A stretch of 64,000 nucleotides of DNA from Gammaproteobacteria bacterium. Its GTDB lineage: Bacteria > Pseudomonadota > Gammaproteobacteria > Steroidobacterales > UBA11654. The stretch is from positions 943 through 64,942 of the forward strand of contig JAQWSZ010000012.1 in NCBI GenBank assembly GCA_029242945.1. Reading direction: 5' to 3'. Below are positions 1-64,000 of the stretch, in pieces. The number at the start of each line of letters is the position of its first letter. Position 1 is the first letter of the stretch. Below the pieces are notes generated by a model. The model had not been told where the DNA came from. It ran no database searches and saw only the letters and a list, made by a program, of their open reading frames with translations. The translations under genes were made by a program, and so were the position numbers.

Positions 1-438
1 ATCCATAATGTTCCAAGAGACATTGTGAAACAGATGGTACTACTGATGTTTAATTGCAAAGGAAGAAAAGGTACGAGTCTTGCTTGGAGTAATTGGTTAA
101 GGGATAAAGCCAAGCCTGAGTTAGTCAGAGCCTTTGAGTTTTGTGGTCTAACTGCTTTAGAGATAATGAAAGCTGTAGAAAAAAGGCACAGCAGAATCAA
201 GCATTACTTCTACAAAGGAAAACTAGCAGGTCAGGTTATCCAATGGGAAGAAGCAAACTTTATTCATCACATTGCTATGTCTTTCATCGAACAATATGAT
301 TTTATAGTCTTAACAGTCTTCGATGAGCTGATCGTACCTGAAGAACATTATCCAATGGTTAAAGAGTTTATGTACACAATGGCAGGCTGTGAAACCTGTA
401 AGAAATACTCCTTAATGAGTCAGATAAAGAATCTTTAG
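1..438 (+). CDS. hypothetical protein, N-terminus outside the window
   Basis: Frame 1 is open from nt 1 to the TAG at 436-438, so the track start at 25 is only the first in-window start codon. No family recognised. It lies in a block of mobile-element-type genes beside tRNA-Thr. Confidence 0.45.
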   Translation: MHNVPRDIVKQMVLLMFNCKGRKGTSLAWSNWLRDKAKPELVRAFEFCGLTALEIMKAVEKRHSRIKHYFYKGKLAGQVIQWEEANFIHHIAMSFIEQYDFIVLTVFDELIVPEEHYPMVKEFMYTMAGCETCKKYSLMSQIKNL

Positions 439-445
439 ATAGGTA

Positions 446-1165
446 TTATTTCTTATTTCTTCGGTAGTAGGCTGTTCTACATCTCGAGGAGCAATAAATC
501 GCACTTTTTCCTTGTGAATCATCAACAAAGTTTTTACCACAGTTTCTACACCTTATTATCTCTCCCAACTTAGTTTGAAGAGAGTAGAGCATATATGCAC
601 TTATTAGATCTTCAGGTCTGGTAAAAAGTTTCCCATCTGAGATGAAAGTTTTGGTACTAAGGTGTTTGCTCATATAAAGTTCAGTAAGATCAAATTTCAT
701 TCCATAAATATCATTCTTACTTGGTTTATCCTTAGAGCCTACAAGATCAAAAAGCTGTTTATTATTTTTCTTTCCTTGATAGATGTATTGATGAAAGAAT
801 GTGAGTAGAAAATCATAAAGCTTAGTTTCTTCTTTATATAAAGATAAATCACTAATTGGATGTTCATCTTCATCATACTCATGGCTTAACCATAGATAAC
901 CAAATTCGTTCACTAAAGAAAGTCTTTTGTTTGGATCTATTGAAAAATCTTCTTTATCAATGAGTTCATGATATTTCCATTGAACATCATCAATAGCGAG
1001 AGTATTTATATCTAACCACATTTTTTTTAGGCTAATCGACTTGCCTACTAAGTTTTCCTCTTTATTTATTGGAACAATATCGCCACTTTCATCATATCTA
1101 TAGCCTGATGGATGTATGGTATTCCAAAATTCTTTAGGGGCTGAATTAATAAATTTTAGTTTCAT
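446..1165 (-). CDS. hypothetical protein with C-terminal zinc-ribbon (CxxC-x15-CxxxC)
   Basis: The first 42 codons of track ORF 446..1291 are F/Y/I-rich translation of AT-rich promoter DNA. The internal ATG at 1165 (MKLKFINSAPKEF) is the plausible start. The C-terminus reads RCRNCGKNF...YCSSRCRTAYYRRNKK, a four-Cys knuckle plus basic tail. Confidence 0.5.
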   Translation of the reverse strand: MKLKFINSAPKEFWNTIHPSGYRYDESGDIVPINKEENLVGKSISLKKMWLDINTLAIDDVQWKYHELIDKEDFSIDPNKRLSLVNEFGYLWLSHEYDEDEHPISDLSLYKEETKLYDFLLTFFHQYIYQGKKNNKQLFDLVGSKDKPSKNDIYGMKFDLTELYMSKHLSTKTFISDGKLFTRPEDLISAYMLYSLQTKLGEIIRCRNCGKNFVDDSQGKSAIYCSSRCRTAYYRRNKK

Positions 1166-1217
1166 GATCGTAATTATATCATTAGTAATTAAAATAACAA
1201 TATATAAACGAAAGTAC

Positions 1218-1245
1218 TTGAAATAATGATATGTTCGTATATAGT
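1218..1245 (+). promoter_or_regulatory. candidate sigma70-type promoter for the 1282-2654 gene pair
   Basis: TTGAAA (1218-1223), a 16-nt spacer, then TATAGT (1240-1245), about 37 nt upstream of the ATG at 1282. AT-rich background makes chance matches common. Confidence 0.3.
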
Positions 1246-1281
1246 ATGTAGGATATAAGAACATATATAAGGAAAAATAAA

Positions 1282-1884
1282 ATGAAAACATTAACTAAAA
1301 TTAAATACAAACAGAAAGCTCGAATGGATAACGCCTTCCTAGCTATCAGGAAGTTCGCAAAAGAACATGGCTATTGTCCAACAAGACAAGGACTAGCAAA
1401 TGCCATGTCATTAAGTCTTGGATCAATTGATAAAACTCTAATCAATATGAAACGTGATCCCACTTACCAAAAAATGGTTCTTTTCGATAAGACTAATGGG
1501 CAAATGTATCTGGCAGATGACTCATACAAGCAACAAACATCTATTAATACGAAAAAGGCACTCTATCAGTTAAAAACTCAAGGTGTTCAGTTGGGTAGTA
1601 GAGACATTAAAAAGCTAACTGAGAGTGCTGTTAAAGACCACACCATGAGAAGGATAGAGTTTGCGATGAAAATGAAACCGATGATTGAACGATATAATTC
1701 GATGGGTTTTATTTCATTGGCTAGTCTAGCAAAGATTCTGAATGAAGATGGACATGAAACTCGCTACAAAAAGAAGTGGTATCCATCTAATGTCAGCAAC
1801 TTGTTAAAGAGTATAGCTGAACTATCACAACAACCTAGAACTGAATGTAATTTAGAAGAACTTATAAGAGGAGGCAAGGAATGA
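1282..1884 (+). CDS. DNA-binding protein: LexA-like winged-helix N-terminus plus recombinase-type HTH, no catalytic domain
   Basis: The N-terminus (FAKEHGYCPTRQGLANAMSLSLGSI) resembles the LexA/MarR wHTH. The C-terminal half (ISLASLAKILNEDGHETRYKKKWYPSNVSNLLKSI) matches the IA..LN..G..T..G..W....V..iL pattern of serine-recombinase DNA-binding domains. No YxRVS-type catalytic serine region is present. Confidence 0.5.
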   Translation: MKTLTKIKYKQKARMDNAFLAIRKFAKEHGYCPTRQGLANAMSLSLGSIDKTLINMKRDPTYQKMVLFDKTNGQMYLADDSYKQQTSINTKKALYQLKTQGVQLGSRDIKKLTESAVKDHTMRRIEFAMKMKPMIERYNSMGFISLASLAKILNEDGHETRYKKKWYPSNVSNLLKSIAELSQQPRTECNLEELIRGGKE

Positions 1885-2654
1885 CTATTTTAAAATATAA
1901 ATTGGATAAGAGATATATGCGTATTAATCCAGATACAGGTAAAATTTTTGAGTTTATGGATCAAAGACCAAAGCTAGCTGCAGCAGATGGGAGGGAATAT
2001 ATACAAGATGGAAAAATGTTTGCAAGTTTTTGTCCACCTAGAATAAATAATGACGGCTTCTATTTAGAAAACTGGAGACCTCCAAAGACTTTAGATTGTC
2101 AAATATGTAATGAAGAGTTTATTACCATTAACAGAGGCGTCAAGAATTGCGATAAGCATCGAAAAATCAGCATGAAAAAAACAAAAGAAGATATAAAACA
2201 ATGGATAAAGATTGGTATGAAGCCTTGTGAAAGGTCTGATTCTGTTGGTTGGGCAACAGGCTGTGATGGCGGTATGTTATCTCTAGATAATTTTAAGGAG
2301 CATAAAGATAGAGATTACAAATACTTTAATAGTTTATGTAATAAATGTTATGCAGAAACAAAATGGAGAACCATTATTAAGAAAAAATATGGAATAACAT
2401 ATAAAGATTATTACAGACAAGAAGAAATACAACAAAACAGATGTAAGATTTGTGGCTCAAAAGAAAAAGGTAAAGCAAGGACTGGAGAAAGTAGAAGAAA
2501 GTGGATCATTGACCATGATCATATTAGTGGTTCAGCTAGAGGTCTATTATGTTTTCGATGTAATACCTTGCTTGGTAATGCCAATGATGATCCCAAGATC
2601 TTAAACTCAGCAATCACTTATTTGGATAGGTCTAGAATAGCACATCAGAAATAG
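1881..2654 (+). CDS. endonuclease VII family nuclease with Cys-rich N-terminal extension
   Basis: The C-terminus (CKICGSKEK...WIIDHDHISGSARGLLCFRCNTLLGNANDDPKILNSAITYL) matches the phage T4 recombination endonuclease VII signature (C.iC...vDHdH.tG.vRGlLC..CN..lG). Upstream Cys pairs are CQICNEEF...NCDKH and CNKCY. The ATGA overlap with the preceding gene suggests translational coupling. Confidence 0.75.
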   Translation: MTILKYKLDKRYMRINPDTGKIFEFMDQRPKLAAADGREYIQDGKMFASFCPPRINNDGFYLENWRPPKTLDCQICNEEFITINRGVKNCDKHRKISMKKTKEDIKQWIKIGMKPCERSDSVGWATGCDGGMLSLDNFKEHKDRDYKYFNSLCNKCYAETKWRTIIKKKYGITYKDYYRQEEIQQNRCKICGSKEKGKARTGESRRKWIIDHDHISGSARGLLCFRCNTLLGNANDDPKILNSAITYLDRSRIAHQK

Positions 2655-2808
2655 CTCTAAGGCTTCAGCATTTGCGTTCTAATGGACTCGTTGATAGGTG
2701 GTAATGGTGAGGTAGTATAAAGGTATCTCGTGGTCTTATTCGCTTTGCGATATAATAACGAGCATAGCGTAATATTTGTAGTTTGTCAAGGATGATATAC
2801 TAATTGTT

Positions 2809-3264
2809 ATGAGGAATTTACTATTAATATCAGCACTACTATTATTCAGCTTTAATGGTTGGGCAGATGATGAGTTTCCAATTGAGATAACTTGTGAAAT
2901 TGGAAGTAAAGTTATTTTTCTTAGTATAGCTGAAGAAGCTGAAGACAGTTATTATACTATTCTTTCTGTCGGTAACATAAAAAAGATGCGTAATGGAAGG
3001 CCTAGTCCCGAGTCCACAAGAGATTATTTTTTCGAGGAATGGAAGGATAAAAAAATCGGGTTTGTAAGTCAGTATGTTCTTGATGATCTAATCGTTTTAG
3101 AAAGTGAAATTTTTAAACCTAGAAACACCCCTCCAGGCTTTACTAATTTTTCTATTAATAGATTAACTGGTACAGGCAATTTTGAAGGGTTGTACTCCCC
3201 TTATTCATGGATCACCGGTAATTGCTACAGTGGTCTTAAGGAATATAGTGAGAAGAAATTCTAA
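2809..3264 (+). CDS. secreted hypothetical protein
   Basis: Signal-peptide-like N-terminus MRNLLLISALLLFSFNGWA/DD. No family recognised. Confidence 0.5.
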   Translation: MRNLLLISALLLFSFNGWADDEFPIEITCEIGSKVIFLSIAEEAEDSYYTILSVGNIKKMRNGRPSPESTRDYFFEEWKDKKIGFVSQYVLDDLIVLESEIFKPRNTPPGFTNFSINRLTGTGNFEGLYSPYSWITGNCYSGLKEYSEKKF

Positions 3265-3539
3265 TTTAAATAACTCATCCTCTAGTTAACAACCAAAACC
3301 TCCTAAAAATGTTCGACCACTAGATATATATACCCTGTTTGAAATGTGCACCTGCCCTGCCCAACTGAATAAAACTTATTAAAAACAAAAGAAGAGCCTT
3401 GCGGAGATGGAAAAATTGACTAAGGAATAAACAATGCGTATCTTCATTTGGTGTAGCATAGGTGTAGCAAATTAGTATTTATGATTTACTATTATTTTGT
3501 CTAATCCATATATGTCAATATCTATATGGCTTTCAGCTG

Positions 3540-3612
3540 TGCCGGGAAGAAGAATTGAACTTCTGACCTTCTGATTACGAATCAGTTGCTCTACCAACTG
3601 AGCTATCCCGGC
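3540..3612 (-). tRNA. tRNA-Thr (anticodon CGU)
   Basis: The reverse complement reads GCCGGGATAGCTCAGTTGGTAGAGCAACTGATTCGTAATCAGAAGGTCAGAAGTTCAATTCTTCTTCCCGGCA. It has a 7-bp acceptor stem (GCCGGGA/TCCCGGC), a D stem (GCTC/GAGC), anticodon loop TTCGTAA (CGT), a T arm (AGAAG-TTCAATT-CTTCT) and discriminator A. CCA is not encoded. Confidence 0.92.
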
Positions 3613-3619
3613 TTATAAA

Positions 3620-4060
3620 CTATACTAGTGGTTTTCTTGACATAGGTACAAGCTTTACTGTTGATGTAGAAGCGGCAACTAATTTATTATTTTGAAAAAG
3701 CTCACTTGATAAAAAACCTATGTTTTTACCCATTTTTTTTATTTCAGACTCAGCTATTAAAATTCCTGGGTGTGAACTTGCTAAAAAACTGACATTTATA
3801 TCTAAAGAGATTGGATTGTACTCAAAATTTAATTGAGCAATAACTAAATGAGCCATAGCTGAATCTAGCATTCCAGTTACAAATCCACCTTGTACAATTT
3901 GATTTGGTGAATGACAAAATTCGGGAATGGCCTCAAATTCCATTTTTAGTTTAGGCGGTTCTGATTGAAAAGAAATAACCTCTCCTCTCAGTGAGTCAAG
4001 GCATGGTGGCCTTGCGATTTTTGAACGAAGAAGCTCCAGTTTTTCTTTATCTGTTTTCAT
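3620..4060 (-). CDS. PaaI/4HBT-family hotdog-fold thioesterase
   Basis: Length 146 aa. The central motif QGGFVTGMLDSAMAHLV and the overall layout are typical of PaaI-type acyl-CoA thioesterases. Confidence 0.65.
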   Translation of the reverse strand: MKTDKEKLELLRSKIARPPCLDSLRGEVISFQSEPPKLKMEFEAIPEFCHSPNQIVQGGFVTGMLDSAMAHLVIAQLNFEYNPISLDINVSFLASSHPGILIAESEIKKMGKNIGFLSSELFQNNKLVAASTSTVKLVPMSRKPLV

Positions 4061-4203
4061 TTTTGTCTATATAAAAAAATATGAAGATTTGATAATAGAT
4101 CAAAGTTAAATTATATCAAATAGTTAGAACAGTATATTTTGATATTATTTCATAATTTTTTTATGCTATGACTAACTTTGTTGTAGTAAATTGGGATTGT
4201 TTT

Positions 4204-4419
4204 ATGAATAGTATAAAAAATTTAATAACTGATTTCACCGAATTAGCAGTGGGTATAATTGCCCTTGGGGTGGCTGCTGGGGTTATTTTTGGTGATGTGC
4301 CTTTTGTTAGTGGAATTCTTAATAACTTCACTGAATCAGTATATGCCATTGGAGACAGTGCTAGCGCAGCACTAACTCTGGCAGTAATTGTTTACGTTTA
4401 CTCTAAAGCCACTAACTGA
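4204..4419 (+). CDS. small hydrophobic membrane protein (hypothetical)
   Basis: Two predicted hydrophobic helices (AVGIIALGVAAGVIFG; AAALTLAVIVYVY). The start is ambiguous (4168 or ATG at 4204). The opposite-strand ORF 4161..4349 is judged a shadow. Confidence 0.35.
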   Translation: MNSIKNLITDFTELAVGIIALGVAAGVIFGDVPFVSGILNNFTESVYAIGDSASAALTLAVIVYVYSKATN

Positions 4420-4469
4420 ATCCTTAATTCATGATTTAAATCGATCTTAATCAATCGGTATTAAATATT

Positions 4470-6050
4470 TTAGAATTGATTCATTGTATTGTCTTCGCCT
4501 GCTGCCTTGAGTGCTGCATCTCCAGCAAAATACTCTTTATGATCATCTCCAATATCTGAACCAGACATATTCTGATGTTTAACACAGGCTATTCCTTCCC
4601 TTATTTCCTTACGTTGCACTCCAGCAACATAGCCAAGCATTCCTTTATCTCCGAAATACTCTTTAGCTAGATTATCAGTCGACAAAGCTGCTGTATGGTA
4701 TGTGGGTAATGTTATTAAGTGATGAAAAATACCTGCTTCTCTTGATGAATCAGCTTGGAATGTTCGGATCTTTTCATCGGCTTCGATTCCAAGTTCAGTT
4801 TCATCGTATTCAGCATTCATTAAATTAGTTCTGTCATAAGATGAAACATCTTTTCCAGATTCTTTCATGCCATCAAATATTTGCTGTCTAAAATTTAGAG
4901 TCCAATTGAACGATGGACTGTTGTTATATGCCAGCTTAGCATTTGGAATGACTTTTCGTATTTCCTTCATCATTCCTCCAATTTGTGCAATGTGAGGTTT
5001 CTCTGTTTCAATCCAAATTAAATCTGCACCATTTTGTAGACTGGTTATGCAATCTAGAATACATCTTGCTTCGCCAGTACCGGGTCTGAATTGGAATAAG
5101 TTACTAGGCAAACGCTTTGGTCTTACAAGCTTGTCACCTTGTTTCATCAGAACATCTCCATGATTGACAGAGTCTTGATTCACCTCCTCCACGTCCAAGA
5201 ATGAATTGTATTGATCACCAAGGTCTCCTTTTTCATTAGTCACAGCGATTTGTTTAGTCAAACCAGCGCCTAAAGAGTCAGTTCTAGCTACGATCACCCC
5301 ATCATCAACTCCTAATTCTAAGAATGCGTATCGAACGGCATTAATTTTAGCTAAGAAGTCAGCGTGCGGGACGGTTACTTTTCCATCTTGATGGCCACAT
5401 TGTTTTTCATCAGAAACTTGATTCTCTATCTGTATGCAACAAGCCCCTGCTTCAATCATTTGTTTTGCTAATAAGTAAGTTGCTTCTTCATTACCGAATC
5501 CTGCATCAATATCAGCAATTATTGGTACTACATGTGTTTCAAAGTTGTCAATTCTATCTTGTATGGATTCTTTATCAGATTCTTCTGCAGCATCCAGTTC
5601 TCTAAACAGACCACCTAATTCTCTTGCATCAGCTTGTCTTAAAAATTGATACAGTTCTGCAATTAAACTTACAACTGAAGTTTTTTCATGCATAGATTGA
5701 TCTGGAAGAGGACCAAATTCTGATCGAAGAGCAGCAATCATCCAGCCAGAAAGATAGAGATATTTTTTATTATTTGTTTCAAAATGTTTCTTTATTGATA
5801 TAAAAGTTTGTTGGCCGATAAAACCGTGCCAGCAACCCAATGATTGAGTGTATAGAGATGGATCTTTGTCATAATCATCCATATCTTTTCTCATGATACT
5901 CGCTGTGTATTTAGCAATATCAATCCCAGTTTTAAATTTATTTTGCAATCGCATTCTGGCTACATAATCTGGGTTTACGCTGGCCCATTTAGGTGTATTC
6001 ATATTTGGTATTTCATTTACCTTACTAGCTTGATCATCAAGTTTAGACAT
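4470..6050 (-). CDS. aceA: isocitrate lyase (long, ~530 aa subfamily)
   Basis: Catalytic-loop motif EKQCGHQDGK (a variant of K-K/R-C-G-H). Overall 526-aa architecture with the N-terminal MSK...NPDYVARMRLQN region seen in long bacterial isocitrate lyases. AAGGA RBS 8-12 nt upstream. Confidence 0.92.
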   Translation of the reverse strand: MSKLDDQASKVNEIPNMNTPKWASVNPDYVARMRLQNKFKTGIDIAKYTASIMRKDMDDYDKDPSLYTQSLGCWHGFIGQQTFISIKKHFETNNKKYLYLSGWMIAALRSEFGPLPDQSMHEKTSVVSLIAELYQFLRQADARELGGLFRELDAAEESDKESIQDRIDNFETHVVPIIADIDAGFGNEEATYLLAKQMIEAGACCIQIENQVSDEKQCGHQDGKVTVPHADFLAKINAVRYAFLELGVDDGVIVARTDSLGAGLTKQIAVTNEKGDLGDQYNSFLDVEEVNQDSVNHGDVLMKQGDKLVRPKRLPSNLFQFRPGTGEARCILDCITSLQNGADLIWIETEKPHIAQIGGMMKEIRKVIPNAKLAYNNSPSFNWTLNFRQQIFDGMKESGKDVSSYDRTNLMNAEYDETELGIEADEKIRTFQADSSREAGIFHHLITLPTYHTAALSTDNLAKEYFGDKGMLGYVAGVQRKEIREGIACVKHQNMSGSDIGDDHKEYFAGDAALKAAGEDNTMNQF

Positions 6051-6084
6051 GACTTATCCTTTTTATTTGAGTATTTAGTTGAAA

Positions 6085-6246
6085 TTACTTATCTGAAAAT
6101 ATATTTTTATTATCTTTATTAGAAATCAGCACGTCATCGCCATAAATCATTAAATCAATAACTTCCATTTCACTCAAAGGCCTTGTTATAGTTGATCTTT
6201 TATAGTCTCTTACTTTTTCTATGTGATTTTGTTTATGTTCACTCAT
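6085..6246 (-). CDS. possible 53-aa small ORF upstream of aceA (unverified)
   Basis: ATG at 6246 to TAA at 6085-6087 translates to MSEHKQNHIEKVRDYKRSTITRPLSEMEVIDLMIYGDDVLISNKDNKNIFSDK. It has the same orientation as aceA and ends 34 nt before it. The SD is poorly placed and the ORF is below the track size cutoff. Confidence 0.2.
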   Translation of the reverse strand: MSEHKQNHIEKVRDYKRSTITRPLSEMEVIDLMIYGDDVLISNKDNKNIFSDK

Positions 6247-6314
6247 TGTTAATTTTAATTTTCCTAATTCGATATTATTTTTATATTTCGTGTATTTTAA
6301 GCTATAATTTATAA

Positions 6315-6367
6315 AAATTTCACAATAAAAATTTCACAATGTAAATTTCACAATGACAAATTTGTAC
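6315..6367 (+). promoter_or_regulatory. periodic direct-repeat operator candidate (3 perfect + 1 degenerate copy of AAATTTCACAAT, 14-15 bp period)
   Basis: AAATTTCACAAT occurs at 6315-6326, 6329-6340 and 6343-6354. A degenerate copy AAATTTGTAC is at 6358-6367 inside the 10-bp palindrome ACAAATTTGT (6356-6365). The third copy contains the ATG (6353) of the regulator gene. TATAAT at 6303-6308 lies just upstream. Confidence 0.6.
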
Positions 6368-7912
6368 AGAAAAACTCACTTGCTAGGAGCAAAACTAAAA
6401 AATATAAGAAAAGTTAATAAACTGACCTTAGAAGAATTATCTGAAAGATGCAGTCAGGAAGATACAAGGATTGCTCCTTCGGTTTCTTATTTGAGCATGA
6501 TTGAAAATGGTAAACGGCTGCCATCAGAGGATGTTCTGGAGATTATTGCCATTGTATTTCAAAAAGAGCCTTCATGGTTTCTCGATGAAAATCTAGATAT
6601 GGGAATTAAAGATAGTGATGATACTAAAAAAACATCTCAATTACCCTTAGAGCCAGGATTTCTCTACAGCAAAGATCTACTGCAAGGTGCTATCCCTGAA
6701 CTTCTAGATCAGAGTGGAATTTCTGGCAGACAATTTGCTCAACTCTTAATACGATCTTACCAAGAAGCTAATTACAATCGATTTCCAGATATAGAAAAAA
6801 TTGCTGATGAAATAGGTAAAAAAGTTTTTCCCTTAAACGTGAATGATTTAAAAAAGTTATACAAAACTCATGGACTCAAACTCAAATGGTTTAATCAAAA
6901 TAGAATTACTACTTCTACTCCTGAGATAGAAAATAAAATGTTACTGAGATCTTTTTATGATTCGCCCTCTACGGTATACATTAATGAAAATTTAAAAAAT
7001 AGCCCTGAGAGACTTAAGTATGATCTGGCAACTCATTTGGGGCATAAAATTATGCATCAGGGAGATGGTCTTCGTTCCATTATCTCATCTGGCAATAGTC
7101 CTTTTAGCAGTCAAGAGAACCATGTCATCGATAATCATTCTCATGACGTCTTAATGGCATGGCATGATTTTGAATCTAGTTTCTTTGGTACTGCCCTACT
7201 GTGCCCAAGAAAACCTTTCAGAAGCTTTCTCATAAAGAATCAACATGAGATAGCATCAGCAACTCAACTAGAGATTTCGCCAGCTCTAATGATGAGAAGA
7301 ATTACTGCTGTGTCTAACTATCTGCATTGGCATTATTTCGAAGCATTTCAACCAGGTTATTTGAGTGCTGTGTATAGAGCCAATGGCATAACTTTGCCGT
7401 TTGGCAATATGTCTATGGCAAATAATCCATGTCCAAACTGGGCTATCTTTAGACTTCTTAATGAAGGCTATATTGAAAACCCTCAATCGCAAATATCGCT
7501 ACTTAAAGATGGTGATAAAAACTCACTATACTGCTGTCATTCAGTACGTAGTAGAGATATGGCAGGTAATTTAAAACTTTACTCGCTTGGTATTGATATT
7601 ATTCCAGCTCTAAAAAATCAAGGCATTGATCCTACTGATTACATTGAAGAACTGGAAAATGATTGTCAAAAAAATAATGGTGAATCATTGGTTAAGGGAG
7701 AGCTTAAGCTTTCAATAGAAAAAATTGCACATATTTTAAAAATACATTGGCTTAAAGACTCTCTTGAAAACACAGCAAGAATTATTTGCCCAAAAAGTCT
7801 TGATTGCCAGAGAGAAAAGCCTTGTTTGCCTAGAAAAAGTCAATATAAATTCAATGAAATTGAGACTCTAAAAGAGAATATTTTGCTATTGAATAAGGCT
7901 AAATTGATTTAA
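6353..7912 (+). CDS. XRE-family transcriptional regulator of the RamB/ScfR (short-chain fatty acyl-CoA regulator) type
   Basis: N-terminal Cro/C1 HTH (LGAKLKNIRKVNKLTLEELSERC...VSYLSMIENGKRLPS). It is followed by an ImmA/IrrE-like region with a degenerate metal motif (ATHLGHKIMH) and a long C-terminal domain. It is divergent from isocitrate lyase, as RamB is in actinobacteria. Confidence 0.75.
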   Translation: MTNLYRKTHLLGAKLKNIRKVNKLTLEELSERCSQEDTRIAPSVSYLSMIENGKRLPSEDVLEIIAIVFQKEPSWFLDENLDMGIKDSDDTKKTSQLPLEPGFLYSKDLLQGAIPELLDQSGISGRQFAQLLIRSYQEANYNRFPDIEKIADEIGKKVFPLNVNDLKKLYKTHGLKLKWFNQNRITTSTPEIENKMLLRSFYDSPSTVYINENLKNSPERLKYDLATHLGHKIMHQGDGLRSIISSGNSPFSSQENHVIDNHSHDVLMAWHDFESSFFGTALLCPRKPFRSFLIKNQHEIASATQLEISPALMMRRITAVSNYLHWHYFEAFQPGYLSAVYRANGITLPFGNMSMANNPCPNWAIFRLLNEGYIENPQSQISLLKDGDKNSLYCCHSVRSRDMAGNLKLYSLGIDIIPALKNQGIDPTDYIEELENDCQKNNGESLVKGELKLSIEKIAHILKIHWLKDSLENTARIICPKSLDCQREKPCLPRKSQYKFNEIETLKENILLLNKAKLI

Positions 7913-7925
7913 TGAAGATAACGCT

Positions 7926-8735
7926 TTAATTCTCTAACTGAACTTGAATGTCTTCAATTTTTTTCTTGGGTCTGTCCAACATTGCTATAGTTTTTTCTAC
8001 TTGTAGAGTTAACTGTTCGTATGCTTTTTTAATGAGTCCTTGAGACTCTAACAATATAGGTTTTCCGTTGTCACCGGCTTCAACAAAAGATGGATCCAAA
8101 GGTATCTTACCTAAAAAATTAATCTCATTATCCTTCACAAAAGGTTCAATTTTATGTTCACCAAATAAATGATGTTCTGATTCACACTTATTGCAAATAA
8201 AATAACTCATATTCTCAATCAAACCAATAATGGGAACTTTTAATTTTTTAAAGGCTTCCATCGATTTTTTTACATCAATCAGTGAAACATCTTGCGGAGT
8301 TGTAACCAAGATAGCACCAGTTAGATCCGCTTTTTGTGAAAGTGTTAATTGTGCATCTCCAGTTCCTGGAGGGAAATCAATAATCAAGTAATCCAGATTA
8401 GACCAATTGGTTTGAAATAAAAGCTGACTGATTGCTTGAGACATCATAGGCCCTCTCCAAATTGTTGCTTCATCTTTCAGAACAATAAAACCAATAGACA
8501 TCAACTCAAGGCCATAGGAAATAATAGGTGTGAATGTTTTATTATCAGGTGTGGTGGGTTTTTGTCCCACTGCATTCATCATTAATGGAATACTAGGGCC
8601 ATATATATCAGCATCCAATAGTCCGACTTTATAGCCTTGTTGCTTTAATGAAAGAGCAAGATTAACACTGACTGTGGATTTTCCCACTCCACCTTTGCCT
8701 GAAGCTACTGCAATCACATTTTTTACACTGGCCAT
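7926..8735 (-). CDS. apbC: Mrp/ApbC-family Fe-S cluster carrier ATPase
   Basis: Deviant Walker A SGKGGVGKSTVSVNLA, the CxxC pair (FICNKCESEHH) and Mrp-family layout. It lacks the N-terminal DUF59-type extension. Confidence 0.88.
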   Translation of the reverse strand: MASVKNVIAVASGKGGVGKSTVSVNLALSLKQQGYKVGLLDADIYGPSIPLMMNAVGQKPTTPDNKTFTPIISYGLELMSIGFIVLKDEATIWRGPMMSQAISQLLFQTNWSNLDYLIIDFPPGTGDAQLTLSQKADLTGAILVTTPQDVSLIDVKKSMEAFKKLKVPIIGLIENMSYFICNKCESEHHLFGEHKIEPFVKDNEINFLGKIPLDPSFVEAGDNGKPILLESQGLIKKAYEQLTLQVEKTIAMLDRPKKKIEDIQVQLEN

Positions 8736-8910
8736 GAAAAACTCTATTCTTCTTTATTTCTTGATTTAAATTTGGTCCATAAAGATTGTGTCCAATCAAT
8801 CTTGTCATGGCGATCTCTTTGCTTTGATGATGCCCTAAACTTTCCAAAGTAAAAAAAAACACTGAGTGAGCCAACAATCATGAGCCCAAAGAAAATAGTA
8901 TTTAAATCCA

Positions 8911-9687
8911 TTAATTTCTAGAATAGATTTTTGAAAGCAATCTTAGAATTTCAAGATACAACCAAATAAGTGTAACCAATAGTGAAAAAGCGCCATAAGC
9001 TTCTAAGTATTTGGGAGCACCACTTTCTGAAGCCTGCTCTATAAAGTCAAAATCCAGTACTAAATTTAGCGCTGCTATAGCCACCACGACAAGACTGAAG
9101 ATAATACCCATAGGTCCATTGGAGTGAATAAAACCAATACCACTGCCGAAAAAACTCATTATAAAACTAACCAAATAGAGAAGAAAAATTCCACTAGTGG
9201 CAGCGAATATCATTAATCTAAAATTCTCAGTCGGTTTAATAATCCCAGTTTTATAAGCCATCAGTAACGAAGCCAGTGTAAAAAAAGTCAGTCCGACAGC
9301 TTGAATTACTATACCTGGGTACGTGGATTCAAACATTGCTGATATACCTCCGATAGCAAACCCTTCCAATAAAGCATAAATAGGAGCAGAAATCGGTGCT
9401 GATGTTGGTTTAAAGATTGTGACTAAGGCAGCTATAAGACCACCTACAGTTCCAAAGATTAGATACCCCATGACTGAAGATGGATCACCAGTGGAATAAA
9501 ATTGATTCCAAGTCCATGCAGCAGTCATAAAACATAGCAATAAATAAAGACCTGTTTTATTCACTGTTCCCGATAAGGTCATTACTTCTGCGGTTGAAAA
9601 ATCTGAAGATCTTTCTGCAAAGGCCTTACTCTTAAAAGCTGGATTTCCTGATCGGCCAAACATTTGTAATGCTCTATGGCGTGCCAT
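8911..9687 (-). CDS. Bax inhibitor-1/YccA-like integral membrane protein
   Basis: N-terminal GRSGNPAFKSKAF motif followed by about 6-7 hydrophobic helices, as in BaxI_1-type proteins. Confidence 0.65.
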   Translation of the reverse strand: MARHRALQMFGRSGNPAFKSKAFAERSSDFSTAEVMTLSGTVNKTGLYLLLCFMTAAWTWNQFYSTGDPSSVMGYLIFGTVGGLIAALVTIFKPTSAPISAPIYALLEGFAIGGISAMFESTYPGIVIQAVGLTFFTLASLLMAYKTGIIKPTENFRLMIFAATSGIFLLYLVSFIMSFFGSGIGFIHSNGPMGIIFSLVVVAIAALNLVLDFDFIEQASESGAPKYLEAYGAFSLLVTLIWLYLEILRLLSKIYSRN

Positions 9688-9710
9688 ATCTCTCTCCTTT
9701 TTTTTATTTG

Positions 9711-10127
9711 TTATTTATTTTTTATTTTTATTACAATTTCAAGATCTTCAATCTGTGTATTGTCTGGAAGTTTAGGTATATTTTCAATGGTTAATTCCTC
9801 CCTTTTTATATCAGTCAATTGACCCGTGTCTACATTATAAAAATGATGATGTGATAAAGTTGTTGAATCATAATACATACGTGTTGGGTTGACAGCTACT
9901 TCGCTCACTAAACCGCTGCGTGCAAAATGATTCAAAGTGTTATACACAGTTGCTTTGGAAATGCTATGTCCTTTCTCAACTAAAGATTCATAAATTTGTT
10001 CGGCAGACAGATGTGTTGGATTATCTAGTAGCATCATCCCTATTCTGATTCGAGCTCGTGTAGGTCTCAATCCATAGAGTTTGAGCTTTTTTTGGACTTT
10101 TTCCTTAAGTTGTAATACTTTTTCCAT
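9711..10127 (-). CDS. Fur-family transcriptional regulator, cysteine-free, Irr-like HHH-F-Y motif
   Basis: Fur wHTH (GLRPTRARIRIGMMLL...HLSAEQIYESL...ISKATVYNTLNHFARSGLV). The C-terminal SHHHFYNVDTGQLTDI resembles Irr (HHHYY..L.DI) rather than Fur (HHHDHLxC). The protein contains no Cys at all. Confidence 0.8.
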   Translation of the reverse strand: MEKVLQLKEKVQKKLKLYGLRPTRARIRIGMMLLDNPTHLSAEQIYESLVEKGHSISKATVYNTLNHFARSGLVSEVAVNPTRMYYDSTTLSHHHFYNVDTGQLTDIKREELTIENIPKLPDNTQIEDLEIVIKIKNK

Positions 10128-10206
10128 AACAGATCCTAATCTTATCTTATTGTATATTCTTGTAGTAAAAAAGAAAAATCCATAGCATTCAATACTTTGT
10201 CTATTT

Positions 10207-10695
10207 TCATTTCTTACTTAAGTAAGTTTCCAAAAATAATAGAAGCACTCCTATGGTTATAGAAGAATCTGCGATATTGAAAGCAGCAAAACTCCATTGC
10301 CCATAGTAAAAGTAAATAAAGTCAACAACATAGCCTTGACTGAGCCTATCAATAAGATTTCCTATAGCACCTGCTGCTATGAATGAGTATGCGATGGTAA
10401 GTAAAGAACTAATGGCTAGTGAATATCGAATAATCCATCCAACCAATACACAACTTACTAAAGATGAGACAATAATTAAAGGCCACTTTTGGATACCTGA
10501 ATCCAGATCAAATATGCTAAATGCTGCTCCTGAATTATGAAGCAGAATGATATCCAAGAATGAAGTGATAGGAACTCTTTGATACAAATTTAAAGATTGA
10601 GTGACTAGCTCTTTTGTCCACTGGTCAAAAAAAACAATCACCGAGATCAAAAATAACCAAACCAAAGGATGAGAATATCTTTTTTTGTTAGTCAT
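10207..10695 (-). CDS. lspA: lipoprotein signal peptidase II
   Basis: Four-TM layout with conserved NSGAAFS and IGNLIDR motifs. Located directly downstream of ileS, the conserved ileS-lspA pair. Confidence 0.92.
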
Positions 10696-10697
10696 TC

Positions 10698-13499
10698 TTA
10701 AAAATAGCTACGACTTTCACCATCTTTGGATATGTTATCTTCACAACGAGAACAAAGTTCAGGATGTTGTTTGGATTGGCCTACTGTTGAATTCTTATGC
10801 CAACACCGATTGCATTTATTTTCATCAACCGATTTCACTACAGCAGCAAAATTCTCTCCTTGGGTTGCACCCTTTGGCATTTCAGAGAGTTTTTTAAGCT
10901 TTACCGTGGAAGTTATAAATAGAAAATGCAATTCGTCTCGTAATGGCGTTAAAAAATTCTCCATTTCTGGACTAAGATAAAGTATAAGTTCTGCATCAAG
11001 AGAAGAACCAATAATGTTCTGATCCCTTGCAATCTCTAGAGATTTACTCACGACCTCATTGAGATCATGTATTGTCTTCCATTCACTTTTAATATCAATT
11101 TTAGACAGCTCATACCATTGAGTTAAAAAAATTGACTCTTCTCTTTCCCCTGGTAAGTATTTCCATATCTCTTCTGACGTATATGACAGTATTGGTGATA
11201 TCCAACGAACTAATAATTCAGAAATATAATACAAAAGTGTTTGAGCAGATTTCCTTCCCAATGAATCTTTCTGCATGGTGTAGAGCCTGTCCTTTATAAC
11301 ATCCAAATAAAAACCACCCATATCAACAACACAAAAATTATGCAAAGTTTGGGAAACCCTATGAAATGAATAATTATCGTAATCCTTCTTAATGCCTTGA
11401 TCAATATCAAGGAGTCGGTTTAAAACCCATTGATCCAAAAGCAATAAATCTTCATGTTTTACTACTTCTTTATCAGGATCAAAATCGCTTAAATTACTCA
11501 AAAGGAATCTAGCGGTATTTCTAATTCTTCTATAAGCATCAGAATTTCTTTTCAAGATCTGGTCAGAAATATTCATTTCTTTTGAATAATCTGTTGAGGC
11601 TGCCCATAATCTTAATATGTCTGCACCTAAATTATTTATAACTGTCTGAGGCGCTATGACATTGCCTTCCGATTTTGACATTTTCTTTCCTGATTCATCC
11701 ACTGTGAACCCATGAGTTAGAACCTGTTTATAAGGGGCTCTAGAATGCATTGCAACTGAGGTTAAGAGAGAACTCTGAAACCATCCACGATGTTGATCAG
11801 ACCCCTCTAAATAAAGATCAGCGACAGGCTCAATACAATCGAAATTTACATTAACAGCATGATGGGCTAACCCTGAATCCATCCAAACATCCATAGTATC
11901 GCTAGATTTAATATACTCATTAGCATCATCATTAATGAATTCATTAATGTCGGCTTCAAACCAAGTATTAATTCCATCTTCTTCAATACGATTGGCTATT
12001 AATTTCAATAAACCAGTTGTTTCAGGATGCAATTCTTTTGTTTCTTTATGGATAAATAATGGAATAGGAACACCCCAATATCTTTGCCTAGAAATACACC
12101 AATCTGGCCGACCAGAAACCATGCCTTCAATTCTCTCTTCTCCCCAACTAGGAAACCATTCGACTTCTTTAATAGCATTCAAGCAATTATCTCTAAAATT
12201 CTCTCCTTCCATTGCGATAAACCATTGTCTGGTGGCACGGAAAATAAGAGGTGTTTTATGCCTCCAACAATGTGGATAGCTGTGCATAAATTTTTGATTA
12301 TTGGCTAGTGTTTTATTTTCTTTTAATGTTTCAATAATTTGATCGTCCACCTTTGAGATATGGTGCCCTGAAAACAATTCTGTTCCCTCTTCATAAACAC
12401 CATATTCATTCACAGGACTCTCCAGTGGTAAACCGAATTTCTTACCCATCATAAAATCATCATGCCCATGAGCTGGAGCGGTATGAACTGCCCCCGTTCC
12501 TGAATCTGTTGTTACATAATCACCAATTAATAAAGGTACTTGTTTGTCATAAAAAGGATGTTTTAAAAGAGCACCTTTGATTTGATTTGGATCGATTTCA
12601 CCCAATATTTTCCATTGCTGTAAGTCATACCTATCGCATACTGAATCAATTAGATCATCAGCTATTAATAAATAGATAGAATTATTATTCAATGTTGCTT
12701 CAATTAATGAATATTTTATTGCTGATCCTAAGACTACTGCTTCATTAGCAGGTAATGTCCAAGGTGTTGTAGTCCATATTGGAATAGCGATGTCCACTTC
12801 TTGATTGTTTAAGTTAATCGAAGCTTTCTCCATAAAGCTCATAGAATCTGAAACTACAAATAGAGCATCAATCGAAATAGACTCTTTGTCTTGATATTCT
12901 ACTTCAGCTTCAGCCAATGCTGACTTACAATCCATGCACCAATGCACTGGTTTGAACCCATATTCAAGATGTCCGTTATCAATAATCTTTGAAAAAGCCC
13001 TTATTTGTTCTGCTTCATACGTCTTATCTGAAGTTAAATATGGATTATCCCATTGGCCTAAAATACCTAATCGAATAAAATCTTCCTTTTGTTGCAACAC
13101 TTGTTTTTCAGCATAATTTCTGCAAGCTTCTCTAAAATCATTAGCATTTATTTTTGGGCCTACTTTTCCTTTTTTCTTTTCTACCTGATGTTCAATGGGT
13201 AATCCATGACAATCCCATCCTGGAACATAAGGGGCATCATAATCTGAGAGTGTTTTTGATTTTATAACCATATCCTTAAGCACTTTATTGACAGCATGGC
13301 CAATATGTATATTCCCATTGGCATAGGGTGGACCATCCAAAAGTAGAAATTTTTGTTTGCCTTTTTGTTGTTTTCTTATTTTTGTATATAAATTTGATTG
13401 ATCCCATAGATCTAGTAAATCTGGCTCACGTTGAGGCAAATTTGCTTTCATTGGAAATCCAGTTCCAGGCAGATTGAGAGTTTCTTTATAATCAGACAT
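10698..13499 (-). CDS. ileS: isoleucine--tRNA ligase
   Basis: HIGH motif ([16 protein letters not shown]), KMSKS motif ([10 protein letters not shown]) and a C-terminal Zn-binding CNRCWH...CSRCEDN. Length 933 aa. Confidence 0.97.
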
Positions 13500-13536
13500 T
13501 TTTATTACAGTTTTCTAATTGTGGTGATTATAATCA

Positions 13537-15147
13537 TTACTGATCAGTTTGAATACGTATGTCTTTCATTCTTAAGCCAAGAAGAAATAAAATTAGTATA
13601 TAAATAATAATCGCAGCAGATATTAAGAATAATAGACTGAACACTTTGTCTATAATATTAGCATCGATCCAAATCTGTATATCTGGATTAAAATTTATCA
13701 AAAACAGTGTCATTATAAAAGATGCCATGATTATTCTTGAGATAAATATGATGAAATTACGATCTAAAACAACTAATTTTTCAAGACTCAAACTTCGAAA
13801 TAAAAGAAAAGCATTTAAAATTGATGCTAAAGAAAATGCAAAAGCAAGCCCTATATGTGGAAAAGAGACATTCATTTCCATTAAGGCTAAAACAAAAATC
13901 AAAGAAAGAAATGCGTTGGTCGCCATAGTAATCAAACCAAATTTAAGAGGTGTTTTGGTATCCTCCCTAGAATAAAAAACTGGTGATAATATCAAAACCA
14001 AAGATAATCCTATTAACCCTAATGAATATGCCATTAGACTGTATTGAGTCATAATTAAATCAAATGTATTAAAATTACCACCAAGAAAAATTGTAGTTAC
14101 CAAAGGCCCTGACAAAACCAATAATCCTATGGATGCAGGAATTGAAAATAGGAAAACTAATTTGATACCCCATCGGACTGTTGATTTAAATTGTTTAATA
14201 TTTTTTAATGCATTCTTCCTGGATAAGCTTGGTAAAACTACTGTGGATAAGGCCACACTGAATACTCCGATTGGAAACTCTAATAACCGATCAGAATAAT
14301 ATATCCAACTGATACTACCAGCCGCTAAAAAAGATGCTATTAGTGTATTAAAAAGTAGATTGATTTGTGATGCTGAACTTCCAATGATTGAGGGTATCAT
14401 TAACTTAATAACCCGTCTGACACCTGAATCTTGCCATCCCCATTTAGGTTTAGGTAGTCGTTTTACTTTCATCAGAAAAGGAAAAAGAAACAGCAATTGC
14501 AGAAAACCTGCACAAAAGACAGCAACAGCTAAAACTAATCCTGGGTTATTAGTTTTTGGTGCAATAAAACCTGCAGCAAGAATCAAAATGATATTTAATA
14601 TGACTGGATTGAATGCTGTCGCCCAAAAATGTTTTTTTGTATTTAAAATAGCACCAGCAAAAGCTGTTAATGAAATAAATAATAAGTATGGAAATGTAAA
14701 CCTAAGCATACTGACTGAAAGATTATAACGATCTATTTGACCACTTTGATCATCAAAAAATCCAGGAGCGAATATCAAGATTAATATAGGCGCAAATAGA
14801 CTTCCTAGAATACAAACACAGAATAATATCAAACAAAGAGTTCCTGATGTTCGATCAATAAAGTTTCGTATTTCTCCTACTTCCCTATTATTTTCATAAT
14901 CTGAAAGAACAGGAATAAATGCTCTAGAAAATGCGCCTTCAGCAAAGAAACGCCTGAATGAGTTTGGGATTTTAAAAGCAACAAAAAATGCATCCATTAT
15001 CGGAAAAGCGCCGAAAAGCCTAGCAAAAAATATATCTCTTATTAATCCCATTATTCTAGAAAGAAAGGTCATCAGACCAACAACTCCCGTAGAACGCAAC
15101 ATACTGTCTGTTTCTATTAAATCGGATTGACTACTGGATTTATTCAT
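13537..15147 (-). CDS. murJ: lipid II flippase MurJ (MviN)
   Basis: About 14 TM segments and an N-terminal SRIMGLIRDIFFARLFGA motif typical of MurJ. Divergent from rpsT, as in pseudomonads. Confidence 0.9.
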   Translation of the reverse strand: MNKSSSQSDLIETDSMLRSTGVVGLMTFLSRIMGLIRDIFFARLFGAFPIMDAFFVAFKIPNSFRRFFAEGAFSRAFIPVLSDYENNREVGEIRNFIDRTSGTLCLILFCVCILGSLFAPILILIFAPGFFDDQSGQIDRYNLSVSMLRFTFPYLLFISLTAFAGAILNTKKHFWATAFNPVILNIILILAAGFIAPKTNNPGLVLAVAVFCAGFLQLLFLFPFLMKVKRLPKPKWGWQDSGVRRVIKLMIPSIIGSSASQINLLFNTLIASFLAAGSISWIYYSDRLLEFPIGVFSVALSTVVLPSLSRKNALKNIKQFKSTVRWGIKLVFLFSIPASIGLLVLSGPLVTTIFLGGNFNTFDLIMTQYSLMAYSLGLIGLSLVLILSPVFYSREDTKTPLKFGLITMATNAFLSLIFVLALMEMNVSFPHIGLAFAFSLASILNAFLLFRSLSLEKLVVLDRNFIIFISRIIMASFIMTLFLINFNPDIQIWIDANIIDKVFSLLFLISAAIIIYILILFLLGLRMKDIRIQTDQ

Positions 15148-15210
15148 AATCTTTTATTTTAACTGAACTTCATTGATAAAAAATCAATCATTCTTAATAT
15201 AGAATTGTTA

Positions 15211-15239
15211 TTGACAAAAGGCTATAAAATATAAAGAAT
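15211..15239 (+). promoter_or_regulatory. candidate rpsT promoter
   Basis: TTGACA (15211-15216), a 17-nt spacer, then AAGAAT (15234-15239), about 40 nt upstream of the rpsT ATG. Confidence 0.35.
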
Positions 15240-15280
15240 ACACGCCTTTCAAGTAAAGAATTAATAATAGGAAATAAAAA

Positions 15281-16587
<1,307 letters not shown>

Positions 16588-16603
16588 CTATCATTAAAAA
16601 AAA

Positions 16604-16621
16604 ACCCCGCATAAGCGGGGT
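16604..16621 (-). terminator. rho-independent terminator or attenuator between rpmA and obg
   Basis: On the minus strand: ACCCCGC-TTAT-GCGGGGT followed by a run of 9 T. It lies 23 nt after the rpmA stop and upstream of obg. Confidence 0.75.
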
Positions 16622-16643
16622 ATCATCTAATTATTTTCAAACG

Positions 16644-16907
16644 CTACTCTGCTATAGGAATTACAGTTGCAAACTGTTTCATTGCTGATCCTTTCTTAAT
16701 AAACTTTAGTTCGCCATCAACTTTAGCAAAAAGGGTATGATCTCTACCAATGCCTACATTATCACCAGGATGAAATTTCGTACCTCTTTGTCGAACAATG
16801 ATATTGCCTGCTCTAACCTGTTGGCCTCCATATTTCTTGAGCCCTAGTCTTTTAGACTCAGAGTCTCTTCCATTTCTCGAACTACCACCTGCTTTCTTAT
16901 GTGCCAT
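16644..16907 (-). CDS. rpmA: 50S ribosomal protein L27
   Basis: [28 protein letters not shown]...[13 protein letters not shown] is the canonical L27 sequence. Confidence 0.96.
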
Positions 16908-16922
16908 AATATTTTCTCTATT

Positions 16923-17270
16923 TTACTCTTCTTTAGTTGTCTTTTTTACGGTTTCTTTTTTTAACTTTATAGCAGTTATTTCTACCAAGACGTAATGCTG
17001 TCTGTGACCAAAAGTTCGTTTGTAATTTTTTCTTCTTTTAAATTTTATAACTTCAACTTTTTTATCTTTACCTTGTTCTAATATTTTTGCCTCTACAGTA
17101 GCATTCTTAAGATAAGGAGAGCCACAGTTTATATCAGCTCCCTCTCCTACTGAAAGCACTTCATCAAAAACAACCTTTTCACCAGAAAGGTTATTTATTT
17201 TCTCAAGCTTAAGCTTATCGCCCTTACTTGCTCTGTATTGTTTTCCACCCGATTTAAATATGGCATACAT
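16923..17270 (-). CDS. rplU: 50S ribosomal protein L21
   Basis: MYAIFKSGGKQYRASKGDKLKLEKI... is the canonical L21 N-terminus. Located upstream of rpmA. Confidence 0.95.
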   Translation of the reverse strand: MYAIFKSGGKQYRASKGDKLKLEKINNLSGEKVVFDEVLSVGEGADINCGSPYLKNATVEAKILEQGKDKKVEVIKFKRRKNYKRTFGHRQHYVLVEITAIKLKKETVKKTTKEE

Positions 17271-17393
17271 CTTAATGTTCCCTTTTATGCAATCATTCTA
17301 AGAAACCCGCAATTCTATAGATATAAGCTTTTTAATTCAATAACTTTAAAGGCTTTGGTATATTGTCTTCTCTAAAACACGACAAGATAGAAA

Positions 17394-18404
17394 ATGCTTA
17401 AAAGTACAACTGAGCTAGAAAAAGAAAAAGTCATCATCAAAGATCTAAGATTCCTTGTTGATAATGACTGGAAAGCTATGGATCAAGAAATCCAGAATCA
17501 ACTGGAAACTGATATTGGCTTAATCAATAGTATCTCTCATTATATTATAAATAGTGGGGGTAAAAGACTAAGACCTCTTATAGTCCTCATTGCCTGCAAT
17601 GCTTGTGGTTTTATAGGGGATAGAGAGAGGCATATAAAAGCAGCTGCTATGATTGAGTTTATTCATACTGCCACACTTTTACATGATGACGTGGTAGACG
17701 ATTCTGATACGCGAAGAGGAAACATCACTGCACATCGTAATTTTGGCAATGAATCAACTATTCTTGTTGGGGATTTTCTCTACTCTAGAGCATTTCAAAT
17801 CATGGTTGAAATAGGACACATGAGAATCATGGAAATTATGTCTGATGCAACAAATACTATTGCTGAAGGCGAAGTATTGCAATTGATACATTGTGGTAAT
17901 CCCGACACGACTGAAAAGCAATATATGGATGTAATCTATAGAAAAACTGCAAAATTATTTGAATCAGCAACAACAATTGGTGCAGTTCTATCGGGTCAAT
18001 CAAAGCTCATTGAAAATTGCTTAAAAATTTATGGAAAAGAATTAGGTACAGCTTATCAGTTAATTGATGATGTTCTAGATTACAGCTCATCATCAGAAAT
18101 CATTGGAAAAGATATTGGAGATGATCTTTCGGAAGGTAAGCCAACTTTGCCATTAATTTATGCATTAGAAAGAAGTAATCCCAGCATGCAAATTATGATT
18201 AGGGAAGCCATAGCCAAAAAAGATTCCAGCCACAGTAAAGAAATTTTTCAATGCGTTATTGATACAGGATCTTTAGCATTGACTGCAGATAAAGCCCAGA
18301 TTGCTTCGCAAAAAGCAATTGATGCATTAAGTGATTTACCGAATAATCAATTTAAAGATGCCTTGATACAGCTTGCAAAATATACTGTGGAAAGAATTTA
18401 CTAA
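17394..18404 (+). CDS. ispB: octaprenyl (all-trans polyprenyl) diphosphate synthase
   Basis: Two Asp-rich motifs (LLHDDVVDDSDTRRG and QLIDDVLDY). Divergent from rplU, as in E. coli. Confidence 0.9.
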   Translation: MLKSTTELEKEKVIIKDLRFLVDNDWKAMDQEIQNQLETDIGLINSISHYIINSGGKRLRPLIVLIACNACGFIGDRERHIKAAAMIEFIHTATLLHDDVVDDSDTRRGNITAHRNFGNESTILVGDFLYSRAFQIMVEIGHMRIMEIMSDATNTIAEGEVLQLIHCGNPDTTEKQYMDVIYRKTAKLFESATTIGAVLSGQSKLIENCLKIYGKELGTAYQLIDDVLDYSSSSEIIGKDIGDDLSEGKPTLPLIYALERSNPSMQIMIREAIAKKDSSHSKEIFQCVIDTGSLALTADKAQIASQKAIDALSDLPNNQFKDALIQLAKYTVERIY

Positions 18405-18419
18405 GATATCTCATATTTC

Positions 18420-19367
18420 ATGACAACAAAAAATACAAACCAAGATGGCCAGCTGGTAGCAAGCTTTTATCAATTCATTGATTGGCAAGATTATAAAACT
18501 TTAAAGTTAGAGCTAGAGAATCTTTGCGAGAAAAAAAATATCTTGGGCACTATATTGCTTGCACCTGAAGGCATTAATGGGACTATTTCAGGAGAGAAAG
18601 AATCCATTGAGTCAGTAATTAATGTTTTAAAAAAAGATTCAAGAATGAAAAATCTAGAACCTAAATATTCCATTGCATATGGAAAAACTTTTTACCGTAT
18701 GAGAGTCAAATTAAAAAAAGAAATCGTATCAATGGGAAAAGATTTAACAAAACCTGCCAAGAAAACAGGAACTAAAATACAAGCTAGAGATTGGAATCAG
18801 GTTCTTTTAGATCCTGATATTATTGTAATAGATACTAGAAATGATTATGAAATCTCGATAGGAACATTCGAGGGTGCTATTGATCCAAAAACAAAATCAT
18901 TTCGTGAATTTCCAAAATGGATAGAAACTGAATTAAAACCATTAATTGATAAAAAGAATGAGAAAAAAGTTGCCATGTTTTGCACAGGAGGTATCCGTTG
19001 TGAAAAAGCCTCATCTTACCTATTGGATTCAGGTTTTGATGAAGTGCTACAACTCAATGGTGGTATCTTGAAATACCTTGAAGAAATTAATACTGATAAA
19101 AGTTTATGGAAAGGTGAATGCTTTCTTTTTGATGAACGAGTTTCAGTCCAACATGGGTTAATAGAAGGCAACTATTCCATGTGTCATGCGTGCAGGATGC
19201 CAATAGATAATAATGATAAGAAAAGCAATCACTACATTGAAGGAATTAGCTGTCCCAATTGTTTTGAAACCCATTCAGAGGAAAGAAAGAAGAGATTTGC
19301 AGAACGACAAAAGCAAATATCATTGGCTAAAAAAAGAAATGAGCCGCATATAGGAAAGAAATATTAA
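18420..19367 (+). CDS. trhO: rhodanese-domain tRNA uridine(34) hydroxylase TrhO (YceA family)
   Basis: N-terminal FYQF...PEGINGTISG motif. Rhodanese active-site loop FCTGGIRCEKAS. C-terminal Cys cluster CHACRMP...CPNCF. Confidence 0.85.
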   Translation: MTTKNTNQDGQLVASFYQFIDWQDYKTLKLELENLCEKKNILGTILLAPEGINGTISGEKESIESVINVLKKDSRMKNLEPKYSIAYGKTFYRMRVKLKKEIVSMGKDLTKPAKKTGTKIQARDWNQVLLDPDIIVIDTRNDYEISIGTFEGAIDPKTKSFREFPKWIETELKPLIDKKNEKKVAMFCTGGIRCEKASSYLLDSGFDEVLQLNGGILKYLEEINTDKSLWKGECFLFDERVSVQHGLIEGNYSMCHACRMPIDNNDKKSNHYIEGISCPNCFETHSEERKKRFAERQKQISLAKKRNEPHIGKKY

Positions 19368-19376
19368 GGCTAATTT

Positions 19377-21713
19377 CTAAATTGTCTCAACAAGAACAAA
19401 TTGACCTAAAATTTGTGACTCAAAAGATACTGTATTATTTTCTCTATTGATCCAGCTCCCTACTTCCTTTCTAACTCTTGGCAATCGTTCATATTGCTCA
19501 GTTATAACATTAAAAACATAAGGTCTTATCATTTCTGGGTTTTTAACCTTATTCTTATCATAACTTATTGTCAGTGTTGCCGGTGCATTTAGCGTGGTTC
19601 TATGAGGTCCAAAAAATACAGATTTAGAAACAGCATTGGGATGTATTGGCATCAACTCAGATGGAGAAAGCTTGTTTTGAGTACCAATAACAGCAGTAAA
19701 ATTATCTTTAGCAGAATCCAAATAATCTGATAACTCCATATATTCATTGATTGGTCTAACCGCTGTTATTCCTGAATTAGGACTTGGGTGTGACTCAGGT
19801 CTCCAACGATTATTCCAGTTATATGAGTTGGGTTTCTCTGGATTTGGATCAGCATTTATTATTAGCTCTGCTCCTGATAAATCCCCACTACTTACTTTTA
19901 CTTCTCCACCTTCTAATAAAGATATTTCACCACTCGCTGCGATCTCAATATCTAGATTTGGGAAAATACCAAAACGTTCGATACCACCACGAATTCTATT
20001 CATATAATTGACTGCTAAGTCTTCATTAAAATCCTCGAAAGCTTCTGTTAGTTGCAACCGTGTAAAGCCTTCAGGACATTGATGGTTAATTGCTTGTGTT
20101 TGCTCATAATCTCCTGGTCCATGATGTTTTTCACACCATGTCATCCTGTATTCTTCTTGGCGAATTTCTTCTAATGTATTCAATGGTATATTTAATGCTT
20201 CTCTCATATTAATTATTAGAATCCAATAGCTATAACCCCAATGCGACAATTGAATAATCACTTCTTTTTTATTTTGATTGAGAATAGCATCTTCTATATT
20301 TTCTCGTAGATCGCTAAATCGAAGTGGGTCATCTTTGTGGCCCAATTGTGATCCTCCAAATAAAGCATATGCAAATAAATTATTAGTCCGTGAATCAGAA
20401 CTTCCAATACCGCCAGTTTTATTAAATGTAATATTGTAATCATTCTCATTTTGCTCAATATATCTTTTAAAACTTAAAAAGTTTAAATAGGCATTTTCAT
20501 GAAAAACTTCTTGAATAAAAGGTGCTGCATTTGACATTGGTCCCACTGGATTAGCACCTGGCCAAGGTAAGCCAAAGGTTGTATAAATGACTGCCACTTC
20601 TTTACCTGGCTCAATATGATTAAGATGACGCTTTAAATTTTTATGCATCATTAAGTTATATTCAGGCGTTCTACCATACATTCTCACTTGACTAATATTG
20701 AAGTCATCCACATCAAAACCTGCCCGACATAAGGATTGAGATGAAAGATGAAGATCCCAAAAATTATTAGCATAAATATTATGATCTGTAATCGGCTTGG
20801 CCAGCACAATATCACGATAACCATTTCTGCCTAAACGAGGCATAGTATCTTTAAGATGCTTTGTTTTTCCTGGTACATTGGAATAATAGCCTTCGGTAAC
20901 TCTTATTTGATTATCAAAATATTCATTGATGTAGTTTTCAATAAAAGGATCTTGTGGTGCTTCAACTTTATCGTATGGAGGAAAATGAACTTCTTTATCG
21001 AGACTCCAACCCATCATGCCGGCAACTCTTGCCTTGTAGGCTTTATCTATTTCATAATAATCATTAATGCCGTTGGGCTTTTTTATAAGAAAAATACCAT
21101 CCAAGTAATCGATTCCATTTCTTGGATCAGGTGTGTATCTAATTAGTGGAGCGCCACCAGAATCTGCTGATCGAGAAGAAACATAGTCCTTCATTGCAAT
21201 AATATCTATTCCATCTAAATCTTCCTTATACAGGATCGGAGCATCTCCTCCAGCATAAGGAAAATCACCCACTTTATTATTCACAATAGGAAAAAAACTT
21301 TGTCCATCTTCACTAATTTTATAAGCACCAACACTATCCCAAAGTCTTTCCATACCTTCTACTTTTCTACCAATAGCAAATGGTAACCTTGAAATTTCTA
21401 CTTGAAATGGAAAGGATCCTACATGCCATTGAGTACAGGCTTGATTAGGCTTAGTAACTCTTTCTCCTCCAGATGTACGCCAAAAAAGATAATCATCATA
21501 ATCCTTATTAAAACCCTCAGGTGTTCCCCATCCAGAAAGAACCACTACAGGCTCTTTTTTAATTCTTAAACTTAAAGGGTCACCATTTCTCTTTAATAAA
21601 ACAGCAGGCTTATAACCATTGGCAGGTATATAGTCATAACTGTAAAAGAAAATTCCAATAAATAATCCAATTACCCCCAAAGTAATGCCTAAGCTTCTAT
21701 TAATTGGTTTCAT
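19377..21713 (-). CDS. large membrane-anchored hypothetical protein (778 aa), no recognised family
   Basis: Long uninterrupted ORF. A single N-terminal hydrophobic helix (LGITLGVIGLFIGIFFY) is followed by about 750 aa of W/Y/N/P-rich, presumably periplasmic sequence. No motif could be assigned. Confidence 0.6.
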   Translation of the reverse strand: MKPINRSLGITLGVIGLFIGIFFYSYDYIPANGYKPAVLLKRNGDPLSLRIKKEPVVVLSGWGTPEGFNKDYDDYLFWRTSGGERVTKPNQACTQWHVGSFPFQVEISRLPFAIGRKVEGMERLWDSVGAYKISEDGQSFFPIVNNKVGDFPYAGGDAPILYKEDLDGIDIIAMKDYVSSRSADSGGAPLIRYTPDPRNGIDYLDGIFLIKKPNGINDYYEIDKAYKARVAGMMGWSLDKEVHFPPYDKVEAPQDPFIENYINEYFDNQIRVTEGYYSNVPGKTKHLKDTMPRLGRNGYRDIVLAKPITDHNIYANNFWDLHLSSQSLCRAGFDVDDFNISQVRMYGRTPEYNLMMHKNLKRHLNHIEPGKEVAVIYTTFGLPWPGANPVGPMSNAAPFIQEVFHENAYLNFLSFKRYIEQNENDYNITFNKTGGIGSSDSRTNNLFAYALFGGSQLGHKDDPLRFSDLRENIEDAILNQNKKEVIIQLSHWGYSYWILIINMREALNIPLNTLEEIRQEEYRMTWCEKHHGPGDYEQTQAINHQCPEGFTRLQLTEAFEDFNEDLAVNYMNRIRGGIERFGIFPNLDIEIAASGEISLLEGGEVKVSSGDLSGAELIINADPNPEKPNSYNWNNRWRPESHPSPNSGITAVRPINEYMELSDYLDSAKDNFTAVIGTQNKLSPSELMPIHPNAVSKSVFFGPHRTTLNAPATLTISYDKNKVKNPEMIRPYVFNVITEQYERLPRVRKEVGSWINRENNTVSFESQILGQFVLVETI

Positions 21714-21820
21714 ATGTTACCTCTATGATCGATATTTTTTTAACTCCAATTATCTTATTAAGATCAGAAAATAAATACAATTACATAGTTTTATCTTGAT
21801 GATTCAACAATTAAATAAAA

Positions 21821-21848
21821 AAGCCAGGGGATTTTAATCCCCTGGCTT
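21821..21848 (-). terminator. rho-independent terminator after the 21875-22561 gene
   Basis: Perfect 12-bp stem AAGCCAGGGGAT/ATCCCCTGGCTT with a 4-nt loop. On the minus strand it is followed by TTTTTTATTT. It lies 27 nt after the stop. Confidence 0.8.
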
Positions 21849-21874
21849 AAAGACAGTTTTTTAGTCAAGCTTTA

Positions 21875-22561
21875 TCAATCCTGAACTAGAGTCAGTAAAT
21901 CATCAGAATGCTCTAACAAATCTAAATCTGCTGTGGATAGTTCCTTTTCGAGTATTTTATTAATTGCTGTATGTTTTTTGCCAAAATCTGAAAAATTATC
22001 AAATCCACAAGAAATATAATGCGCTAACTCAGGACCCCAACTATGAAAATACAAATCACAGCCGCCAAAAGCCCTATCAAAAGCATTAAATAGAATTTCA
22101 GCTCTTTCTTGTTTTTCTGTAAGAGTTAGGTAGGGTCCAAATTTCCAAGATGTCCAAACATTATTCTTCGGTGCTTTGCCCATATTCAACTTTTGAACAT
22201 CTAGTATATGATCCGTATGCGATGAATAATTTTGTGTTATTTCCATTCGGTCTTCATTGGCTTCTGCTGTTTCATGAATGGCATCTAATTGTTCGAAATC
22301 TTTAAAAAAACAGTAAGCGTAAAAAGCACGTTGGCCACCATACCAATGCCTGTATAAACCACAATCATTATAACCGTCCTCTTCCTGTTGTAGCTGAAGC
22401 GCTGCTAATTCCTTTTCTAAATCTGCTGGGTTTTGTCCGGGTGCTATTTCATAGGTTGAAAGCAGCATATGATTATTGCCAGGAGGATTTGTTTCCTCAT
22501 GATGTGCTGAAAAAATATTACTCGAGTAGATGATTAGAGCGATTATAAAAATATTTCTCAT
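21875..22561 (-). CDS. secreted hypothetical protein with an internal two-fold repeat
   Basis: Signal peptide MRNIFIIALIIYSSNIFSA. Two related segments: CGLYRHWYGGQRAFYAYCFFKDFEQLDAIHE and CDLYFHSWGPELAHYISCGFDNFSDFGKKHT. Confidence 0.6.
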   Translation of the reverse strand: MRNIFIIALIIYSSNIFSAHHEETNPPGNNHMLLSTYEIAPGQNPADLEKELAALQLQQEEDGYNDCGLYRHWYGGQRAFYAYCFFKDFEQLDAIHETAEANEDRMEITQNYSSHTDHILDVQKLNMGKAPKNNVWTSWKFGPYLTLTEKQERAEILFNAFDRAFGGCDLYFHSWGPELAHYISCGFDNFSDFGKKHTAINKILEKELSTADLDLLEHSDDLLTLVQD

Positions 22562-22656
22562 TTGTTTCTCCTAAAAAAGATGAACTTAGATAATTCATCC
22601 TACATAATCATTAAGCAATAGTGAATCAGCAATTAAAATTGTAATATTGAATTAGG

Positions 22657-23280
22657 ATGATTGATTTAAAGACAAAAACTGCATTGTGGGTTCTACCTAT
22701 TCACTTGTACGCTTTCTTGATCCCGGTAGCTCTAATACCAACACTTAATCATCATGAATTATTTCTTCAAGAGATAATTTTCAGTCATAAAATACTAGTT
22801 TATGCCATGTTCATTCTTGCCTTGGGTAGTTTATTTGAAATCATTCAAAATCATAAAGACCATTGGTTCATAACTGCTGATAAAGCTAGTGGCAATGGTT
22901 TTAGTCTTTATGATGGTTTATTTACGTTCTTTATCCTCTTTGGTCAGGTAATGATCTTGATAAGCTTTATAGGGCAATACAAATGGATCATTGTAATATC
23001 CTTATTGTCTTTATCTCTCGGCCCAATTCTTTACTACAAAAGAAAACTTATTTTCTTACCAACGAGTATTATTGGCTTTCTAAACACAATAGTTGCATTT
23101 CTGCTATTTTCTGAACCAGTGATATTTATGCAATTGGTTATGGTTGGATTAACAATTGTCTTCTTCAATAAATTGATTGCAACTAATAATCAATACTTTC
23201 ATGGATTAACCACTTTGTGTGCATCTTCAGGAATAGTATTTTTAGTCATTGCAATCAAAAAAGCAGCTCTTATCTCATAA
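22657..23280 (+). CDS. polytopic membrane protein (hypothetical)
   Basis: About 6 hydrophobic helices and no recognised family. Its stop is 1 nt before the ATG of the next gene. Confidence 0.5.
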   Translation: MIDLKTKTALWVLPIHLYAFLIPVALIPTLNHHELFLQEIIFSHKILVYAMFILALGSLFEIIQNHKDHWFITADKASGNGFSLYDGLFTFFILFGQVMILISFIGQYKWIIVISLLSLSLGPILYYKRKLIFLPTSIIGFLNTIVAFLLFSEPVIFMQLVMVGLTIVFFNKLIATNNQYFHGLTTLCASSGIVFLVIAIKKAALIS

Positions 23281-23281
23281 T

Positions 23282-24475
23282 ATGAATCGCCGACATTTTT
23301 CAAAAATTCTTGCTAGTCTAGCCCTTTCCGGAACATCAAATATTGATTCTACAATCCTGAAAGAAAAAATCACGATCATCGGTGGCGGTATTTTAGGTTT
23401 ATCTATTGGTTATCAACTTTCAAAGGCTGGTGCTGAGGTCACTTTAATTGAAAAGGATTTTCTAGGTTCTCATGCAAGCGGTAGTTCATTTTCATGGATA
23501 AATGCTTCCTATGACAAAACACCACTCAGCTATAACACTCTTGCACAGTTAGGTATAAGAGCGTACCACCAATTACAAAAAGAACTGAATCTGGATATTA
23601 AATGGGGTGGCTCATTAGAATGGTTTAAATCAGAAAAAAATTCTAAGCGATTAATAAATAATGTAAGACTGCTTCAAAGCTATCAAGATCCGTTGGCAAT
23701 TCAGATCATAAACCATGATCAAGCTTCAGAATTAGAACATTTTGCTAACTTTCAACACTCTCAAACGATAGCGTATTCAATTCATGAAGGTGCTATGAAT
23801 ACAGTATCAACAATCAAAAAATTCTCGGAAGGAATAAAGAATAATGGAGGTAAGATCATATTTCCCGCTGAATTTAAAGAACTTGTATATAAGGGCAATA
23901 CTCTCAATTCAATAAAAACATCAGTTGGGGAAATAAAAACAAATCAAGTTATTTTTGCATGTGGTACTAATACTGATAATATTCTAAATTCAAAAATGAT
24001 GAGACCTTCCACTCCTGGAATTATTCTTAGAACTAAGCCCATAAAACCAATAATCAATAGAGTTATTGTTGCTCCAGGTATTCATATTCATCAACAAAAT
24101 AATGGCCGATTAATCATTGGTGAGCAAAGAGGTCCGGGCATACAACATGATGAAAGACTTATAAAAAAACCGAAAAAATTCCCTAATCGTGATTTTGAAA
24201 AAATGCATCAAAATCGCATATTAACAATTGCTAAAGAAATTATTCCAGAATTAAATAATTTAGAAGTAGAAAAAACAACAATAGGTTGGAGACCTTTGCC
24301 TAAAGACGGAAAACCTATAGTAGGTCCTATACAAAAATTACCTGGGGTGTATCTAACAGTAATGCATAGTGGAATCTCTCTGGCTGGTATTATGGGTCAA
24401 CTAGTAAAAGAAGAGATTCTAGAAGCAAGAACTAATAAATTATTGGAAGATTTTAGACCTTCAAGATTTACTTGA
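23282..24475 (+). CDS. FAD-dependent oxidoreductase (DAO / D-amino-acid dehydrogenase-like) with a twin-arginine signal
   Basis: Start moved to the ATG at 23282, giving MNRRHFSKILASLALSGTS (a Tat-type RRxFxK motif). FAD dinucleotide fold ITIIGGGILGLSIGYQLSKAGAEVTLIEKD. Confidence 0.78.
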   Translation: MNRRHFSKILASLALSGTSNIDSTILKEKITIIGGGILGLSIGYQLSKAGAEVTLIEKDFLGSHASGSSFSWINASYDKTPLSYNTLAQLGIRAYHQLQKELNLDIKWGGSLEWFKSEKNSKRLINNVRLLQSYQDPLAIQIINHDQASELEHFANFQHSQTIAYSIHEGAMNTVSTIKKFSEGIKNNGGKIIFPAEFKELVYKGNTLNSIKTSVGEIKTNQVIFACGTNTDNILNSKMMRPSTPGIILRTKPIKPIINRVIVAPGIHIHQQNNGRLIIGEQRGPGIQHDERLIKKPKKFPNRDFEKMHQNRILTIAKEIIPELNNLEVEKTTIGWRPLPKDGKPIVGPIQKLPGVYLTVMHSGISLAGIMGQLVKEEILEARTNKLLEDFRPSRFT

Positions 24476-24511
24476 TATATAGGATGATTGCTTTATGATT
24501 CTGAGTTGAAA

Positions 24512-24664
24512 ATGAATGAGGATCTAAAATATTTAAAAATCTTTGTTGGTCTTGCTTTTATTCCATTTTTTATATTGATCTTATTTAATGCTTGGGCTTT
24601 CTTTTCAGCACTATTTTTTCCTGAATTTAATCCTGTAGCAGTTATCTGCGGACCTAGAGTGTAA
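24512..24664 (+). CDS. possible 50-aa membrane peptide upstream of the copper chaperone genes
   Basis: ATG at 24512 to TAA at 24662-24664 translates to MNEDLKYLKIFVGLAFIPFFILILFNAWAFFSALFFPEFNPVAVICGPRV, with one or two TM helices. It ends 2 nt before the PCuAC ATG. Below the track size cutoff. Confidence 0.25.
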   Translation: MNEDLKYLKIFVGLAFIPFFILILFNAWAFFSALFFPEFNPVAVICGPRV

Positions 24665-24666
24665 TA

Positions 24667-25101
24667 ATGAAATTACTCAAGTATACCGTTATAACATTAG
24701 TTTTTATATCCGATATCTCACTTGCGAATTTGTCCTTAGAAAACTCTTGGGTTAGAGCTGCACCAATGAACTCAACAAAAATGTCGGCTTATGGCTTATT
24801 GAAAAATAATACAATGAGCTCCTTTAATCTAATTAGAATTGAAGCCTCAGGATTCAAGAATACACAAATACATCAAAGTCAGATCAATAAAGAAATAATG
24901 TCTATGAAAGAGTTAAAAAATTTTACAATAGAAGCCAATAGTGAAATTGAACTTACACCAGGAGGTAAGCATATAATGCTTCAATTTCCGATGAAAATTT
25001 TTAAAATTGGTGACTCCGTAGAGCTGCTACTATTCTTTGAATCCAGTTATGAAGAAAAAGTAATTCGGGTTAATGCGCCTATAAAAAGAGAAGCGCCATA
25101 G
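24667..25101 (+). CDS. periplasmic copper chaperone PCu(A)C (DUF461 family)
   Basis: Signal peptide, then NSWVRAAPMNSTKMSAYGLLKNN and TPGGKHIML motifs (the H/M copper ligand pattern of the family). Adjacent to SCO1. Confidence 0.78.
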   Translation: MKLLKYTVITLVFISDISLANLSLENSWVRAAPMNSTKMSAYGLLKNNTMSSFNLIRIEASGFKNTQIHQSQINKEIMSMKELKNFTIEANSEIELTPGGKHIMLQFPMKIFKIGDSVELLLFFESSYEEKVIRVNAPIKREAP

Positions 25102-25151
25102 ATAAAAAAAATATAATTTTCATAGGATGCCTGCTATTAATACTATCTCTA

Positions 25152-25715
25152 ATGGCAGTATTTTTAAAACTATCCCCTGTTCTGATAGATAAAAAACCTG
25201 AACTAATTACTGGAAAGTTTTTAAGTCAACCACTACCTATAAAACCCTTTAGTCTAATTAATCAGTATCAAGAAGATTTCAATAAAGAAGATCTACAAAA
25301 TAAGTGGTCAATACTTTTCTTTGGCTATACTAATTGTCCAGATGTTTGTCCGACAACTATCTATAAACTCTCAGAGATCCAAAAAAAAATAGCACAAAAA
25401 AAAGAACTAAATGATCAATTACAAGTAATATTAATCACACTTGATCCAAAAAGAGATAGTGTCACTAGATTAAGAGAATACTTGGCTTTTTTTGGACCTT
25501 CTTTGATTGGCCTCACAGGTAATGATTCAGAAATAAGCAAAATAACTTCAAATCTAAGCGTTTATTTTGAACAAGTTGGCAAAGGAGATCAGTATGATTT
25601 TAATCACACAGCTTCTATATTCTTAATTGGGCCAGAAGGAACTGTAATAGCTTCTTTTAGTCCTGCATCACAATCTCAAGAGTTAAGTCAGGATATTCTA
25701 AATATTATTCAATAA
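25152..25715 (+). CDS. SCO1/SenC family copper chaperone (thioredoxin fold)
   Basis: FGYTNCPDVCPTT CxxxC copper site, conserved downstream His (FNHTASIFLIGPEG). The true start probably lies upstream at a non-canonical codon (see findings). Confidence 0.85.
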   Translation: MAVFLKLSPVLIDKKPELITGKFLSQPLPIKPFSLINQYQEDFNKEDLQNKWSILFFGYTNCPDVCPTTIYKLSEIQKKIAQKKELNDQLQVILITLDPKRDSVTRLREYLAFFGPSLIGLTGNDSEISKITSNLSVYFEQVGKGDQYDFNHTASIFLIGPEGTVIASFSPASQSQELSQDILNIIQ

Positions 25716-25727
25716 TTAATGTAGATA

Positions 25728-26084
25728 CTACTTTAGCTTTACAGCTGTTCCTGATGCCACAAGAAAAAGCATACCCTTTCCTTTACCGGAAAACTCTTGA
25801 TAATCCAGATCCACAGCAATTACAGCATCTGCTCCTAATTCAATAGCTGCTATTTTTAATTCTCTTAAGCATGTTGTCCTGGCATCTTTCAATACTTTTT
25901 GGCTAGCACTACTTCTACCTCCAAAGATATCTCTAATTCCAGCAAACAAGTCTCTGAATATATTCATGCCGAAAACACATTCAGCTGTAATAATTTCTAG
26001 CTCAGCTTCTATTTCATGATTGGCAACACTAGGGGCAGTAGTTAAGATTAAATCATCAATCTCTTGATCTGTGATCTCTGTCAT
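25728..26084 (-). CDS. YbjQ (UPF0145) family putative heavy-metal-binding protein
   Basis: Length 118 aa. GADAVIAVDLDYQEF...MLFLVASGTAVKL is typical of YbjQ_1/DUF74 proteins. Confidence 0.75.
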   Translation of the reverse strand: MTEITDQEIDDLILTTAPSVANHEIEAELEIITAECVFGMNIFRDLFAGIRDIFGGRSSASQKVLKDARTTCLRELKIAAIELGADAVIAVDLDYQEFSGKGKGMLFLVASGTAVKLK

Positions 26085-26194
26085 ATTAAATCCTTATAAA
26101 AGTCTTATCCCTTAATTTTGAAAGATTTTAGTAATAATTTTTTTTCATCCTTTAGATTTCAGTGGCAAATGTAGATGTTTATCAGTTGCTCCAA

Positions 26195-27160
26195 CTAATT
26201 CAACATACTCGGGTCCATGCCCATACTTTTCATTTGATCTAGAACTACTGTTTTTGTAATTGCATTAATTCCATTATCTCTTGCATAATCTTCGACATTG
26301 TTAATAGCCATTTCAATAATTCCTGGAGGAGTTTGTGCAATCATCTCTTTGGATTCTGTGTCCCAGTCCATGCTAAGCTTCATATCAAAGCTATCTTTAG
26401 AAATATTATCAAAAGTTTGAGCCTCTTTTGCTTTTTTAGCTCGCTTTCTTTTATCCCAATATTCTGATTCCTCAGGTTTTGTAGCCTCAAGTACAGCTCT
26501 CGCATCTGGTGTGGTAGTCATAATATTGAATAAACTATCAAGGTATTTGCTAGGCACGACAACGAACATCTCTTCTGGTTTGAGACGATTATTCATTCTA
26601 CCACCTAGGTCACCAGGAGTAATCACTACATTTCCATCATGCCAAGGCGATGCAAAAAGATCACTACAAAAAGAAGATCCACAAGAGCCTCTAGGAGGAG
26701 TTCCATCAATCACTGTCCGAGCACCTCCAATAAAGTTAGCCCAGTGAGGAGTGCAAACTACTACAATCCAATCAACATGAATACCATCAGGCACTTCAGA
26801 GAGAGGGGCTGCTCCAATACCCACAACGGTATTTTGTGGTAAAACATATTCACCTGATTTAATTTTTTCAGCACCTACATCTGTAAAGGCTGGTATGTTT
26901 TTGGCCAAATACTGCCCATTTCTAATCTCATCAGTACCCTCATGAACGCCAGCAGTATATACACCTGTAGTACAATCATGGTGATGTTTATCAAAAGAGA
27001 CAACTTCCCCTTTATCCATTGCATGACGAACAATTGAGCATGGAACTACTTTTTTTTGTTGATAAGCTTCTGGTATCTCTTTTTCAAATAAACTAATTGC
27101 AACTGGATTACCTCTAACTTTTCCAGTCAATGTTTCATTAAGCTCTTTAAAATCTATCAT
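26195..27160 (-). CDS. DUF169-family protein fused to a protochlorophyllide-reductase-C-terminal-like (PCP_red-type) domain
   Basis: The N-terminal ~220 aa has the COG2043/DUF169-like pattern (VVPCSIVRHAMDKGEVVSF...HDCTTGVYTAGVHEG). The C-terminus (MDWDTESKEMIAQTPPGIIEMAINNVEDYARDNGINAITKTVV) fits the W-T-x-E-A...IP.FVR....E.fAR..G...IT pattern of the ChlB/BchB C-terminal domain. Confidence 0.6.
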   Translation of the reverse strand: MIDFKELNETLTGKVRGNPVAISLFEKEIPEAYQQKKVVPCSIVRHAMDKGEVVSFDKHHHDCTTGVYTAGVHEGTDEIRNGQYLAKNIPAFTDVGAEKIKSGEYVLPQNTVVGIGAAPLSEVPDGIHVDWIVVVCTPHWANFIGGARTVIDGTPPRGSCGSSFCSDLFASPWHDGNVVITPGDLGGRMNNRLKPEEMFVVVPSKYLDSLFNIMTTTPDARAVLEATKPEESEYWDKRKRAKKAKEAQTFDNISKDSFDMKLSMDWDTESKEMIAQTPPGIIEMAINNVEDYARDNGINAITKTVVLDQMKSMGMDPSMLN

Positions 27161-27271
27161 AATATTTTTATCAGTAATTTAAGGTCGAGTAAATACATAC
27201 TATTTTTATAAATACCATGTAAATATAAATTAGCATTATTACTTCAAAGATAAAACAGTTAGAATCTCTAT

Positions 27272-28147
27272 ATGAATTTTTGGAAGCAAAAAAAAGAAGA
27301 AAAATGGGTTGAAAGCCCGATGCATGATAATTGGTATCAATCCAGCTCTTATTTTCTAAGTTCTTTTGCTTTAATCACAACGGTTGATGAAAATGGAGTC
27401 ACTAGCATTGGACCTTATCAATTATCATTTCCATTTGGAGTCATACAAAGAAGAGAATGGATTGTTATTTCGAGAAGAGGCAGTAATACTTCAAAAAATA
27501 TCAAAAGAATTAAAAAATGTGCAATGAATTTCGTGGAATACGATAAAAAGCAAACTAAAAATATTGTTGACTTGGGTTATCCAGGACAAGATCCAGAAGA
27601 AAAAATGAAGGATTGTGTTTTTGAACTTGAAAATTCACCCACTGAAAATTATGTCAATGATCCAGAGAGACCTAAAATTATTAAATCTGCTTTCCAAGTC
27701 TTTGAATGTGAATTAAATGATAACCCTGAAGATTTTTACTACAAAGGAACTGATTCAACTGAATATATGTTGCTTAAAATAAATAAAATTCACCTTAAAG
27801 AAAAGTGGAGAAATAACCTTGATCTTGGCGATGATATGCAAATTCCAAATATGCCAATTAGCTTTGGGTTTAGAAATGCTAATCAGTTTTGGTTTGCTAA
27901 ACATAAGAAACCTTTTTGGCTCCCTACTCCTGAAGGCAAAGGAGCTGAGCATGAAGCGGTAATGTATATAGCAAACAGAATGGATGAAAACATTGTCTTC
28001 ACAGCAAATGCTTGTAAACAGTTATCTGGAATTCCAAAAGTTTTTGTTAAAAAAGCACTCAAAGGAATTATTGGTGAGGCAAAAAAACAAGGTGTTAGCA
28101 AAATAGATGAAGCATTTGTTAAAACCATTAATGAAAAAAGAGGTTAA
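27272..28147 (+). CDS. flavin-reductase-like (split-barrel) protein fused to a PCP_red-type C-terminal domain
   Basis: Flavin_Reduct-like core (SSFALITTVDENGVTSIGPYQLSFPFG ... IIKSAFQVFECEL). The C-terminus (VFTANACKQLSGIPKVFVKKALKGIIGEAKKQGVSKIDEAFV) shows the same helical-domain pattern as the divergent neighbour. Confidence 0.55.
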   Translation: MNFWKQKKEEKWVESPMHDNWYQSSSYFLSSFALITTVDENGVTSIGPYQLSFPFGVIQRREWIVISRRGSNTSKNIKRIKKCAMNFVEYDKKQTKNIVDLGYPGQDPEEKMKDCVFELENSPTENYVNDPERPKIIKSAFQVFECELNDNPEDFYYKGTDSTEYMLLKINKIHLKEKWRNNLDLGDDMQIPNMPISFGFRNANQFWFAKHKKPFWLPTPEGKGAEHEAVMYIANRMDENIVFTANACKQLSGIPKVFVKKALKGIIGEAKKQGVSKIDEAFVKTINEKRG

Positions 28148-28155
28148 ATAAAAAA

Positions 28156-28740
28156 ATGACACACAGAACTGAAGAATTAAAAAAACTATCAGGTATACCT
28201 CACCTAATTAGAGAATTGAGATATCATGAATTTTCGAGGCAAAGTATCGGTATTATTTTGGTAAGTCTATTTGGCTTCACCACTGATTCAAATACACATA
28301 TAGCATTCCAGTCTCAACTGGCACAAATGATAATTATTCTAGGGCTTATTATTAGAATGTATGCATCAGGATTTGTCCTAAAAAATAAAGAACTCTCAAC
28401 TACAGGACCTTATGCCTATGTTAGACATCCTTTATACACAGGTAATATTCTAGTTTTATGTGGTATGGCTATCATCAATGGTCAAATTTGGGCTGGCCTG
28501 ATTGCCTTATCATTTTTCTGTTTTTACTACCCTGCTGCCATTGAATATGAAGATAGAAAATTAAAAGCATTATTTCCTGAAACATGGGAAAAGTGGGCTA
28601 ATAAAACCCCAGCACTAACTATAACATTCAAAAAAATTCATTCGTTAGAACTTGAGAATTGGTCTTGGAAAAAAAGTTTAATCCATAATTATGAGCCTGT
28701 AATTTTTATTTATGTATTGATTTGGCTAATAATACTCTGA
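28156..28740 (+). CDS. membrane methyltransferase of the isoprenylcysteine carboxyl / phospholipid methyltransferase (ICMT/PEMT) family
   Basis: Four to five TM helices and the family motif TTGPYAYVRHPLYTGNILVLCG. Confidence 0.7.
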   Translation: MTHRTEELKKLSGIPHLIRELRYHEFSRQSIGIILVSLFGFTTDSNTHIAFQSQLAQMIIILGLIIRMYASGFVLKNKELSTTGPYAYVRHPLYTGNILVLCGMAIINGQIWAGLIALSFFCFYYPAAIEYEDRKLKALFPETWEKWANKTPALTITFKKIHSLELENWSWKKSLIHNYEPVIFIYVLIWLIIL

Positions 28741-28765
28741 GTATTCTTCTTATAAGTTTTTCAAA

Positions 28766-29440
28766 ATGAAATCTGAGAAAAATATCGTTGACTCAGTTAA
28801 TAAAGCACTGCGTTCTGATCATAACGCTACTTTCATGCAAATGGGTTATCAAGGAATCTTATATAAAGTCAATATTGATGGGCTCAACTTAATTGTCAAA
28901 AAGGCAAATAAGTCATCATTTTTTACAGGCCGCCTTAACCAAAATAGTCTACATCATGAATACAAAATATATAAACAATTAAGAGGTTTGAAAGGTATAC
29001 CAAAATGCTATGGATTGACTGAGAAGGGGGACCTGATCTTAGAACTCATCAATGGGCAGACTTATCGTGAATCTCAATATGAACTAGAAGGCAATGATGA
29101 ATTTTTTAATCAACTATTGGCTTTAATTCAAGCCATGCATAGCTTAGGGGTGAGTCATGGTGATTTGAAAAGAAAAGATAATATTTTTGTTGATGAAGAT
29201 AAAAGGCCTTACCTTATAGATTTTGGAACAGCTATCTCCAATAAAAATATCAGTTGGGGAAATAAAATACTCTTCGCATTTATAAAAAAAACAGACTTAA
29301 ATGCATGGATAAAACATAAATACCGAAGAGACTATCAAAGCATTAATAGTAAAGACCTGAAATATTATTCACCCACTGTAGTTGAAGATATTTATAGATC
29401 TGCGAGAATACTTTGGTATAAAATTTTTAGAAATAATTAA
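28766..29440 (+). CDS. minimal protein-kinase-fold protein (RIO / Kdo-WaaP lipopolysaccharide-kinase-like)
   Basis: Catalytic loop VSHGDLKRKDNIFV and metal-binding LIDFGTA. VAIK-like LIVKKA lysine. Only 224 aa. Confidence 0.65.
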   Translation: MKSEKNIVDSVNKALRSDHNATFMQMGYQGILYKVNIDGLNLIVKKANKSSFFTGRLNQNSLHHEYKIYKQLRGLKGIPKCYGLTEKGDLILELINGQTYRESQYELEGNDEFFNQLLALIQAMHSLGVSHGDLKRKDNIFVDEDKRPYLIDFGTAISNKNISWGNKILFAFIKKTDLNAWIKHKYRRDYQSINSKDLKYYSPTVVEDIYRSARILWYKIFRNN

Positions 29441-29452
29441 TTAAAAAGAGAA

Positions 29453-29650
29453 ATGTTTGAAACACCTTTAATTTATTACTGGATCATCCCACTGATTACT
29501 TGGTCTGCTTTATGGAAAATAGCGGCTTTATGGAAAGCTGCTAGAAATAGACAATTAGCCTGGTTTATTGCTCTAGCTATCATCAATAGTGCAGGTATGC
29601 TTCCTATCTTATATATTTATTTTTATCAAAAAAATCAAAATCAAAAATAA
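29453..29650 (+). CDS. small two-helix membrane protein (DUF5652-like)
   Basis: Length 65 aa. The WSALWKIAALWKAARNRQLAWFIALAIINSAGMLPILYIYF pattern recalls DUF5652 proteins. Confidence 0.45.
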   Translation: MFETPLIYYWIIPLITWSALWKIAALWKAARNRQLAWFIALAIINSAGMLPILYIYFYQKNQNQK

Positions 29651-29657
29651 AAAACTC

Positions 29658-29685
29658 TTGACTTAATACTCAATTGATTCAATAT
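29658..29685 (+). promoter_or_regulatory. candidate promoter of the metY leader
   Basis: TTGACT (29658-29663), a 16-nt spacer, then CAATAT (29680-29685). The predicted start falls just before the structured leader. Confidence 0.3.
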
Positions 29686-29687
29686 AC

Positions 29688-29745
29688 GCACTGCACCGAT
29701 TTATTCCAACTTGCAGGTGCTTTATAAATACTGCTAAAGAGGATT
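29688..29745 (+). promoter_or_regulatory. structured 5' leader of metY; candidate SAM-II/SAM-V-like pseudoknot riboswitch (unverified)
   Basis: Hairpin GCACC (29693-29697) / GGUGC (29716-29720) with loop GAUUUAUUCCAACUUGCA. The loop segment AUUUAU (29699-29704) is complementary to the 3' tail AUAAAU (29724-29729), giving an H-type pseudoknot topology. The tail ends in GCUAAAGAGGA. The location upstream of metY is typical for SAM-II/V elements in marine bacteria. Confidence 0.33.
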
Positions 29746-29817
29746 ATGGTCTTAGATCTAAACCTGTTTAGTAATTTACTAACAGGTTTTTTTTATGATA
29801 GAGGACTTAAAAAATGA
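29746..29817 (+). CDS. possible 23-codon leader ORF overlapping the terminator hairpin and coupled (ATGA) to metY
   Basis: ATG at 29746 to TGA at 29815-29817 translates to MVLDLNLFSNLLTGFFYDRGLKK. The stop overlaps the metY ATG (29814). AAGAGGA lies only 2 nt upstream, which is suboptimal spacing, so the call is weak. Confidence 0.2.
   Translation: MVLDLNLFSNLLTGFFYDRGLKK
29761..29794 (+). terminator. intrinsic-terminator-like hairpin plus U-tract in the metY leader
   Basis: AACCTGTTTAGTAA / TTACTAACAGGTT form about 11 bp with one bulged T. This is followed by a T run (29889 not included; T at 29787-29794 partly in the stem). It sits 20 nt upstream of the metY ATG, consistent with an expression platform. 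Confidence 0.5.
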
Positions 29818-31088
29818 AAATTGAAACAAAAGCCATTCATTCCGGCTATACACCGGATCCAACAACCAAATCGGTAGCAACACCAATTTACCAAACCACG
29901 TCTTATGCCTTTGATAGTGCTCAACATGGAGCTGATTTATTCTCCTTAGCTGAGGAAGGCAATATTTATAGCAGAATTATGAACCCAACTAATGCTGTTC
30001 TTGAAGAAAGATTAGCTCAAATGGAAGGAGGAATTGCTTCGTTAGCAGTTTCTTCTGGAATGTCTGCCATAACTTATGCCGTTCAATGTTTAACTTCGAC
30101 AGGCCAAAACATAGTATCTGTCAGTGAATTATATGGTGGAACAAGTGATTACTTCTCAAATACGCTAAAAAATCAAGGTATAGAGGTTCGGTATGCCAAT
30201 CATGATGATATCGACGGCTTATCTAATTTGGTTGATGAAAATACTACATTAATATTTTGTGAATCAATTGGAAACCCTTTAGGTAATATTTGTGACATTG
30301 AGTCATTAGCAAAAGCAGCTCACTCCAAAGGTGTGCCCTTGGTAGTGGATAACACTGTCGCTACGCCATATCTTTTAAGGCCTATTGATTATGGAGCTGA
30401 TATTGTTGTCCATTCACTAACAAAATACATTAGTGGACATGGAACTACGATTGGCGGTGCCATAATTGACGGGGGTAATTTTGATTGGTCTAAAGAGCCA
30501 AAACGTTTTCCAACCTTAAATGAACCAGATAATTCATACCATGGACTAATTTATTCAGAAGCACTAGGTGCTGCAGCATTTATAGGAAGATGCAGAGTTG
30601 GTCCTTTGAGAAATACAGGAGCAGCATTATCACCCTTTAATGCATTCTTGATTCTACAGGGGATTCAGTCATTGCACGTTAGAATGGACAGGCATTGTGA
30701 AAACACAATCAATGTTGCTAACTATTTATCAACACATAGCCAAGTCAAATGGGTCAATTACGCTGGACTGGAAAATAGTCCTTACTTTGATTTAGCAAAA
30801 AAATATACTGATGGCTCACCTTCTGGTATTTTAACTTTTGGTATTGAGGGTGGAAAAGAAGCAGGCATTAAGTTTATTGATTCTCTTGAGCTAATTGTTC
30901 GCTTGGTCAATATTGGTGATACTAAATCACTAGCCACACACCCAGCTTCGACCACACACAGTCAATTAGAACCTGAGGAATATGAAGCCGCTGGTATTTC
31001 AGATGACATGATAAGAATATCCATTGGAATCGAAAATGTGGATGATATTATTGGTGACATTGAGCAAGCATTAAGTAAATCAGTATAG
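29814..31088 (+). CDS. metY: O-acetylhomoserine aminocarboxypropyltransferase / sulfhydrylase
   Basis: Cys/Met-metabolism PLP enzyme with the PLP-lysine motif HSLTKYISGHGTTIGG. The 424-aa MetY-type N-terminus is MKIETKAIHSGYTPDPTTKSVATPIYQTTSY. Confidence 0.92.
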   Translation: MKIETKAIHSGYTPDPTTKSVATPIYQTTSYAFDSAQHGADLFSLAEEGNIYSRIMNPTNAVLEERLAQMEGGIASLAVSSGMSAITYAVQCLTSTGQNIVSVSELYGGTSDYFSNTLKNQGIEVRYANHDDIDGLSNLVDENTTLIFCESIGNPLGNICDIESLAKAAHSKGVPLVVDNTVATPYLLRPIDYGADIVVHSLTKYISGHGTTIGGAIIDGGNFDWSKEPKRFPTLNEPDNSYHGLIYSEALGAAAFIGRCRVGPLRNTGAALSPFNAFLILQGIQSLHVRMDRHCENTINVANYLSTHSQVKWVNYAGLENSPYFDLAKKYTDGSPSGILTFGIEGGKEAGIKFIDSLELIVRLVNIGDTKSLATHPASTTHSQLEPEEYEAAGISDDMIRISIGIENVDDIIGDIEQALSKSV

Positions 31089-31096
31089 GAAAAAAA

Positions 31097-31342
31097 ATGG
31101 ATGTTGCAGATCTTCTTGTGTCCTTAAAGTCAGGAATTGTAAAAGTAGAATTTAAAAGCTTAAATTCAGGAAAGACAAAACAAGTGATCTGCACTCTTCA
31201 TGAGTCATACCTTGAAAATCATACAACAATGAATCAAGACACTTTAAATGAATCTATTTTGGTCTATAAAATAGATTCCAATGAGTGGGAAGATATTCGT
31301 GTTGATTCTATAGTTAAGTGGGATCTTACCAAAGGAAGATAA
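31097..31342 (+). CDS. small hypothetical protein (SH3-like beta-barrel pattern common in marine phage and bacterial genomes)
   Basis: Length 81 aa. The VKVEFKSLNSGKTKQVICTLHES...ILVYKIDSNEWEDIRVDSIVKW pattern matches the V-x-F-x-K-x-x-G-x-x-R/K-x-x-x-C-T-L ... W-R/E-x-x-R-x-D-S-I family recalled from phage genomes. The family name is not certain. Confidence 0.45.
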   Translation: MDVADLLVSLKSGIVKVEFKSLNSGKTKQVICTLHESYLENHTTMNQDTLNESILVYKIDSNEWEDIRVDSIVKWDLTKGR

Positions 31343-31428
31343 AAAACAACCTTAATTAGAACTATTGTTTTGATAATAAATATGATTTCATGTTTCTTTA
31401 TTTTTATTAATATTATTTATCACTGGTA

Positions 31429-32322
31429 ATGAAATATATTCTTGATTGTGGAATGGGAACAGAACTTTCCTCTAGAGGCTTTAATGTCCCTGATTGGAAA
31501 AAATCAATTTGGTCTGCTCAAGTATTATTAGAACATCCTGATGCCATTATTGAGGTTCATAAAGACAACATAGCTGCAGGTTGTAATATCATTACTACCA
31601 ACAATTACTATGTCACACCAACCATATTAAGCAGAAACGGTATTGAACATAAAACAAACGAACTAACACAATTAAGTATCGATTTAGCTAAGACTGCTAA
31701 AAATGGGAATAAAGATGTATTAATTGCAGGATCTTTCCCACCAATGGAAACTAGTTTTAGACCTGATTTAACACCCTCAAAAACAATAATGGATGACTTT
31801 TACTCCTCTATTGGTTCGATTATGGAAGAGCAAGTGGACATCATCCTTTGTGAATCAATGAGTTCAATAAAAGAAGGAATTACAGCTGCCAGCAATGCTG
31901 TGAATTATTCCGATAGGGTTTGGTTAAGCTGGACAACGAGAAATATCCCTAAAGGCTCCCATTTAGTCTCGGGAGAATCATTTGAAAATGCTATAGAAGC
32001 AGCAAACAAACTTAATATTGAATGCCAATTACTCAATTGCCTAGCTGCAGACTTAGTTACAGAGGAAATAGAAACTCTAAAAAAAGCCGGTACTTTTGGA
32101 ATGTTTCCAAACTCAGCAGTGCTAAAAGATAAAGAACAGATTAAAGATTTTGGTAAAGAAGTAGATGTTGATGTTATTCATCATACTAATACAGTTAAAA
32201 TATCCCCTAAAGAATACGCCATGGAAGCTAGAAAATGGTTAGAACATGGTGCCTATGTAATAGGCGGTTGTTGCAGCACTACTCCTGAACATATTAAAGA
32301 AATATCAAAACTTATCGAGTAA
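31429..32322 (+). CDS. homocysteine S-methyltransferase (Pfam S-methyl_trans type; BHMT/MmuM-like)
   Basis: N-terminal LDCGMGTEL motif. Zinc-ligand cysteines NCLAAD and GGCCSTTPEHIKEI. Confidence 0.85.
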   Translation: MKYILDCGMGTELSSRGFNVPDWKKSIWSAQVLLEHPDAIIEVHKDNIAAGCNIITTNNYYVTPTILSRNGIEHKTNELTQLSIDLAKTAKNGNKDVLIAGSFPPMETSFRPDLTPSKTIMDDFYSSIGSIMEEQVDIILCESMSSIKEGITAASNAVNYSDRVWLSWTTRNIPKGSHLVSGESFENAIEAANKLNIECQLLNCLAADLVTEEIETLKKAGTFGMFPNSAVLKDKEQIKDFGKEVDVDVIHHTNTVKISPKEYAMEARKWLEHGAYVIGGCCSTTPEHIKEISKLIE

Positions 32323-32328
32323 GACTAA

Positions 32329-34941
32329 CTATTTTAAAATCTCTAAAACTTTCTCCATAATAGAATCAGTACTGATACCAAAATAATCTCTCAGTTCTTC
32401 TCTTCCTTCACTTAATCCATAACCGTCTGTGCCTAAAGATGTAAAAGAACCAGGAAAAAGATGTGCCAAGCTATCAGGTAATAAACTAATAAAATCGCTA
32501 ACAGCGATAAAATGTCCTGTTTGATCATTTAAAATGTTTTCTAGATATGATTTTTCTTTGGATTTCTTTGATTCTAAGAAATCCTTGTGTAATAGGTTAT
32601 AGCTTGTCACACTCCAAACATTTACTGGTATCCCTTGTCTCTCTAATTTTTCCTGAGCTTCAAGAACTTGTTGCATTATGCTACCACTGCCCAATAGATG
32701 GATCGGCTCACCTGTGTGTTTTTTCTCTAATTCTGTGGAAGCACTTTTGAATAGATACATACCTTTGAGAATACCCTCATCACAATCATGGGGCATCTTG
32801 GGATGACTATAATTCTCATTATAAACTGTTAAATAATAAAAAATATTTTCTTGTTCCTCATACATTCTTCTTATTCCCTCTCTAACAATCGTTGCCAATT
32901 CATAAGAAAATGCAGGATCGTAAGTCATTAGATTGGGCACCACTGAAGCTAAGACATGAGAATGGCCATCTTGATGTTGGACACCTTCACCATTCAAGGT
33001 TGTCCTACCAGCTGTTCCTCCAATCAAAAAACCTCGAGTTAGAGCATCACCACATGCCCATATCATATCTCCCACTCTCTGGAAACCAAAAATAGAATAA
33101 AAAATATAGAATGGAATCATGGGTAATTCATGATGTGAATATGCTGTTCCAGCGGCCATAAATGATGCCATGGCTCCAGCCTCACATATTCCCTCCTGAA
33201 GAATTTGTCCATCTGTGGCCTCTTTATAAGGAGAGATGGTTCCTGCGTCCACAGGTTGATAGTTTTGACCATCATGTGAATAGATTCCTGCTTGAGAAAA
33301 TAAACCATCCATCCCGAAAGTTCTAGCTTCATCAGGAATAATAGGCACCACATACTTACCAATACTCTTATCTCTGAGTAATTTAGAAATAATCCTTACT
33401 AAGACCATTGTAGTGGAAATCGAACGGTCTATTTCATTGAAAAAATCTTCAAAAAATTCGGGTGTTGGTGCAGTAATTTTTTCACAATCATCAAAACGAA
33501 TCGGTTGATAGCCTCCCAAATCATCTCTTCTTTCTTTAAGGTATATCATTTCTTCTGAAGCAGGATCAGGGATATAGAATTTAGCAGCTTTTCTGTCTTC
33601 ATCTGAAAGAGGAATATTCAATCTCTCTGCGATTTCAATTCTCTCTTCATCACTCATTGTTTTCTTCTGATGAGCAATATTTCTTCCCTCTGATCCCTCG
33701 CCTAAACCATACCCTTTAAGTGTCTTTACTAAAATTACAGTAGGTTTTCCATTTGGCTTTGAAGCTTTATCAAATGCTGCATATAACTTCTTACGATCAA
33801 AACCTCCTCGCTTGATATCTTTGAGCTCTTTATCATTCAACTGAGTCATAATCGATTCTAATTCTGGATTTCCCTCAATCCAATGATTACGCTGATCTTC
33901 GCCTGATGAAACGGAATACATCTGATACTCACCGTCAACCACTTCATCCATTCTTTTTTGCATGACATCATTGTGATCTATTGAGAATAATGGATCCCAC
34001 TCTGAACCCCATATAACTTTAATCACATTCCATTGAGAACCTCTAAAAATAGCCTCTAATTCTTGGATAATTTTACCATTCCCTCTCACAGGCCCATCAA
34101 GTCGCTGCAAATTACAATTGACAACAAAAACCAAATTATCTAATTGTTCTCGAGAAGCAATATTAATAGTGCCTAATGTTTCAGGCTCATCCATCTCACC
34201 ATCGCCTAAAAATGCCCATATTTTTCCTATTTTTTTATTGGTTAACCCTCTGTTTTCTAGATATCTTGCAAATCTTGCATAATAGATAGAAGACACGCCA
34301 TTTAAGCCCATTGAAGCGGTTGGGCTTGGCCATAATTCTGGTCTTCTTCTAGGATGAGGATAAGATGGTAAACCACCTTCTGGTTGTAATTCTCTCCTGA
34401 AATTCTTTAATTCTTCTTCTGATAAACGACCCTCTAAAAAAGCTCTTGAATAAATACCAGGAGACGCATGGGCCTGAATATTCATCATATCACCTTGATA
34501 AGCATCCGTTCTTGATTTAATAAAATGATTGAGGGCAACTTCAGTCATTGTGGCAGTTGATGCATAGGTTGCAATATGACCACCTACGCCTTTACCACTA
34601 TCATAGCCTTGCAAAACCATTGCCATCGCATTCCAACGAATAATATTTTCTATTTTTTGCTCAAGCTCAATATTACCTGGATATGCTGGTTGATCAGAGA
34701 CAGGTATGGTATTTCGATAAGGAGTATTGAGTGTTGCACCGCCTAGTGAAACTCCCTGACTAAGAGCATATTGTTGCAATGAAGCTAATAAATCTTTAAC
34801 TTGCCTATTACCATAACTCTCTTTAATTGCTTGGAGAGATTCTGTCCACTCATTTAGTTCGATAGCCCATTCTTTCTCGAATTTTTCATTCTCTAAGGAG
34901 TCTATACCGTCAACTTTAGATGTTTTACTTTCTTTACTCAT
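32329..34941 (-). CDS. aceE: pyruvate dehydrogenase E1 component (homodimeric AceE type)
   Basis: About 870 aa with the AceE-type N-terminus (MSKESKTSKVDGIDSLENEKFEKEWAIELNEW) and the ThDP motif GDGEMDEPE. Start moved from the track start 35016 to the ATG at 34941, because the upstream 25 codons are AT-rich junk translation. Confidence 0.94.
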   Translation of the reverse strand: MSKESKTSKVDGIDSLENEKFEKEWAIELNEWTESLQAIKESYGNRQVKDLLASLQQYALSQGVSLGGATLNTPYRNTIPVSDQPAYPGNIELEQKIENIIRWNAMAMVLQGYDSGKGVGGHIATYASTATMTEVALNHFIKSRTDAYQGDMMNIQAHASPGIYSRAFLEGRLSEEELKNFRRELQPEGGLPSYPHPRRRPELWPSPTASMGLNGVSSIYYARFARYLENRGLTNKKIGKIWAFLGDGEMDEPETLGTINIASREQLDNLVFVVNCNLQRLDGPVRGNGKIIQELEAIFRGSQWNVIKVIWGSEWDPLFSIDHNDVMQKRMDEVVDGEYQMYSVSSGEDQRNHWIEGNPELESIMTQLNDKELKDIKRGGFDRKKLYAAFDKASKPNGKPTVILVKTLKGYGLGEGSEGRNIAHQKKTMSDEERIEIAERLNIPLSDEDRKAAKFYIPDPASEEMIYLKERRDDLGGYQPIRFDDCEKITAPTPEFFEDFFNEIDRSISTTMVLVRIISKLLRDKSIGKYVVPIIPDEARTFGMDGLFSQAGIYSHDGQNYQPVDAGTISPYKEATDGQILQEGICEAGAMASFMAAGTAYSHHELPMIPFYIFYSIFGFQRVGDMIWACGDALTRGFLIGGTAGRTTLNGEGVQHQDGHSHVLASVVPNLMTYDPAFSYELATIVREGIRRMYEEQENIFYYLTVYNENYSHPKMPHDCDEGILKGMYLFKSASTELEKKHTGEPIHLLGSGSIMQQVLEAQEKLERQGIPVNVWSVTSYNLLHKDFLESKKSKEKSYLENILNDQTGHFIAVSDFISLLPDSLAHLFPGSFTSLGTDGYGLSEGREELRDYFGISTDSIMEKVLEILK

Positions 34942-35086
34942 ATATTTATTATCGCTAAAAAATTGAAAACAAGAAGTATAAATCAATAATTTTATGTGAC
35001 TACTGTACCATGACAATTATAATTATTATGAATAAATGAGATAATAAAAGCATTAATATCATGAGCAACATTAATAACTAAAAAAG

Positions 35087-36937
35087 ATGCCTGAATATAG
35101 ATCGAAAACTTCAACACATGGACGTAATATGGCTGGAGCTAGAGCTCTTTGGCGAGCTACTGGTATGAAAGAAAATGATTTTGGTAAACCCATTATTGCT
35201 ATTGCAAATTCATTCACACAATTTGTCCCTGGTCATGTTCATTTAAAAGATCTTGGTCAAATGGTTGCAAAAGAAATTGAAAACAGTGGTGGTGTTGCCA
35301 AAGAATTCAGCACCATAGCTGTTGATGATGGTATTGCTATGGGTCATTCAGGAATGCTCTACAGCCTTCCTTCTAGAGAACTTATTGCTGATGCAGTTGA
35401 ATACATGGTTAATGCCCATTGTGCTGATGCCCTAGTTTGTTTATCGAACTGTGACAAGATTACACCTGGAATGTTGATGGCTACAATGCGATTAAATATT
35501 CCAACTATTTTTGTTTCTGGAGGGCCTATGGAAGCAGGAAAAGGCATAGTAAAAGGTAAAGAAACAAAATTAGATCTCGTAGATGCAATGGTTCTTGCCG
35601 GAGATTCATCTGTCTCAGATGAAGATATTAAAGCAGTGGAACGTTCGGCCTGCCCAACTTGTGGTTCATGCTCAGGAATGTTTACAGCGAATTCCATGAA
35701 TTGTTTAGTAGAAGCTTTAGGGCTTGGCTTGCCTGGTAATGGAAGTGTCCTGGCAACCCATATCGATAGAAAAAATCTTTTTCTAGAAGCAGGAAAACAA
35801 ATTGTAAACATCACTAAAGATTACTATGAAAATGATAATGAAAGAGTTTTACCTCATCAAATTGCAAATAAAAAAGCTTTTGAAAATGCTATGACTCTGG
35901 ATATTGCAATGGGAGGATCGACAAATACTGTATTGCATATATTAGCAGCTGCAAAAGAAGCCAATATTGATTTCACCATTGAGGATATTGATCGCTTATC
36001 AAGAAGAGTGCCTAATTTATGTAAAGTGGCTCCAAGTAGTGATTATCATTTAGAAGACGTACATAGAGCCGGAGGAGTGATGGCTATTCTGGGTGAACTA
36101 GAAAAAGCTAAATTACTCAATATTGATAATAATACAGTTCATAGCGAGAGCATAAAATCAGCTATCGAAACTTGGGATATTAACAGAGCGCCAAGTAATA
36201 AGGTTGTAGAATTTTATTCTGCAGCACCAGGAATGATTCCAACGACACAACCTTTTTCTCAAAATAAACGTTATGAATCATTGGATGTTGATCGTGAAAA
36301 TGGCTGCATAAGAAATCTCGATAATGCCTACAGTCTTGATGGAGGGTTAGCGGTCCTTAAGGGAAATATTGCTAAAGAAGGATGCATTGTAAAAACTGCT
36401 GGAGTCGATGAAAATAACTTAACTTTTAAGGGGCCAGCACATGTCTTTGAAAGCCAAGATGATGCCGTTGATGGAATCATGAATAATGATGTTAAGTCTG
36501 GTGAAGTTGTGGTGATCCGCTATGAAGGGCCAAAGGGAGGACCAGGCATGCAAGAAATGCTCTACCCTACAAGCTATCTAAAAAGCAAAGGCTTGGGTAA
36601 AAAATGTGCATTAATAACAGATGGAAGATTCTCAGGAGGTACATCAGGACTATCAATTGGCCATATCTCGCCTGAAGCAGCATCTCAGGGTGAAATTGGG
36701 TTAATAAGAGATGGAGATATCATTAAAATTGATATACCAAACAGAATAATCGAGTTAGATCTAACTGCTCAAGAGTTAGAAAACAGAAGAATAGCTATGA
36801 ATAATTTAGGAAAAAAAGCATGGAAACCAAGATCTAGAAATAGAATCGTTAGTGACGCATTAAAAGCCTATGCCTTAATGGCATCTTCCGCATCAGATGG
36901 TGCAGTTCGAGTCGTACCAGAAGAAACAAATGAATAA
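35087..36937 (+). CDS. ilvD: dihydroxy-acid dehydratase
   Basis: [27 protein letters not shown]-terminus. Fe-S ligands CDKITPGM and [17 protein letters not shown]. Length 616 aa. Confidence 0.97.
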
Positions 36938-37586
36938 TAATAAAAATACTATAGCCATACTCGGTGGAACAGGTGCACTAGGCTCAGCGCTAGCGAAAAA
37001 ATGGGCTCAGAATGGCTATACAGTCATCATAGGTTCAAGAAAAAGAGAAAAAGCTGAAGCAACCGCAATTGAGTTAAATAAAGAGAAAGGATCTGAACTA
37101 ATTATTGGATTAGACTTAATAGAAGCTTCCAAAATTTGCAATTTAGCTGTTTTGGCGGTGCCATACTCCAGTCATCAAAAAACATTAGACGTGGTTAAAA
37201 ATCATTTAATAGGAAAAATCATTATCGATACAACTGTTCCTCTGCAAGGTAATGTCACAAAAGTAACATTACCTAATCAAGGGTCAGCTGCCTTAGAAGC
37301 ACAAATATTCTTAGGTGATGAAGTTAAAGTTGTTTCAGCATTGCAAAACATTGGTTCACATTTGATTGGATCAAATAAAAAAATTGATGCAGAAGTACTA
37401 GTAACAGGCAATGACAGAGAAGCAGTAAAACTAGTGATAGAACTAATCAATGACCTAGGTCTAACCTCTTGGGATGCTGGTTGCATAGAAAACTCAGCAG
37501 CTGCTGAAGCATTGACATCAATCCTAATCTTTATCAATAAAAGACATAAATTAAAATCTTCAGGTATAAAGATTACTTCACACTAA
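36930..37586 (+). CDS. npdG: NADPH-dependent F420 reductase (NpdG/Fno family)
   Basis: Start set at the ATG at 36930 ([43 protein letters not shown]). Rossmann fold and length are typical of NpdG. It overlaps the ilvD stop by 8 nt. Confidence 0.82.
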
Positions 37587-37606
37587 CATTATTCAAACCC
37601 TTACTG

Positions 37607-38392
37607 ATGGAAGCTAAATCCAAACCTAACTCATTAACTATCGAGGCAATTGAGGGCATTCAAGCTATTCAATCGGGTGATCATATTGGAGAAATAATAG
37701 TCAATGGGATCAAAAGAAATAATTTAATTATAGAAAATCATGATGTAATTGTCATCGCTCAAAAAATTATCTCAAAATCAGAAAACCGTTTAATTTCATT
37801 ATCAACAATTAACCCAAGTCAAGAAGCTATAAAAATTGCAAAAAAAGCCGATAAAGATCCAAGAATAGTTGAATTAATACTACAAGAATCTAGGTCAATT
37901 ATTAGAATAAGTAATGGTGTCATTATTGTTGAACATAAATTAGGTCATATCCTTGCGAATGCTGGGATTGATCGCTCTAATATAGAATCAGATAAAACTG
38001 ATGAAAAGGTACTACTGCTTCCCGAAAACCCAGATCAATCGGCACAAACCATAAGAAGTTATCTGTCCAAGAAAATAAATGTAAATGTTGGAGTTCTTAT
38101 AACAGATAGTATGGGTAGAGCATGGAGATTAGGAACCACAGGACATGCATTGGGTTCATCAGGCATTAAAACTTTAATTGACCTAAGGCAAAAAGCTGTT
38201 GATCTTTTTCAACGAGAACTACAGACTACATGCATTGCTTGGGCTGACCAACTCGCAGCAGCAGCAATGCTAGTTATGGGAGAGAGCAATGAAGGTATTC
38301 CAGTTGTGATCATTAAAGGCATTAATACACATTCTGAAACAGATACGATCAATGACCTAATTCGACCAAAAAATGAGGATTTATTTCGCTAA
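37607..38392 (+). CDS. cofE: coenzyme F420-0:L-glutamate ligase, short single-domain form
   Basis: Motifs VIVIAQKIISKSE, GHILANAGIDRSN and VLITDSMGRAWRLGTTGHALG. At 261 aa it has no C-terminal nitroreductase-fold domain. Confidence 0.88.
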   Translation: MEAKSKPNSLTIEAIEGIQAIQSGDHIGEIIVNGIKRNNLIIENHDVIVIAQKIISKSENRLISLSTINPSQEAIKIAKKADKDPRIVELILQESRSIIRISNGVIIVEHKLGHILANAGIDRSNIESDKTDEKVLLLPENPDQSAQTIRSYLSKKINVNVGVLITDSMGRAWRLGTTGHALGSSGIKTLIDLRQKAVDLFQRELQTTCIAWADQLAAAAMLVMGESNEGIPVVIIKGINTHSETDTINDLIRPKNEDLFR

Positions 38393-39354
38393 TGATAAAA
38401 AAGAAAAAAATCTTAGCATTGAGCGGTGGTGTTGGTGGAGCAAAATTATGTAGGGGCTTGGACCAAATCACTGATAAAGACGAATTATCAATTATTGCTA
38501 ATACCGGAGATGATTTCCTTCACTTAGGTTTTTATATCTCTCCTGATATTGACACATTGATCTATACGTTAGCAGGTGAAAACAATATAGAAACTGGCTG
38601 GGGTAGAACTGGAGAAACTTGGAAAGCTCATAATATCATGAGTGAACTTGGAGCTGATAATTGGTTTAAACTGGGTGATAAAGATTTAGAAATGCATGTA
38701 TATCGATCCAAAGAAATACAAAATGGAAAGAACTTGTCTGAGATTACTCAAAAAGTTTCAGAAATCTGGAATATCAACAGCAAAATTTTACCTATGAGTA
38801 ATCATTCGATCAAAACAATAATTGAGAGTGATATTGGTACACTCTCCTTTCAGGAATATTTTGTTAAAAAACAATGCATACCAAAGGTTAAATCAATTTC
38901 TTTCAAGCAAAAAAAAGCTGCGCCCTCGCAAACAGTCTTAGATGAAATGAATGACAATAATCTAAAGGCAATCATTCTTGCTCCATCAAACCCGTATCTT
39001 AGTATTGACCCAATTCTTTCTTTATCTGAAATAAGAACTTTTTTAAAGACTGCTTCTACTCCAGTGATTGCTGTTTCACCAGTAGTAGATGGTCAAGCCA
39101 TAAAAGGTCCCACAACAAAAATAATGGCAGAGCTGGGACTGGAACCATCGGTTGTCACAATAGCAAAACACTACGATGGCCTGATTGATGGTTTGATTCT
39201 TGATGTACTTGATCAAAATTTAGTATCGCAAGTTGATGATATGGGAATTAAAACTAAAGTGATGAATACTGTAATGCATAATGATCAAGATAAAATTCAA
39301 CTTGCACATGGTGTTTTAGATTTTGCCCAAGAAATAGAATTAGCAGGAGAATAA
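38392..39354 (+). CDS. cofD: 2-phospho-L-lactate (or analogue) transferase
   Basis: N-terminal ILALSGGVGGAKL motif and CofD/FbiA-type layout. 1-nt overlap with the cofE stop. Confidence 0.9.
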   Translation: MIKKKKILALSGGVGGAKLCRGLDQITDKDELSIIANTGDDFLHLGFYISPDIDTLIYTLAGENNIETGWGRTGETWKAHNIMSELGADNWFKLGDKDLEMHVYRSKEIQNGKNLSEITQKVSEIWNINSKILPMSNHSIKTIIESDIGTLSFQEYFVKKQCIPKVKSISFKQKKAAPSQTVLDEMNDNNLKAIILAPSNPYLSIDPILSLSEIRTFLKTASTPVIAVSPVVDGQAIKGPTTKIMAELGLEPSVVTIAKHYDGLIDGLILDVLDQNLVSQVDDMGIKTKVMNTVMHNDQDKIQLAHGVLDFAQEIELAGE

Positions 39355-39357
39355 GTA

Positions 39358-39948
39358 GTGTGGGCACTCATCCCAATCAATAACTTTAATGCATCAATGA
39401 GCAGACTTTCTCATCTATTAAATCAAGAAGAAAGAACAGAACTGACAAAAACATTAGCATCTCAAACACTAAAGATTCTCAATAAAATAGAAACAATAGA
39501 TAAAATTATAGTGATGACCCATGAATCAGAATGGATCCAATCTCTATCTATAAAGAAAATTATAACCATTGATGAGTTTGATGTTCATAGTTTAAAGAAA
39601 AAAATTGAAAAAGCATCAAACTGGATAGAAAAGCAAAATGTAAAAAGAATGATGTACTTATCCATTGACCTTCCTTTTGTTACACAAGCAGATGTAGAGC
39701 TATTTATAGATTCTCATAAAAAAGGAATAACTATAGTTGAAGCTAATAAAGATGGAGGTACCAATGCTTTAATATTAGATATGCCTAGAATGATTGATTT
39801 TCAATTTGGCGAGAATAGTTTTAAAAAACATGTACGCTCAGCTGAAAATGCCAATATAACAATCAGGATTTTTAATAACAAAGCATTGAGCTTGGATCTA
39901 GATGATGAAAATGACTTCAAGAAATTTAAATCCATTACTTCGCCATAA
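39358..39948 (+). CDS. cofC: phospholactate/PEP/3-PG guanylyltransferase (CofC/FbiD family)
   Basis: GTG start 3 nt after cofD. The WALIPINNFNASMSRLS N-terminus matches the IPvK....aKSRL pattern, plus a DGGTNAL motif. Length 196 aa. Confidence 0.75.
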   Translation: MWALIPINNFNASMSRLSHLLNQEERTELTKTLASQTLKILNKIETIDKIIVMTHESEWIQSLSIKKIITIDEFDVHSLKKKIEKASNWIEKQNVKRMMYLSIDLPFVTQADVELFIDSHKKGITIVEANKDGGTNALILDMPRMIDFQFGENSFKKHVRSAENANITIRIFNNKALSLDLDDENDFKKFKSITSP

Positions 39949-40007
39949 ATTCTCTTTTATCATAAATAATAATTGTTATACAAAGCTTAAAAAGCTATAA
40001 ATACACA

Positions 40008-42389
40008 ATGCCAAATCCTTCAATAAATCAATATATAGAGTTAAGTCAATCGATGCCCTTAGAGGAGTTGATGAAACAAGCAAGAGTACTAAGGGATCAA
40101 GAGAAAAATGTTATTACCTTCTCCAAGAAAGTTTTTATACCCCTTACGATGTTGTGTCGAGATGTATGCCATTATTGCACTTTTGCTAAAGTCCCAAGAA
40201 AACTAAAAAACCCTTACCTTAGACCTGAAGAGATTTTAAAAATTGCAAAAGATGGTCAGTTGAACCAATGCAAAGAAGCCCTATTCACTTTAGGTGAAAA
40301 ACCAGAATTGCGCTATGAAGTGGCGAAAAATGACCTAAAATATCTAGGCTATGAATCAACACTTGATTACCTTTTCGCGATGGCAGAACTTGTCTTGGAA
40401 GAAACAGGTCTTTTGCCTCATTTAAATCCAGGCACTATGAATTCTGAAGAAATAGCCCGATTAAGAGAGATCTCTCCTTCAATGGGTATAATGCTTGAAT
40501 CTTCCTCTGATCGATTATGTGAGAAGGGAATGCCTCATTTTGGGTCTCCAGATAAAAATCCAAATATTAGATTAGAAACTATGAGGCATATAGGTCAACA
40601 ATCGATTCCACTGACTACTGGTATTCTTATTGGTATTGGTGAGACACGCCAAGAGAGAATTGAAAGCTTATTGGAAATCAAAAAATTGCATAATCAATAT
40701 AGCCATATACAAGAAATTATTATTCAAAATTTTGTACCCAAGCCTGATACAAAAATGAAGAATGCAACCGCACCTGATTTATCAGAACTTTTGTGGACCT
40801 TATCAATGTCTCGACTAATGTTTGGTCAAGAAATGAATATACAATGTCCACCTAACTTAAACATGTCTGCACTGCCACAAGTCATTGATGCTGGCATTAA
40901 TGATTGGGGAGGAATCTCTCCAGTCACTGAAGATCATGTAAATCCAGAATCCCCATGGCCAGAATTAAAATTACTGGAAAGAGTGACGACTGAAAAAGGC
41001 AAGAAACTTCAAGAAAGATTAACGATATACCCTGAATACATCTCTCAGGATAAACAATGGTTTAATCCACAGCTAACACCCTATATAAATGAATTATCTG
41101 ATTCTGAAGGCTTTGGACGTGAAAATTTATGGCGTTGCGGTGAATCTTTAGATAGCCCTCAAACTGGAAAATATGAAAATTGGATCAACCAGAATCATCA
41201 ACCCAATCTCAATATTAGCTCAATCGTTCATAAAGCAAGCAATGGAATGGAGTTGGACCCAACTGAAATCAAGGACCTATTCAAAGTAAGAGGAAATGAT
41301 TTAGATTATGTTTTGAATCATGCCAATGCACTCAGAGAAAGAGTAAATGGTGATGCTGTTAGTTATGTTGTAACGCGTAATATTAACTATACGAATATCT
41401 GTAAATATAGATGTCATTTCTGCGCTTTCTCCAAGGGAAAAACAAAAGAAAATCTTCGCGGTAAACCCTATCTAATTTCATTCGAAGAAATCGCAAACAG
41501 AGCATTAGAGGCTTGGAATCGTGGTGCTACTGAGGTATGCCTTCAAGGAGGTATTCACCCTAATTTTGATGGAGAAACTTATTTAAACATTTGTAGAGCT
41601 ATCAAAGAAAGAGTTCCTGATATTCATATCCACGCATTTTCAGCCCTAGAAATACATCATGGTGCTTCAACATTAGGTTATTCTTTAGAACAATACTTAG
41701 AACTACTTAAACAAGCAGGACTAAAAACCATGCCGGGTACTGCTGCTGAAATATTAGATGACTCAGTTAGGAGTAAAATTTGTCCCGATAAAATAAATAC
41801 TTCAGAATGGTTAGAAGTTATAAGTACAGCTCATAAAGTTGGTATCAAGACCACATCGACCATTATGTTTGGCCATCAGGAGACTATTGATGATTGGGCT
41901 ACTCATCTGCTTTGCTTGAGAAACCTGCAGAAAAAAACAGGAGGAATTACTGAATTTATACCCTTGCCATATGTCAGTATGGAATCACCAATGTATAAAA
42001 GAGGACATGCAAGACCAGGGCCTACTTTTAGAGAAGTTCTTTTAATGCATGCAATTGGAAGACTGAGTCTTCACCCATTAATTGACAATATACAAACAAG
42101 CTGGGTCAAACTAGGACAATCTGGAGCATTAAGTTGTCTCAATGCAGGAGTTAATGACATGGGAGGTACTCTCATGAATGAATCTATTTCAAAAGCAGCT
42201 GGTAGTATACATGGTCAAGAGTTTACTCCTGATCGGATGGAATCCTTCATCTTAAGTGCCAATAGAACTCCTCTACTAAGAGACACTCTTTATAATAAAA
42301 TTAATAAGAATAGGATGATACATCAATCAGCCATTTCTTCGTCTATGAACATGCAAATGTTATTGGAAAGTGCCTACCCAAGTATCTAA
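40008..42389 (+). CDS. fbiC: FO (7,8-didemethyl-8-hydroxy-5-deazariboflavin) synthase, fused CofG+CofH
   Basis: Two radical-SAM modules with CxxxCxxC motifs: CRDVCHYCTF (N-terminal half) and CKYRCHFCAF (C-terminal half). Length 793 aa. Confidence 0.95.
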   Translation: MPNPSINQYIELSQSMPLEELMKQARVLRDQEKNVITFSKKVFIPLTMLCRDVCHYCTFAKVPRKLKNPYLRPEEILKIAKDGQLNQCKEALFTLGEKPELRYEVAKNDLKYLGYESTLDYLFAMAELVLEETGLLPHLNPGTMNSEEIARLREISPSMGIMLESSSDRLCEKGMPHFGSPDKNPNIRLETMRHIGQQSIPLTTGILIGIGETRQERIESLLEIKKLHNQYSHIQEIIIQNFVPKPDTKMKNATAPDLSELLWTLSMSRLMFGQEMNIQCPPNLNMSALPQVIDAGINDWGGISPVTEDHVNPESPWPELKLLERVTTEKGKKLQERLTIYPEYISQDKQWFNPQLTPYINELSDSEGFGRENLWRCGESLDSPQTGKYENWINQNHQPNLNISSIVHKASNGMELDPTEIKDLFKVRGNDLDYVLNHANALRERVNGDAVSYVVTRNINYTNICKYRCHFCAFSKGKTKENLRGKPYLISFEEIANRALEAWNRGATEVCLQGGIHPNFDGETYLNICRAIKERVPDIHIHAFSALEIHHGASTLGYSLEQYLELLKQAGLKTMPGTAAEILDDSVRSKICPDKINTSEWLEVISTAHKVGIKTTSTIMFGHQETIDDWATHLLCLRNLQKKTGGITEFIPLPYVSMESPMYKRGHARPGPTFREVLLMHAIGRLSLHPLIDNIQTSWVKLGQSGALSCLNAGVNDMGGTLMNESISKAAGSIHGQEFTPDRMESFILSANRTPLLRDTLYNKINKNRMIHQSAISSSMNMQMLLESAYPSI

Positions 42390-42417
42390 TTTTCAGAATT
42401 CATAAATTCTACAGAAC

Positions 42418-43239
42418 ATGAAAAAACAAAATTTTAAGACAATAATTATTATTCTGACAATAAACATAGCTTCTTGCTCTGTTGTTGGAGAACTCTGGTA
42501 TGAAAGAATAGATCAATACATTGCAAATCAAATACTGGAGTATGCTAGTTTCACAGAGAATCAAAAAGTTTTCATAAGAAACTCAGCTGCAGATTTTAAA
42601 AATTGGAATACAAAATCTGAATTACCAAAATACAAAGAACTGCTTCTTAAATTCAAAGCTTTAGACAATCGAACAACAAGAAAGGATATAGATAATATTT
42701 ACCTAAGCGGTATAGAACTTAGTACTAATACTAGAGATTTTTTATTACCTTATTTTGTTGAATTATCTAGAACACTTTCAGATGAACAAATTCAAGAGAT
42801 TGAAATGCATTTAAATTCATTGAGTGAAGAAAAAAGAAGAACACTAAAAAAAGAAACAAAAGAGTATCACGAAATTCTGAGTAAAAGTTTTATAAGATTC
42901 TTCAAGCTATTCGGAGTCAAACTGAATACTAAACAAAAAAATATAATTTCTTTTTATATTTCCAATATAGAAGATTCTAGATACCAATTAATTGATAACA
43001 AAGAAACATGGGATCAAGAATTAATAAGGATATTAGCTTTAAAAAATGATAATAATTTATTAATAGATCATGTCAATTCTCTTAATTCTGAAGATGAAAA
43101 TACCAGAACTGTTATAAATAATATCACTGCAAAAATCATAGCTTCTTTTGACGAGAAACAATCAAAAAAATTTCAAAAAAGATTAACAAGGTTTGTGAAA
43201 ACAATCGATGATATTTTGGAAACCAAGATCAAGGATTAA
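42418..43239 (+). CDS. DUF6279-like lipoprotein
   Basis: Lipobox LTINIASC. The following WYERIDQYIANQILEYASFTENQKVFIRN...WNTKSELPKYKELL matches the remembered DUF6279 pattern (LGY.rld.l..w.l..Yvdl...Q.....l....WHR..ELP.Y). Confidence 0.55.
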   Translation: MKKQNFKTIIIILTINIASCSVVGELWYERIDQYIANQILEYASFTENQKVFIRNSAADFKNWNTKSELPKYKELLLKFKALDNRTTRKDIDNIYLSGIELSTNTRDFLLPYFVELSRTLSDEQIQEIEMHLNSLSEEKRRTLKKETKEYHEILSKSFIRFFKLFGVKLNTKQKNIISFYISNIEDSRYQLIDNKETWDQELIRILALKNDNNLLIDHVNSLNSEDENTRTVINNITAKIIASFDEKQSKKFQKRLTRFVKTIDDILETKIKD

Positions 43240-43343
43240 CGAACTTATATAAATTTATTTATTCGTAACTATTTTTTTCAGATATATAAAAAAGGAACTA
43301 TATATGCTTGCATTATATTTGTAATTGATTATTATTCCTTTAT

Positions 43344-43362
43344 GTTAATGATAATCATTATC
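43344..43362. promoter_or_regulatory. Fur box
   Basis: GTTAATGATAATCATTATC matches the 19-bp consensus GATAATGATAATCATTATC at 18 of 19 positions. It sits 40 nt upstream of the TonB-dependent receptor ATG. Confidence 0.8.
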
Positions 43363-43401
43363 AGTTAATATAAATCATATTTAATTAAGGATAGATATAA
43401 A

Positions 43402-45582
43402 ATGAATTTCATAAGAATCTGGTTTTTGTCATTCTCTCTTATAATCTTTATTAATGTTGAAGCAGCAAATCATGGGTTAGATAAAATTGATAACATAACG
43501 ATCATAGGTAAAAAATCTCTTCCTGGTTCTGCAACAAAAGTTTCTGCACAAGACTTAGAAAAATTTGAAACTATGGATATACATAAGGCACTAGCAAGCG
43601 TCCCTGGTATCAATGTTAGACCTGAGGAAGGTTATGGATTGCGGCCTAATATTAGCATAAGAGGAACCTACCCTGATCGATCAGGTAAAATTACATTGAT
43701 GGAAGATGGAATTCTAATAGCACCAGCTCCTTATGCTGCATCTTCTGCTTATTATTTCCCAACATTCTCAAGAATCAATGGTATTGAAGTAGTCAAAGGA
43801 CCAGCAGCAATCAAAACTGGGCCATACACTATTGGTGGTGCTATAAACTTAATCAGCACTCCTATTCCTGAATCAACTTCAGGTTTCTTGAATCAAGAAT
43901 TTGGTTCTGATGGGAATATGAAGTCCCATTTATTCTATGGCTCTTCTTCAGAAAATTTTGGTTTTCTTGTGGAAGGATTGAAGCATAAAACTGACGGTTT
44001 CGATGATATGGAGCATACCAATGGAGATACTGGCTTTGATAAAACTGATGTAGTTGTTAAATTGAGATTTAACAATGATCCTAATGCAGATCTCTACCAG
44101 CAATTAGATATTAAGTTCCAAGATTCTGATGAAATATCGGATCAATCTTATGTTGGATTAACGGAAAGTGATTATAGATCCAATGCTCATATGCGATATG
44201 GTTTTACTGATTATGACCAAATGGATAATGAACATAATCAAGTAGTTTTCAGCTACAGTATGAGTACTGGAAATATAGATTTGAGTGCTACTTATTATGT
44301 AAATGATTTTGCAAGAGATTGGTTCAAAACAGATAAGATAGGATATGGTGGGTCTGATAAAGGCATTAACAATCTTATTGATTATGCTAATGCAGGAGAC
44401 GCTGTTGCCATTTCAATTCTTCGAGGTACCAATACAACTGCAGAGTCAATTAAATTAAAACATAATAATCGTTCCTATAGCTCAGAAGGCCTTATTGTTA
44501 ATTCAAATATTAAACTGAACAATCAAACAATTACCATTGGATATAGAGATACAAAAGACGATGAAGATCGTATGCAATGGTATGAAAGAACTAATTGGGC
44601 TAATGGCATTTTATCGGCTCTAGTGGCAAGTAGTATGCCTGGATATTCAAGCAATAATAGAGTTACTACAGCTCAAGCAAGTGCATTCTTTATCAGTAAT
44701 GAAATAGATTTTGGTCAACTAACTATCACTGCTGGTATAAGATCTGAAAATTGGAAAATTGCCCAAGAAAGGTATATAGATACAGCAAGAACTAAAGTTA
44801 ATACTGCAAAAGGTTACCCAAAGACTCTAGCAAATAATGATGAAACACTATTTGGTATTGGTTTTGACTATGATCTTGATAATGGTTTTTCCTTCTTTGG
44901 AGGGTTTCATGAAGGGTTTACTCCAACAACAGGTGGCGCTGATCCCGAGTCAGCAGATAATATTGAAATTGGTCTAAAATATTTAAGCGATAACAACTCA
45001 TTTGAAATTATCCGATTTGATACAAAGTATGCGAATATGTTCGGTGAGTGTAGAGCTTCATCATCTGGAGTAATTGAAGGTTGTGATATTGGTGATACAT
45101 TCAATGCTGGAGCATCTAGTATTAGTGGTTTTGAAATAGCTGCAACTACTCAACATATTAATGAAACAGGTAATAAAATTTCAGCTGGTCTCAGTTACAC
45201 AAATACAGATGCCAAGTTTGATACCACTTTTGATAGTGATTTCTGGGGTAATGTAAGAGCAGGTATGAGCCTTCCGAATCTTCCAAAATCTCAGTTAACT
45301 ATGTTTTTAAGCCTAGAAACAGTGACTGGCTGGAATACTCACTTGAGAATGATGTCCTATGGAGAAACCTGTTCAATTGTAGCCTGTGAAGCTAATACTG
45401 GTATAGATTCATATTCAATTACTGATCTATCTTTTTCCAAGACAATCAATAAAGAAACAGATTTTTATATGGTCATAGATAATATAACGGATTCAAAAAA
45501 TATTGTTGCTAGAGCTCCTAAGAATGGTATTAGAACTCAAAGACCAAGGTCATATAATTTGGGAGTTCGTTACAGATTCTAA
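43402..45582 (+). CDS. TonB-dependent outer-membrane receptor (iron/siderophore type by regulation)
   Basis: Signal peptide, a plug domain (ITIIGKK...VPGINVRPEEGYGLRPNISIRG) and a long beta-barrel ending in the terminal NLGVRYRF. Preceded by a Fur box. Confidence 0.9.
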   Translation: MNFIRIWFLSFSLIIFINVEAANHGLDKIDNITIIGKKSLPGSATKVSAQDLEKFETMDIHKALASVPGINVRPEEGYGLRPNISIRGTYPDRSGKITLMEDGILIAPAPYAASSAYYFPTFSRINGIEVVKGPAAIKTGPYTIGGAINLISTPIPESTSGFLNQEFGSDGNMKSHLFYGSSSENFGFLVEGLKHKTDGFDDMEHTNGDTGFDKTDVVVKLRFNNDPNADLYQQLDIKFQDSDEISDQSYVGLTESDYRSNAHMRYGFTDYDQMDNEHNQVVFSYSMSTGNIDLSATYYVNDFARDWFKTDKIGYGGSDKGINNLIDYANAGDAVAISILRGTNTTAESIKLKHNNRSYSSEGLIVNSNIKLNNQTITIGYRDTKDDEDRMQWYERTNWANGILSALVASSMPGYSSNNRVTTAQASAFFISNEIDFGQLTITAGIRSENWKIAQERYIDTARTKVNTAKGYPKTLANNDETLFGIGFDYDLDNGFSFFGGFHEGFTPTTGGADPESADNIEIGLKYLSDNNSFEIIRFDTKYANMFGECRASSSGVIEGCDIGDTFNAGASSISGFEIAATTQHINETGNKISAGLSYTNTDAKFDTTFDSDFWGNVRAGMSLPNLPKSQLTMFLSLETVTGWNTHLRMMSYGETCSIVACEANTGIDSYSITDLSFSKTINKETDFYMVIDNITDSKNIVARAPKNGIRTQRPRSYNLGVRYRF

Positions 45583-45742
45583 ATAATCCCCTAGCTCTAA
45601 TAGAACCCCTAAAAAAGACAGTGGGAAAACACAACTCTCATAACTCTCTAGCTTTCCCACTATCGCCTAAATTCTTATATTGATTTGATCAAAAAAATAA
45701 TATTATTTAAGATTAACTATCAATTTTACTTGAGAAAAAATA

Positions 45743-46657
45743 ATGAATGAATTTATTATCGTCTTTAGAGAAAGTTTAGAAGCCTGCCTGATAGTAGGAA
45801 TCATTTTTACACTTTTAGAAAAAAACAGCCTAACAAAGGAAATAAAACAGCTTTGGATGGGAGTTATTTCTGCATTAATAGCCAGTGTCATTATAGGAAT
45901 CATTCTCAATAATATTAAACAATCCATTGGCAATGCTTCCATCGATGCTCTGGTTGAATCTTTTTTGATGTTCTTAACAGCTGGTTTACTATGGTATGTA
46001 ATCTTCTGGCTATCAAAACATGTTAGTGATCGAAGTGAGTTAGAATCTGAAACAGAAAAGGCTATAAGCACTTCAGGCTGGGGCGTCTTTTTGGTCGTTT
46101 TCTTTGCCATCTTAAGAGAAGGGTTTGAAACTGCTATCTTTCTGATCAGTAGCTTCTCAATACTTGGTTCATTTTCATATGTTGGCTTTTTCTCAGGAAT
46201 GATATTGGCAATCCTTATTGGTTATTTGATAGTTATCCAAGGTCGGAGAATCCATCTTAGAACCTTTTTTCAAGCAACAACTCTCATGTTGGTGATATTT
46301 GCTTCAGGAATGGTGGCTTATGGAACCCATGAAGCAGAAGAATTTTTAGTAAAGGGAGATCATCTTGAATGGGTAGGTTTAGAAAATAAAACAGATATCG
46401 TAAGAGTTTGGGATATTCTAAAACCACAATCAGAACTTAATATTGATGATAATTCCAGTCTGTACTCTTATAACCTAAATGGTAAAAATAAATACACTCA
46501 TCTTTTACATGATAAAGGGGCAATAGGTGTCTTTCTTAAAGGTTTTTTTGGTTATAACTCAAATCCTAATTGGATTGAATTTATTCTTTGGTTTGTCTCT
46601 TTAATGATAGGTATAAGACTTTGGAGAAAATTTTATTTCCAATCCACTTCTCCTTAA
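45743..46657 (+). CDS. FTR1/EfeU-family high-affinity iron permease
   Basis: Two REXXE motifs (FRESLEACLIV and LREGFETAIFL) within a 7-TM layout. Confidence 0.85.
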   Translation: MNEFIIVFRESLEACLIVGIIFTLLEKNSLTKEIKQLWMGVISALIASVIIGIILNNIKQSIGNASIDALVESFLMFLTAGLLWYVIFWLSKHVSDRSELESETEKAISTSGWGVFLVVFFAILREGFETAIFLISSFSILGSFSYVGFFSGMILAILIGYLIVIQGRRIHLRTFFQATTLMLVIFASGMVAYGTHEAEEFLVKGDHLEWVGLENKTDIVRVWDILKPQSELNIDDNSSLYSYNLNGKNKYTHLLHDKGAIGVFLKGFFGYNSNPNWIEFILWFVSLMIGIRLWRKFYFQSTSP

Positions 46658-46672
46658 GTAAAAATTTTCAAT

Positions 46673-46701
46673 CCTTGAAAACTCAAAATCTGTCCATAAG
46701 T
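46673..46701 (+). promoter_or_regulatory. candidate heat-shock (sigma32-like) promoter of hsp20
   Basis: CCTTGAAA (46673-46680) followed by ..GTCCATAAGT (46692-46701). This resembles CTTGAAA ... CCCCATNT, but the spacer is about 1-2 nt shorter than in E. coli examples and the -10 match is partial. Confidence 0.35.
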
Positions 46702-46762
46702 AATAATTGTGGATGCCAATAATGGATCCACATCATTAACTTGCTTAAAAAAGGAGTACATT

Positions 46763-47212
46763 ATGGTTAATACGGTATTAGATTCAGTTTGGAGAGATAT
46801 TTCTCCATTTGCTGTAGGATTCGATAGAACATTTGACGCGTTGTCAATTATGGCAAACTCAAAATCACAAAATGTGAATTACCCTCCGTACAATATTCGT
46901 AAAGTTTCTGAAGAACAATACACCATTGAATTGGCAGTAGCTGGGTTTGAAGAAACAGATATTGATATTGAAGTGACTGGAGAGAACTTAAAAATAACTG
47001 GAAACAGCCCTAAGGAAGCCACTGAAGGTTTACTACACCAAGGGCTAGCAGCGAGAAGCTTTATTAGAAATTTTGTTCTTTCAGATGATATGGAGATTAA
47101 AGGAGCGGCCCTTTCCAATGGAATGTTATACATTGGAATGGAAAGATTTATTCCTGAAAATAAAAAACCTAAGAAAATTAATTTAACAACAAAAAAGAAA
47201 TTATTAGGCTGA
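46763..47212 (+). CDS. Hsp20/alpha-crystallin small heat-shock protein (IbpA-like)
   Basis: Start set at the ATG at 46763, behind AAGGAG (46751-46756). PPYNIRKVSEEQYTIELAVAGFEETDIDIEV...LSNGMLYI is the canonical IbpA-type alpha-crystallin domain. Confidence 0.88.
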   Translation: MVNTVLDSVWRDISPFAVGFDRTFDALSIMANSKSQNVNYPPYNIRKVSEEQYTIELAVAGFEETDIDIEVTGENLKITGNSPKEATEGLLHQGLAARSFIRNFVLSDDMEIKGAALSNGMLYIGMERFIPENKKPKKINLTTKKKLLG

Positions 47213-47220
47213 ATAAAAAA

Positions 47221-47246
47221 AGAAGGGGGTTTAAATACCCCCTTCT
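47221..47246. terminator. bidirectional rho-independent terminator
   Basis: AGAAGGGGGT-TTAAAT-ACCCCCTTCT forms a 10-bp stem flanked by an A-run upstream and a T-run downstream. It lies between the convergent hsp20 and the 47255-47647 gene. Confidence 0.8.
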
Positions 47247-47254
47247 CTATTTTT

Positions 47255-47647
47255 TTAAAATAAATCTCTAATAGGTGGGCTCAAATAGGCCAGTGAAATC
47301 TTGAGACCCGCCATCAAACTCGCTATTTGTACCATCACAATAGATAAGGGAGACATAATTGTAAGTTCTGGCATGATTGAGGCGAATACATAAAAGACGG
47401 CAATAATTAATATCCATAACTCACGAGAATACCGAACAAAAAAGCACATCAAAATATCCATAATGAAGGCCAATAGTGCGAAGACTAATTGCAAATTATA
47501 AGCATTACTAAACCCATCAGACGCCAATTGCCCATAATAACCATTTACGGACTCAGGAAAATCGTATGTAAAATCTAAAGCTACTGCAATAAATATCATT
47601 GCTATTGGGGTAAAAATTAAAAAGCGAAAATAAGTTTTATAATTCAT
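47255..47647 (-). CDS. small polytopic membrane protein (hypothetical)
   Basis: Start moved to the ATG at 47647 (MNYKTYFRFLIFTPIAMIFIAV), which avoids overlap with the upstream LLM gene. Four hydrophobic helices. Confidence 0.5.
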   Translation of the reverse strand: MNYKTYFRFLIFTPIAMIFIAVALDFTYDFPESVNGYYGQLASDGFSNAYNLQLVFALLAFIMDILMCFFVRYSRELWILIIAVFYVFASIMPELTIMSPLSIVMVQIASLMAGLKISLAYLSPPIRDLF

Positions 47648-47657
47648 GATGCTTTTA

Positions 47658-48698
47658 CTAAAGAACTTCTTGAGCAATGACACGCATTGCTTCTTTACTG
47701 ACATTTCCCAATACTAATGTTCCTAGCTTACCTGTTTTATCTAATTCTTTCCAAGATTGAAGTTTTTCTTTAATTCTTTCTGGCGGCCCGATAAGAGCGC
47801 ACTCATCAACTAATTCATCTGGTACAGCCATAGTAGCCTCTTCTTTTTTACCTGCTAAATAGAGTTCTTGTATGGTTTCAGCGGCTTCCTCATAGCCTAA
47901 TCGCTTGGCATAATCAGTATAAAAATTCTTTGATTTTGCTCCCATACCACCAATATATAATGCAAACATAGGTTTCATAGCCATCGTACAGAACTGAATG
48001 TTATCTCCCATAGCAACAGGAATAAAAGGTGCAACATCAAAACTACTATAATCTTTATTAGAGTCAGATTTCTCAAAACCTTCCTCAATATATTCACCTA
48101 CTAGATTAAATTTATTAGGACTCATCCAGATTGGAAACACGCCATCTGCAACTTCTCCAGAAGTCCTTAAGCCAGCGGGTGTTATGGATGCAGTAAATAT
48201 TTTTAAATCACCTGTACTATGCAAAATACTTTTTAAAGGCTTACCAAGACCTGAAGAATTTTCACCTTTGAAAGGAATCTGATAATGAAACCCTTCATGA
48301 GTAAGTGCTTCTTTTCTTGCAATAACTTTTCTCACAATGGATATATATTCTTTGGTTCGTGTTAATGGTCTGCCATATGCTTGGCCATACCAACCTTCTA
48401 CAACCTGAGGTCCTGAAGGACCCAAACCAAGCACAAAACGATTATTGGATAAGGCGTTTAATGATAATGCAGTCATAGCCGTCATAGTTGGTGTACGAGC
48501 CTGCATTTGCATAATTGCTGTTCCAACTTTTATATTAGTTGTTTGAGCAAGTATATAAGAAGCAACTGAAACAGCATCAGAGCCATAGGATTCTGCAGCC
48601 CAAACTGAGTCAAATCCAAGATTTTCCGCTTCTAAAATATCGTCCATTGGAATATTAAGTTTTGCAGGTGAATATCCTAATCCTATTCCTAATTTCAT
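47658..48698 (-). CDS. LLM-class F420-dependent oxidoreductase (Rv3520c-like subfamily)
   Basis: MKLGIGLGY...ENLGFDSVWAAESYGSDAVSVASYILAQTTNIKVGTAIMQMQARTPTMTAMTALSLNALSNNRFVLGLGPSGPQVVEGWYGQAYGRPLTRTKEYISIVR closely follows the remembered consensus of mycobacterial F420-dependent luciferase-like oxidoreductases. Confidence 0.8.
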   Translation of the reverse strand: MKLGIGLGYSPAKLNIPMDDILEAENLGFDSVWAAESYGSDAVSVASYILAQTTNIKVGTAIMQMQARTPTMTAMTALSLNALSNNRFVLGLGPSGPQVVEGWYGQAYGRPLTRTKEYISIVRKVIARKEALTHEGFHYQIPFKGENSSGLGKPLKSILHSTGDLKIFTASITPAGLRTSGEVADGVFPIWMSPNKFNLVGEYIEEGFEKSDSNKDYSSFDVAPFIPVAMGDNIQFCTMAMKPMFALYIGGMGAKSKNFYTDYAKRLGYEEAAETIQELYLAGKKEEATMAVPDELVDECALIGPPERIKEKLQSWKELDKTGKLGTLVLGNVSKEAMRVIAQEVL

Positions 48699-48870
48699 AA
48701 TTTTCTCTTTTTCATATCTAACATTCTATTATATTTTGTATTGATTGCATTTTAAAAGAAGAACTGAAACTATTTCTTTATTTTTTTTCTAGTTATCTTC
48801 TATGATTGCTCCAATCAGAACTATACAATATAACCATTAAAAACTATTTTTTGTAAACAAAGAAAGATAA

Positions 48871-50988
48871 ATGTCTAAAATTAAATGGCAAGAAAAAGCA
48901 ACTGATGAGCTCAACAGTGAGTCATTAGAAGAGTTGACATGGAAAACATTAGAAGGAATTGATGTTAAACCTCTCTACACCTCAGAAGATCTTGAAAACA
49001 TAGCTCATTTGGATTCTTTTCCAGGTTTTGCTCCCTATACTAGGGGACCAAGAGCAACTATGTATACCAAGAGACCATGGACTGTGAGACAGTATTCTGG
49101 TTTTTCTACAGCTGAAGAATCAAATAAATTTTATCGTGACAATATTGAAGCCGGTCAAACAGGTCTATCAGTTGCTTTTGATCTAGCCACCCATCGAGGC
49201 TATGATTCTGATCATTCTAGAGTCACAGGTGATGTTGGAAAAGCCGGCGTAGCAATTGACAGTGTTGAAGATATGAAAATACTCTTTGATAAGATCCCAT
49301 TGGATAAAATGAGCGTTTCTATGACTATGAATGGTGCAGTGATTCCAATTATGGCTATGTATATTGTAGCTGCAGAAGAACAAGGTGTGAATCAAACACT
49401 GTTAAAGGGCACACTCCAGAATGATATCTTAAAAGAATTTATGGTCAGAAATACATACATATACCCGCCCAATCAATCTATGAGAATTGTAGCTGATATT
49501 ATTGCCTATTCTTCAAAGTACCTACCTACTTTCAATTCTGTTTCTATTTCTGGTTATCATATGTTGGAAGCTGGCGCTACCTGCACCCAAGAGTTAGCAT
49601 ATACTCTAGCAGATGGTCTTGAATACGTTAGAGCTGCTATAGATAAAGGGCTTGATATTGATGACTTTGCACCTCGACTATCTTTTTTCTTTGGCATTGG
49701 TATGAATTTCTTTATGGAAATTGCCAAATTAAGAGCAGCCAGACTTCTTTGGTCAGAACTGATAGAGAAAGAATTTCAGCCTAAAAACCAAAAATCATTG
49801 ATGCTTAGAACGCATTGTCAGACTTCAGGTGTAAGCCTAACAAGTCAAGATCCTTATAATAATATTATGAGAACGACCATCGAAGCCATGGCAGCTGTTT
49901 TAGGAGGAACACAGTCATTGCATACTAATTCTTTTGATGAAGCTCTTGCTTTGCCAACACCCTTCTCTGCTCAGATAGCTAGAAATACACAATTGGTTCT
50001 AAGAGAAGAAACAGGCATTACTAAAGTTGTCGATCCATTGGCTGGTTCTTACTACCTTGAATCTTTAACAAATTCTCTTGTTAATGAAGCGAGAAAGTTA
50101 ATTGAAGAAGCTGAAGAACTCGGTGGTATGACCAAAGCAGTTCAAGCTGGTGTGCCAAAATTAAGAATTGAAGAATCGGCAGCTATTAGGCAAGCCAAAA
50201 TAGACAAAAAAGAAGAAATCATAGTTGGAGTAAATAAATATCAATCTGATGATAAAGCTCAAGTGGATATTCTCTCTATTGATAATGAAGACGTGAGAAA
50301 TAAACAACTGGAGAAGCTAAAAATACTTAAGAGTTCTAGAAATGAATCAACTTGCCAGAAAACTCTTAAAACTTTAGAACATGCATCAAAAGACAAAACC
50401 GCTAATTTACTCGAAGTTGCTATTGAGGCTGCAAGAGCCAGAGCCACAGTGGGTGAAATTTCCATGGCTATGGAAACAGTCTTTGGTCGACATCAAGCGA
50501 ATTCTCAATCCATTAGTGGTGTTTATCGTAGTGAGTATGAAGGAGATAAAAATTTTATGAGTATCGAGAAAAAAATCTTAGAATTTGAAAAAAATAATGG
50601 AAGAAGACCAAGAATGTTAGTGGTTAAATTAGGACAAGATGGGCATGATAGAGGTGCTAAAGTGATAGCGACAGCATTTGCAGATATGGGTTTTGATGTA
50701 GATATAGGCCCATTATTTCAAACCCCTGAAGAGGCGGCAAAACAGGCCATTGAGAACGATGTTCATATTGTAGGAGTGTCCACACAAGCAGCGGGTCATA
50801 AAACACTGGTTCCAATGCTAATAGACGCATTATCAAAAGAAAATTCTGATAACATTCTTGTAGTTTGTGGAGGGATCATTCCTGAACAAGATATACCTGA
50901 GCTTGAATCAATTGGAGTAGGAGCAGTTTTTGGTCCAGGTACAAATATAAATAGTGCTGCAATCAAAGTTTTAGATCTAATCAAATAG
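48871..50988 (+). CDS. mcm: methylmalonyl-CoA mutase, single-chain (catalytic + B12-binding domains)
   Basis: Mutase TIM-barrel motifs ([29 protein letters not shown]-type [10 protein letters not shown]). C-terminal cobalamin-binding [24 protein letters not shown]. Confidence 0.95.
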
Positions 50989-50991
50989 AAC

Positions 50992-52524
50992 ATGAAAGAA
51001 AATATACAAGAGTTAGAGAAAAGAAAACAAGCTGCTCGTGAGGGTGGCGGTGAAGTACGAATCAAAAAGCAACATGCAAAAGGAAAGCTAACAGCTAGAG
51101 AACGATTGGAGATACTTCTTGATGATGGAAGTTTCGAAGAATGGGATATGTTTGTCGAACATAGGGCTATTGATTTTGGAATGGACAAACAAAAGATACC
51201 AGGCGATGGAGTAGTAACTGGTTATGGAAAAATTAATGGTAAATTAGTCTACGTTTATAGCCAAGATTTCACAGTCTTTGGTGGCTCTTTATCCGAATCC
51301 CATGCTGAGAAAATTTGTAAAGTAATGGATCATGCCGTTCAGAATGGTGCACCAATTATAGGATTGAATGATTCAGGTGGAGCAAGAATACAAGAAGGTG
51401 TTGTGTCACTTGGTGGATACGCAGAAGTATTTAAAAGAAATGTTCTCGCATCCGGGGTTGTGCCTCAAATTTCTTTGGTCATGGGTCCCTGTGCCGGTGG
51501 TGCTGTTTACTCTCCTGCAATGACTGATTTTATTTTTATGGTTGAAGACAGTTCTTATATGTTTGTCACGGGCCCGGATGTTGTTAAAACAGTCACTCAT
51601 GAAGAAGTTACTGCTGAAGAGTTAGGCGGTGCGTCAACACACAGTAAAAAATCTGGAGTCGCTGATCTAACTTTTAATAATGATACTGAAGCTTTATTGA
51701 TGACTCGTGAATTTATAAGTTATCTCCCTCAAAACAATAAGGAAAAATCACCCACTATTGAGTGTCAAGACTCTGCAAATAGAGAAGACCTATCTCTGGA
51801 TACTTTAATTCCTGAAGATCCAGCTAAGCCCTATGATATAAAAGAAGTCATCCATAAAGTCGCTGATGAAGGAGATTTTTTTGAAGTTCAATCAAACTAT
51901 GCCCAAAACATCGTAATTGGCTTTATTCGCCTAAACGGATCAACAGTTGGTGTTGTTGCTAATCAGCCTATGGTATTGGCGGGCTGTCTCGATATTAATT
52001 CCTCTATAAAGGGTGCTCGATTTGTAAGATTTTGTGATGCATTTAATATTCCCATTCTAACTCTTGTTGATGTCCCGGGATTCATGCCAGGAACTTCTCA
52101 AGAATATGGAGGCATTATCAAACATGGAGCGAAACTTTTATTTGCCTATGCAGAGGCCACAGTTCCAAAAGTAACAATGATTACAAGAAAAGCATATGGA
52201 GGAGCTTATGATGTCATGAGCTCTAAACACATACGAGGAGATGTTAATTTCGCTTGGCCTTCGGCAGAAATAGCTGTGATGGGACCAAAAGGTGCTGTTG
52301 AAATCATTTTCAGACAAGACATTGGAGATGAAAATAAAATTGAAAAGAGAACGGATGAATATAGAGAAAAATTTGCTAATCCATTTATCGCTGCAGGACG
52401 TGGCTATATTGATGATATTATCATGCCCCACAAGAGCAGAGAAAAATTGATTAATTCCTTTGAAATGTTAAAAAATAAAGAACAAATCAATCCTTGGCGT
52501 AAACACGACAATATACCCTTATAA
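50992..52524 (+). CDS. pccB: propionyl-CoA carboxylase beta subunit (carboxyltransferase)
   Basis: 510-aa carboxyltransferase with [27 protein letters not shown] and PGFMPG motifs. Located between mcm and pccA. Confidence 0.92.
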
Positions 52525-52530
52525 AACATT

Positions 52531-54495
52531 ATGTTTAAAAAAATACTGATAGCCAATCGTGGAGAAATTGCTTGTAGAGTTATTAAAACATGTCAATCCA
52601 TGGGCATTAAAACTGTGGCAGTATATTCTGATGCTGATATTTACTCCATGCATGTCGATATGGCTGATGAAGCAATAAATATTGGCGGATCCGCATCATC
52701 GGAAAGCTATCTTGTCATTGAAAATATCCTCAATGCTTGTGAAGCCACAGGTGCAGAAGCGGTTCATCCAGGTTATGGATTTCTATCAGAAAATGAATCT
52801 TTTGCGAAACAACTAATGGCAAAAAATATTGCTTTTATAGGTCCTAATATAGAAGCCATTATCAATATGGGAGATAAAATTGAGTCTAAAAAAATAGCTG
52901 AAAAAGCAGGAGTCAATGTTATTCCAGGTTTTACTCAAGCACTCAAAGATGCAGATCAAGCAGTTGAAGTAGCTAAAAGTATTGGCTACCCAGTAATGCT
53001 CAAAGCCAGTGCTGGTGGAGGAGGTAAAGGCATGAGGGTGGTCAATAGTGATGCAGAATGCCGTGATGGGTTTGAAAGGGCTCAAAATGAAAGTAGAACT
53101 AGCTTTGGTGACGATCGAGTTTTTGCAGAAAAATTCATAACAGAACCACACCATATAGAAATACAAATTCTCGCTGATGGTGAAGGTAATACGATATATA
53201 TTGGGGAACGTGAATGCTCTATTCAAAGAAGGCATCAAAAAGTTATTGAAGAATCACCTTCTCCTTTTATTAATGAAGATACTAGAGAAAAAATGGGTGC
53301 ACAAGCTGTGGCATTAGCCAAGGCAGTTAACTACCAATCGGCAGGCACAGTTGAATTTATTGTTGATAAGAATCAACAGTTTTATTTTCTAGAAATGAAC
53401 ACCCGTCTTCAAGTTGAGCATCCAGTAACTGAAATGGTTTCTGGGCTGGATCTTGTTGAGCAAATGATTTTGATTGCTTCAGGTGAAAAATTAAACATCA
53501 AGCAAGAGGATATCCAAATAAAAGGATGGGCGATGGAATGTAGAATCTATGCTGAAGATCCTTATAGAGATTTTATGCCATCGATAGGTAGGTTGACTTC
53601 TTACCTGACTCCAACTGAATCTCAATTCATTAGAGTGGATACTGGCTTCAGAGAGGGCAGTGAAGTTTCTATGTTTTATGATCCTATGATTGCAAAATTG
53701 ATCACATATGGTCCTGATAGAAATACAGCAAGAGAAAATATGTTAGTTGCATTAGATTCTTACTATATTGCAGGTGTTTCACATAATCTAAATTTTCTCA
53801 GCTCTATCATGCAGAACTCTGAATTTATTAGTGGGTATACCACGACAAATTTTATTGCAGAGCATTATCCAGATGGCTTCCAAGGTGAATATATCTCCAA
53901 AGAAATGAATCAACTATTTGCCTCTGTATTAGCTTGCTATCATCATCAAAAAAAAGAACGCATCCAAACCCTGATTACGAATAAAACTGAATGGTCAGTA
54001 ATTATAAATGATGATTTATTTACTCTTAAATTAGAAAATAATAATGCTAACTTTACAATTCATGAAGCAGAACATACTAAAAAATATCAAATTAATAAAA
54101 GTGCCAATAACCCAATTGTTGAGGTCATAACAGAGGATCAACAACATTTATTCAAAATAGAGGAAAATTATCCCGGCTATACCCTAACTTATAGAGGTCG
54201 AGTAATTAAAGCTTTAGTCACTAGGAAAAGAACGGCTGAGTTAAACCAATTAATGCCAAAGAAAACTCCACCCGACTTATCTAAATTTCTTTTATCACCA
54301 ATGCCTGGACTTCTCATAAAAGTCTGTGTGACTGAAAATCAAACAGTTAAAGCTGGGGAAGAACTGGCTGTGGTAGAAGCCATGAAAATGGAAAATAGCT
54401 TAAGAGCACCCGAAGAGGTAAAAATAAAATCGATATTAGCTGAAGAAGGCGATAATCTAATGGTTGACCAAACTATACTTGAATTTGAGGACTGA
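52531..54495 (+). CDS. pccA: propionyl-CoA carboxylase alpha subunit (biotin carboxylase + BCCP)
   Basis: MFKKILIANRGEIACRVIKT N-terminus, ATP-grasp GGGGKGMRVV, and the biotinyl-lysine motif EAMKMEN near the C-terminus. Confidence 0.92.
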   Translation: MFKKILIANRGEIACRVIKTCQSMGIKTVAVYSDADIYSMHVDMADEAINIGGSASSESYLVIENILNACEATGAEAVHPGYGFLSENESFAKQLMAKNIAFIGPNIEAIINMGDKIESKKIAEKAGVNVIPGFTQALKDADQAVEVAKSIGYPVMLKASAGGGGKGMRVVNSDAECRDGFERAQNESRTSFGDDRVFAEKFITEPHHIEIQILADGEGNTIYIGERECSIQRRHQKVIEESPSPFINEDTREKMGAQAVALAKAVNYQSAGTVEFIVDKNQQFYFLEMNTRLQVEHPVTEMVSGLDLVEQMILIASGEKLNIKQEDIQIKGWAMECRIYAEDPYRDFMPSIGRLTSYLTPTESQFIRVDTGFREGSEVSMFYDPMIAKLITYGPDRNTARENMLVALDSYYIAGVSHNLNFLSSIMQNSEFISGYTTTNFIAEHYPDGFQGEYISKEMNQLFASVLACYHHQKKERIQTLITNKTEWSVIINDDLFTLKLENNNANFTIHEAEHTKKYQINKSANNPIVEVITEDQQHLFKIEENYPGYTLTYRGRVIKALVTRKRTAELNQLMPKKTPPDLSKFLLSPMPGLLIKVCVTENQTVKAGEELAVVEAMKMENSLRAPEEVKIKSILAEEGDNLMVDQTILEFED

Positions 54496-55495
54496 GTTGA
54501 TACAACAAGCAATAACAGATTTAATAAAAAAAATAAAATCTCAAGATAGAAAAGCTATTGCCAATGCCATTACATTAGTTGAGTCTAAAAAAAGAGAAGA
54601 TAGAAAAACTGCAGAATTACTCCTCAATCAACTTTCTAAAAGTAATAACAAAAGTATTAGGATAGCTATTTCAGGACCTCCTGGTGCAGGTAAATCAACA
54701 TTTATTGAAGCTCTCGGGTTTGAGATCTTAAAAGAAAATAGAAACATTGCTGTTTTAGCTATTGACCCAACATCCTCTCTCACAGGTGGATCCATTCTTG
54801 GTGATAAAACTAGGATGGAGAAACTGAGTCGTAATGAAAATGCTTTTATAAGGCCCTCCCCTTCTGGAATGAATTTAGGTGGCGTTAATCGGTCCACCAG
54901 AGAGTCAATAGTTATCCTGGAATCTGCAGGTTTTGATACTATTCTGATTGAAACTGTAGGTGTAGGCCAAGCTGAAACTGAAGCATTTGAAATGACAGAT
55001 ATTTTTCTCGTTCTTTTGAATCCAGGTGCAGGCGATGAATTACAGGGTATCAAAAGAGGAATCATAGAGTTATCCGATATTCTTGTTGTCAATAAATCAG
55101 ATGGAGACCTGGAAGCAACCTCCAGAAGTACTGTTTTGGACTATAAAAATGCTTTGAAGCTTTTAAAACCAAGAATCAATGACTGGAAAGTGCCTGTATT
55201 ATCATGCTCAGCTCTTGAACTGAAAAACATTGATCAATGCTGGATCACACTGAGTGAATTAAGAAAACACTTAGAAAAAACTGGCCAATTAATTACTAAT
55301 AGAGAGAAACAGAAAAAGCTTTGGCTAGATAAATTAACCAAAGAAAAGTTAATTGAGCAGATAGAGAATGATGAGGATTTTCAAAATGAACTGGAAATGA
55401 TTAAAGAAACATTGTCTGATAAGAGTAAATCAGTAAAAACAGAAGCGAGTAATATGATTGAGAATTTTTTAAATAAGCTGAGGAGACAAAAATGA
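54464..55495 (+). CDS. meaB: methylmalonyl-CoA mutase-associated GTPase MeaB (ArgK)
   Basis: P-loop ISGPPGAGKSTFIEAL, switch region VGVGQAE, and NKSD. The start is ambiguous: the ATG at 54464 overlaps pccA by 32 nt, while a TTG at 54497 lies directly after the pccA stop. Confidence 0.9.
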   Translation: MTKLYLNLRTELIQQAITDLIKKIKSQDRKAIANAITLVESKKREDRKTAELLLNQLSKSNNKSIRIAISGPPGAGKSTFIEALGFEILKENRNIAVLAIDPTSSLTGGSILGDKTRMEKLSRNENAFIRPSPSGMNLGGVNRSTRESIVILESAGFDTILIETVGVGQAETEAFEMTDIFLVLLNPGAGDELQGIKRGIIELSDILVVNKSDGDLEATSRSTVLDYKNALKLLKPRINDWKVPVLSCSALELKNIDQCWITLSELRKHLEKTGQLITNREKQKKLWLDKLTKEKLIEQIENDEDFQNELEMIKETLSDKSKSVKTEASNMIENFLNKLRRQK

Positions 55496-55896
55496 TAGGC
55501 AAATTAAATCATGTAGCCATTGCTGTCCCTAATTTAGTAGAAGCTAGCAATATATATAGCAATACCCTTGGAGCAATAGTTTCTGAACCTATTGCAATGC
55601 CAGAACATGGTGTTACTACTGTCTTTGTAGAATTGCCCAATACAAAAATAGAACTATTGGAAGCTCTTGGTGATGATTCACCGATAGCAAAATTTATCGA
55701 AAAAAATCCAAAAGGCGGAATGCATCATATTTGCTATGAGGTTGAAGATATCTTTAAAGCTCGTGACGAGATGATTGCTAAAGGAGCAACCGTTCTTGGC
55801 TCAGGCGAGCCTAAAAATGGAGCTCATAATAAACCTGTAATTTTTATGCATCCAAAAGATTTTATGGGGACTCTGATAGAGCTCGAAGAAACCTAG
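55492..55896 (+). CDS. mce: methylmalonyl-CoA epimerase (VOC/glyoxalase fold)
   Basis: Length 134 aa. GKLNHVAIAVPNL...GMHHICYEVEDI...FMHPKDFMGTLIELEE is typical of the epimerase. ATGA overlap with meaB. Confidence 0.9.
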   Translation: MIGKLNHVAIAVPNLVEASNIYSNTLGAIVSEPIAMPEHGVTTVFVELPNTKIELLEALGDDSPIAKFIEKNPKGGMHHICYEVEDIFKARDEMIAKGATVLGSGEPKNGAHNKPVIFMHPKDFMGTLIELEET

Positions 55897-55899
55897 AAC

Positions 55900-58215
55900 T
55901 TAGAACCTAATTCTTACTTTTGCAGCCAATCGATTACCCTCAGGCTCTCTCCATGTGGTTCTTATTATTTTGGAAGTATTGGCTTGATCATCAAAATCAT
56001 AACCACCGCCTCTAGTGTAAACAAAATAGAAATTAGATAAGGGTGCTATTTCATACTTATATCGAATCTGGAATGATATATTACCAATATTAATACTCTC
56101 TTCAGCTTGATTCTTTCTGACTAAAAAACCTGAACTATTAGCAAACCATCCTTCGCCTTTTTGGTTTCTAAAAGAAAGCATTTCTAATTTAACTTGCAAT
56201 TCTTGCTTTTCACTCGGATACCATCTTGCTCCTATGTTCATATTGCTTCTAATCTGCTTGAATGTTCCATAATGATTGTCGTTTATGTATGTTAACCAAT
56301 TAGTATTAGTGCCATGAGAAACCCTGAACCAAAATCTTAAATTATCTTGAGGTGTGTAAGAAAAACCCCCACCTATTCTTTTAGCCTCATTAGTGAATGA
56401 ATAATAATCCCAAAATTCATAAGCCGTATTTAACTGATACTGCCAGAAACCATAGATACGGCTATGGTAAGAAAACTCTAAACTGTGACCAGCATCTTGC
56501 ATTATAAATGGTGCTTCAAGACTTCCTCTTGTTATTTCATCGTCCTTGCCTTCCCCTTTAGCAAAAATATTGATGCCTAATGAGGAAGTATCTTTAAAGC
56601 TTTGCCGAAAGAAAAAAGTATAGAATTCATTCAAATTTTCATTATCTGCATTATTCTGGTCCCAATAATCAAAATTATAGGAACGATTATTTACGAATGA
56701 GTCTTCTGGAAAATCTGTTCGAGTGTAATTAACACTTGCTCCATATGAAGCTAAATTATTTCTCCATAAGTAACCCATATCATTGATATTGAGATCCTCA
56801 TTAAAATAATAATACTCAGCACCATATTTCCATTCTTTAGATGGATTGAAAGAAACAGCTGTTCTGCTACCAAATCCAGCTTCATCTTCATTAGAATTGG
56901 ATACCATTGCCAAACTTTCAATCTTTATTTTTGAACTTGGAAGATACTGATAGTCAATAGCATTAACAGTTGCTTGTCGATTGATAAAGCTTTTATCAGC
57001 ATGAGTAACCATATATCCAATCTTATGGTCATCTTTTCGATGCAAGGTTCTGAATGCAAAAAAATCTTTTCCTTCACTAAAATTCTCATTCGATTCAAAG
57101 GCTGAGAATAATCCATAATCAGTTTTTTCACCAAGTTGTATGTATTTAATAGCGGCATCAATACCATTACTATTAACTTGATTATCTTCACATTCAGATA
57201 CCAATTCATTACTTCCTCCTTCAGCAAGAGAATAGCGTGAACAATCATAATTTGGTGCATCTCCTATTCTTCTGGTATGGAGTAGTGAATACAACTCAAA
57301 GCCTGGGTACCAATCCAAACTGATATCAAACATGGACTGGCTTTGAGTAAAGAAAGGTCTCTTATCAGAATAAAATGTCTCCCTAGGTGAGAAATTAACA
57401 ACAATATTATCACTTTCAACTTGCCCAAAATCAGGGTTTATTGTGGCGCTAATTTCACCGCCGCGACCATTGTTATAAAATACTTCTGCTCCTGCATCAA
57501 AGGATGAATCATCTTTGATAAAATCATTATTAGCCACTACATATGGGAAAAAATCAACACGGCTAGGATTGGACTTGACCACTTGAATTTTATGCAACTT
57601 AGATAAGAATTTTGGTCGTTGGGGGGTCACTTTTGGAAAAGCGACATAATTTCCTAGATACCTAATCTGTCGACTGACACTAAACCCTATGGTTCTTTTC
57701 TCACCCTCTTGCTGGCTCATAGGAACCATAGTCCAAGGAATAAAAAATTCAGAGTACCAATTTTCATCAGACTCTGAAGTCCTTGCGAACCATTCTCCAT
57801 CCCAATCCTTATCTACTTGGTTCTCATTAGTGATCGTGTAATCAATTAATGAATTACTTAAAGAAACGCCAAGCATATAGCCTGTGCTTCCATTATTATC
57901 AAAATCAATAACAACTACATTTCTATCATAAGTTTGATGCAAGTTATCTCTCTGATGCTTTCTCCTATCTCTTGTTTCTTCGTCTTGTGCATTAATAAAG
58001 GCAACATACAATCCAGAATCATCAGAATAAAAAAGAGTTTGTGTTTTGTGAGGAGTGGGCTCTAAACTAAAAGGGACAGTTACATAAAAATCATTAAACA
58101 CCTGTGCATCCTGCCATTCTTTTTCATTTAATTTTCCATCTATTATTATTTCAGCTTTTATTGATGGCATTACTATCAATATAAAAAGACTGATAAATTT
58201 AATTTTTCTAATCAT
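55900..58215 (-). CDS. outer-membrane-type protein, CBM9-like N-terminal domain + DUF5916 beta-barrel
   Basis: Signal peptide, then IIIDGKLNEKEWQDAQVFNDFYVTVPFSLEPTPHKTQ...GLYVAF (the CBM9/DUF5916 N-terminal pattern). Y/F/N-rich barrel ending in KVRIRF. Confidence 0.65.
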   Translation of the reverse strand: MIRKIKFISLFILIVMPSIKAEIIIDGKLNEKEWQDAQVFNDFYVTVPFSLEPTPHKTQTLFYSDDSGLYVAFINAQDEETRDRRKHQRDNLHQTYDRNVVVIDFDNNGSTGYMLGVSLSNSLIDYTITNENQVDKDWDGEWFARTSESDENWYSEFFIPWTMVPMSQQEGEKRTIGFSVSRQIRYLGNYVAFPKVTPQRPKFLSKLHKIQVVKSNPSRVDFFPYVVANNDFIKDDSSFDAGAEVFYNNGRGGEISATINPDFGQVESDNIVVNFSPRETFYSDKRPFFTQSQSMFDISLDWYPGFELYSLLHTRRIGDAPNYDCSRYSLAEGGSNELVSECEDNQVNSNGIDAAIKYIQLGEKTDYGLFSAFESNENFSEGKDFFAFRTLHRKDDHKIGYMVTHADKSFINRQATVNAIDYQYLPSSKIKIESLAMVSNSNEDEAGFGSRTAVSFNPSKEWKYGAEYYYFNEDLNINDMGYLWRNNLASYGASVNYTRTDFPEDSFVNNRSYNFDYWDQNNADNENLNEFYTFFFRQSFKDTSSLGINIFAKGEGKDDEITRGSLEAPFIMQDAGHSLEFSYHSRIYGFWQYQLNTAYEFWDYYSFTNEAKRIGGGFSYTPQDNLRFWFRVSHGTNTNWLTYINDNHYGTFKQIRSNMNIGARWYPSEKQELQVKLEMLSFRNQKGEGWFANSSGFLVRKNQAEESINIGNISFQIRYKYEIAPLSNFYFVYTRGGGYDFDDQANTSKIIRTTWREPEGNRLAAKVRIRF

Positions 58216-58225
58216 ATGTATGAAT

Positions 58226-59197
58226 CTATTGGGTTAAATATATAACACTTTCTTCTATGCTCTCTGTATTGATGGCTGAACAATATTTAATCTCTTGACC
58301 GAAACCTCTAAAATTCTTTTTAGTTATTGATTCTAAATTAGGTCTTTTCTCGGCAGGACTCTTACCGATACCAATTCCTCCACCAAATTCAACAATAGTA
58401 TCGATATCAAAAGCTATTGATGATTTCATGCAACCTAGCCAATTGACTGGTCTATATAACTGTTGAAACAATAATTCTTTGGTCAAGCTTCCATCTTTTT
58501 TATGTATATCAGTTGTAAAATTTGATAACACTTTAAATTTAGATAAGGTGAATTGGGCTTGATTTAAATCATTCATAAATTCGTCTGCCGCTTTTTTCAT
58601 TAAGTCAGTATGAAAGGCGCCCTCTGTATCGAGCTTTACAGTTCTCTTTTTTGGAAATAATTCTGTACAAGCATTTTGACATAAGTCTATGTCTTGATCT
58701 GTCCCACCTATAACGGTTTGTTTTGCAAGATTAATGGTTGCAACTTGGCAATTATATCGTTCAGCAATGCCCATTGCTTCATCTTGCTCGAGTGGCATTG
58801 CTAACATTGAACCGTCACCAAATTGGCTCATAAGTTGTCCTCTTTTCCTAACTAAATTCAAGCCTTCCTCAAAAGAAAGCATTTCCGAAATTATTAATGC
58901 TGTGTATTCACCCAAACTATGTCCAGCAGCCAATATTGGTTGAATGGATTGACTCGTTAATTCATTAAATACCCTATAACATGCAATTTGATGAGTTAAT
59001 AAAACAGGCTGCGTAAACTCGGTTAAACTAATTTTATGCTCGGGATCATTAAAAGAGAGTTCAGCCATATCATATCCGAGAATAGAAGACGCTTGATCGT
59101 ATGTGTTCTTTGCAACACTATAATTATTATAAATATCATAGCCAATCCCTTGATATTGCGATCCTTGGCCCGGAAATATATACATTATATTCTTCAT
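58226..59197 (-). CDS. acyltransferase of the FabD (malonyl-CoA:ACP transacylase) superfamily, stand-alone
   Basis: FPGQGSQYQGIG, nucleophile elbow GHSLGEYTA, and GAFHTDLM. The C-terminal ~90 aa diverge from canonical FabD, and no fabH/fabG/acpP neighbours are present. Confidence 0.75.
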   Translation of the reverse strand: MKNIMYIFPGQGSQYQGIGYDIYNNYSVAKNTYDQASSILGYDMAELSFNDPEHKISLTEFTQPVLLTHQIACYRVFNELTSQSIQPILAAGHSLGEYTALIISEMLSFEEGLNLVRKRGQLMSQFGDGSMLAMPLEQDEAMGIAERYNCQVATINLAKQTVIGGTDQDIDLCQNACTELFPKKRTVKLDTEGAFHTDLMKKAADEFMNDLNQAQFTLSKFKVLSNFTTDIHKKDGSLTKELLFQQLYRPVNWLGCMKSSIAFDIDTIVEFGGGIGIGKSPAEKRPNLESITKKNFRGFGQEIKYCSAINTESIEESVIYLTQ

Positions 59198-59303
59198 AAT
59201 CTCTTATTGTTATTCTTTTATCGCACTATTAAACAGAGAATCATTCTTTTGGCAACCTATTTTTCTTCTATCTACTATCTTTCTCATAAATGTGACAGAT
59301 GAT

Positions 59304-59319
59304 ATTGATTTAAATCAAT
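59304..59319. promoter_or_regulatory. perfect 16-bp palindrome in a divergent intergenic region (operator candidate)
   Basis: ATTGATTTAAATCAAT lies in the 290-bp spacer between the FabD-like gene and the oxygenase operon. AT-rich context lowers its significance. Confidence 0.25.
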
Positions 59320-59487
59320 TCAATATTTATTATTCTTTGATATAAATAAATGAGTTTATTAAGACCTATTTTGTAGATTTTTTTATATAATTCATAATCA
59401 TTCTTGTAACATTTTGTAACTATAATAATTCATTCAATACAAATGGTAATATCATAAATTCTTTCAAATGGGAGTAAATACTAAATA

Positions 59488-60660
59488 ATGAATAAAAAAA
59501 GAATAGCCGTCGTAGGTGCTGGTATTGGAGGTATGACGACAGCCGTAGCATTATCTCAAAAGGGTATGGATGTCACTATTTTTGAACAAGCACCCACTTT
59601 AAGTGAAGTGGGAGCTGGACTCACCATCACGCCTAATGCAACAAAAGGCTTGATGTATCTAAATTTAGGGAAAGAAATAGAAAAAATTGGTATGGCTCAT
59701 GAACATCAGGGTGTGAGACATTACAAAACTGGTGAAATGATTGTCCCACTTCATCGTGGTAAAAAAATGCTAGAACAATACGGTGCTTATCAGTTTCAAC
59801 TTCATAGAGCCGATATCCATGATGTCTTAATTAAAGAGCTTAAAAAAAATTCACCAGACTCTATTTTTGTTAATCATCAGCTTTGTGGTATCGAAGAAAC
59901 ATCTGAATCAGTCGAACTTAAATTTACCAACAACAAAAAATACGAATTTGATTTTGTCATTGGTGCTGATGGGAATAAATCAACTGTTAGAAACATTATT
60001 ATTGGTGATGATGATCCAGAATTTGCAGGTTATGTTGCTTGGAGAGGTTTGGTAGCAACAAAAGACCTAAGTGAAGGTGATTTTGATGAATGTGGATCTT
60101 CAGCATTTATATCTCCAGGAAGAGTTTTTGCGAGATATCTAGTCAGAAATGGAGATATCTATAACTATGTTGGATTTCTAACAACCGATGAATGGGCCGA
60201 AGAAGGTTGGTCAATTCCGTCAAAAGTTGAAACTGTCCTTAATGTTTTTTCAGATTATAATCAGCAAGTTAAAAATATTATAGCCGCTACCCCTCCAGAT
60301 CGATGTTACAAATGGGGTATTTTTACAAGAAAGCCAATAAATAAATGGTCTAGTGAAAAAGTTACCCTGCTTGGAGATGCGGCACATCCCGTAGTCCCAT
60401 TCATGGGACAAGGAGCGACTATGGCAATTGAAGATGCTGTAGTTATCGGACGAATAATAGACGACTCTTCTAGCCCTAGTGAAATAATTAATCGTTATGA
60501 AAGTGCTAGAGTTGAAAGAGCACACTTTATAATGGAGCATTCAAAAAAAGCAGGAGAAAGATTTACAGGGGCTAATCCAGATAAGTACACTAAAGAAGAT
60601 CATATGAACGAAGAAGAATTAGGACTTTTCAATTATGACCCAGGTAGTGTTATAGTTTAG
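59488..60660 (+). CDS. FAD-dependent aromatic-ring monooxygenase (salicylate / 3-hydroxybenzoate hydroxylase-like)
   Basis: GxGxxG motif RIAVVGAGIGGMTTAVALSQKGMDVTIFEQ, DG motif IGADGNKSTVR and GD motif LLGDAAHPVVPFMGQGATMAIEDA. Confidence 0.85.
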   Translation: MNKKRIAVVGAGIGGMTTAVALSQKGMDVTIFEQAPTLSEVGAGLTITPNATKGLMYLNLGKEIEKIGMAHEHQGVRHYKTGEMIVPLHRGKKMLEQYGAYQFQLHRADIHDVLIKELKKNSPDSIFVNHQLCGIEETSESVELKFTNNKKYEFDFVIGADGNKSTVRNIIIGDDDPEFAGYVAWRGLVATKDLSEGDFDECGSSAFISPGRVFARYLVRNGDIYNYVGFLTTDEWAEEGWSIPSKVETVLNVFSDYNQQVKNIIAATPPDRCYKWGIFTRKPINKWSSEKVTLLGDAAHPVVPFMGQGATMAIEDAVVIGRIIDDSSSPSEIINRYESARVERAHFIMEHSKKAGERFTGANPDKYTKEDHMNEEELGLFNYDPGSVIV

Positions 60661-60662
60661 TC

Positions 60663-61559
60663 ATGCAAACAGTTAAAGAATTATTCTATAGACCTCCATT
60701 TGTTGGCTTACTTGCCTTTATAGTTGTTTTTATTACACAAGGCTTAGGCCATACTCTCATGGTCTTAGTAGAGCAGTTTTTTGGATCCAATTATCAGTAC
60801 CAAGCAGCATTTATATTAGGTCTTCTAGGTTCAATTCTACTTTTTATTGGGATGAAAAATGATAAAGAAGTACCGGCAACTTGGTTGGGTTACTTTGCTG
60901 GATTTTTTCTTTGGACAGGATGGATTGAGTTTTCATTTGTCTTCTATGCAGAGTATTTAAATATCGTACAAATTCTTCCTGATGGCAGTATTAATAAATT
61001 TCCTGAATACTTAGTGATGCAATCCTCCATAGGTGTTTTGATGACAAGTCTCCTATATTTTTTCTTCAATCGAGAGACGAAATGTAATTTCTTTAGATTT
61101 TTCCAAAGAAATATGAAGCTTTCAACAGGAAGACCTACAAGGGGTTATAAGAGAAACTATGCCGCTGTAACGGCCATGGAAACAGTATATGTAATTTGGT
61201 TTTTTTATATTGTACTTTTATTACTATATGAAGATTCGTTTGTTGGAGACCAGCATCCTCTCACCTATGCATTTTTCTTTATCAATACCGCTTGGTCCTT
61301 ATTCCTAGTCTATCGACTCAGTAAATTCTGGAATGTAACAAGAGCAATTCGATACGCAATACCAACTGCAATTATTGCTTATACCTCTTATGAAATCATA
61401 GGGCGATGGGGAATCTTAGTAGAGTTTTGGGTCTACCCTCAAGAATATATGATTGAATTAGCTACTATTATAGGAGCTATTTCTTTAGGAATATTGATCG
61501 CTGTCTTCACCCCTACGGGTCAAAAAGAAAAACTCAATAAAGAAAAAGATCAAGGCTAG
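60663..61559 (+). CDS. polytopic membrane protein (hypothetical), inside the oxygenase operon
   Basis: About 8 hydrophobic helices, aromatic-rich. Separated by 2 nt from the upstream gene and 4 nt from the downstream gene. No family recognised. Confidence 0.5.
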   Translation: MQTVKELFYRPPFVGLLAFIVVFITQGLGHTLMVLVEQFFGSNYQYQAAFILGLLGSILLFIGMKNDKEVPATWLGYFAGFFLWTGWIEFSFVFYAEYLNIVQILPDGSINKFPEYLVMQSSIGVLMTSLLYFFFNRETKCNFFRFFQRNMKLSTGRPTRGYKRNYAAVTAMETVYVIWFFYIVLLLLYEDSFVGDQHPLTYAFFFINTAWSLFLVYRLSKFWNVTRAIRYAIPTAIIAYTSYEIIGRWGILVEFWVYPQEYMIELATIIGAISLGILIAVFTPTGQKEKLNKEKDQG

Positions 61560-61563
61560 ATTA

Positions 61564-62667
61564 ATGTATATCAATTTTTGGTATGTAGCCGATGAGAGTA
61601 AAAATATTACTGAAAAACCATTAAAAAAGAAAATGCTTGGGCAGAACTTTGTCTTATTTAGAGACAGCAAAGGAAAAGTCAATTGCCTAAGTGATGTTTG
61701 TATTCATCGAGGTGGTTCCCTCTCTGGAGGAAACGTAATTGATGATTGCATTCAATGTCCTTATCATGGATGGCGTTTTGATGGAAACGGAACTTGCCAA
61801 AAAATCCCTTCGCTAGGTACAGATGCAAAAATTCCAGCAAGAGCGAAAGTTGATTCTTATCCTACTGATGAAAAATATGGTCTGGTTTTCTGTTTTCTTG
61901 GAGATATTCCTGAAAAAGAACGTTGTCCAATCATGGAAGTTAATGAATTCGAGGAAGAAGGTTGGCGAGCTACAACCCAATACTTTCAATTTGATATCGA
62001 CTATAAACGATCAATAGAAAATGGGATTGATGGTGCGCACAACGAATTTGTTCATCCTACCCATGGTTTTTCTGGAGAAGATGGTGATTATAAATCACCG
62101 CCTATAAATATTACAGAAACAGAATGGGGTACTGGTTTTTTTAGTCAGATGTTTGCACCTCCATTAAAAGAAAAGAAGATGCGTGAAGCCTCAGGTCGGA
62201 ATAAAAATGCAGTCATGGAAGCAGGAACTGGTCATCATGGAATATCAATGTTATGGACTCACATTCATCCAACAGCAGATATCTTTATTCATCAATACAT
62301 GTATGAAACGCCAATAGATGAAACGAGCACTAATCTTTTTCTTATTAATACTAGAAACTTCCTGATTGAACCAGAACATGATGAAAGAGTCATGGAACGC
62401 AATCAAGTAGTGGCGCTCCAAGACCGTGATGTACTTATAAATTTGCAGCCAAAATTAACTCCAGAAACAATAAAAAATGAGTTTTTTGTAACTATGGATA
62501 AGCCAATAAAACGCTACAGAAAACTCTTGGATCAATGGGAGAAAAAAGGATGGAGAATTAATAGCAATCTGGTTAATCAAAATAAATTATCTCATGCATA
62601 CGCAATTCCTAGCCCAGAAAGAAGAAAGAAGAAAGGATGGGTTGTTGACTCGATACCTCTTATATAA
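61564..62667 (+). CDS. Rieske [2Fe-2S] non-heme-iron oxygenase, alpha-only (VanA/PaO/phthalate-family-like), paralogue 1
   Basis: Rieske ligands CIHRGGSL...CPYHGWRF. Mononuclear iron motif NGIDGAHNEFVHPTH. Length 367 aa. Confidence 0.85.
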   Translation: MYINFWYVADESKNITEKPLKKKMLGQNFVLFRDSKGKVNCLSDVCIHRGGSLSGGNVIDDCIQCPYHGWRFDGNGTCQKIPSLGTDAKIPARAKVDSYPTDEKYGLVFCFLGDIPEKERCPIMEVNEFEEEGWRATTQYFQFDIDYKRSIENGIDGAHNEFVHPTHGFSGEDGDYKSPPINITETEWGTGFFSQMFAPPLKEKKMREASGRNKNAVMEAGTGHHGISMLWTHIHPTADIFIHQYMYETPIDETSTNLFLINTRNFLIEPEHDERVMERNQVVALQDRDVLINLQPKLTPETIKNEFFVTMDKPIKRYRKLLDQWEKKGWRINSNLVNQNKLSHAYAIPSPERRKKKGWVVDSIPLI

Positions 62668-62689
62668 ACTTAAAATAGGATATTGTTAC

Positions 62690-62704
62690 AATTAGTTACT
62701 AATT
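62690..62704. promoter_or_regulatory. 7-1-7 palindrome upstream of the second Rieske gene (operator candidate)
   Basis: AATTAGT-T-ACTAATT is followed by TATAAT at 62732-62737 within the 99-bp spacer. Confidence 0.25.
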
Positions 62705-62766
62705 GATTTATAAAAATTTAATAACTAATACTATAATTAATTAATTTTTTTACTCTAGGAATAATA

Positions 62767-63888
62767 ATGTATATAAATTTTTGGTACCCTGTTTGTCTTA
62801 GTGAAGAGCTTAAAGAAAAGCCCTTGAAAGCAACGATACTTGGTCTTGATTTTGTGGCTTTTAGAGACAGTAATGGAAAAGCTCATTGCCTAAGTGATGT
62901 TTGTATTCATCGAGGTGGCTCCTTGTCAGGAGGACTTTGCCATACAGAAGATAACACCGTTGCTTGTCCTTATCATGGTTGGCGATTTGATAAAACGGGA
63001 AAATGTATCAGAATTCCTTCTTTAGGTCTTAAGGGTAAGATTCCAGCTAGAGCAAAAGTAGACAGTTACCCAGTTATTGAAAAATACGATATTATTTTCG
63101 CATTCCTAGGAGATCTTAATGAAGAGGAAAGACCTCCTTTATATGAAATAGAAGAATATGGAGCAGATGGTTGGAGAGCTAATAAAACAATCACAATAGA
63201 TCTAAATTATAACTATGAGCGATCTATTGAAAATGCTCTAGACCCAGCTCATAATGAATTTATCCATCCAACTCATGGTTTTGAGGGATCAAAAAATGAT
63301 TATCAAGTCAATCCATCTAAAATTACTGAAACAGCTTGGGGGGCCAATTTTGAACAATTATTTGATGCACCTCCACTAGACCAAGATGTCTATGGTGAAA
63401 CTGCAAGGGAAGAATCTGGCGAATTGACTGTGTTTGGTGGTTATCATGGTCCAAATGTGGTCATCACACAAATCCATACAAAAAAAGAAATTAATTGGTT
63501 TCATCAATATTTCTTTGAACAGCCCATCAATCAATTCCAAACTAAAGTGTTTTTTGTCAATATGAGAAATTGGATATTAGAGGAAAAATGGGATGATATG
63601 GTAATGGAAAGAAATCTTGTCATCGCTGGGGAAGACATAACTGTTATGACTGACCTCAGACCACAAGTTACTCCAGATACAATGACAAAAGAAGTTCTGG
63701 TTCCTGCAGATTTAATTATGGGGCAATATAGAAAAACCATGAAAGGTTGGGAATCTAAAGGTTACAAGATTGATAGTGAGACTCTTGATAAAAATAAACA
63801 TAATATGGCTTTTTCAATTCCCTGTCCTGCTAGAAAAAAAGAAAAAAACTGGGTACTAGACCCCATACCATTAATTAATGCTAAATAG
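62767..63888 (+). CDS. Rieske [2Fe-2S] non-heme-iron oxygenase, paralogue 2
   Basis: CIHRGGSL...CPYHGWRF and ALDPAHNEFIHPTH. Roughly 55-60 percent identical by eye to paralogue 1. Length 373 aa. Confidence 0.85.
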   Translation: MYINFWYPVCLSEELKEKPLKATILGLDFVAFRDSNGKAHCLSDVCIHRGGSLSGGLCHTEDNTVACPYHGWRFDKTGKCIRIPSLGLKGKIPARAKVDSYPVIEKYDIIFAFLGDLNEEERPPLYEIEEYGADGWRANKTITIDLNYNYERSIENALDPAHNEFIHPTHGFEGSKNDYQVNPSKITETAWGANFEQLFDAPPLDQDVYGETAREESGELTVFGGYHGPNVVITQIHTKKEINWFHQYFFEQPINQFQTKVFFVNMRNWILEEKWDDMVMERNLVIAGEDITVMTDLRPQVTPDTMTKEVLVPADLIMGQYRKTMKGWESKGYKIDSETLDKNKHNMAFSIPCPARKKEKNWVLDPIPLINAK

Positions 63889-64000
63889 TTAATCAGTTTC
63901 TTTTTTGGTATTAAATACTCGATCCATATACGATTCATTTTCTGACACTGGTAAGGACTCTTTCTCAGGAATAATACCAGAGAGTGCTTTAGCCAATTCC
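63889..64000 (-). CDS. 3' end of an unidentified gene running off the window
   Basis: The minus-strand frame is open from nt 64000 to the TAA at 63889-63891 (...ELAKALSGIIPEKESLPVSENESYMDRVFNTKKETD). It abuts the convergent Rieske gene with no spacer. Too short to classify. Confidence 0.25.
   Translation of the reverse strand, partial: ELAKALSGIIPEKESLPVSENESYMDRVFNTKKETD

Follow-up and report, generated by a model that had tools for sequence, protein, structure and literature searches.

A C-terminal PCP_red-type domain on two divergently encoded, otherwise unrelated redox-type proteins of a marine gammaproteobacterium

Split-barrel flavin reductases are homodimeric enzymes, and the PCP_red domain (PF08369) is the C-terminal domain of BchB/ChlB, subunit B of dark-operative protochlorophyllide oxidoreductase (DPOR), with the stand-alone examples PDB 2KRU and 2L09 (asr4154). 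In DPOR, the C-terminal helix of BchB contacts protochlorophyllide (Pchlide) and covers its cavity (PMC4071322). Here we describe a locus of a marine gammaproteobacterium in which two adjoining, oppositely oriented genes encode unrelated redox-type enzymes with the same tail domain. Within the window (the whole 64-kb stretch of DNA analysed) these are the only PCP_red-like ORFs, and they are adjacent.

The minus-strand gene of the pair (26195..27160) encodes a DUF169 protein of 321 aa. An AT-rich intergenic region of 111 nt (27161..27271), in which a consensus promoter scan found fewer sites than in shuffles, separates it from the plus-strand gene for a flavin-reductase-like protein of 291 aa (FR-like; 27272..28147). 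Three further plus-strand genes follow FR-like at spacers of 8, 25 and 12 nt, encoding a PEMT/ICMT-type membrane methyltransferase of 194 aa (MT; 28156..28740), a small kinase-fold protein of 224 aa with the motifs HGDLKRKDN and DFG (28766..29440) and a 65-aa DUF5652 peptide with two hydrophobic helices (29453..29650). A YbjQ-family gene (25728..26084, minus strand; Pfam YbjQ_1 99.5 bits, above cut-off) lies downstream of the DUF169 gene. An earlier note, made from the sequence alone, had described these six ORFs, their spacers, the C-terminal strings of the divergent pair and the two kinase motifs, all of which were located accordingly, and the Pfam search that it had proposed placed DUF169, PEMT, ICMT, Pkinase, Kdo, DUF5652 and YbjQ_1 above their cut-offs. 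It was also right that no component has an assigned role: database names of the components and their close homologues are generic, and a literature search returned no assigned function for any of them.

The minus-strand protein is a clear member of DUF169 (PF02596, 83.7 bits against a GA of 27, with positions 7–205 of 209 covered). Its DUF169 domain (about aa 14–209) is followed by a linker, a PCP_red domain (about aa 264–312; 26225..26371, minus strand) and a final GMDPSML tail. Against Pfam PCP_red the C-terminal part scores 24.6 bits (E 2.6e-5, positions 1–41 of 45), below the GA of 32.5, the matching stretch being residues 266–306; an HMM built for this tail type, designated type A below, matches residues 268–326 of the stop-to-stop ORF. 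Close homologues carry precomputed PF08369 assignments, and the homologue P0243 reaches 36.3 bits, above GA. Profile-profile comparison with bona fide PCP_red repeats gave an hhalign probability of 98.7% (P 4e-16), and a Foldseek search of the PDB with the AF2 model (pLDDT 93.7) ranked 2KRU, the NMR structure of PCP_red, first, at an rmsd of 0.9 Å over 51 columns. The tail of the DUF169 protein is a PCP_red domain. The DUF169 domain itself had no structural match in the PDB at E<=0.001 by Foldseek; its relatives conserve C41 and C63 without exception and C165 almost without exception. Few proteins combine DUF169 with PCP_red: a search of 1.84 billion representatives yielded 113 clusters at E<=1e-3, many of which are fragments, and some members of this subfamily have an added SRPBCC domain.

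FR-like combines a split-barrel flavin-reductase-like domain with a divergent C-terminal PCP_red domain. The N-terminal fold of its AF2 model (pLDDT 83) matched NbaA, flavoredoxin and FMN-binding split-barrel proteins in Foldseek at E 9e-11 to 1e-7. Weak Pfam matches to PNPOx_N and Flavin_Reduct were found in 28/31 and 25/31 of its homologues, respectively, and the window protein itself falls below the Pfam sequence cut-off (PNPOx_N, 16.4 bits against 28.1). Membership of the split-barrel clan (PF01613/PF01243) is thereby predicted at the level of the fold, and FR-like belongs to a widespread uncharacterised family of about 290 aa whose members are predicted FMN-type split-barrel oxidoreductases.

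The tail of FR-like (about aa 241–291; 27992..28144, plus strand), delimited by the hhalign columns and by predicted helices at residues 245–251, 256–273 and 280–290, is so divergent that Pfam misses it in the window protein. BLASTP between the DUF169 and FR-like tails gave no match, and a PDB profile search did not find BchB. The family as a whole provides the connection: weak PCP_red matches occur in 7/31 homologues, and in P0345, which is 35% identical to FR-like (E 7e-53) in an alignment that runs through the tail, the equivalent region matches PCP_red at E 2.2e-7. The FR-like family profile aligned with bona fide PCP_red at an hhalign probability of 96.8% (P 2.9e-10) and with the DUF169-type tail at 95.2% (P 2.5e-8); one homologue, P0405, is named 'PCP reductase family protein' at NCBI. 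The FR-like tail is a PCP_red member at the level of the family profile only. Taken together, the Pfam, hhalign and Foldseek results and the link through P0345 bear out the proposal that a PCP_red-type domain forms the C-terminus of both proteins, whose scaffolds are unrelated; each tail shares homology with the C-terminal domain of BchB/ChlB, and the two proteins represent a real, mildly novel architecture.

The tails fall into two subtypes, which we report here as a new finding. Type A is canonical and acidic (charge -4.8 +/- 1.7, n=96) and is hosted by DUF169 and by a second flavin reductase family, FR2, while type B is divergent, near-neutral to basic (+0.6 +/- 2.0 over 65 aa, +2.5 in the 50-aa core) and present on every FR-like protein examined. 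The pair in the window carries charges of -5 (type A) and +7 (type B), but charge complementarity between the subtypes is weak when the full type B envelope is taken. Alignments of the domain contain no conserved Cys or His ligands. PCP_red can occur in multiples, since two proteins (P0342 and P0350) each contain three tandem repeats.

Type A and type B were found together in four configurations. DUF169-A lies beside FR-like-B in 17/17 related species-level genomes. Of the 65 distant FR-like loci, 20 have FR2-A no more than 10 kb away; these associations span at least five synteny types, Actinobacteria included, with the two genes directly adjacent on the same strand in L027, and adjacent and divergent, as in the window, in L044, L050, L051, L052 and L055. 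A stand-alone 70-aa type B protein is encoded 12 nt upstream of FR2-A at two loci (L137 and L143), and in P0345, known from a single 2.4-kb contig, FR-like-B is fused with a type A domain. The proximity of genes for the two subtypes, seen in several layouts, is far above chance expectation, and the link between them is facultative. The earlier note had suggested a common partner, heterodimerisation or a tetrapyrrole-like ligand, and the first two ideas gain comparative support from the co-localisation of A and B tails in four configurations.

Our preferred reading, which we offer tentatively and would place a little short of an even chance, is that the PCP_red tails are an assembly and capping module in which type A pairs with type B. 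The locus encodes two cytoplasmic redox-type enzymes, a predicted FMN-type split-barrel oxidoreductase (FR-like) and a cysteine-bearing DUF169 protein, each with a C-terminal three-helix PCP_red domain that may assist assembly and cap the active site, as the C-terminal helix of BchB does over the DPOR substrate cavity. Heterotypic pairing of the tails is plausible; it would bring FR-like to a variable second redox enzyme, here DUF169, and reducing equivalents or substrate could pass between the two.

It is also possible, if somewhat doubtful, that the two are independent enzymes, each tail acting only inside the homo-oligomer of its own enzyme, as a lid, for instance, on the active site of a neighbouring subunit as in BchB, with the adjacency in the window a matter of lineage-specific synteny. 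The Foldseek resemblance of FR-like to homodimeric split-barrel flavin reductases fits this explanation, as do several features of the census. No type A gene lies within 10 kb in 45/65 distant FR-like loci. The other subtype is likewise not nearby in 71/80 FR2-centred metagenome loci, a type B partner being present in 9/80 (FR-like in 7, the mini type B protein in 2); among the FR2-centred loci that extend 6 kb or more to each side, FR-like is nearby in 3/16. Neither FR-like nor FR2 lies in the short flanks available for DUF169-PCP_red genes of five other lineages, a cytochrome c gene splits the divergent pair in 9/17 related genomes, and synteny extends over the whole neighbourhood, DAO to AceE, throughout the lineage. 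DUF169 came to lie beside FR-like only once, in a single lineage. FR2 is a clear Flavin_Reduct plus PCP_red protein that matches 1EJE by sequence at E 6e-20, and because FR-like is its collinear paralogue (E 9e-9), the proximity of FR-like and FR2 could be an old remnant of tandem duplication. However, duplication remnants alone are a poor explanation, since the four configurations include a fusion of A with B and a type B protein that stands detached next to FR2. Independent enzymes also sit poorly with an A/B adjacency that survives rearrangements and crosses phyla, and with the observation that the adjoining partner of FR-like is always type A, whatever its catalytic domain.

A third explanation is that each tail binds a common factor rather than the other tail (a planar cofactor, a tetrapyrrole-like ligand, or an electron donor such as ferredoxin), both enzymes acting on or drawing from the same molecule. 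The contact between BchB and its substrate offers a precedent, the corrin reductase CobR, itself a split-barrel protein, is among the Foldseek matches of FR-like (ranks 33–40), and at one locus (L087) the DUF169-PCP_red gene precedes another DUF169 gene and a gene for a 2x[4Fe-4S] ferredoxin; several redox scaffolds moreover carry PCP_red, which also occurs in tandem repeats accompanied by a rubredoxin-like zinc ribbon. We nevertheless consider a common factor unlikely. Tetrapyrrole biosynthesis or transport genes were found neither in the window nor in the approximately 170 related loci inspected, the domain is without conserved Cys/His ligands, and the family is widespread in non-phototrophs, archaea included. 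A single shared ligand also fits poorly with two subtypes so unlike in charge and sequence. The tetrapyrrole part of the suggestion in the earlier note was thus not supported.

The remaining genes raise the question of whether the locus is one pathway of five or six genes, in which the redox pair would make or modify a substrate that the kinase phosphorylates and MT methylates, with DUF5652 as a membrane accessory. MT belongs to the PEMT and ICMT families (48.3 bits against 25 and 29.6 bits against 24), while assignment as LmtA (NCBIfam, a weak match of 52 bits where 325 are required) or as the isoprenylcysteine methyltransferase equivalog (31 bits against 160) was rejected. The kinase fold is supported by matches to Pkinase at 39.2 bits (cut-off 31.7) and to Kdo at 24.8 bits (cut-off 21.3), and identity with the Bud32, RIO or KdkA equivalogs was likewise rejected (best scores 38 bits against 125–490 and 33 bits against 142). 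DUF5652 (PF18893) scored 80.5 bits against a GA of 23.4. By their PEMT/ICMT and Kdo/WaaP-type matches these look like envelope or lipid-modification genes.

A single pathway would agree with the contiguity of FR-like, MT, kinase and DUF5652 in the window at short spacers. It would also agree with their uninterrupted order in 16/16 related genomes that extend far enough, in each of which MT follows FR-like immediately, including those in which the kinase is down to 48% identity. Within this lineage, FR-like and the three genes probably share a transcript. Yet housekeeping flanks are also conserved across the 17 genomes, and MT, kinase and DUF5652 are absent from the 10 kb around FR-like at 65 distant loci, from the surroundings of FR2 in 80 loci and from those of DUF169-PCP_red in five other lineages; for the kinase, searches found neither plasmid relatives nor literature. 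Nothing shows functional coupling of these genes with the redox pair, and we regard a single pathway as very improbable. The coherent five-gene module proposed at the outset was therefore not upheld, its co-occurrence being confined to 17 related species-level genomes. YbjQ is at the window position in only 6/17 related loci and is a variable neighbour rather than a conserved part of the unit.

Several known systems resemble parts of this locus. FR2 and FR-like of one synteny group lie in operons with Bac_luciferase genes (L021, L027, L063, L073–75 and L094–L110), in the manner of HpaC/NtaB-type two-component flavin-dependent luciferase-like systems, and an LLM gene is directly downstream of FR2 in 12/69 loci. 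Such a system was rejected for the window, as no Bac_luciferase gene lies beside the reductase, tblastn with two LLM queries found no luciferase-like gene in the 64 kb, and LLM genes accompany only a subset of the distant loci. The predicted fold of FR-like is like that of flavin reductase, flavoredoxin and NbaA (PF01613; 1EJE, 4Z85, 3BNK, 3BPK; TM up to 0.76), and no partner monooxygenase for it was found within the window. It differs from that family in being about 100 aa longer, with a linker and the PCP_red tail, and in its family-specific invariant GPYQL, GYPGQ, GFR..FWF, C83 and C146.

The tails share with PCP_red the small helical fold, the signature W/F-[TD]-x-[ED]-A...(I/V)P...E.(Y/F)A(R/K)..G...(I/V)(T/D) and profile-profile probabilities of 95–99%, and the DUF169 tail superposes on ChlB (2YNM_D) at 1.2 Å, compared to 0.9 Å on 2KRU. 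Identity with BchB/ChlB (TIGR01278, NF002789) was rejected, the scores being 17–25 bits against 490–509 with just the last ~70–90 model positions matched. Unlike BchB, the window proteins are without nitrogenase-like domains and build instead on DUF169 or on a flavin-reductase-like barrel, in a non-photosynthetic organism context. Finally, the minus-strand protein is like DUF169 (COG2043) in its N-terminal 210 aa and conserved cysteines, but whereas most DUF169 proteins are tail-less and ~220–270 aa in length, this one carries a PCP_red tail.

The gene order and spacers proposed for this locus in the earlier note are reproduced exactly by our ORF list. On the minus strand lie a YbjQ-family gene (25728–26084; Pfam YbjQ_1, 99.5 bits) and the DUF169 gene (26195–27160; Pfam DUF169, 83.7 bits), and an AT-rich spacer of 111 nt separates the latter from the divergent gene for a flavin-reductase-like protein (FR-like; 27272–28147, plus strand). 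FR-like is followed on the plus strand, at spacers of 8, 25 and 12 nt, by a membrane methyltransferase gene (28156–28740; Pfam PEMT/ICMT, 48.3 and 29.6 bits), a kinase gene (28766–29440; Pkinase, 39.2 bits; Kdo/WaaP, 24.8 bits) and a gene for a DUF5652 peptide (29453–29650; 80.5 bits), all of these Pfam scores exceeding the cut-off. The kinase and methyltransferase fall far under all NCBIfam equivalog cut-offs, including those for Bud32, RIO, KdkA, LmtA and isoprenylcysteine methyltransferase.

Base composition is uniform, with a GC content of ~34%, and the nearest relatives are MAGs of marine Gammaproteobacteria, several of which bear the label Woeseia or Woeseiaceae. The flanking genes are ordinary housekeeping genes. 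Immediately upstream (23249–25715, plus strand) are co-oriented genes for a DAO-type FAD oxidoreductase, a 58-aa ORF, the copper chaperone PCuAC and SCO1/SenC; this set is a copper-delivery cluster for cytochrome oxidase, and it is syntenic with the DUF169 and FR-like genes across the whole related lineage. The downstream side has a MetY-like PLP enzyme, a homocysteine S-methyltransferase (HMT) and an ~895-aa ORF (32329–35016, minus strand) which on inspection was taken to be pyruvate dehydrogenase E1 (AceE). The sole RNA gene detected by ARAGORN and Rfam in the 64-kb window, a tRNA-Thr (CGT) at 3539–3612 on the minus strand, is far from the locus, and a promoter and terminator scan of 25500–30000 was uninformative, returning fewer sites than shuffled sequence.

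The tail of the DUF169 protein matches Pfam PCP_red directly below threshold (E 2.6e-5, 24.6 bits against a gathering score of 32.5), and BchB equivalog models match this protein solely through the last ~90 positions of the models. Close homologues carry precomputed PF08369 annotations, and a 45%-identical DUF169 relative (P0243) exceeds the gathering score at 36.3 bits. When 16 DUF169-type tails were aligned against bona fide PCP_red repeats, hhalign gave 98.7% probability (P 4e-16); an initial comparison with close DUF169 homologues alone had given 13%, significance requiring the diverse sequences. The top PDB match of the AF2 model of the DUF169 protein (pLDDT 93.7) is the PCP_red NMR structure 2KRU (TM 0.77 on target, rmsd 0.9 Å over 51 columns), and further matches include the stand-alone asr4154 (2L09) and, lower, ChlB (2YNM_D, rmsd 1.2 Å). 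After 2KRU and 2L09, the modelled tail (residues ~264–320) best resembles the small helical lid domains of the AAA+ proteins RuvB/RuvBL (rmsd ~2 Å over ~58 columns, probability ~1.0, E 0.04–0.4), a likeness of fold that may or may not reflect shared ancestry.

The FR-like tail is more divergent. The window sequence has no PCP_red match in Pfam, and a sequence-profile search of the PDB with the FR-like tail alignment did not find BchB, returning chance matches only (CENP-X, caspase-3). BLASTP of the DUF169 tail against the FR-like tail gave no alignment at E≤100, so that their similarity is visible at the profile level alone. Weak PCP_red matches were found in 7 of 31 FR-like homologues, and one homologue (P0405) bears the NCBI name ‘PCP reductase family protein’. 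P0345, a 336-aa homologue (L083:1309–2319), aligns with residues 32–290 of the window protein, tail included (35% identity, E 7e-53), and its region equivalent to the FR-like tail matches positions 1–44 of the 45 of PCP_red at E 2.2e-7. A profile of 98 FR-like tails matched bona fide PCP_red with 96.8% probability (P 2.9e-10) and the DUF169-type tail with 95.2% (P 2.5e-8) in hhalign, in exactly the register proposed in the earlier note, and three helices in the same pattern are seen at residues 245–290 of the AF2 model of FR-like (pLDDT 83). The Pfam, hhalign and structural results for DUF169, including the match to 2KRU, together with the consistent family-level evidence for FR-like, thus confirm that both divergent proteins end in a PCP_red-type domain.

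The catalytic domains carrying these tails belong to different families. The N-terminal domain of FR-like has the split-barrel flavin-reductase fold (Foldseek E 9e-11 to 1e-7), with matches that include NbaA, flavoredoxins, FMN-binding proteins, NTA-monooxygenase component B, ThdF and CobR. Its family is large (487 clusters at E≤1e-3), reaches anaerobes and archaea, and is conserved end to end over ~290 aa, with invariant motifs and two invariant cysteines (C83 and C146); database labels are generic (‘RutF’ or ‘hypothetical’). The DUF169+PCP_red subfamily is small, with 113 clusters at E≤1e-3 among 1.84 billion representatives. In the DUF169 domain, for which no structural match was found in the PDB, C41 and C63 are invariant and C165 near-invariant in relatives down to ~20% identity, making these residues candidates for metal or Fe-S binding or redox activity. 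One relative (L087:1053–2984) is followed by a tail-less second DUF169 gene and then by a gene for a 62-aa 2x[4Fe-4S] ferredoxin, an order which hints that DUF169 proteins may take part in electron transfer. Two others (P0244 and P0246) carry an extra C-terminal SRPBCC (Polyketide_cyc2) domain, and at L090:3577–5562 the DUF169-PCP_red gene is followed by a MarR gene and a separate SRPBCC gene; this link, by both fusion and adjacency, has nothing to do with FR-like. Nothing functional was found in the literature on DUF169, PCP_red/PF08369 or DUF5652, and the searched literature yielded no papers on PCP_red outside DPOR, on the function of DUF169 or on DUF5652.

The earlier note had also regarded DUF169, FR-like, methyltransferase, kinase and DUF5652 as one coherent module. 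A scan for FR-like with one genome per species gave 80 loci with 10-kb flanks, which tblastn and ORF clustering resolved into two classes, one related (17 loci, FR-like ≥75% identical) and one distant (65 loci, 46–56% identical). Related loci share the order DAO – PCuAC – SCO1 – [YbjQ] – DUF169 <> FR-like – methyltransferase – kinase – DUF5652 – HMT – AceE, with the block from FR-like to DUF5652 uninterrupted in all 16 loci of sufficient extent, and the housekeeping flanks keep their synteny to the same degree. Only 6 of the 17 loci have YbjQ, nine carry an SDR gene inserted between DUF169 and YbjQ, and in nine (L006–L008, L010, L013–L015, L017 and L018) DUF169 and FR-like are separated by a cytochrome c gene which is absent from the window; it lies on the DUF169 strand (e.g. 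L010:9127–9930, minus) and encodes ~267 aa with a signal peptide and a CSACH motif (Pfam Cytochrom_C, 27 bits). In the 65 distant loci there was no methyltransferase, kinase, DUF5652 or DUF169 gene within 10 kb of FR-like, and in five other DUF169-PCP_red lineages (L086–L090) neither FR-like nor FR2, the second tailed flavin reductase described below, was present in the available flanks, where the neighbours include the second DUF169 with ferredoxin and the MarR with SRPBCC genes, among others. A 290-aa gene after P0243 and a 313-aa gene before P0245 were considered as FR-like and ruled out by BLASTP, and the kinase had no match on plasmids. With partners missing from both distant and reciprocal neighbourhoods, the proposed module belongs to one lineage and is not portable as a unit, and a single five-gene pathway, for which the unbroken block in related genomes might speak, is the least likely reading and very improbable. 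The simplest view of the methyltransferase, kinase and DUF5652 genes is that they are operon neighbours specific to this lineage; their weak PEMT/ICMT/LmtA and Kdo/WaaP affinities hint at a possible role in envelope or lipid modification.

A different association recurs. When the six-frame ORFs of all loci were searched with a sensitive HMM of the DUF169-type tail (the acidic, canonical type A; the divergent FR-like tail is type B), 20 of the 65 distant loci, unlike the other 45, proved to have a type A domain no more than 10 kb from FR-like, always on the ~277-aa FR2. This is a clear Flavin_Reduct + PCP_red protein (Pfam up to 69.8 and 40 bits; PDB sequence matches 1EJE, E 6e-20, and 2KRU, E 1e-5) and a collinear paralogue of FR-like (22% identity, E 9e-9). 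Layouts vary: FR2 is directly upstream of FR-like on the same strand (L027), directly adjacent and divergent as are the genes in the window (L044, L050–52, L055), one gene apart in Actinobacteria (L035, L037), embedded with FR-like in operons with luciferase-like monooxygenases (L021, L063, L073–75), or several genes away. In a reciprocal scan of 80 FR2-centred metagenome loci, FR-like was near FR2 in only seven (3 of the 16 in which both flanks were ≥6 kb), in all seven downstream on the same strand; a type B partner was present in 9 of the 80 if two mini type B cases are counted. Part of the proximity of FR2 and FR-like may be historical, given that they are paralogues. The main rival explanation, that each tail serves only its own homo-oligomer while adjacency records synteny or duplication, is quite possible, if somewhat doubtful.

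The mini type B cases are stand-alone 70-aa proteins encoded on the plus strand 12 nt upstream of a type A-tailed FR2 (L137:7666–7878 and L143:7666–7878, on large contigs of 548 and 345 kb); they score ~1e-14 with the type B HMM and E 2.5e-6 with PCP_red, and their C-terminus (...ITKEIVDLVNKERTGG) ends in the FR-like signature ...NKER. In P0345 the FR-like barrel and its own type B tail are followed by a type A domain, a fusion limited to one 2.4-kb metagenome contig, the extra domain being absent from all relatives. Two proteins (P0342, 260 aa; P0350, 221 aa) consist of three tandem PCP_red repeats (113–128 bits), the former with a rubredoxin-like CxxC...CxxC zinc ribbon between repeats; clean A/B alternation was considered for these and rejected, as HMM scores gave no clear division of the repeats. 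Acidity is consistent among type A domains (–4.8 ± 1.7, n=96), and type B domains are near neutral to basic (+0.6 for the 65-aa envelope, +2.5 for the 50-aa core), with –5 and +7 for the window pair, a complementarity which is strong for the regex-defined 50-aa core but weak for full HMM envelopes and is taken as a hint only.

In the best-supported reading, which we place not far short of an even chance, two soluble redox enzymes are encoded whose PCP_red tails would serve as an assembly or lid module, and type A would pair with type B, so that the second enzyme joining FR-like would vary, being DUF169 at this locus and FR2 at others. There is a precedent in BchB, whose C-terminal helix is reported to cover the protochlorophyllide cavity (PMC4071322). 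A stronger version, in which PCP_red is a modular docking domain with two complementary subtypes (acidic BchB-like A, basic divergent B) heterodimerising into two-enzyme redox complexes on interchangeable scaffolds (FR-like with FR2, FR-like with DUF169, a bare type B adaptor with FR2), seems to us unlikely; were it true, the BchB domain would be a specialised case of an assembly device in general use, and a flavin-dependent reductase would be the first functional partner for the DUF169 family. In BchNB structures this C-terminal capping acts across subunits. The tails might instead bind a shared ligand or third partner, including the tetrapyrrole-like ligand suggested in the earlier note. Their kinship with BchB is compatible with this. 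Tetrapyrrole genes occur in none of the neighbourhoods examined, and conserved residues that could act as metal or chromophore ligands are missing from the domain; this reading is otherwise unsupported and distinctly improbable.

Every domain family here was known already, and the architectures are visible in precomputed annotations. What is new is the recognition of the FR-like tail as PCP_red, the distinction of subtypes A and B, and their recurrent but facultative co-localisation on interchangeable scaffolds. Until now PCP_red has been seen as peculiar to the chlorophyll enzyme BchB; if one tail is shared by three unrelated or paralogous redox scaffolds, with two subtypes that show a tendency to be encoded together, it may represent an assembly or lid module. 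This idea is directly testable with two small domains, would open an experimental way into two large uncharacterised families, both abundant in marine Gammaproteobacteria, and might shed light on the contribution of the BchB C-terminus to DPOR. Should the A/B pairing not be real, the comparison would still be useful in separating lineage-specific synteny from an attractive-looking ‘module’.

In one group of Gammaproteobacteria, FR2 and FR-like share operons with genes for one or two luciferase-like monooxygenases, for an alpha/beta hydrolase and for an MFS transporter (L021, L027, L063, L073–L075, L091–L117; e.g. L074:7116–10843). Of 69 loci, 12 have a luciferase-like gene immediately after FR2. 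Among the seven loci of the reciprocal scan with FR-like near FR2, such a gene separates the two in all six that have informative intervening sequence. A general role of FR-like as the reductase of such monooxygenases was considered and rejected, the arrangement being true of one synteny group only and the window having no luciferase-like gene. Within that group, the FR2/FR-like/luciferase-like operons resemble a two-component flavin monooxygenase system.

Follow-up and report, generated by a model that had tools for sequence, protein, structure and literature searches.

The spacer 5' of metY in the 64,000-nucleotide stretch of DNA analyzed here (the window) raises the question of what controls this gene. 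The start codon of metY, which encodes an O-acetylhomoserine sulfhydrylase (Cys_Met_Meta_PP, E 5.7e-134), is the ATG at 29814-29816, and the gene context consists of metY together with an S-methyl_trans gene. The spacer at 29658-29816 very probably represents the promoter and 5' leader of metY, in which a SAM-II class riboswitch acts as a transcriptional OFF switch. All features described below lie on the forward (+) strand, and every feature listed in an initial annotation of the locus was recovered upon re-reading of the sequence. The exact MetY protein of the window is found on 124 contigs, with relatives on dozens more.

The assignment to a riboswitch family is based primarily on covariance models. 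In the leader region, which was searched in E-value mode rather than at the gathering score, Rfam family RF00521 (SAM_alpha) matches at 29683-29758 with 28.3 bits and an E-value of 9.7e-5 for a 271-nt search, corresponding to about 0.02 by the authors' own rescaling to the 64-kb window. The score falls below the gathering score of 36 bits, and a comparison of the 64-kb window with Rfam at that threshold reported only a tRNA and left the leader unreported. Nine other orthologous metY leader types, taken from marine gammaproteobacterial metagenomes, all match RF00521 with 26.8-39.2 bits, L176 (39.2) alone passing 36, and no other Rfam family matches the 10 leaders consistently. The search with SAM-II, SAM-V, and SAM/SAH models that had been suggested beforehand thus yielded the RF00521 match and none for the other two; SAM-V, SAM/SAH, and SAM-II-long-loop gave no match at E<=10 in the window leader, nor did SAM-V (RF01826) at E<=1 in the leaders of the relatives. 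The initial annotation had described the aptamer as SAM-II/SAM-V-like from the words CGAUUU, CUUGC, and GCUAAAG, all of which are present in the leader; the SAM-II part of that description is supported by the RF00521 matches in 10 of 10 leaders, and the SAM-V part is abandoned in view of the missing match and the missing P3 hairpin.

The comparative material was assembled in several ways. When collections of genomes and metagenomes were scanned with MetY, the matches listed were almost exclusively relatives of 61-67% identity, plus one 95% locus (L081), and among these listed matches the element was recognized by regular expression in L004 and L081 only; a covariance model built from 12 aligned aptamers likewise found it at none of the other listed MetY loci. 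Intermediate relatives were obtained by protein search and exact-protein look-ups. The resulting alignment of 12 sequences comprises the 10 leader types (the window and nine others) and the copies from L004, a locus carrying two SAM-II aptamers in series, the first of which is followed by a terminator.

The putative aptamer extends over about 29692-29743, as delimited by the RF00521 match, the orthologues, the invariant core, and the covariation of P1. The SAM-II family (RF00521, SAM_alpha) was reportedly introduced as the metA motif by Corbino et al. in 2005, and the metX SAM-II structure is said to be that of Gilbert et al. in 2008. The helix assignment adopted here by homology follows the description of the metX crystal structure, from which the residue roles are also taken (core residues U10-U12, U20-G22, and C43-A47; PMC3303485). 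P1 is formed by GCACC (29693-29697) and GGUGC (29716-29720), as indicated by the RF00521 alignment and by covariation, while GAUUU (29698-29702) would provide the third strand of L1. P2a would pair UCC (29705-29707) with GGA (29741-29743), as suggested by homology and RNAalifold, and P2b would pair UUGC (29711-29714) with GC-U-AA (29733-29737), as suggested by homology and pairing; L3 (29721-29732) contains no hairpin in the folds. In this register, U29735 would be the equivalent of U44, the partner of the SAM adenine, and binding of SAM by the window aptamer may be expected from the same homology.

Conservation of the core is consistent with this assignment. The AUUU, UUGC, GCUAAA, and GG words are invariant in 12 of 12 aligned sequences, and the first three are placed by cmscan on the matching RF00521 consensus positions in the window as well as in the relatives; by this correspondence, the probable equivalents of the SAM contacts (U10-U12, U20, U21, and U44-A46) are unchanged in all 12. 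Pairing amounts to 100% in the UUGC/GC-U-AA helix and to 75-92% in UCC/GGA, in columns that are invariant and with a register taken from the solved structure, and RNAalifold independently predicts UCC/GGA and GCAG/CUGC. P2a comprises only 3 bp. A C29710-G29739 pair (C19-G48) was considered and rejected: C29710 is constant, but its partner varies among G, U, and C, so that 6 of 10 leaders are unpaired. Position 29739 would instead suit an internal loop, in keeping with the register that the description of the crystal structure implies.

Covariation in orthologous leaders, a check proposed at the outset, was detected in P1, where both-sided, compensatory changes occur at three of the six pairs and 97% of cells are paired in the 12-sequence alignment, values reached by 0-3 of 500 shuffles; this support appears only when the L004 copies join the 10 close leaders. 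Within the 10 close leaders, no two-sided covariation was observed in the pseudoknot, the terminator base, or the antiterminator, because these columns hardly vary, and covariation tests at this level are uninformative for every model, whether proposed here or in the initial annotation. Therefore, those three helices rest on conservation, energetics, and homology. A different pseudoknot had originally been drawn between AUUUAU (29699-29704) and AUAAAU (29724-29729), which are indeed present and complementary. A 2-nt deletion in 5-6 of the 12 sequences removes its two outer pairs without compensatory change, and it does not correspond to the SAM-II pseudoknot, as the L1 uridines of the solved structure form a third strand on the P2b helix of CUUGC and GCUAAA (PMC3303485).

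The window leader and established SAM-II elements have in common the P1 hairpin and the words GAUUU, CUUGCA, and GCUAAAGAGG in the same order and spacing, as well as the potential for an H-type pseudoknot with P2a and P2b. They further share a promoter directly before P1 and an intrinsic terminator between aptamer and ORF (PMC1273637), and metY as the regulated gene (PMC4239095). Differences exist as well: the loop is 3 nt shorter, P2a consists of 3 A/U-containing base pairs instead of the typical five G-C pairs (PMC6061858), P1 has 5-6 bp with a U.G pair or mismatch at its ends, and the host is an uncultured marine gammaproteobacterium of about 34% G+C instead of an alphaproteobacterium. As a combined result of these deviations, the gathering score is not reached by nine of the 10 family members, among them the window.

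SAM-V (RF01826) precedes metY and bhmt in 'Candidatus Pelagibacter ubique', and resembles the window leader in its marine, AT-rich setting, its position before metY, its ligand-binding triplex core, and its short P2a. That SAM-V occurs 5' of metY in marine bacteria and shares its binding core with SAM-II (PMC6061858, PMC2704228) would favor an aptamer of the SAM-V or SAM/SAH type, or one that resembles SAM-II but has a changed ligand specificity, but readings of this kind are extremely unlikely. SAM-V carries a P3 hairpin in the connecting loop, works without a terminator, and controls the RBS directly, the RBS being inside P2a; the window leader, in contrast, has no P3 in L3, no match to the corresponding covariance models, a terminator/antiterminator platform combined with P2a (UCC/GGA) as in SAM-II, and a separate, free RBS. 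A change of ligand would also be difficult to reconcile with the probable equivalents of the SAM-contacting residues, all of which are unchanged.

Transcription of the SAM-II leader probably begins a few nucleotides 5' of P1. The promoter candidate at 29658-29685 consists of a -35 hexamer TTGACT (29658-29663), a 16-nt spacer, and a -10 hexamer CAATAT (29680-29685), as the initial annotation had proposed. It is weak by consensus (8 of 12 positions), and a promoter scan of the leader did not report it because its -10 hexamer has only three of six consensus positions. The proposal is nevertheless borne out by positional conservation: in all 10 leader types, a TTGAC/TTGCA hexamer is followed after 16-17 nt by an xAxxAT hexamer, and this pair keeps a constant distance of 6-8 nt from P1 despite differing upstream genes and differing sequence farther 5'. 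According to Corbino 2005 (PMC1273637), a promoter is usually located a few nucleotides 5' of P1 in SAM-II elements.

These observations also bear on the reading in which no riboswitch exists, the hairpin serving constitutively to terminate transcription of the DUF5652 gene upstream, and the likeness to SAM-II being a chance product of AT-rich sequence. The Rfam score under threshold, a z-score of only -1.9 for the leader fold, and the A-U richness of all triplex and pseudoknot pairs agree with it. However, a promoter separates the hairpin from the upstream gene, and the leader travels with metY, being kept in relatives whose upstream neighbors differ and in some cases lie on the opposite strand; in addition, RF00521 and no other family is matched consistently by 10 of 10 leaders, and P1 covaries. 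The comparative sequence data already contradict this reading, leaving it next to no probability.

Downstream of the aptamer, an intrinsic terminator at 29760-29794, which would represent the SAM-bound state, is evident as a hairpin followed by U8. Its stem is composed of AAACCUGUU(U)AGU and ACUAACAGGUUU with the loop AAUUU, the core spanning 29763-29786 and the U8 run 29787-29794, and it folds when the tail and the loop core are barred from pairing. The hairpin and T-run noted in the initial annotation are therefore confirmed as a terminator conserved in nine of 10 leader types, in which the hairpin stands on a CCUG...CAGG base with differing upper stems and loops and a U-run of 8-11 nt, the lower stem being 91% paired and the core hairpins alone having energies of -4.7 to -9.7 kcal/mol. 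A simple terminator scan did not detect the leader hairpin because a bulged U interrupts the stem. SAM-II riboswitches often carry terminators (PMC1273637) and are mostly transcriptional (PMC6061858).

The proposed SAM-free state is an antiterminator hairpin at 29733-29772, supported by folding, duplex energy, and conservation, in which the aptamer tail GCUAAAGAGG (29733-29742) pairs at nine of 10 positions with the 5' arm of the terminator, CCUGUUUAGU (29763-29772), and the variable linker at 29743-29762 forms an inner stem-loop. This pairing belongs to the minimum-free-energy fold of the window leader. Since folding of the full-length leader by itself reveals no switch, truncated, nascent-like transcripts were used together with duplex energies and shuffles. 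When transcripts are ended before the 3' arm of the terminator, folding yields the pairing of tail and 5' arm as the minimum-free-energy structure for all 10 leader types (-8.8 to -17.8 kcal/mol). In the alignment, 92% of the cells of this helix are paired, compared with 26-55% after shifting the 3' partner by 1-3 columns. In each leader, the tail forms its best duplex with the 5' arm, at -8.1 to -14.5 kcal/mol versus about -4.5 for shuffles, a value attained by 0 to 18 of 1000 shuffles. Two mutually exclusive helices are thus present in all orthologues. In L175, the 3' arm of the terminator is absent, yet the 5' arm is kept, and L004a, an independent lineage, displays the same terminator/antiterminator logic in another sequence. 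In full-length leaders, the minimum-free-energy fold favors the terminator in seven of 10 leader types; therefore, the ON state would depend on co-transcriptional kinetics.

A different antiterminator had been proposed initially, in which the 3' strand of P1, CAGGU (29714-29718), pairs with ACCUG (29762-29766), so that SAM would lock P1. Both segments occur in the window and are 100% complementary in 10 of 10 leaders, but CAGGU is fixed by P1 and ACCUG by the terminator and the tail, each independently, and their conservation is therefore uninformative. The pairing, although possible on paper, is used by none of the 10 minimum-free-energy folds of nascent transcripts, in all of which P1 forms alongside the hairpin of tail and 5' arm; it would comprise 5 bp over a 43-nt gap, compared with 9-10 bp for the tail pairing. 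Moreover, the reported target of stabilization by SAM is not P1 but the pseudoknot and triplex of L1/P2b (PMC3303485, PMC3326309). Use of CAGGU:ACCUG is accordingly very unlikely, and the antiterminator is likely to be the pairing of tail and 5' arm. The earlier idea of a SAM-responsive transcriptional OFF switch is upheld for its aptamer and terminator by the RF00521 matches, the invariant core, P1 covariation, and conserved terminators, and is revised in its antiterminator.

Taken together, the leader most likely stops transcription at its built-in terminator when SAM is plentiful. Transcription would start just 5' of P1, and upon binding of SAM the aptamer would close as an H-type pseudoknot and triplex, with the L1 uridines over the UUGC/GC-U-AA helix and P2a (UCC/GGA) formed, thereby holding the 3' tail GCUAAAGAGG. 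With the tail held, CCUGUUUAGU would pair with ACUAACAGG to build the terminator hairpin ahead of U8, and RNA polymerase would halt before metY. Without SAM, the free tail would pair with CCUGUUUAGU once transcribed, and the resulting antiterminator hairpin would block the terminator, so that metY would be transcribed and translated from its own RBS. That site, at 29800-29816 (AGAGGA at 29800-29805, an 8-nt spacer, and the ATG), lies 3' of the terminator and 57 nt downstream of the aptamer tail and is not part of the switch; in the relatives, GGAG or GAGG is located 6-8 nt 5' of the metY ATG, directly after the U-run. An equivalent arrangement is known from Sinorhizobium meliloti metZ, where a Rho-independent terminator can form once the SAM-II aptamer has bound SAM (Scheuer et al. 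2022, PMC9373788).

A translational component was suggested in the initial annotation by a 23-codon ORF, MVLDLNLFSNLLTGFFYDRGLKK (29746-29817), whose translation would be gated by the riboswitch, with ribosomes melting the terminator or coupling to metY through ATGA. In the window, its ATG follows AAGAGGA-UU, the frame spans the terminator, and its TGA overlaps the metY ATG (29814); in S. meliloti metA, too, the SAM-II aptamer contains an SD, and its leader also includes an AUG1, a terminator, and, further downstream, an AUG2 (PMC9373788). The start codon, however, occurs in the window alone, being ACG in L081 and L181 (94-95% relatives) and absent at that position from L161, L167, L171, L178, L175, and L176. 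Four of the nine relatives lack any leader ORF of at least 8 codons, the peptide is not conserved, and the overlap of stop codon and metY ATG is unique to the window among the 10 leader types. Furthermore, the SD-like sequence and the ATG are 2 nt apart, five leader types carry UAGG or CAGG in place of the SD-like GAGG, and metY is served by a well-spaced RBS of its own. By sequence comparison, such hybrid attenuation seems largely refuted already and has only the slightest probability, and the ORF is judged to be a strain-specific accident that is probably not a functional part of the element.

In the S. meliloti metA leader, a GAGG in the tail is followed closely by an AUG and then by a terminator, with the real start about 74 nt downstream (PMC9373788), and the window has the same layout, its GAGG lying 72-75 nt before the metY ATG. 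In the window family, by contrast, neither the post-tail AUG nor the SD-like tail is conserved, metY is supplied with a separate RBS, and there is no sign of translation 'at a distance'. It is highly unlikely that SAM also acts on translation or through coupled ribosomes, on top of the transcriptional switch, be it by way of a strain-specific uORF created by an ACG-to-ATG change (C-to-T, 29746-29748) or of the AAGAGGA tail as a SAM-gated standby site. This uORF begins within the expression platform of the SAM-II element and terminates at the start codon of metY. The AAGAGGA tail is situated 72-75 nt 5' of the metY AUG, and for S. meliloti metA a standby site of this kind has been proposed.

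Tandem SAM-II and SAM-II/SAM-V 'bi-mechanism' arrangements have been described (Sherlock et al. 2022, PMC9481103), and the related L004 is likewise tandem, whereas the window possesses a single aptamer. A covariance model built from the 12 aligned aptamers detected no second copy in the 64 kb, and a search for a second SAM riboswitch 5' of the S-methyltransferase gene (31060-31460) found nothing above noise. The downstream homocysteine S-methyltransferase gene is probably also under the control of the SAM-II switch in the metY leader.

Among about 200 complete proteobacterial genomes surveyed previously, SAM_alpha was found in two alphaproteobacterial orders only, and metY is the core member of its regulon (PMC4239095). 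The metY leader described here is an ordinary SAM-II riboswitch and leaves the understanding of riboswitches unchanged. The family offers a compact example of the 3' strand of a SAM-II pseudoknot doubling as the antiterminator strand, together with a natural variant, L175, without the 3' arm of the terminator. Very probably, a clade of uncultured marine gammaproteobacteria that are abundant and AT-rich has metY under SAM-II riboswitches missed at the standard Rfam threshold, and adding these leader sequences to the RF00521 seed would raise recall in low-G+C genomes.

metY clearly encodes a Cys/Met PLP enzyme (E 5.7e-134), the next gene encodes a homocysteine S-methyltransferase, and the G+C content of the window is ~34%. 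All the leader elements listed in the initial annotation are found by reading the sequence at 29400-30000: on the + strand, a promoter candidate (TTGACT 29658-29663, a 16-nt spacer, CAATAT 29680-29685), the P1 arms GCACC (29693-29697) and GGUGC (29716-29720), the words CGAUUU, CUUGCA and GCUAAAGAGG, a bulged terminator hairpin AAACCUGUU(U)AGU...ACUAACAGGUUU followed by eight U in all (29760-29794), and a 23-codon ORF (29746-29817, +) whose ATG lies 2 nt after AAGAGGA and whose TGA overlaps the metY ATG (29814). After the U-run, and 8 nt before this ATG, metY has its own RBS, AGAGGA (29800-29805, +).

The aptamer had been described as possibly SAM-II/SAM-V-like, of which the SAM-II part stands. 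In an E-value-mode search of 271 nt, positions 29683-29758 match SAM_alpha/SAM-II (RF00521) from end to end with 28.3 bits (E 9.7e-5), under the gathering score of 36 bits, and P1 together with the GAUUU, CUUGCA and GCUAAAGAGG blocks lines up with the consensus. The SAM-V and SAM/SAH models gave no match at E<=10 in the same 271 nt, and the lack of a P3 hairpin in loop L3, along with the presence of a P2a helix and a terminator, disfavours SAM-V and indicates SAM-II (PMC6061858, PMC2704228). At gathering thresholds, the Rfam search of the 64-kb window returned nothing besides one tRNA gene (3540-3612, -, 72.6 bits).

Orthologous leaders were gathered by protein search followed by exact-protein look-ups, yielding relatives with 72-95% MetY identity and ten distinct leader types, the window counted; two MetY-based collection scans gave, among the matches listed, mostly relatives at 61-67%. 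The same aptamer lies directly 5' of metY in all ten types, each matching RF00521 (26.8-39.2 bits), and the L176 leader, at 39.2 bits, exceeds the gathering score. Each also carries a TTGAC/TTGCA hexamer, a 16-17-nt spacer and an xAxxAT hexamer 6-8 nt before P1, so that the proposed promoter, which was missed by a promoter scan and has a weak -10 by consensus, recurs throughout, in agreement with the account of SAM-II by Corbino et al. (PMC1273637). A covariance model built from 12 aptamers (the ten types and two copies from the more distant locus L004) found no further copy in the window or in ~165 other metY loci.

The upstream neighbours of the ten leaders vary, some lying on the opposite strand. 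In the window these are a DUF5652 membrane protein (65 aa, 29453-29650, +) and, at 28156-29440, a small protein-kinase-like/Kdo-family protein and a PEMT/ICMT-type methyltransferase, a block whose synteny is limited to the 94-95% relatives; among more distant relatives, unrelated genes adjoin metY and its leader. In L176, the opposite strand carries a tRNA gene (5-78, -, 69 bits) ~60 nt upstream of the riboswitch promoter; the other strand of this stretch gives a spurious Plastid-ycf2 match. Downstream of metY, an 81-aa ORF (31097-31342, +) with a weak, sub-threshold WYL_2 match (22.6 bits, cut-off 26.7) precedes the homocysteine S-methyltransferase gene; the 94% relatives have a 36-aa ORF called at this place, and the AT-rich 86-nt spacer at 31343-31428 gave no match in an Rfam search. 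The MetY start is called further upstream in several relatives, either at an ATG directly after the terminator U-run (L181-L185:1201-1221; P0009, 430 aa), whose window counterpart (29795-29797) is out of frame, or inside the riboswitch (L179/L180; P0020, 446 aa). Such N-terminal extensions seem to be artefacts of annotation and obscure the leader.

Across the 12-sequence alignment, AUUU, UUGC, GCUAAA and GG are unvarying. Covariation is seen for P1, which is 97% paired with two-sided changes in three of six pairs, and not for the P2 pairs, which never vary here and thus rest on conservation and homology. In the metX SAM-II crystal structure, SAM is stacked between U21 and G22 and paired with U44, U11 forms a triple with U21-A45, and U12 touches A46 (PMC3303485). 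By homology, the window pseudoknot is predicted to comprise C29714-G29733, G29713-C29734, U29712-A29736 and U29711-A29737, with a 3x3 internal loop, U29735 opposite the ligand, U29700-U29702 as third strand, and P2a between UCC (29705-29707) and GGA (29741-29743); RNAalifold, limited to pseudoknot-free folds, chooses these same P2 helices over P1. The AUUUAU:AUAAAU pseudoknot originally proposed between L1 and L3 shows no compensatory change, has lost both outer pairs to a 2-nt deletion in 5-6 of the 12 sequences, and conflicts with the solved SAM-bound fold, where the L1 uridines make the triplex.

The terminator proposal holds: a hairpin built on CCUG...CAGG and a run of 8-11 U are kept in nine of ten leader types, the upper stems and loops varying by type (AGU/ACU, GC/GC, CG/CG, GAGC/GCUG, or none). 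The aptamer tail GCUAAANAGG (29733-29742) and the terminator 5' arm CCUGUUUAG(U/C) (29763-29772) are complementary, with 9/10 positions paired in the window, 10/10 in L161, L167 and L179, and 92% of cells paired overall vs 26-55% when slid. Position 29739, which is G, U or C, faces the G of CCUG, so that U or C there strengthens this helix. In every leader, the tail forms its most stable duplex with the 5' arm (-8.1 to -14.5 kcal/mol; shuffled downstream sequence ~-4.5 +/- 1.5 kcal/mol), energies reached by only 0-18 of 1000 shuffles. When transcripts are truncated immediately upstream of the terminator 3' arm, P1 and the tail:5'-arm hairpin make up the MFE fold in all ten types (-8.8 to -17.8 kcal/mol), with a variable linker stem-loop inside the hairpin. 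Blocking the tail and loop core, as a mimic of the SAM-bound pseudoknot, lets the terminator form. The earlier antiterminator, CAGGU:ACCUG, is a possible pairing but is absent from all these folds, and both its arms are under constraint on other grounds. Two independent observations support the tail:5'-arm pairing: the terminator 3' arm and U-run are gone from L175, where CCUGUUUAGC is kept, and the first L004 aptamer differs in both its tail (AAAGCG) and its terminator arm (CGCUUGAG) and yet shows the same pairing.

For the full leader, the terminator is in most types the thermodynamically favoured fold, so read-through would have to be a kinetic, co-transcriptional outcome, as is normal for transcriptional riboswitches. 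The SAM-bound pseudoknot would hold the tail and loop core and allow termination, and a free tail would pair with the 5' arm, permitting co-transcriptional read-through into metY. Judged from sequence and folding, the metY leader is very probably a SAM-responsive transcriptional OFF switch, as first suggested, with its proposed helices corrected. Terminators have been known in SAM-II elements since their first description (PMC1273637), these riboswitches are mostly considered transcriptional (PMC6061858), and metY is the core SAM_alpha target (PMC4239095).

The initial annotation had also offered a hybrid in which translation of the leader ORF would melt the terminator. The ATG of this ORF (29746) reads ACG in L081 and L181, the 94-95% relatives, the other seven types have no start codon there, an ORF of at least 8 codons between tail and metY is missing from four of nine relatives, no conserved leader peptide was found among the compared leaders, and the ATGA overlap occurs in the window only. 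The AAGAGGA ahead of the ORF is the SAM-II tail (consensus GCUAAAgAGG), its equivalent being UAGG or CAGG in five types. Together with the separate metY RBS, this comparison gives the hybrid no support, and it is rejected. The arrangement recalls S. meliloti metA, with an SD in the aptamer, AUG1, a terminator and AUG2 74 nt downstream (PMC9373788); by this analogy, a similar translational layer in the window leader would be a low-probability case.

In L175 (1085-1203; Logan DRR337522 contig, MetY 74% identical), where the aptamer and CCUGUUUAGC are kept, a hairpin GCAUUUC...GAAAUGC encloses the metY GGAG RBS and forms in folding with or without the tail blocked. L004 (2382-2550), from the gammaproteobacterial MAG KW1-S05_58 (JAPUHH010000172.1; MetY 66%), carries two SAM-II-like aptamers in tandem ~460 nt before metY, resembling catalogued SAM-II pairs (PMC9481103): aptamer 1 (2382-2446) is followed by the terminator ACCCGCUUGAGUAGUACUUAAGCGGGU and U-run (2453-2485), and the tail of aptamer 2 (2483-2550) runs into GAGAUGG. 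Against Rfam, E<=1 is reached by the first copy only (22.4 bits); the 12-aptamer model gives ~55 bits for both, which stand in its training alignment.

SAM-II is reported to be mainly alphaproteobacterial and to occur also in beta- and gammaproteobacteria (PMC1273637, PMC2704228). A survey of ~200 complete proteobacterial genomes found SAM_alpha in Rhizobiales and Rhodobacterales only (PMC4239095). The present family comes from uncultured marine MAGs labelled 'Gammaproteobacteria bacterium', with one cluster member labelled Thiotrichales. Its loop is shorter than in typical SAM-II, P2a has 3 bp and contains A/U, and P1 is short; these departures account for its sub-threshold RF00521 scores. 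The window leader is a new, sub-threshold member of the well-known SAM-II riboswitch class.

Follow-up and report, generated by a model that had tools for sequence, protein, structure and literature searches.

A coenzyme F420 operon of the standard proteobacterial layout in a low-GC marine gammaproteobacterium, with a CofC that lacks an otherwise invariant active-site lysine

Described F420 systems and the marine locus

In actinobacteria the products of fbiA, fbiB, fbiC and fbiD lead from phosphoenolpyruvate (PEP) through dehydro-F420-0 to F420, and the C-terminal part of FbiB is an FMN-binding nitroreductase domain. Thermomicrobium roseum, which has a bacterial single-domain CofE, possesses a stand-alone enzyme of the nitroreductase superfamily, FbiE, while the archaeal CofC/CofD/CofE/CofG/CofH set follows the 2-phospholactate (2-PL) route with a single-domain CofE and a split FO synthase. 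In Mycetohabitans (Paraburkholderia) rhizoxinica, a Gram-negative host with a short CofE and no dehydro-F420 reductase, 3PG-F420 is formed from 3-phosphoglycerate (3-PG), and the literature knows of no F420-dependent enzymes there. An earlier note on the DNA studied here had summarized the FbiB domain, the stand-alone reductases of Thermomicrobia and the 3PG-F420 of Mycetohabitans accurately. The missing reductase (“CofX”) and the origin of 2-PL are acknowledged gaps in archaea and Gram-negatives alike, and according to the literature nobody knows, for any organism, an enzyme that forms 2-PL. F420 has been found, in trace amounts only, in the Alphaproteobacteria Paracoccus denitrificans and Oligotropha carboxidovorans (PMC8498797); in pelagic Gammaproteobacteria it is essentially undescribed in the literature searched, in line with the earlier note, which had called it poorly explored.

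The 64-kb stretch of DNA analysed here (the window) comes from an abundant, uncultured, low-GC marine gammaproteobacterium (host GC about 34%). It holds five plus-strand genes, npdG, cofE, cofD, cofC and fbiC, with spacers of 20, -1, 3 and 59 nt, and in profile searches all five products passed the curated NCBIfam cut-offs. Coordinates and cut-offs alike agree with the complete five-gene F420 operon, spacers included, that had been proposed from the sequence. The features discussed below are:

35087-36937, plus strand: ilvD, dihydroxy-acid dehydratase (616-aa ORF; name from NCBI records)
36930-37586, plus strand: npdG/fno, NADPH-dependent F420 reductase (218 aa; TIGR01915, PF03807)
37607-38392, plus strand: cofE, single-domain F420-0:gamma-glutamyl ligase (261 aa; TIGR01916)
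38392-39354, plus strand: cofD, phospho-acid transferase, activated C3 acid to FO (320 aa; TIGR01819)
39358-39948, plus strand: cofC, guanylyltransferase of 2-PL/PEP type (GTG start, 196 aa; TIGR03552)
40008-42389, plus strand: fbiC, fused CofG-CofH FO synthase (793 aa; NF006687)
42418-43239, plus strand: DUF6279 lipoprotein-like ORF (PF19795 at 5.5e-12)
47658-48698, minus strand: LLM-class F420-dependent oxidoreductase, Rv3520c subfamily (TIGR03559; PF00296)

The npdG start given is that of the public gene calls; the mechanical ORF opens at 36897. The ilvD stop and the npdG ATG overlap by 8 nt, an adjacency kept in the related loci L001-L004, and no terminator-like sites were found on the plus strand from ilvD to 43500. 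The overlap and the absence of such sites support co-transcription, and ilvD is probably transcribed together with the F420 operon.

The order npdG-cofE-cofD-cofC-fbiC is the standard proteobacterial layout, present in 25 of 62 proteobacterial loci and, with cofC fused to fbiC, in eight more (33/62). Among the cultured carriers are Pseudomonas saliphila and Halomonas pelophila. In Chelativorans sp. J32 the ORF table shows npdG, cofC and fbiC, and an antisense ORF hides cofE and cofD. These clusters share with ours the single-domain CofE, the fused FbiC and the lack of an adjacent nitroreductase, and differ in that here the host is pelagic, marine and low in GC and the operon abuts ilvD. The earlier note overstated this point: a short CofE without a reductase is no peculiarity of this locus but a known general gap. 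In mycobacteria, by comparison, the F420 genes are scattered. NCBI MAG records already give the operon proteins these names. An identical CofC sequence turns up in 154 blocks of a metagenome collection, and FbiC and the nearby LLM-class protein cluster with Tara Oceans sequences.

Operon proteins and neighbourhood

NpdG matches TIGR01915 (167.7 bits, cut-off 149.8; profile positions 3-220 of 220) and PF03807 (7e-15), and is predicted to recycle F420H2 from NADPH. CofE (TIGR01916/PF01996) scores 252.2 bits against a TIGR01916 cut-off of 180.65, over profile positions 3-244 of 244. It keeps 54 of 56 highly conserved columns, and among its PDB matches (2PHN, 2G9I and 7ULD, at 1.7e-43) 2PHN spans the whole chain, the best solved relative being the A. 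fulgidus CofE of about 250 aa. The chain ends at residue 261 and the FMN-binding nitroreductase-fold C-terminal domain is absent. Tried as FbiB (NF009810), the protein reached 188 bits, below the cut-off of 304, with only positions 7-243 of 449 matched; this N-terminal half bears out the earlier description of CofE as the short form.

CofD reaches 281 bits against TIGR01819 (cut-off 257.45) and keeps 77 of the 78 columns conserved to 93% or more among 54 proteobacterial CofD. FbiC scores 1070.9 bits against NF006687 (CofGH; cut-off 1018), with a CofG domain at 37-360 (514.8) and a CofH domain at 419-765 (535.5), both above their cut-offs. Every motif quoted in the earlier note was found in the translations: ANAGIDRSN and ITDSMGRAWRLGTTGHALG for CofE, LSGGVGGAKL in CofD, and the two radical-SAM CxxxCxxC motifs of FbiC (CRDVCHYC and CKYRCHFC). 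FbiC, CofD and CofC are homologous to actinobacterial FbiC, FbiA and FbiD. All five operon genes are under purifying selection, with dN/dS of 0.07-0.31 against two related MAGs (L001/L002): 0.08 for npdG, 0.11 for cofD, 0.07-0.08 for fbiC and 0.20-0.31 for cofC, whose product is generally the fastest-evolving of the operon.

Downstream, the minus-strand LLM ORF scores 366.1 bits against TIGR03559 (cut-off 335), a subfamily named for mycobacterial Rv3520c, and 3.9e-61 against PF00296, and its best solved relatives in the PDB are F420-dependent Mer enzymes. The protein, named “LLM class F420-dependent oxidoreductase” by NCBI, is 83-91% identical and syntenic with the operon in L001-L004; an LLM-class F420 enzyme also lies near the operon in 22 of the proteobacterial loci. 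We regard it as a predicted cofactor user. The flanks do contain the ilvD (upstream) and methylmalonyl genes (mcm/pccB/pccA/meaB/epimerase, 48871-55896) reported before, but this ORF contradicts the accompanying statement that typical F420 clients are lacking. The DUF6279 ORF, co-directional and 28 nt (42390-42417) 3' of fbiC, occupies this place in the window, L001 and L002 but in neither L003/L004 nor any other locus; it is probably outside the F420 pathway. A flavin-reductase-like split-barrel protein is encoded 9 kb upstream, and nothing ties it to F420.

The earlier note had reported no nitroreductase-family ORF in the 64 kb. This stands: none of the window's ORFs that reach 90 aa, about 55 in all, matches PF00881, including ten otherwise matchless ORFs rescanned at E<=5. 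The 10 kb past the right end yielded none either, so that a nitroreductase gene is absent from the roughly 74 kb inspected, where neither a 2-PL source nor a dehydro-F420 reductase was found. Nor was there a nitroreductase among ten recurrent gene clusters scanned in the flanks of the 62 proteobacterial operons, and no counterpart of the T. roseum FbiE is seen in any of these sets.

CofC and its lost lysines

CofC (TIGR03552/PF01983) scores 129.7 bits against TIGR03552 (cut-off 105), and its PDB matches are led by 7P97 of Mycetohabitans sp. B3 (3e-9), whose fold it shares, with 2I5E at 2e-8. The Mg-binding Asp triad (D104, D-x-D), Arg16 and the GTN loop are retained, and so are all residues that grip the C3 acid in solved structures: the carboxylate-binding Ser154, Thr135, Asn136, Gly151 and the same Asp triad.

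Both conserved N-terminal lysines, however, are missing: N8 stands at the K20/K17 position and M14 at the K26/K23/K13 position. The second of these (K26 of MycB3, K23 of Mtb, K13 of Mmaz) belongs to the K[ST]RL motif, and its NZ touches a P-alpha oxygen of GTP; this lysine is present in all three solved CofC homologues, M. mazei CofC keeping both Lys8 and Lys13. Across the marine clade the position is Met (Met14 in the window), Phe or Leu, a change unique to this clade among 150 representatives, since lysine is found in 147/147 other nearest family representatives, and also in 47/48 other proteobacterial CofC. The first lysine is the equivalent of Lys17 of Mtb-FbiD, whose side chain reportedly binds PEP (Hasan et al. 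2022, PMC8764529), and is replaced by Asn. The pocket motif LNxAL has become L(K/S)xKI in the marine clade, with a clade-specific gain of Lys82, and the new residues at these sites are conserved over 87 CofC clusters of 43-100% identity. The clade is only 21-28% identical to other proteobacterial CofC, among which it alone lacks both lysines, and it is isolated within the family, with 2 of 3988 representatives at E<=1e-30. The homology of this CofC is not in doubt, but its catalytic equivalence is putative: with the P-alpha lysine lost, normal catalysis is not to be assumed.

Precursor and product

We consider it probable, with some confidence, that the locus works as an operon for making and recycling F420, of the standard proteobacterial type. 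Judging from the gene identities, FbiC would supply the deazaflavin FO, CofC would activate a three-carbon phospho-acid with GTP, CofD would move the activated acid onto FO, the single-domain CofE would add gamma-glutamates, and Fno (NpdG) would reduce the cofactor with NADPH; F420H2/F420 would then be used by at least one LLM-class oxidoreductase, 5.3 kb downstream. The product would most likely be ordinary lactyl-F420, made from 2-PL, or else from PEP with the help of a reductase whose gene lies elsewhere.

The earlier note had left the precursor open among 2-PL, PEP and 3-PG. The architecture (short CofE, no reductase, Gram-negative host) resembles that of M. rhizoxinica, and the best CofC match in the PDB is itself a 3-PG enzyme. 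Use of 3-PG requires Ser or Thr at the S162 position, with H145, M91 and C95 as supporting determinants in Mrhiz-CofC (PMC8764529). The equivalent residues here (G151=S162, G133=H145, L79=M91, I83=C95) are all of the 2-PL/PEP type, and because of them 3PG-F420 is very unlikely. Gly at the diagnostic position is invariant in the whole clade (88/88 members, the window counted), and is shared by 48/53 other proteobacterial CofC and 149/150 global representatives. Between 2-PL and PEP the choice does remain, and neither CofC sequence nor assays with a foreign CofD can settle it (PMC8764529). CofC of P. denitrificans and O. carboxidovorans favours 2-PL in vitro, every CofC homologue tested turns over some PEP, and in Ca. 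Entotheonella, also Gram-negative, CofC and its cognate CofD together move towards PEP (PMC8764529). That CofC and CofD here form dehydro-F420-0, reduced by a remote stand-alone FbiE or an unrelated “CofX”, is a possible but doubtful variant of the standard reading. PEP is ubiquitous whereas 2-PL lacks any known source, the DNA inspected covers only about 74 kb of the genome, and the split-barrel protein might be counted in its favour despite having no tie to F420; the variant has against it the single-domain CofE, the want of a nitroreductase-fold gene in the window or the flanking clusters, and the Asn in place of the reportedly PEP-binding lysine.

Alternatively, the remodelled CofC might pick another precursor or nucleotide and give the marine clade a non-canonical F420 tail. 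The isolation of the clade, the two lost lysines, the altered pocket motif and the persistence of the new residues under selection would all suit this, and in experiments no more than two substitutions were needed to change the specificity of CofC (PMC8764529). We nevertheless judge it improbable: the contacts to the C3 acid and Mg are in place, CofD and CofE have not been remodelled in parallel, and CofC evolves quickly in any case. The lost lysine, moreover, touches the nucleotide phosphate and not the portion of the substrate that varies, and its replacement may therefore alter no more than the rate or the mechanism. The same loss could be taken to mean that CofC is catalytically dead and that the locus effectively yields FO, which alone is of use to many bacteria, e.g., as a photolyase antenna. 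This we hold to be highly unlikely, as purifying selection acts on cofC, cofD, cofE and fno alike, CofC keeps its Asp triad, Arg16 and GTN loop, an F420-dependent LLM enzyme is conserved nearby, and the window contains no photolyase.

Taken as a whole, the interpretation in the earlier note is partly supported. The reading we prefer, a standard F420 operon with a lactyl-F420 product, leaves the missing reductase and the source of 2-PL as a gap common to all Gram-negative F420 producers and not specific to this locus. The gene set is ordinary for Proteobacteria and already annotated publicly; what is unusual, and the one new point, is that the CofC of a marine clade lacks an otherwise invariant active-site lysine while purifying selection persists.

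The F420 operon and a neighbouring predicted client

The five co-directional genes that the earlier note read as a coenzyme F420 operon at 36930-42389 (+ strand) were recovered by ORF calling with the same spacers of 20, -1, 3 and 59 nt, and every motif it quoted is found in the translations. Its reading of the pathway was upheld by profile searches, in which all five proteins scored above the NCBIfam curated cut-offs, with Pfam in agreement:

36930-37586, + strand: npdG (fno), 218 aa; TIGR01915, 167.7 bits (cut-off 149.8)
37607-38392, + strand: cofE, 261 aa; TIGR01916, 252.2 bits (cut-off 180.65)
38392-39354, + strand: cofD; TIGR01819, 281 bits (cut-off 257.45)
39358-39948, + strand: cofC, GTG start, 196 aa; TIGR03552, 129.7 bits (cut-off 105)
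40008-42389, + strand: fbiC, 793 aa; NF006687, 1070.9 bits (cut-off 1018)

The mechanical ORF of npdG begins at 36897, and the length of 218 aa follows the public gene calls, which begin at 36930. Purifying selection acts on all five genes (dN/dS of 0.07-0.31 against L001 and L002, two of the four closest related loci).

The npdG start (ATG) and the ilvD stop overlap by 8 nt, and no terminator-like site was found on the + strand from ilvD to 43500, so co-transcription of the operon with ilvD is plausible; the scans for promoters and terminators are in themselves uninformative, promoter-like sites occurring at chance level. In the 3' direction fbiC is followed, in order, by a DUF6279 lipoprotein-like ORF, a TonB-dependent receptor, an FTR1 permease, Hsp20, a small membrane protein and a luciferase-like protein. 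The DUF6279 ORF was considered as a sixth operon gene and rejected, being found only in the three closest genomes. It and the TonB-dependent receptor (window 42418-45582) separate fbiC from FTR1 in the window, L001 and L002 alone, and because neither gene is present in L003 or L004, this segment is a recent insertion adjoining the operon.

The earlier note held that the operon was not flanked by typical actinobacterial F420 clients, but it had overlooked the luciferase-like protein, a predicted client 5.3 kb from fbiC:

47658-48698, - strand: LLM class F420-dependent oxidoreductase, Rv3520c subfamily, 346 aa; TIGR03559, 366.1 bits (cut-off 335)

Among solved structures its closest relatives are F420-dependent methylene-H4MPT reductases, and it belongs to a classic actinobacterial and archaeal family of F420 clients. 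The gene adjoins methylmalonyl-CoA genes, and its product is 83% identical between the window and L003/L004, as compared to only 46-70% for the biosynthetic proteins; the client is seemingly more constrained than the pathway that would supply it. The adjoining ORF at 47255-47704 (- strand) was rejected as a small FDOR-type F420 enzyme, as its product is a hydrophobic membrane protein that matches no family.

In the pathway we propose, FbiC would generate FO, CofC would use GTP to activate a C3 phospho-acid, most likely 2-phospholactate (2-PL) or PEP, CofD would move the activated acid onto FO, and CofE would append glutamates. Fno would keep the resulting F420 reduced with NADPH, and the nearby LLM enzyme, and probably others encoded elsewhere in the genome, would use it.

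Two features lie towards the ends of the window. A tRNA-Thr(CGT) at 3539-3612 (- strand), an adjoining endonuclease VII-domain ORF (1881-2654), a faint recombinase match (1282-1884) and several unmatched ORFs are found at the left, where 25-3612 may mark the boundary of an integrated mobile element. At the right, an aromatic-compound oxygenase cluster (59488-63888, continuing in L069:11123-21122) encodes an FAD monooxygenase and two Rieske/VanA-like oxygenases, and just past the window's end an HpaB-type hydroxylase, hydrolases, MFS transporters and a CoA-transferase.

Layout and distribution among Proteobacteria

A CofD search of one genome per GTDB species yielded 62 loci from Gammaproteobacteria (Woeseiaceae, Steroidobacteraceae, Porticoccaceae, Halomonas, Marinobacter, Pseudomonas saliphila and the OMG group) and Alphaproteobacteria. 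The exact order npdG-cofE-cofD-cofC-fbiC on one strand recurs in 25 of them, in a further eight the order is unchanged and CofC and FbiC form one fusion protein, and the remainder are mostly truncated contigs. Cultured carriers of this layout include Pseudomonas saliphila 16W4-4-3, Halomonas pelophila CS7 and Steroidobacter agaridevorans. The complete operon with a minimal CofE that drew the earlier note's attention is therefore present but not distinctive, this being the standard proteobacterial layout, and the window locus is one member of this class of F420 clusters and would work as they do.

The closest genomes are marine MAGs of 35-38% GC, one related MAG being labelled Woeseia sp. CofD identity to the window is 89-90% in L001 and L002 and 56-58% in L003 and L004, and the neighbourhood aceE-ilvD-operon-FTR1-membrane protein-LLM-mcm is kept in all four. 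Exact matches to the window proteins exist in NCBI MAG records under the names FO synthase/CofH, 2-phospho-L-lactate guanylyltransferase and LLM class F420-dependent oxidoreductase. The FbiC and LLM sequence clusters include Tara Oceans sequences, and the host lineage is widespread, since 154 blocks of a metagenome collection contain the window's exact CofC sequence.

Several of the compared loci have features of their own. In Steroidobacteraceae and related MAGs (L032:11014-13953, L040:10984-13917, L041, L044, L045, L048, L054, L011 and L029), CofC and FbiC form a single protein of ~980-1010 aa with CofC at its N-terminal end, which would place guanylyltransferase and FO synthase on one polypeptide; to our knowledge this fusion has not been described. 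Sulfate-activation genes are linked to the F420 genes in Marinobacter, Pseudomonas saliphila and Halomonas (L005, L008, L013 at 14252-20942, and L014), where a conserved co-directional block immediately 3' of fbiC encodes a PAPS-reductase-domain (CysD-like) protein, a fused GTPase-APS kinase (CysN/C-like), an inositol-monophosphatase-family (CysQ-like) protein, a TetR regulator and two more ORFs. In alphaproteobacterial loci (L010, L015-L018, L021, L028, L046, L055, L058 and L059), fbiC is followed by a luciferase-like oxidoreductase, probably F420-dependent, and two CoA-transferase subunits, in some cases also an enoyl-CoA hydratase, a set that hints at an F420-dependent acyl-CoA pathway tied to the operon.

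The reductase and the precursor

The window CofE is, as the earlier note described, a short single-domain protein: it fills the 244-position CofE profile, matches no more than positions 7-243 of the 449 in the FbiB profile and aligns over its full length with the ~250-aa A. fulgidus CofE. It thus differs from actinobacterial FbiB, whose nitroreductase-fold domain it does not have, and the locus likewise contains no stand-alone nitroreductase-superfamily reductase like that of Thermomicrobium. The earlier note's failure to find a nitroreductase-family ORF was borne out by a Pfam scan of ~55 ORFs of 90 aa or longer, spread over the full 64 kb (no matches); the family was also absent from the ten ORFs without a Pfam match when these were rescanned at E<=5, and from the 10 kb past the window's right end. 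Nor was a nitroreductase found among the ten most recurrent flanking gene clusters scanned from the 62 loci, which comprise LLM proteins (22 loci), CoA-transferases, enoyl-CoA hydratase, cysDN/cysQ-type genes, a TetR regulator, a hydrolase and an SDR.

A dehydro-F420 reductase might be hidden or fused through wrong gene models, a reading we rejected because CofE stops at 261 aa with a 1-nt overlap into cofD, and the public gene calls agree with the gene models used here. Alternatively, the reductase might be encoded by an ORF at 27272-28147 (+ strand, 291 aa), which has only faint PNPOx_N/DUF447 matches and belongs to a family of more than 480 matches at ~50% identity, labelled by JGI as 'flavin reductase (DIM6/NTAB) family' with a split-barrel FMN-binding fold. 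This ORF lies 9 kb upstream of the operon with no evidence tying it to F420, and it was likewise rejected; a homologue (82% identical) stands beside the operon only in L004, as the synteny of a close relative.

With regard to the precursor, Hasan et al. 2022 (PMC8764529) showed that activation of 3-phosphoglycerate (3-PG) needs Ser/Thr at residue 162 of Mrhiz-CofC, where 2-PL/PEP enzymes have Gly, and is assisted by His145, Met91 and Cys95. We aligned the window CofC to the PDB entries 7P97 (the Mycetohabitans 3-PG enzyme) and 2I5E, and then to 50 proteobacterial homologues. At the four determinant positions it carries Gly151, Gly133, Leu79 and Ile83, unlike the Mycetohabitans system, and Gly occupies the diagnostic site in 88/88 sequences of the marine CofC clade that includes the window (window counted) and in 149/150 global representatives. 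Because of these residues 3PG-F420 is an unlikely product of this operon, and we rejected it on the published diagnostic positions. Of the three precursors that the earlier note had left open, 2-PL, or PEP with a reductase, thus remains, and the choice between them is not readable from sequence. The CofC enzymes of the Gram-negatives P. denitrificans and O. carboxidovorans favour 2-PL in vitro; such assays cannot tell 2-PL from PEP, and CofD acts as a second filter (PMC8764529). Bashiri 2019 treats the same precursor and reductase question as open in archaea and 'some bacteria', and Braga 2019 does so in most Gram-negatives; it is a field-wide gap and not peculiar to the window locus.

An atypical CofC clade

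CofC homologues share the N-terminal signature P-[VIL]-K-x6-K-[ST]-R-L, which in the window protein and its whole clade (87 sequence clusters, P0001-P0087, 43-100% identity) reads P-I-N-x5-[MF]-[ST]-R-L. According to Hasan et al. (PMC8764529, Table S1), the second Lys NZ (MycB3 K26 = Mtb K23 = M. mazei K13) contacts a P-alpha oxygen of the bound nucleotide product and the backbone of the first (K20 = K17 = K8) contacts ribose, and their main text adds that PEP is bound by the side chain of Mtb K17. When 1.84 billion representatives were searched exhaustively with HMMER, 3988 CofC-like proteins were found, and the clade is isolated, since only two of these fall within E<=1e-30 of the window CofC. 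Among the next 148, Lys occupies the P-alpha position in 147 of the 147 with a residue there; Met, Leu or Phe is found at this position in the clade only. The LNxAL pocket motif is replaced by L(K/S)xKI, with a Lys82 gained only here (Ala or Ser in other CofC). The clade also divides into two co-varying subclades, Phe14/Phe79/Asn133/Ser80 and Met14/Leu79/Gly133/Lys80, the window belonging to the second, which suggests ongoing remodelling of the pocket.

The idea that CofC is evolving exceptionally fast was considered and is not supported. At CofD identities of ~45-50%, CofC identity is 23% between clade members and outsiders versus 29% among other Proteobacteria; CofC is the least conserved protein of the pathway, and its overall divergence here is ordinary for such a fast-evolving protein. 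The clade retains the Mg-binding aspartates and Arg16, along with the GTN loop and the Ser that binds the carboxylate, and in the window locus CofD retains 77/78 highly conserved columns and CofE 54/56. We infer that this CofC is active, with the phosphate-binding Lys relocated or dispensable, and its preference for substrate or nucleotide may possibly have changed. Far more speculatively, and we think improbably, the clade could activate a precursor/nucleotide other than 2-PL, PEP or 3-PG with GTP, yielding a fourth F420 variant that would not need a dehydro-F420 reductase.

With this locus a marine low-GC gammaproteobacterial lineage joins the predicted F420 producers, carrying an F420 recycling enzyme and at least one predicted client. 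This is useful for the reading of ocean metagenomes and unsurprising, because the genes are already annotated publicly and F420 genes were earlier reported to be abundant in marine metagenomes. The locus offers no special handle on 2-PL versus PEP or on the reductase gap, with the possible exception of its atypical CofC, and a CofC clade without the P-alpha Lys is the element that a specialist might not expect. If a new CofC specificity were true, it would matter for cofactor diversity and for the engineering of F420 production, and a common ocean gammaproteobacterium would make an undescribed F420 variant.
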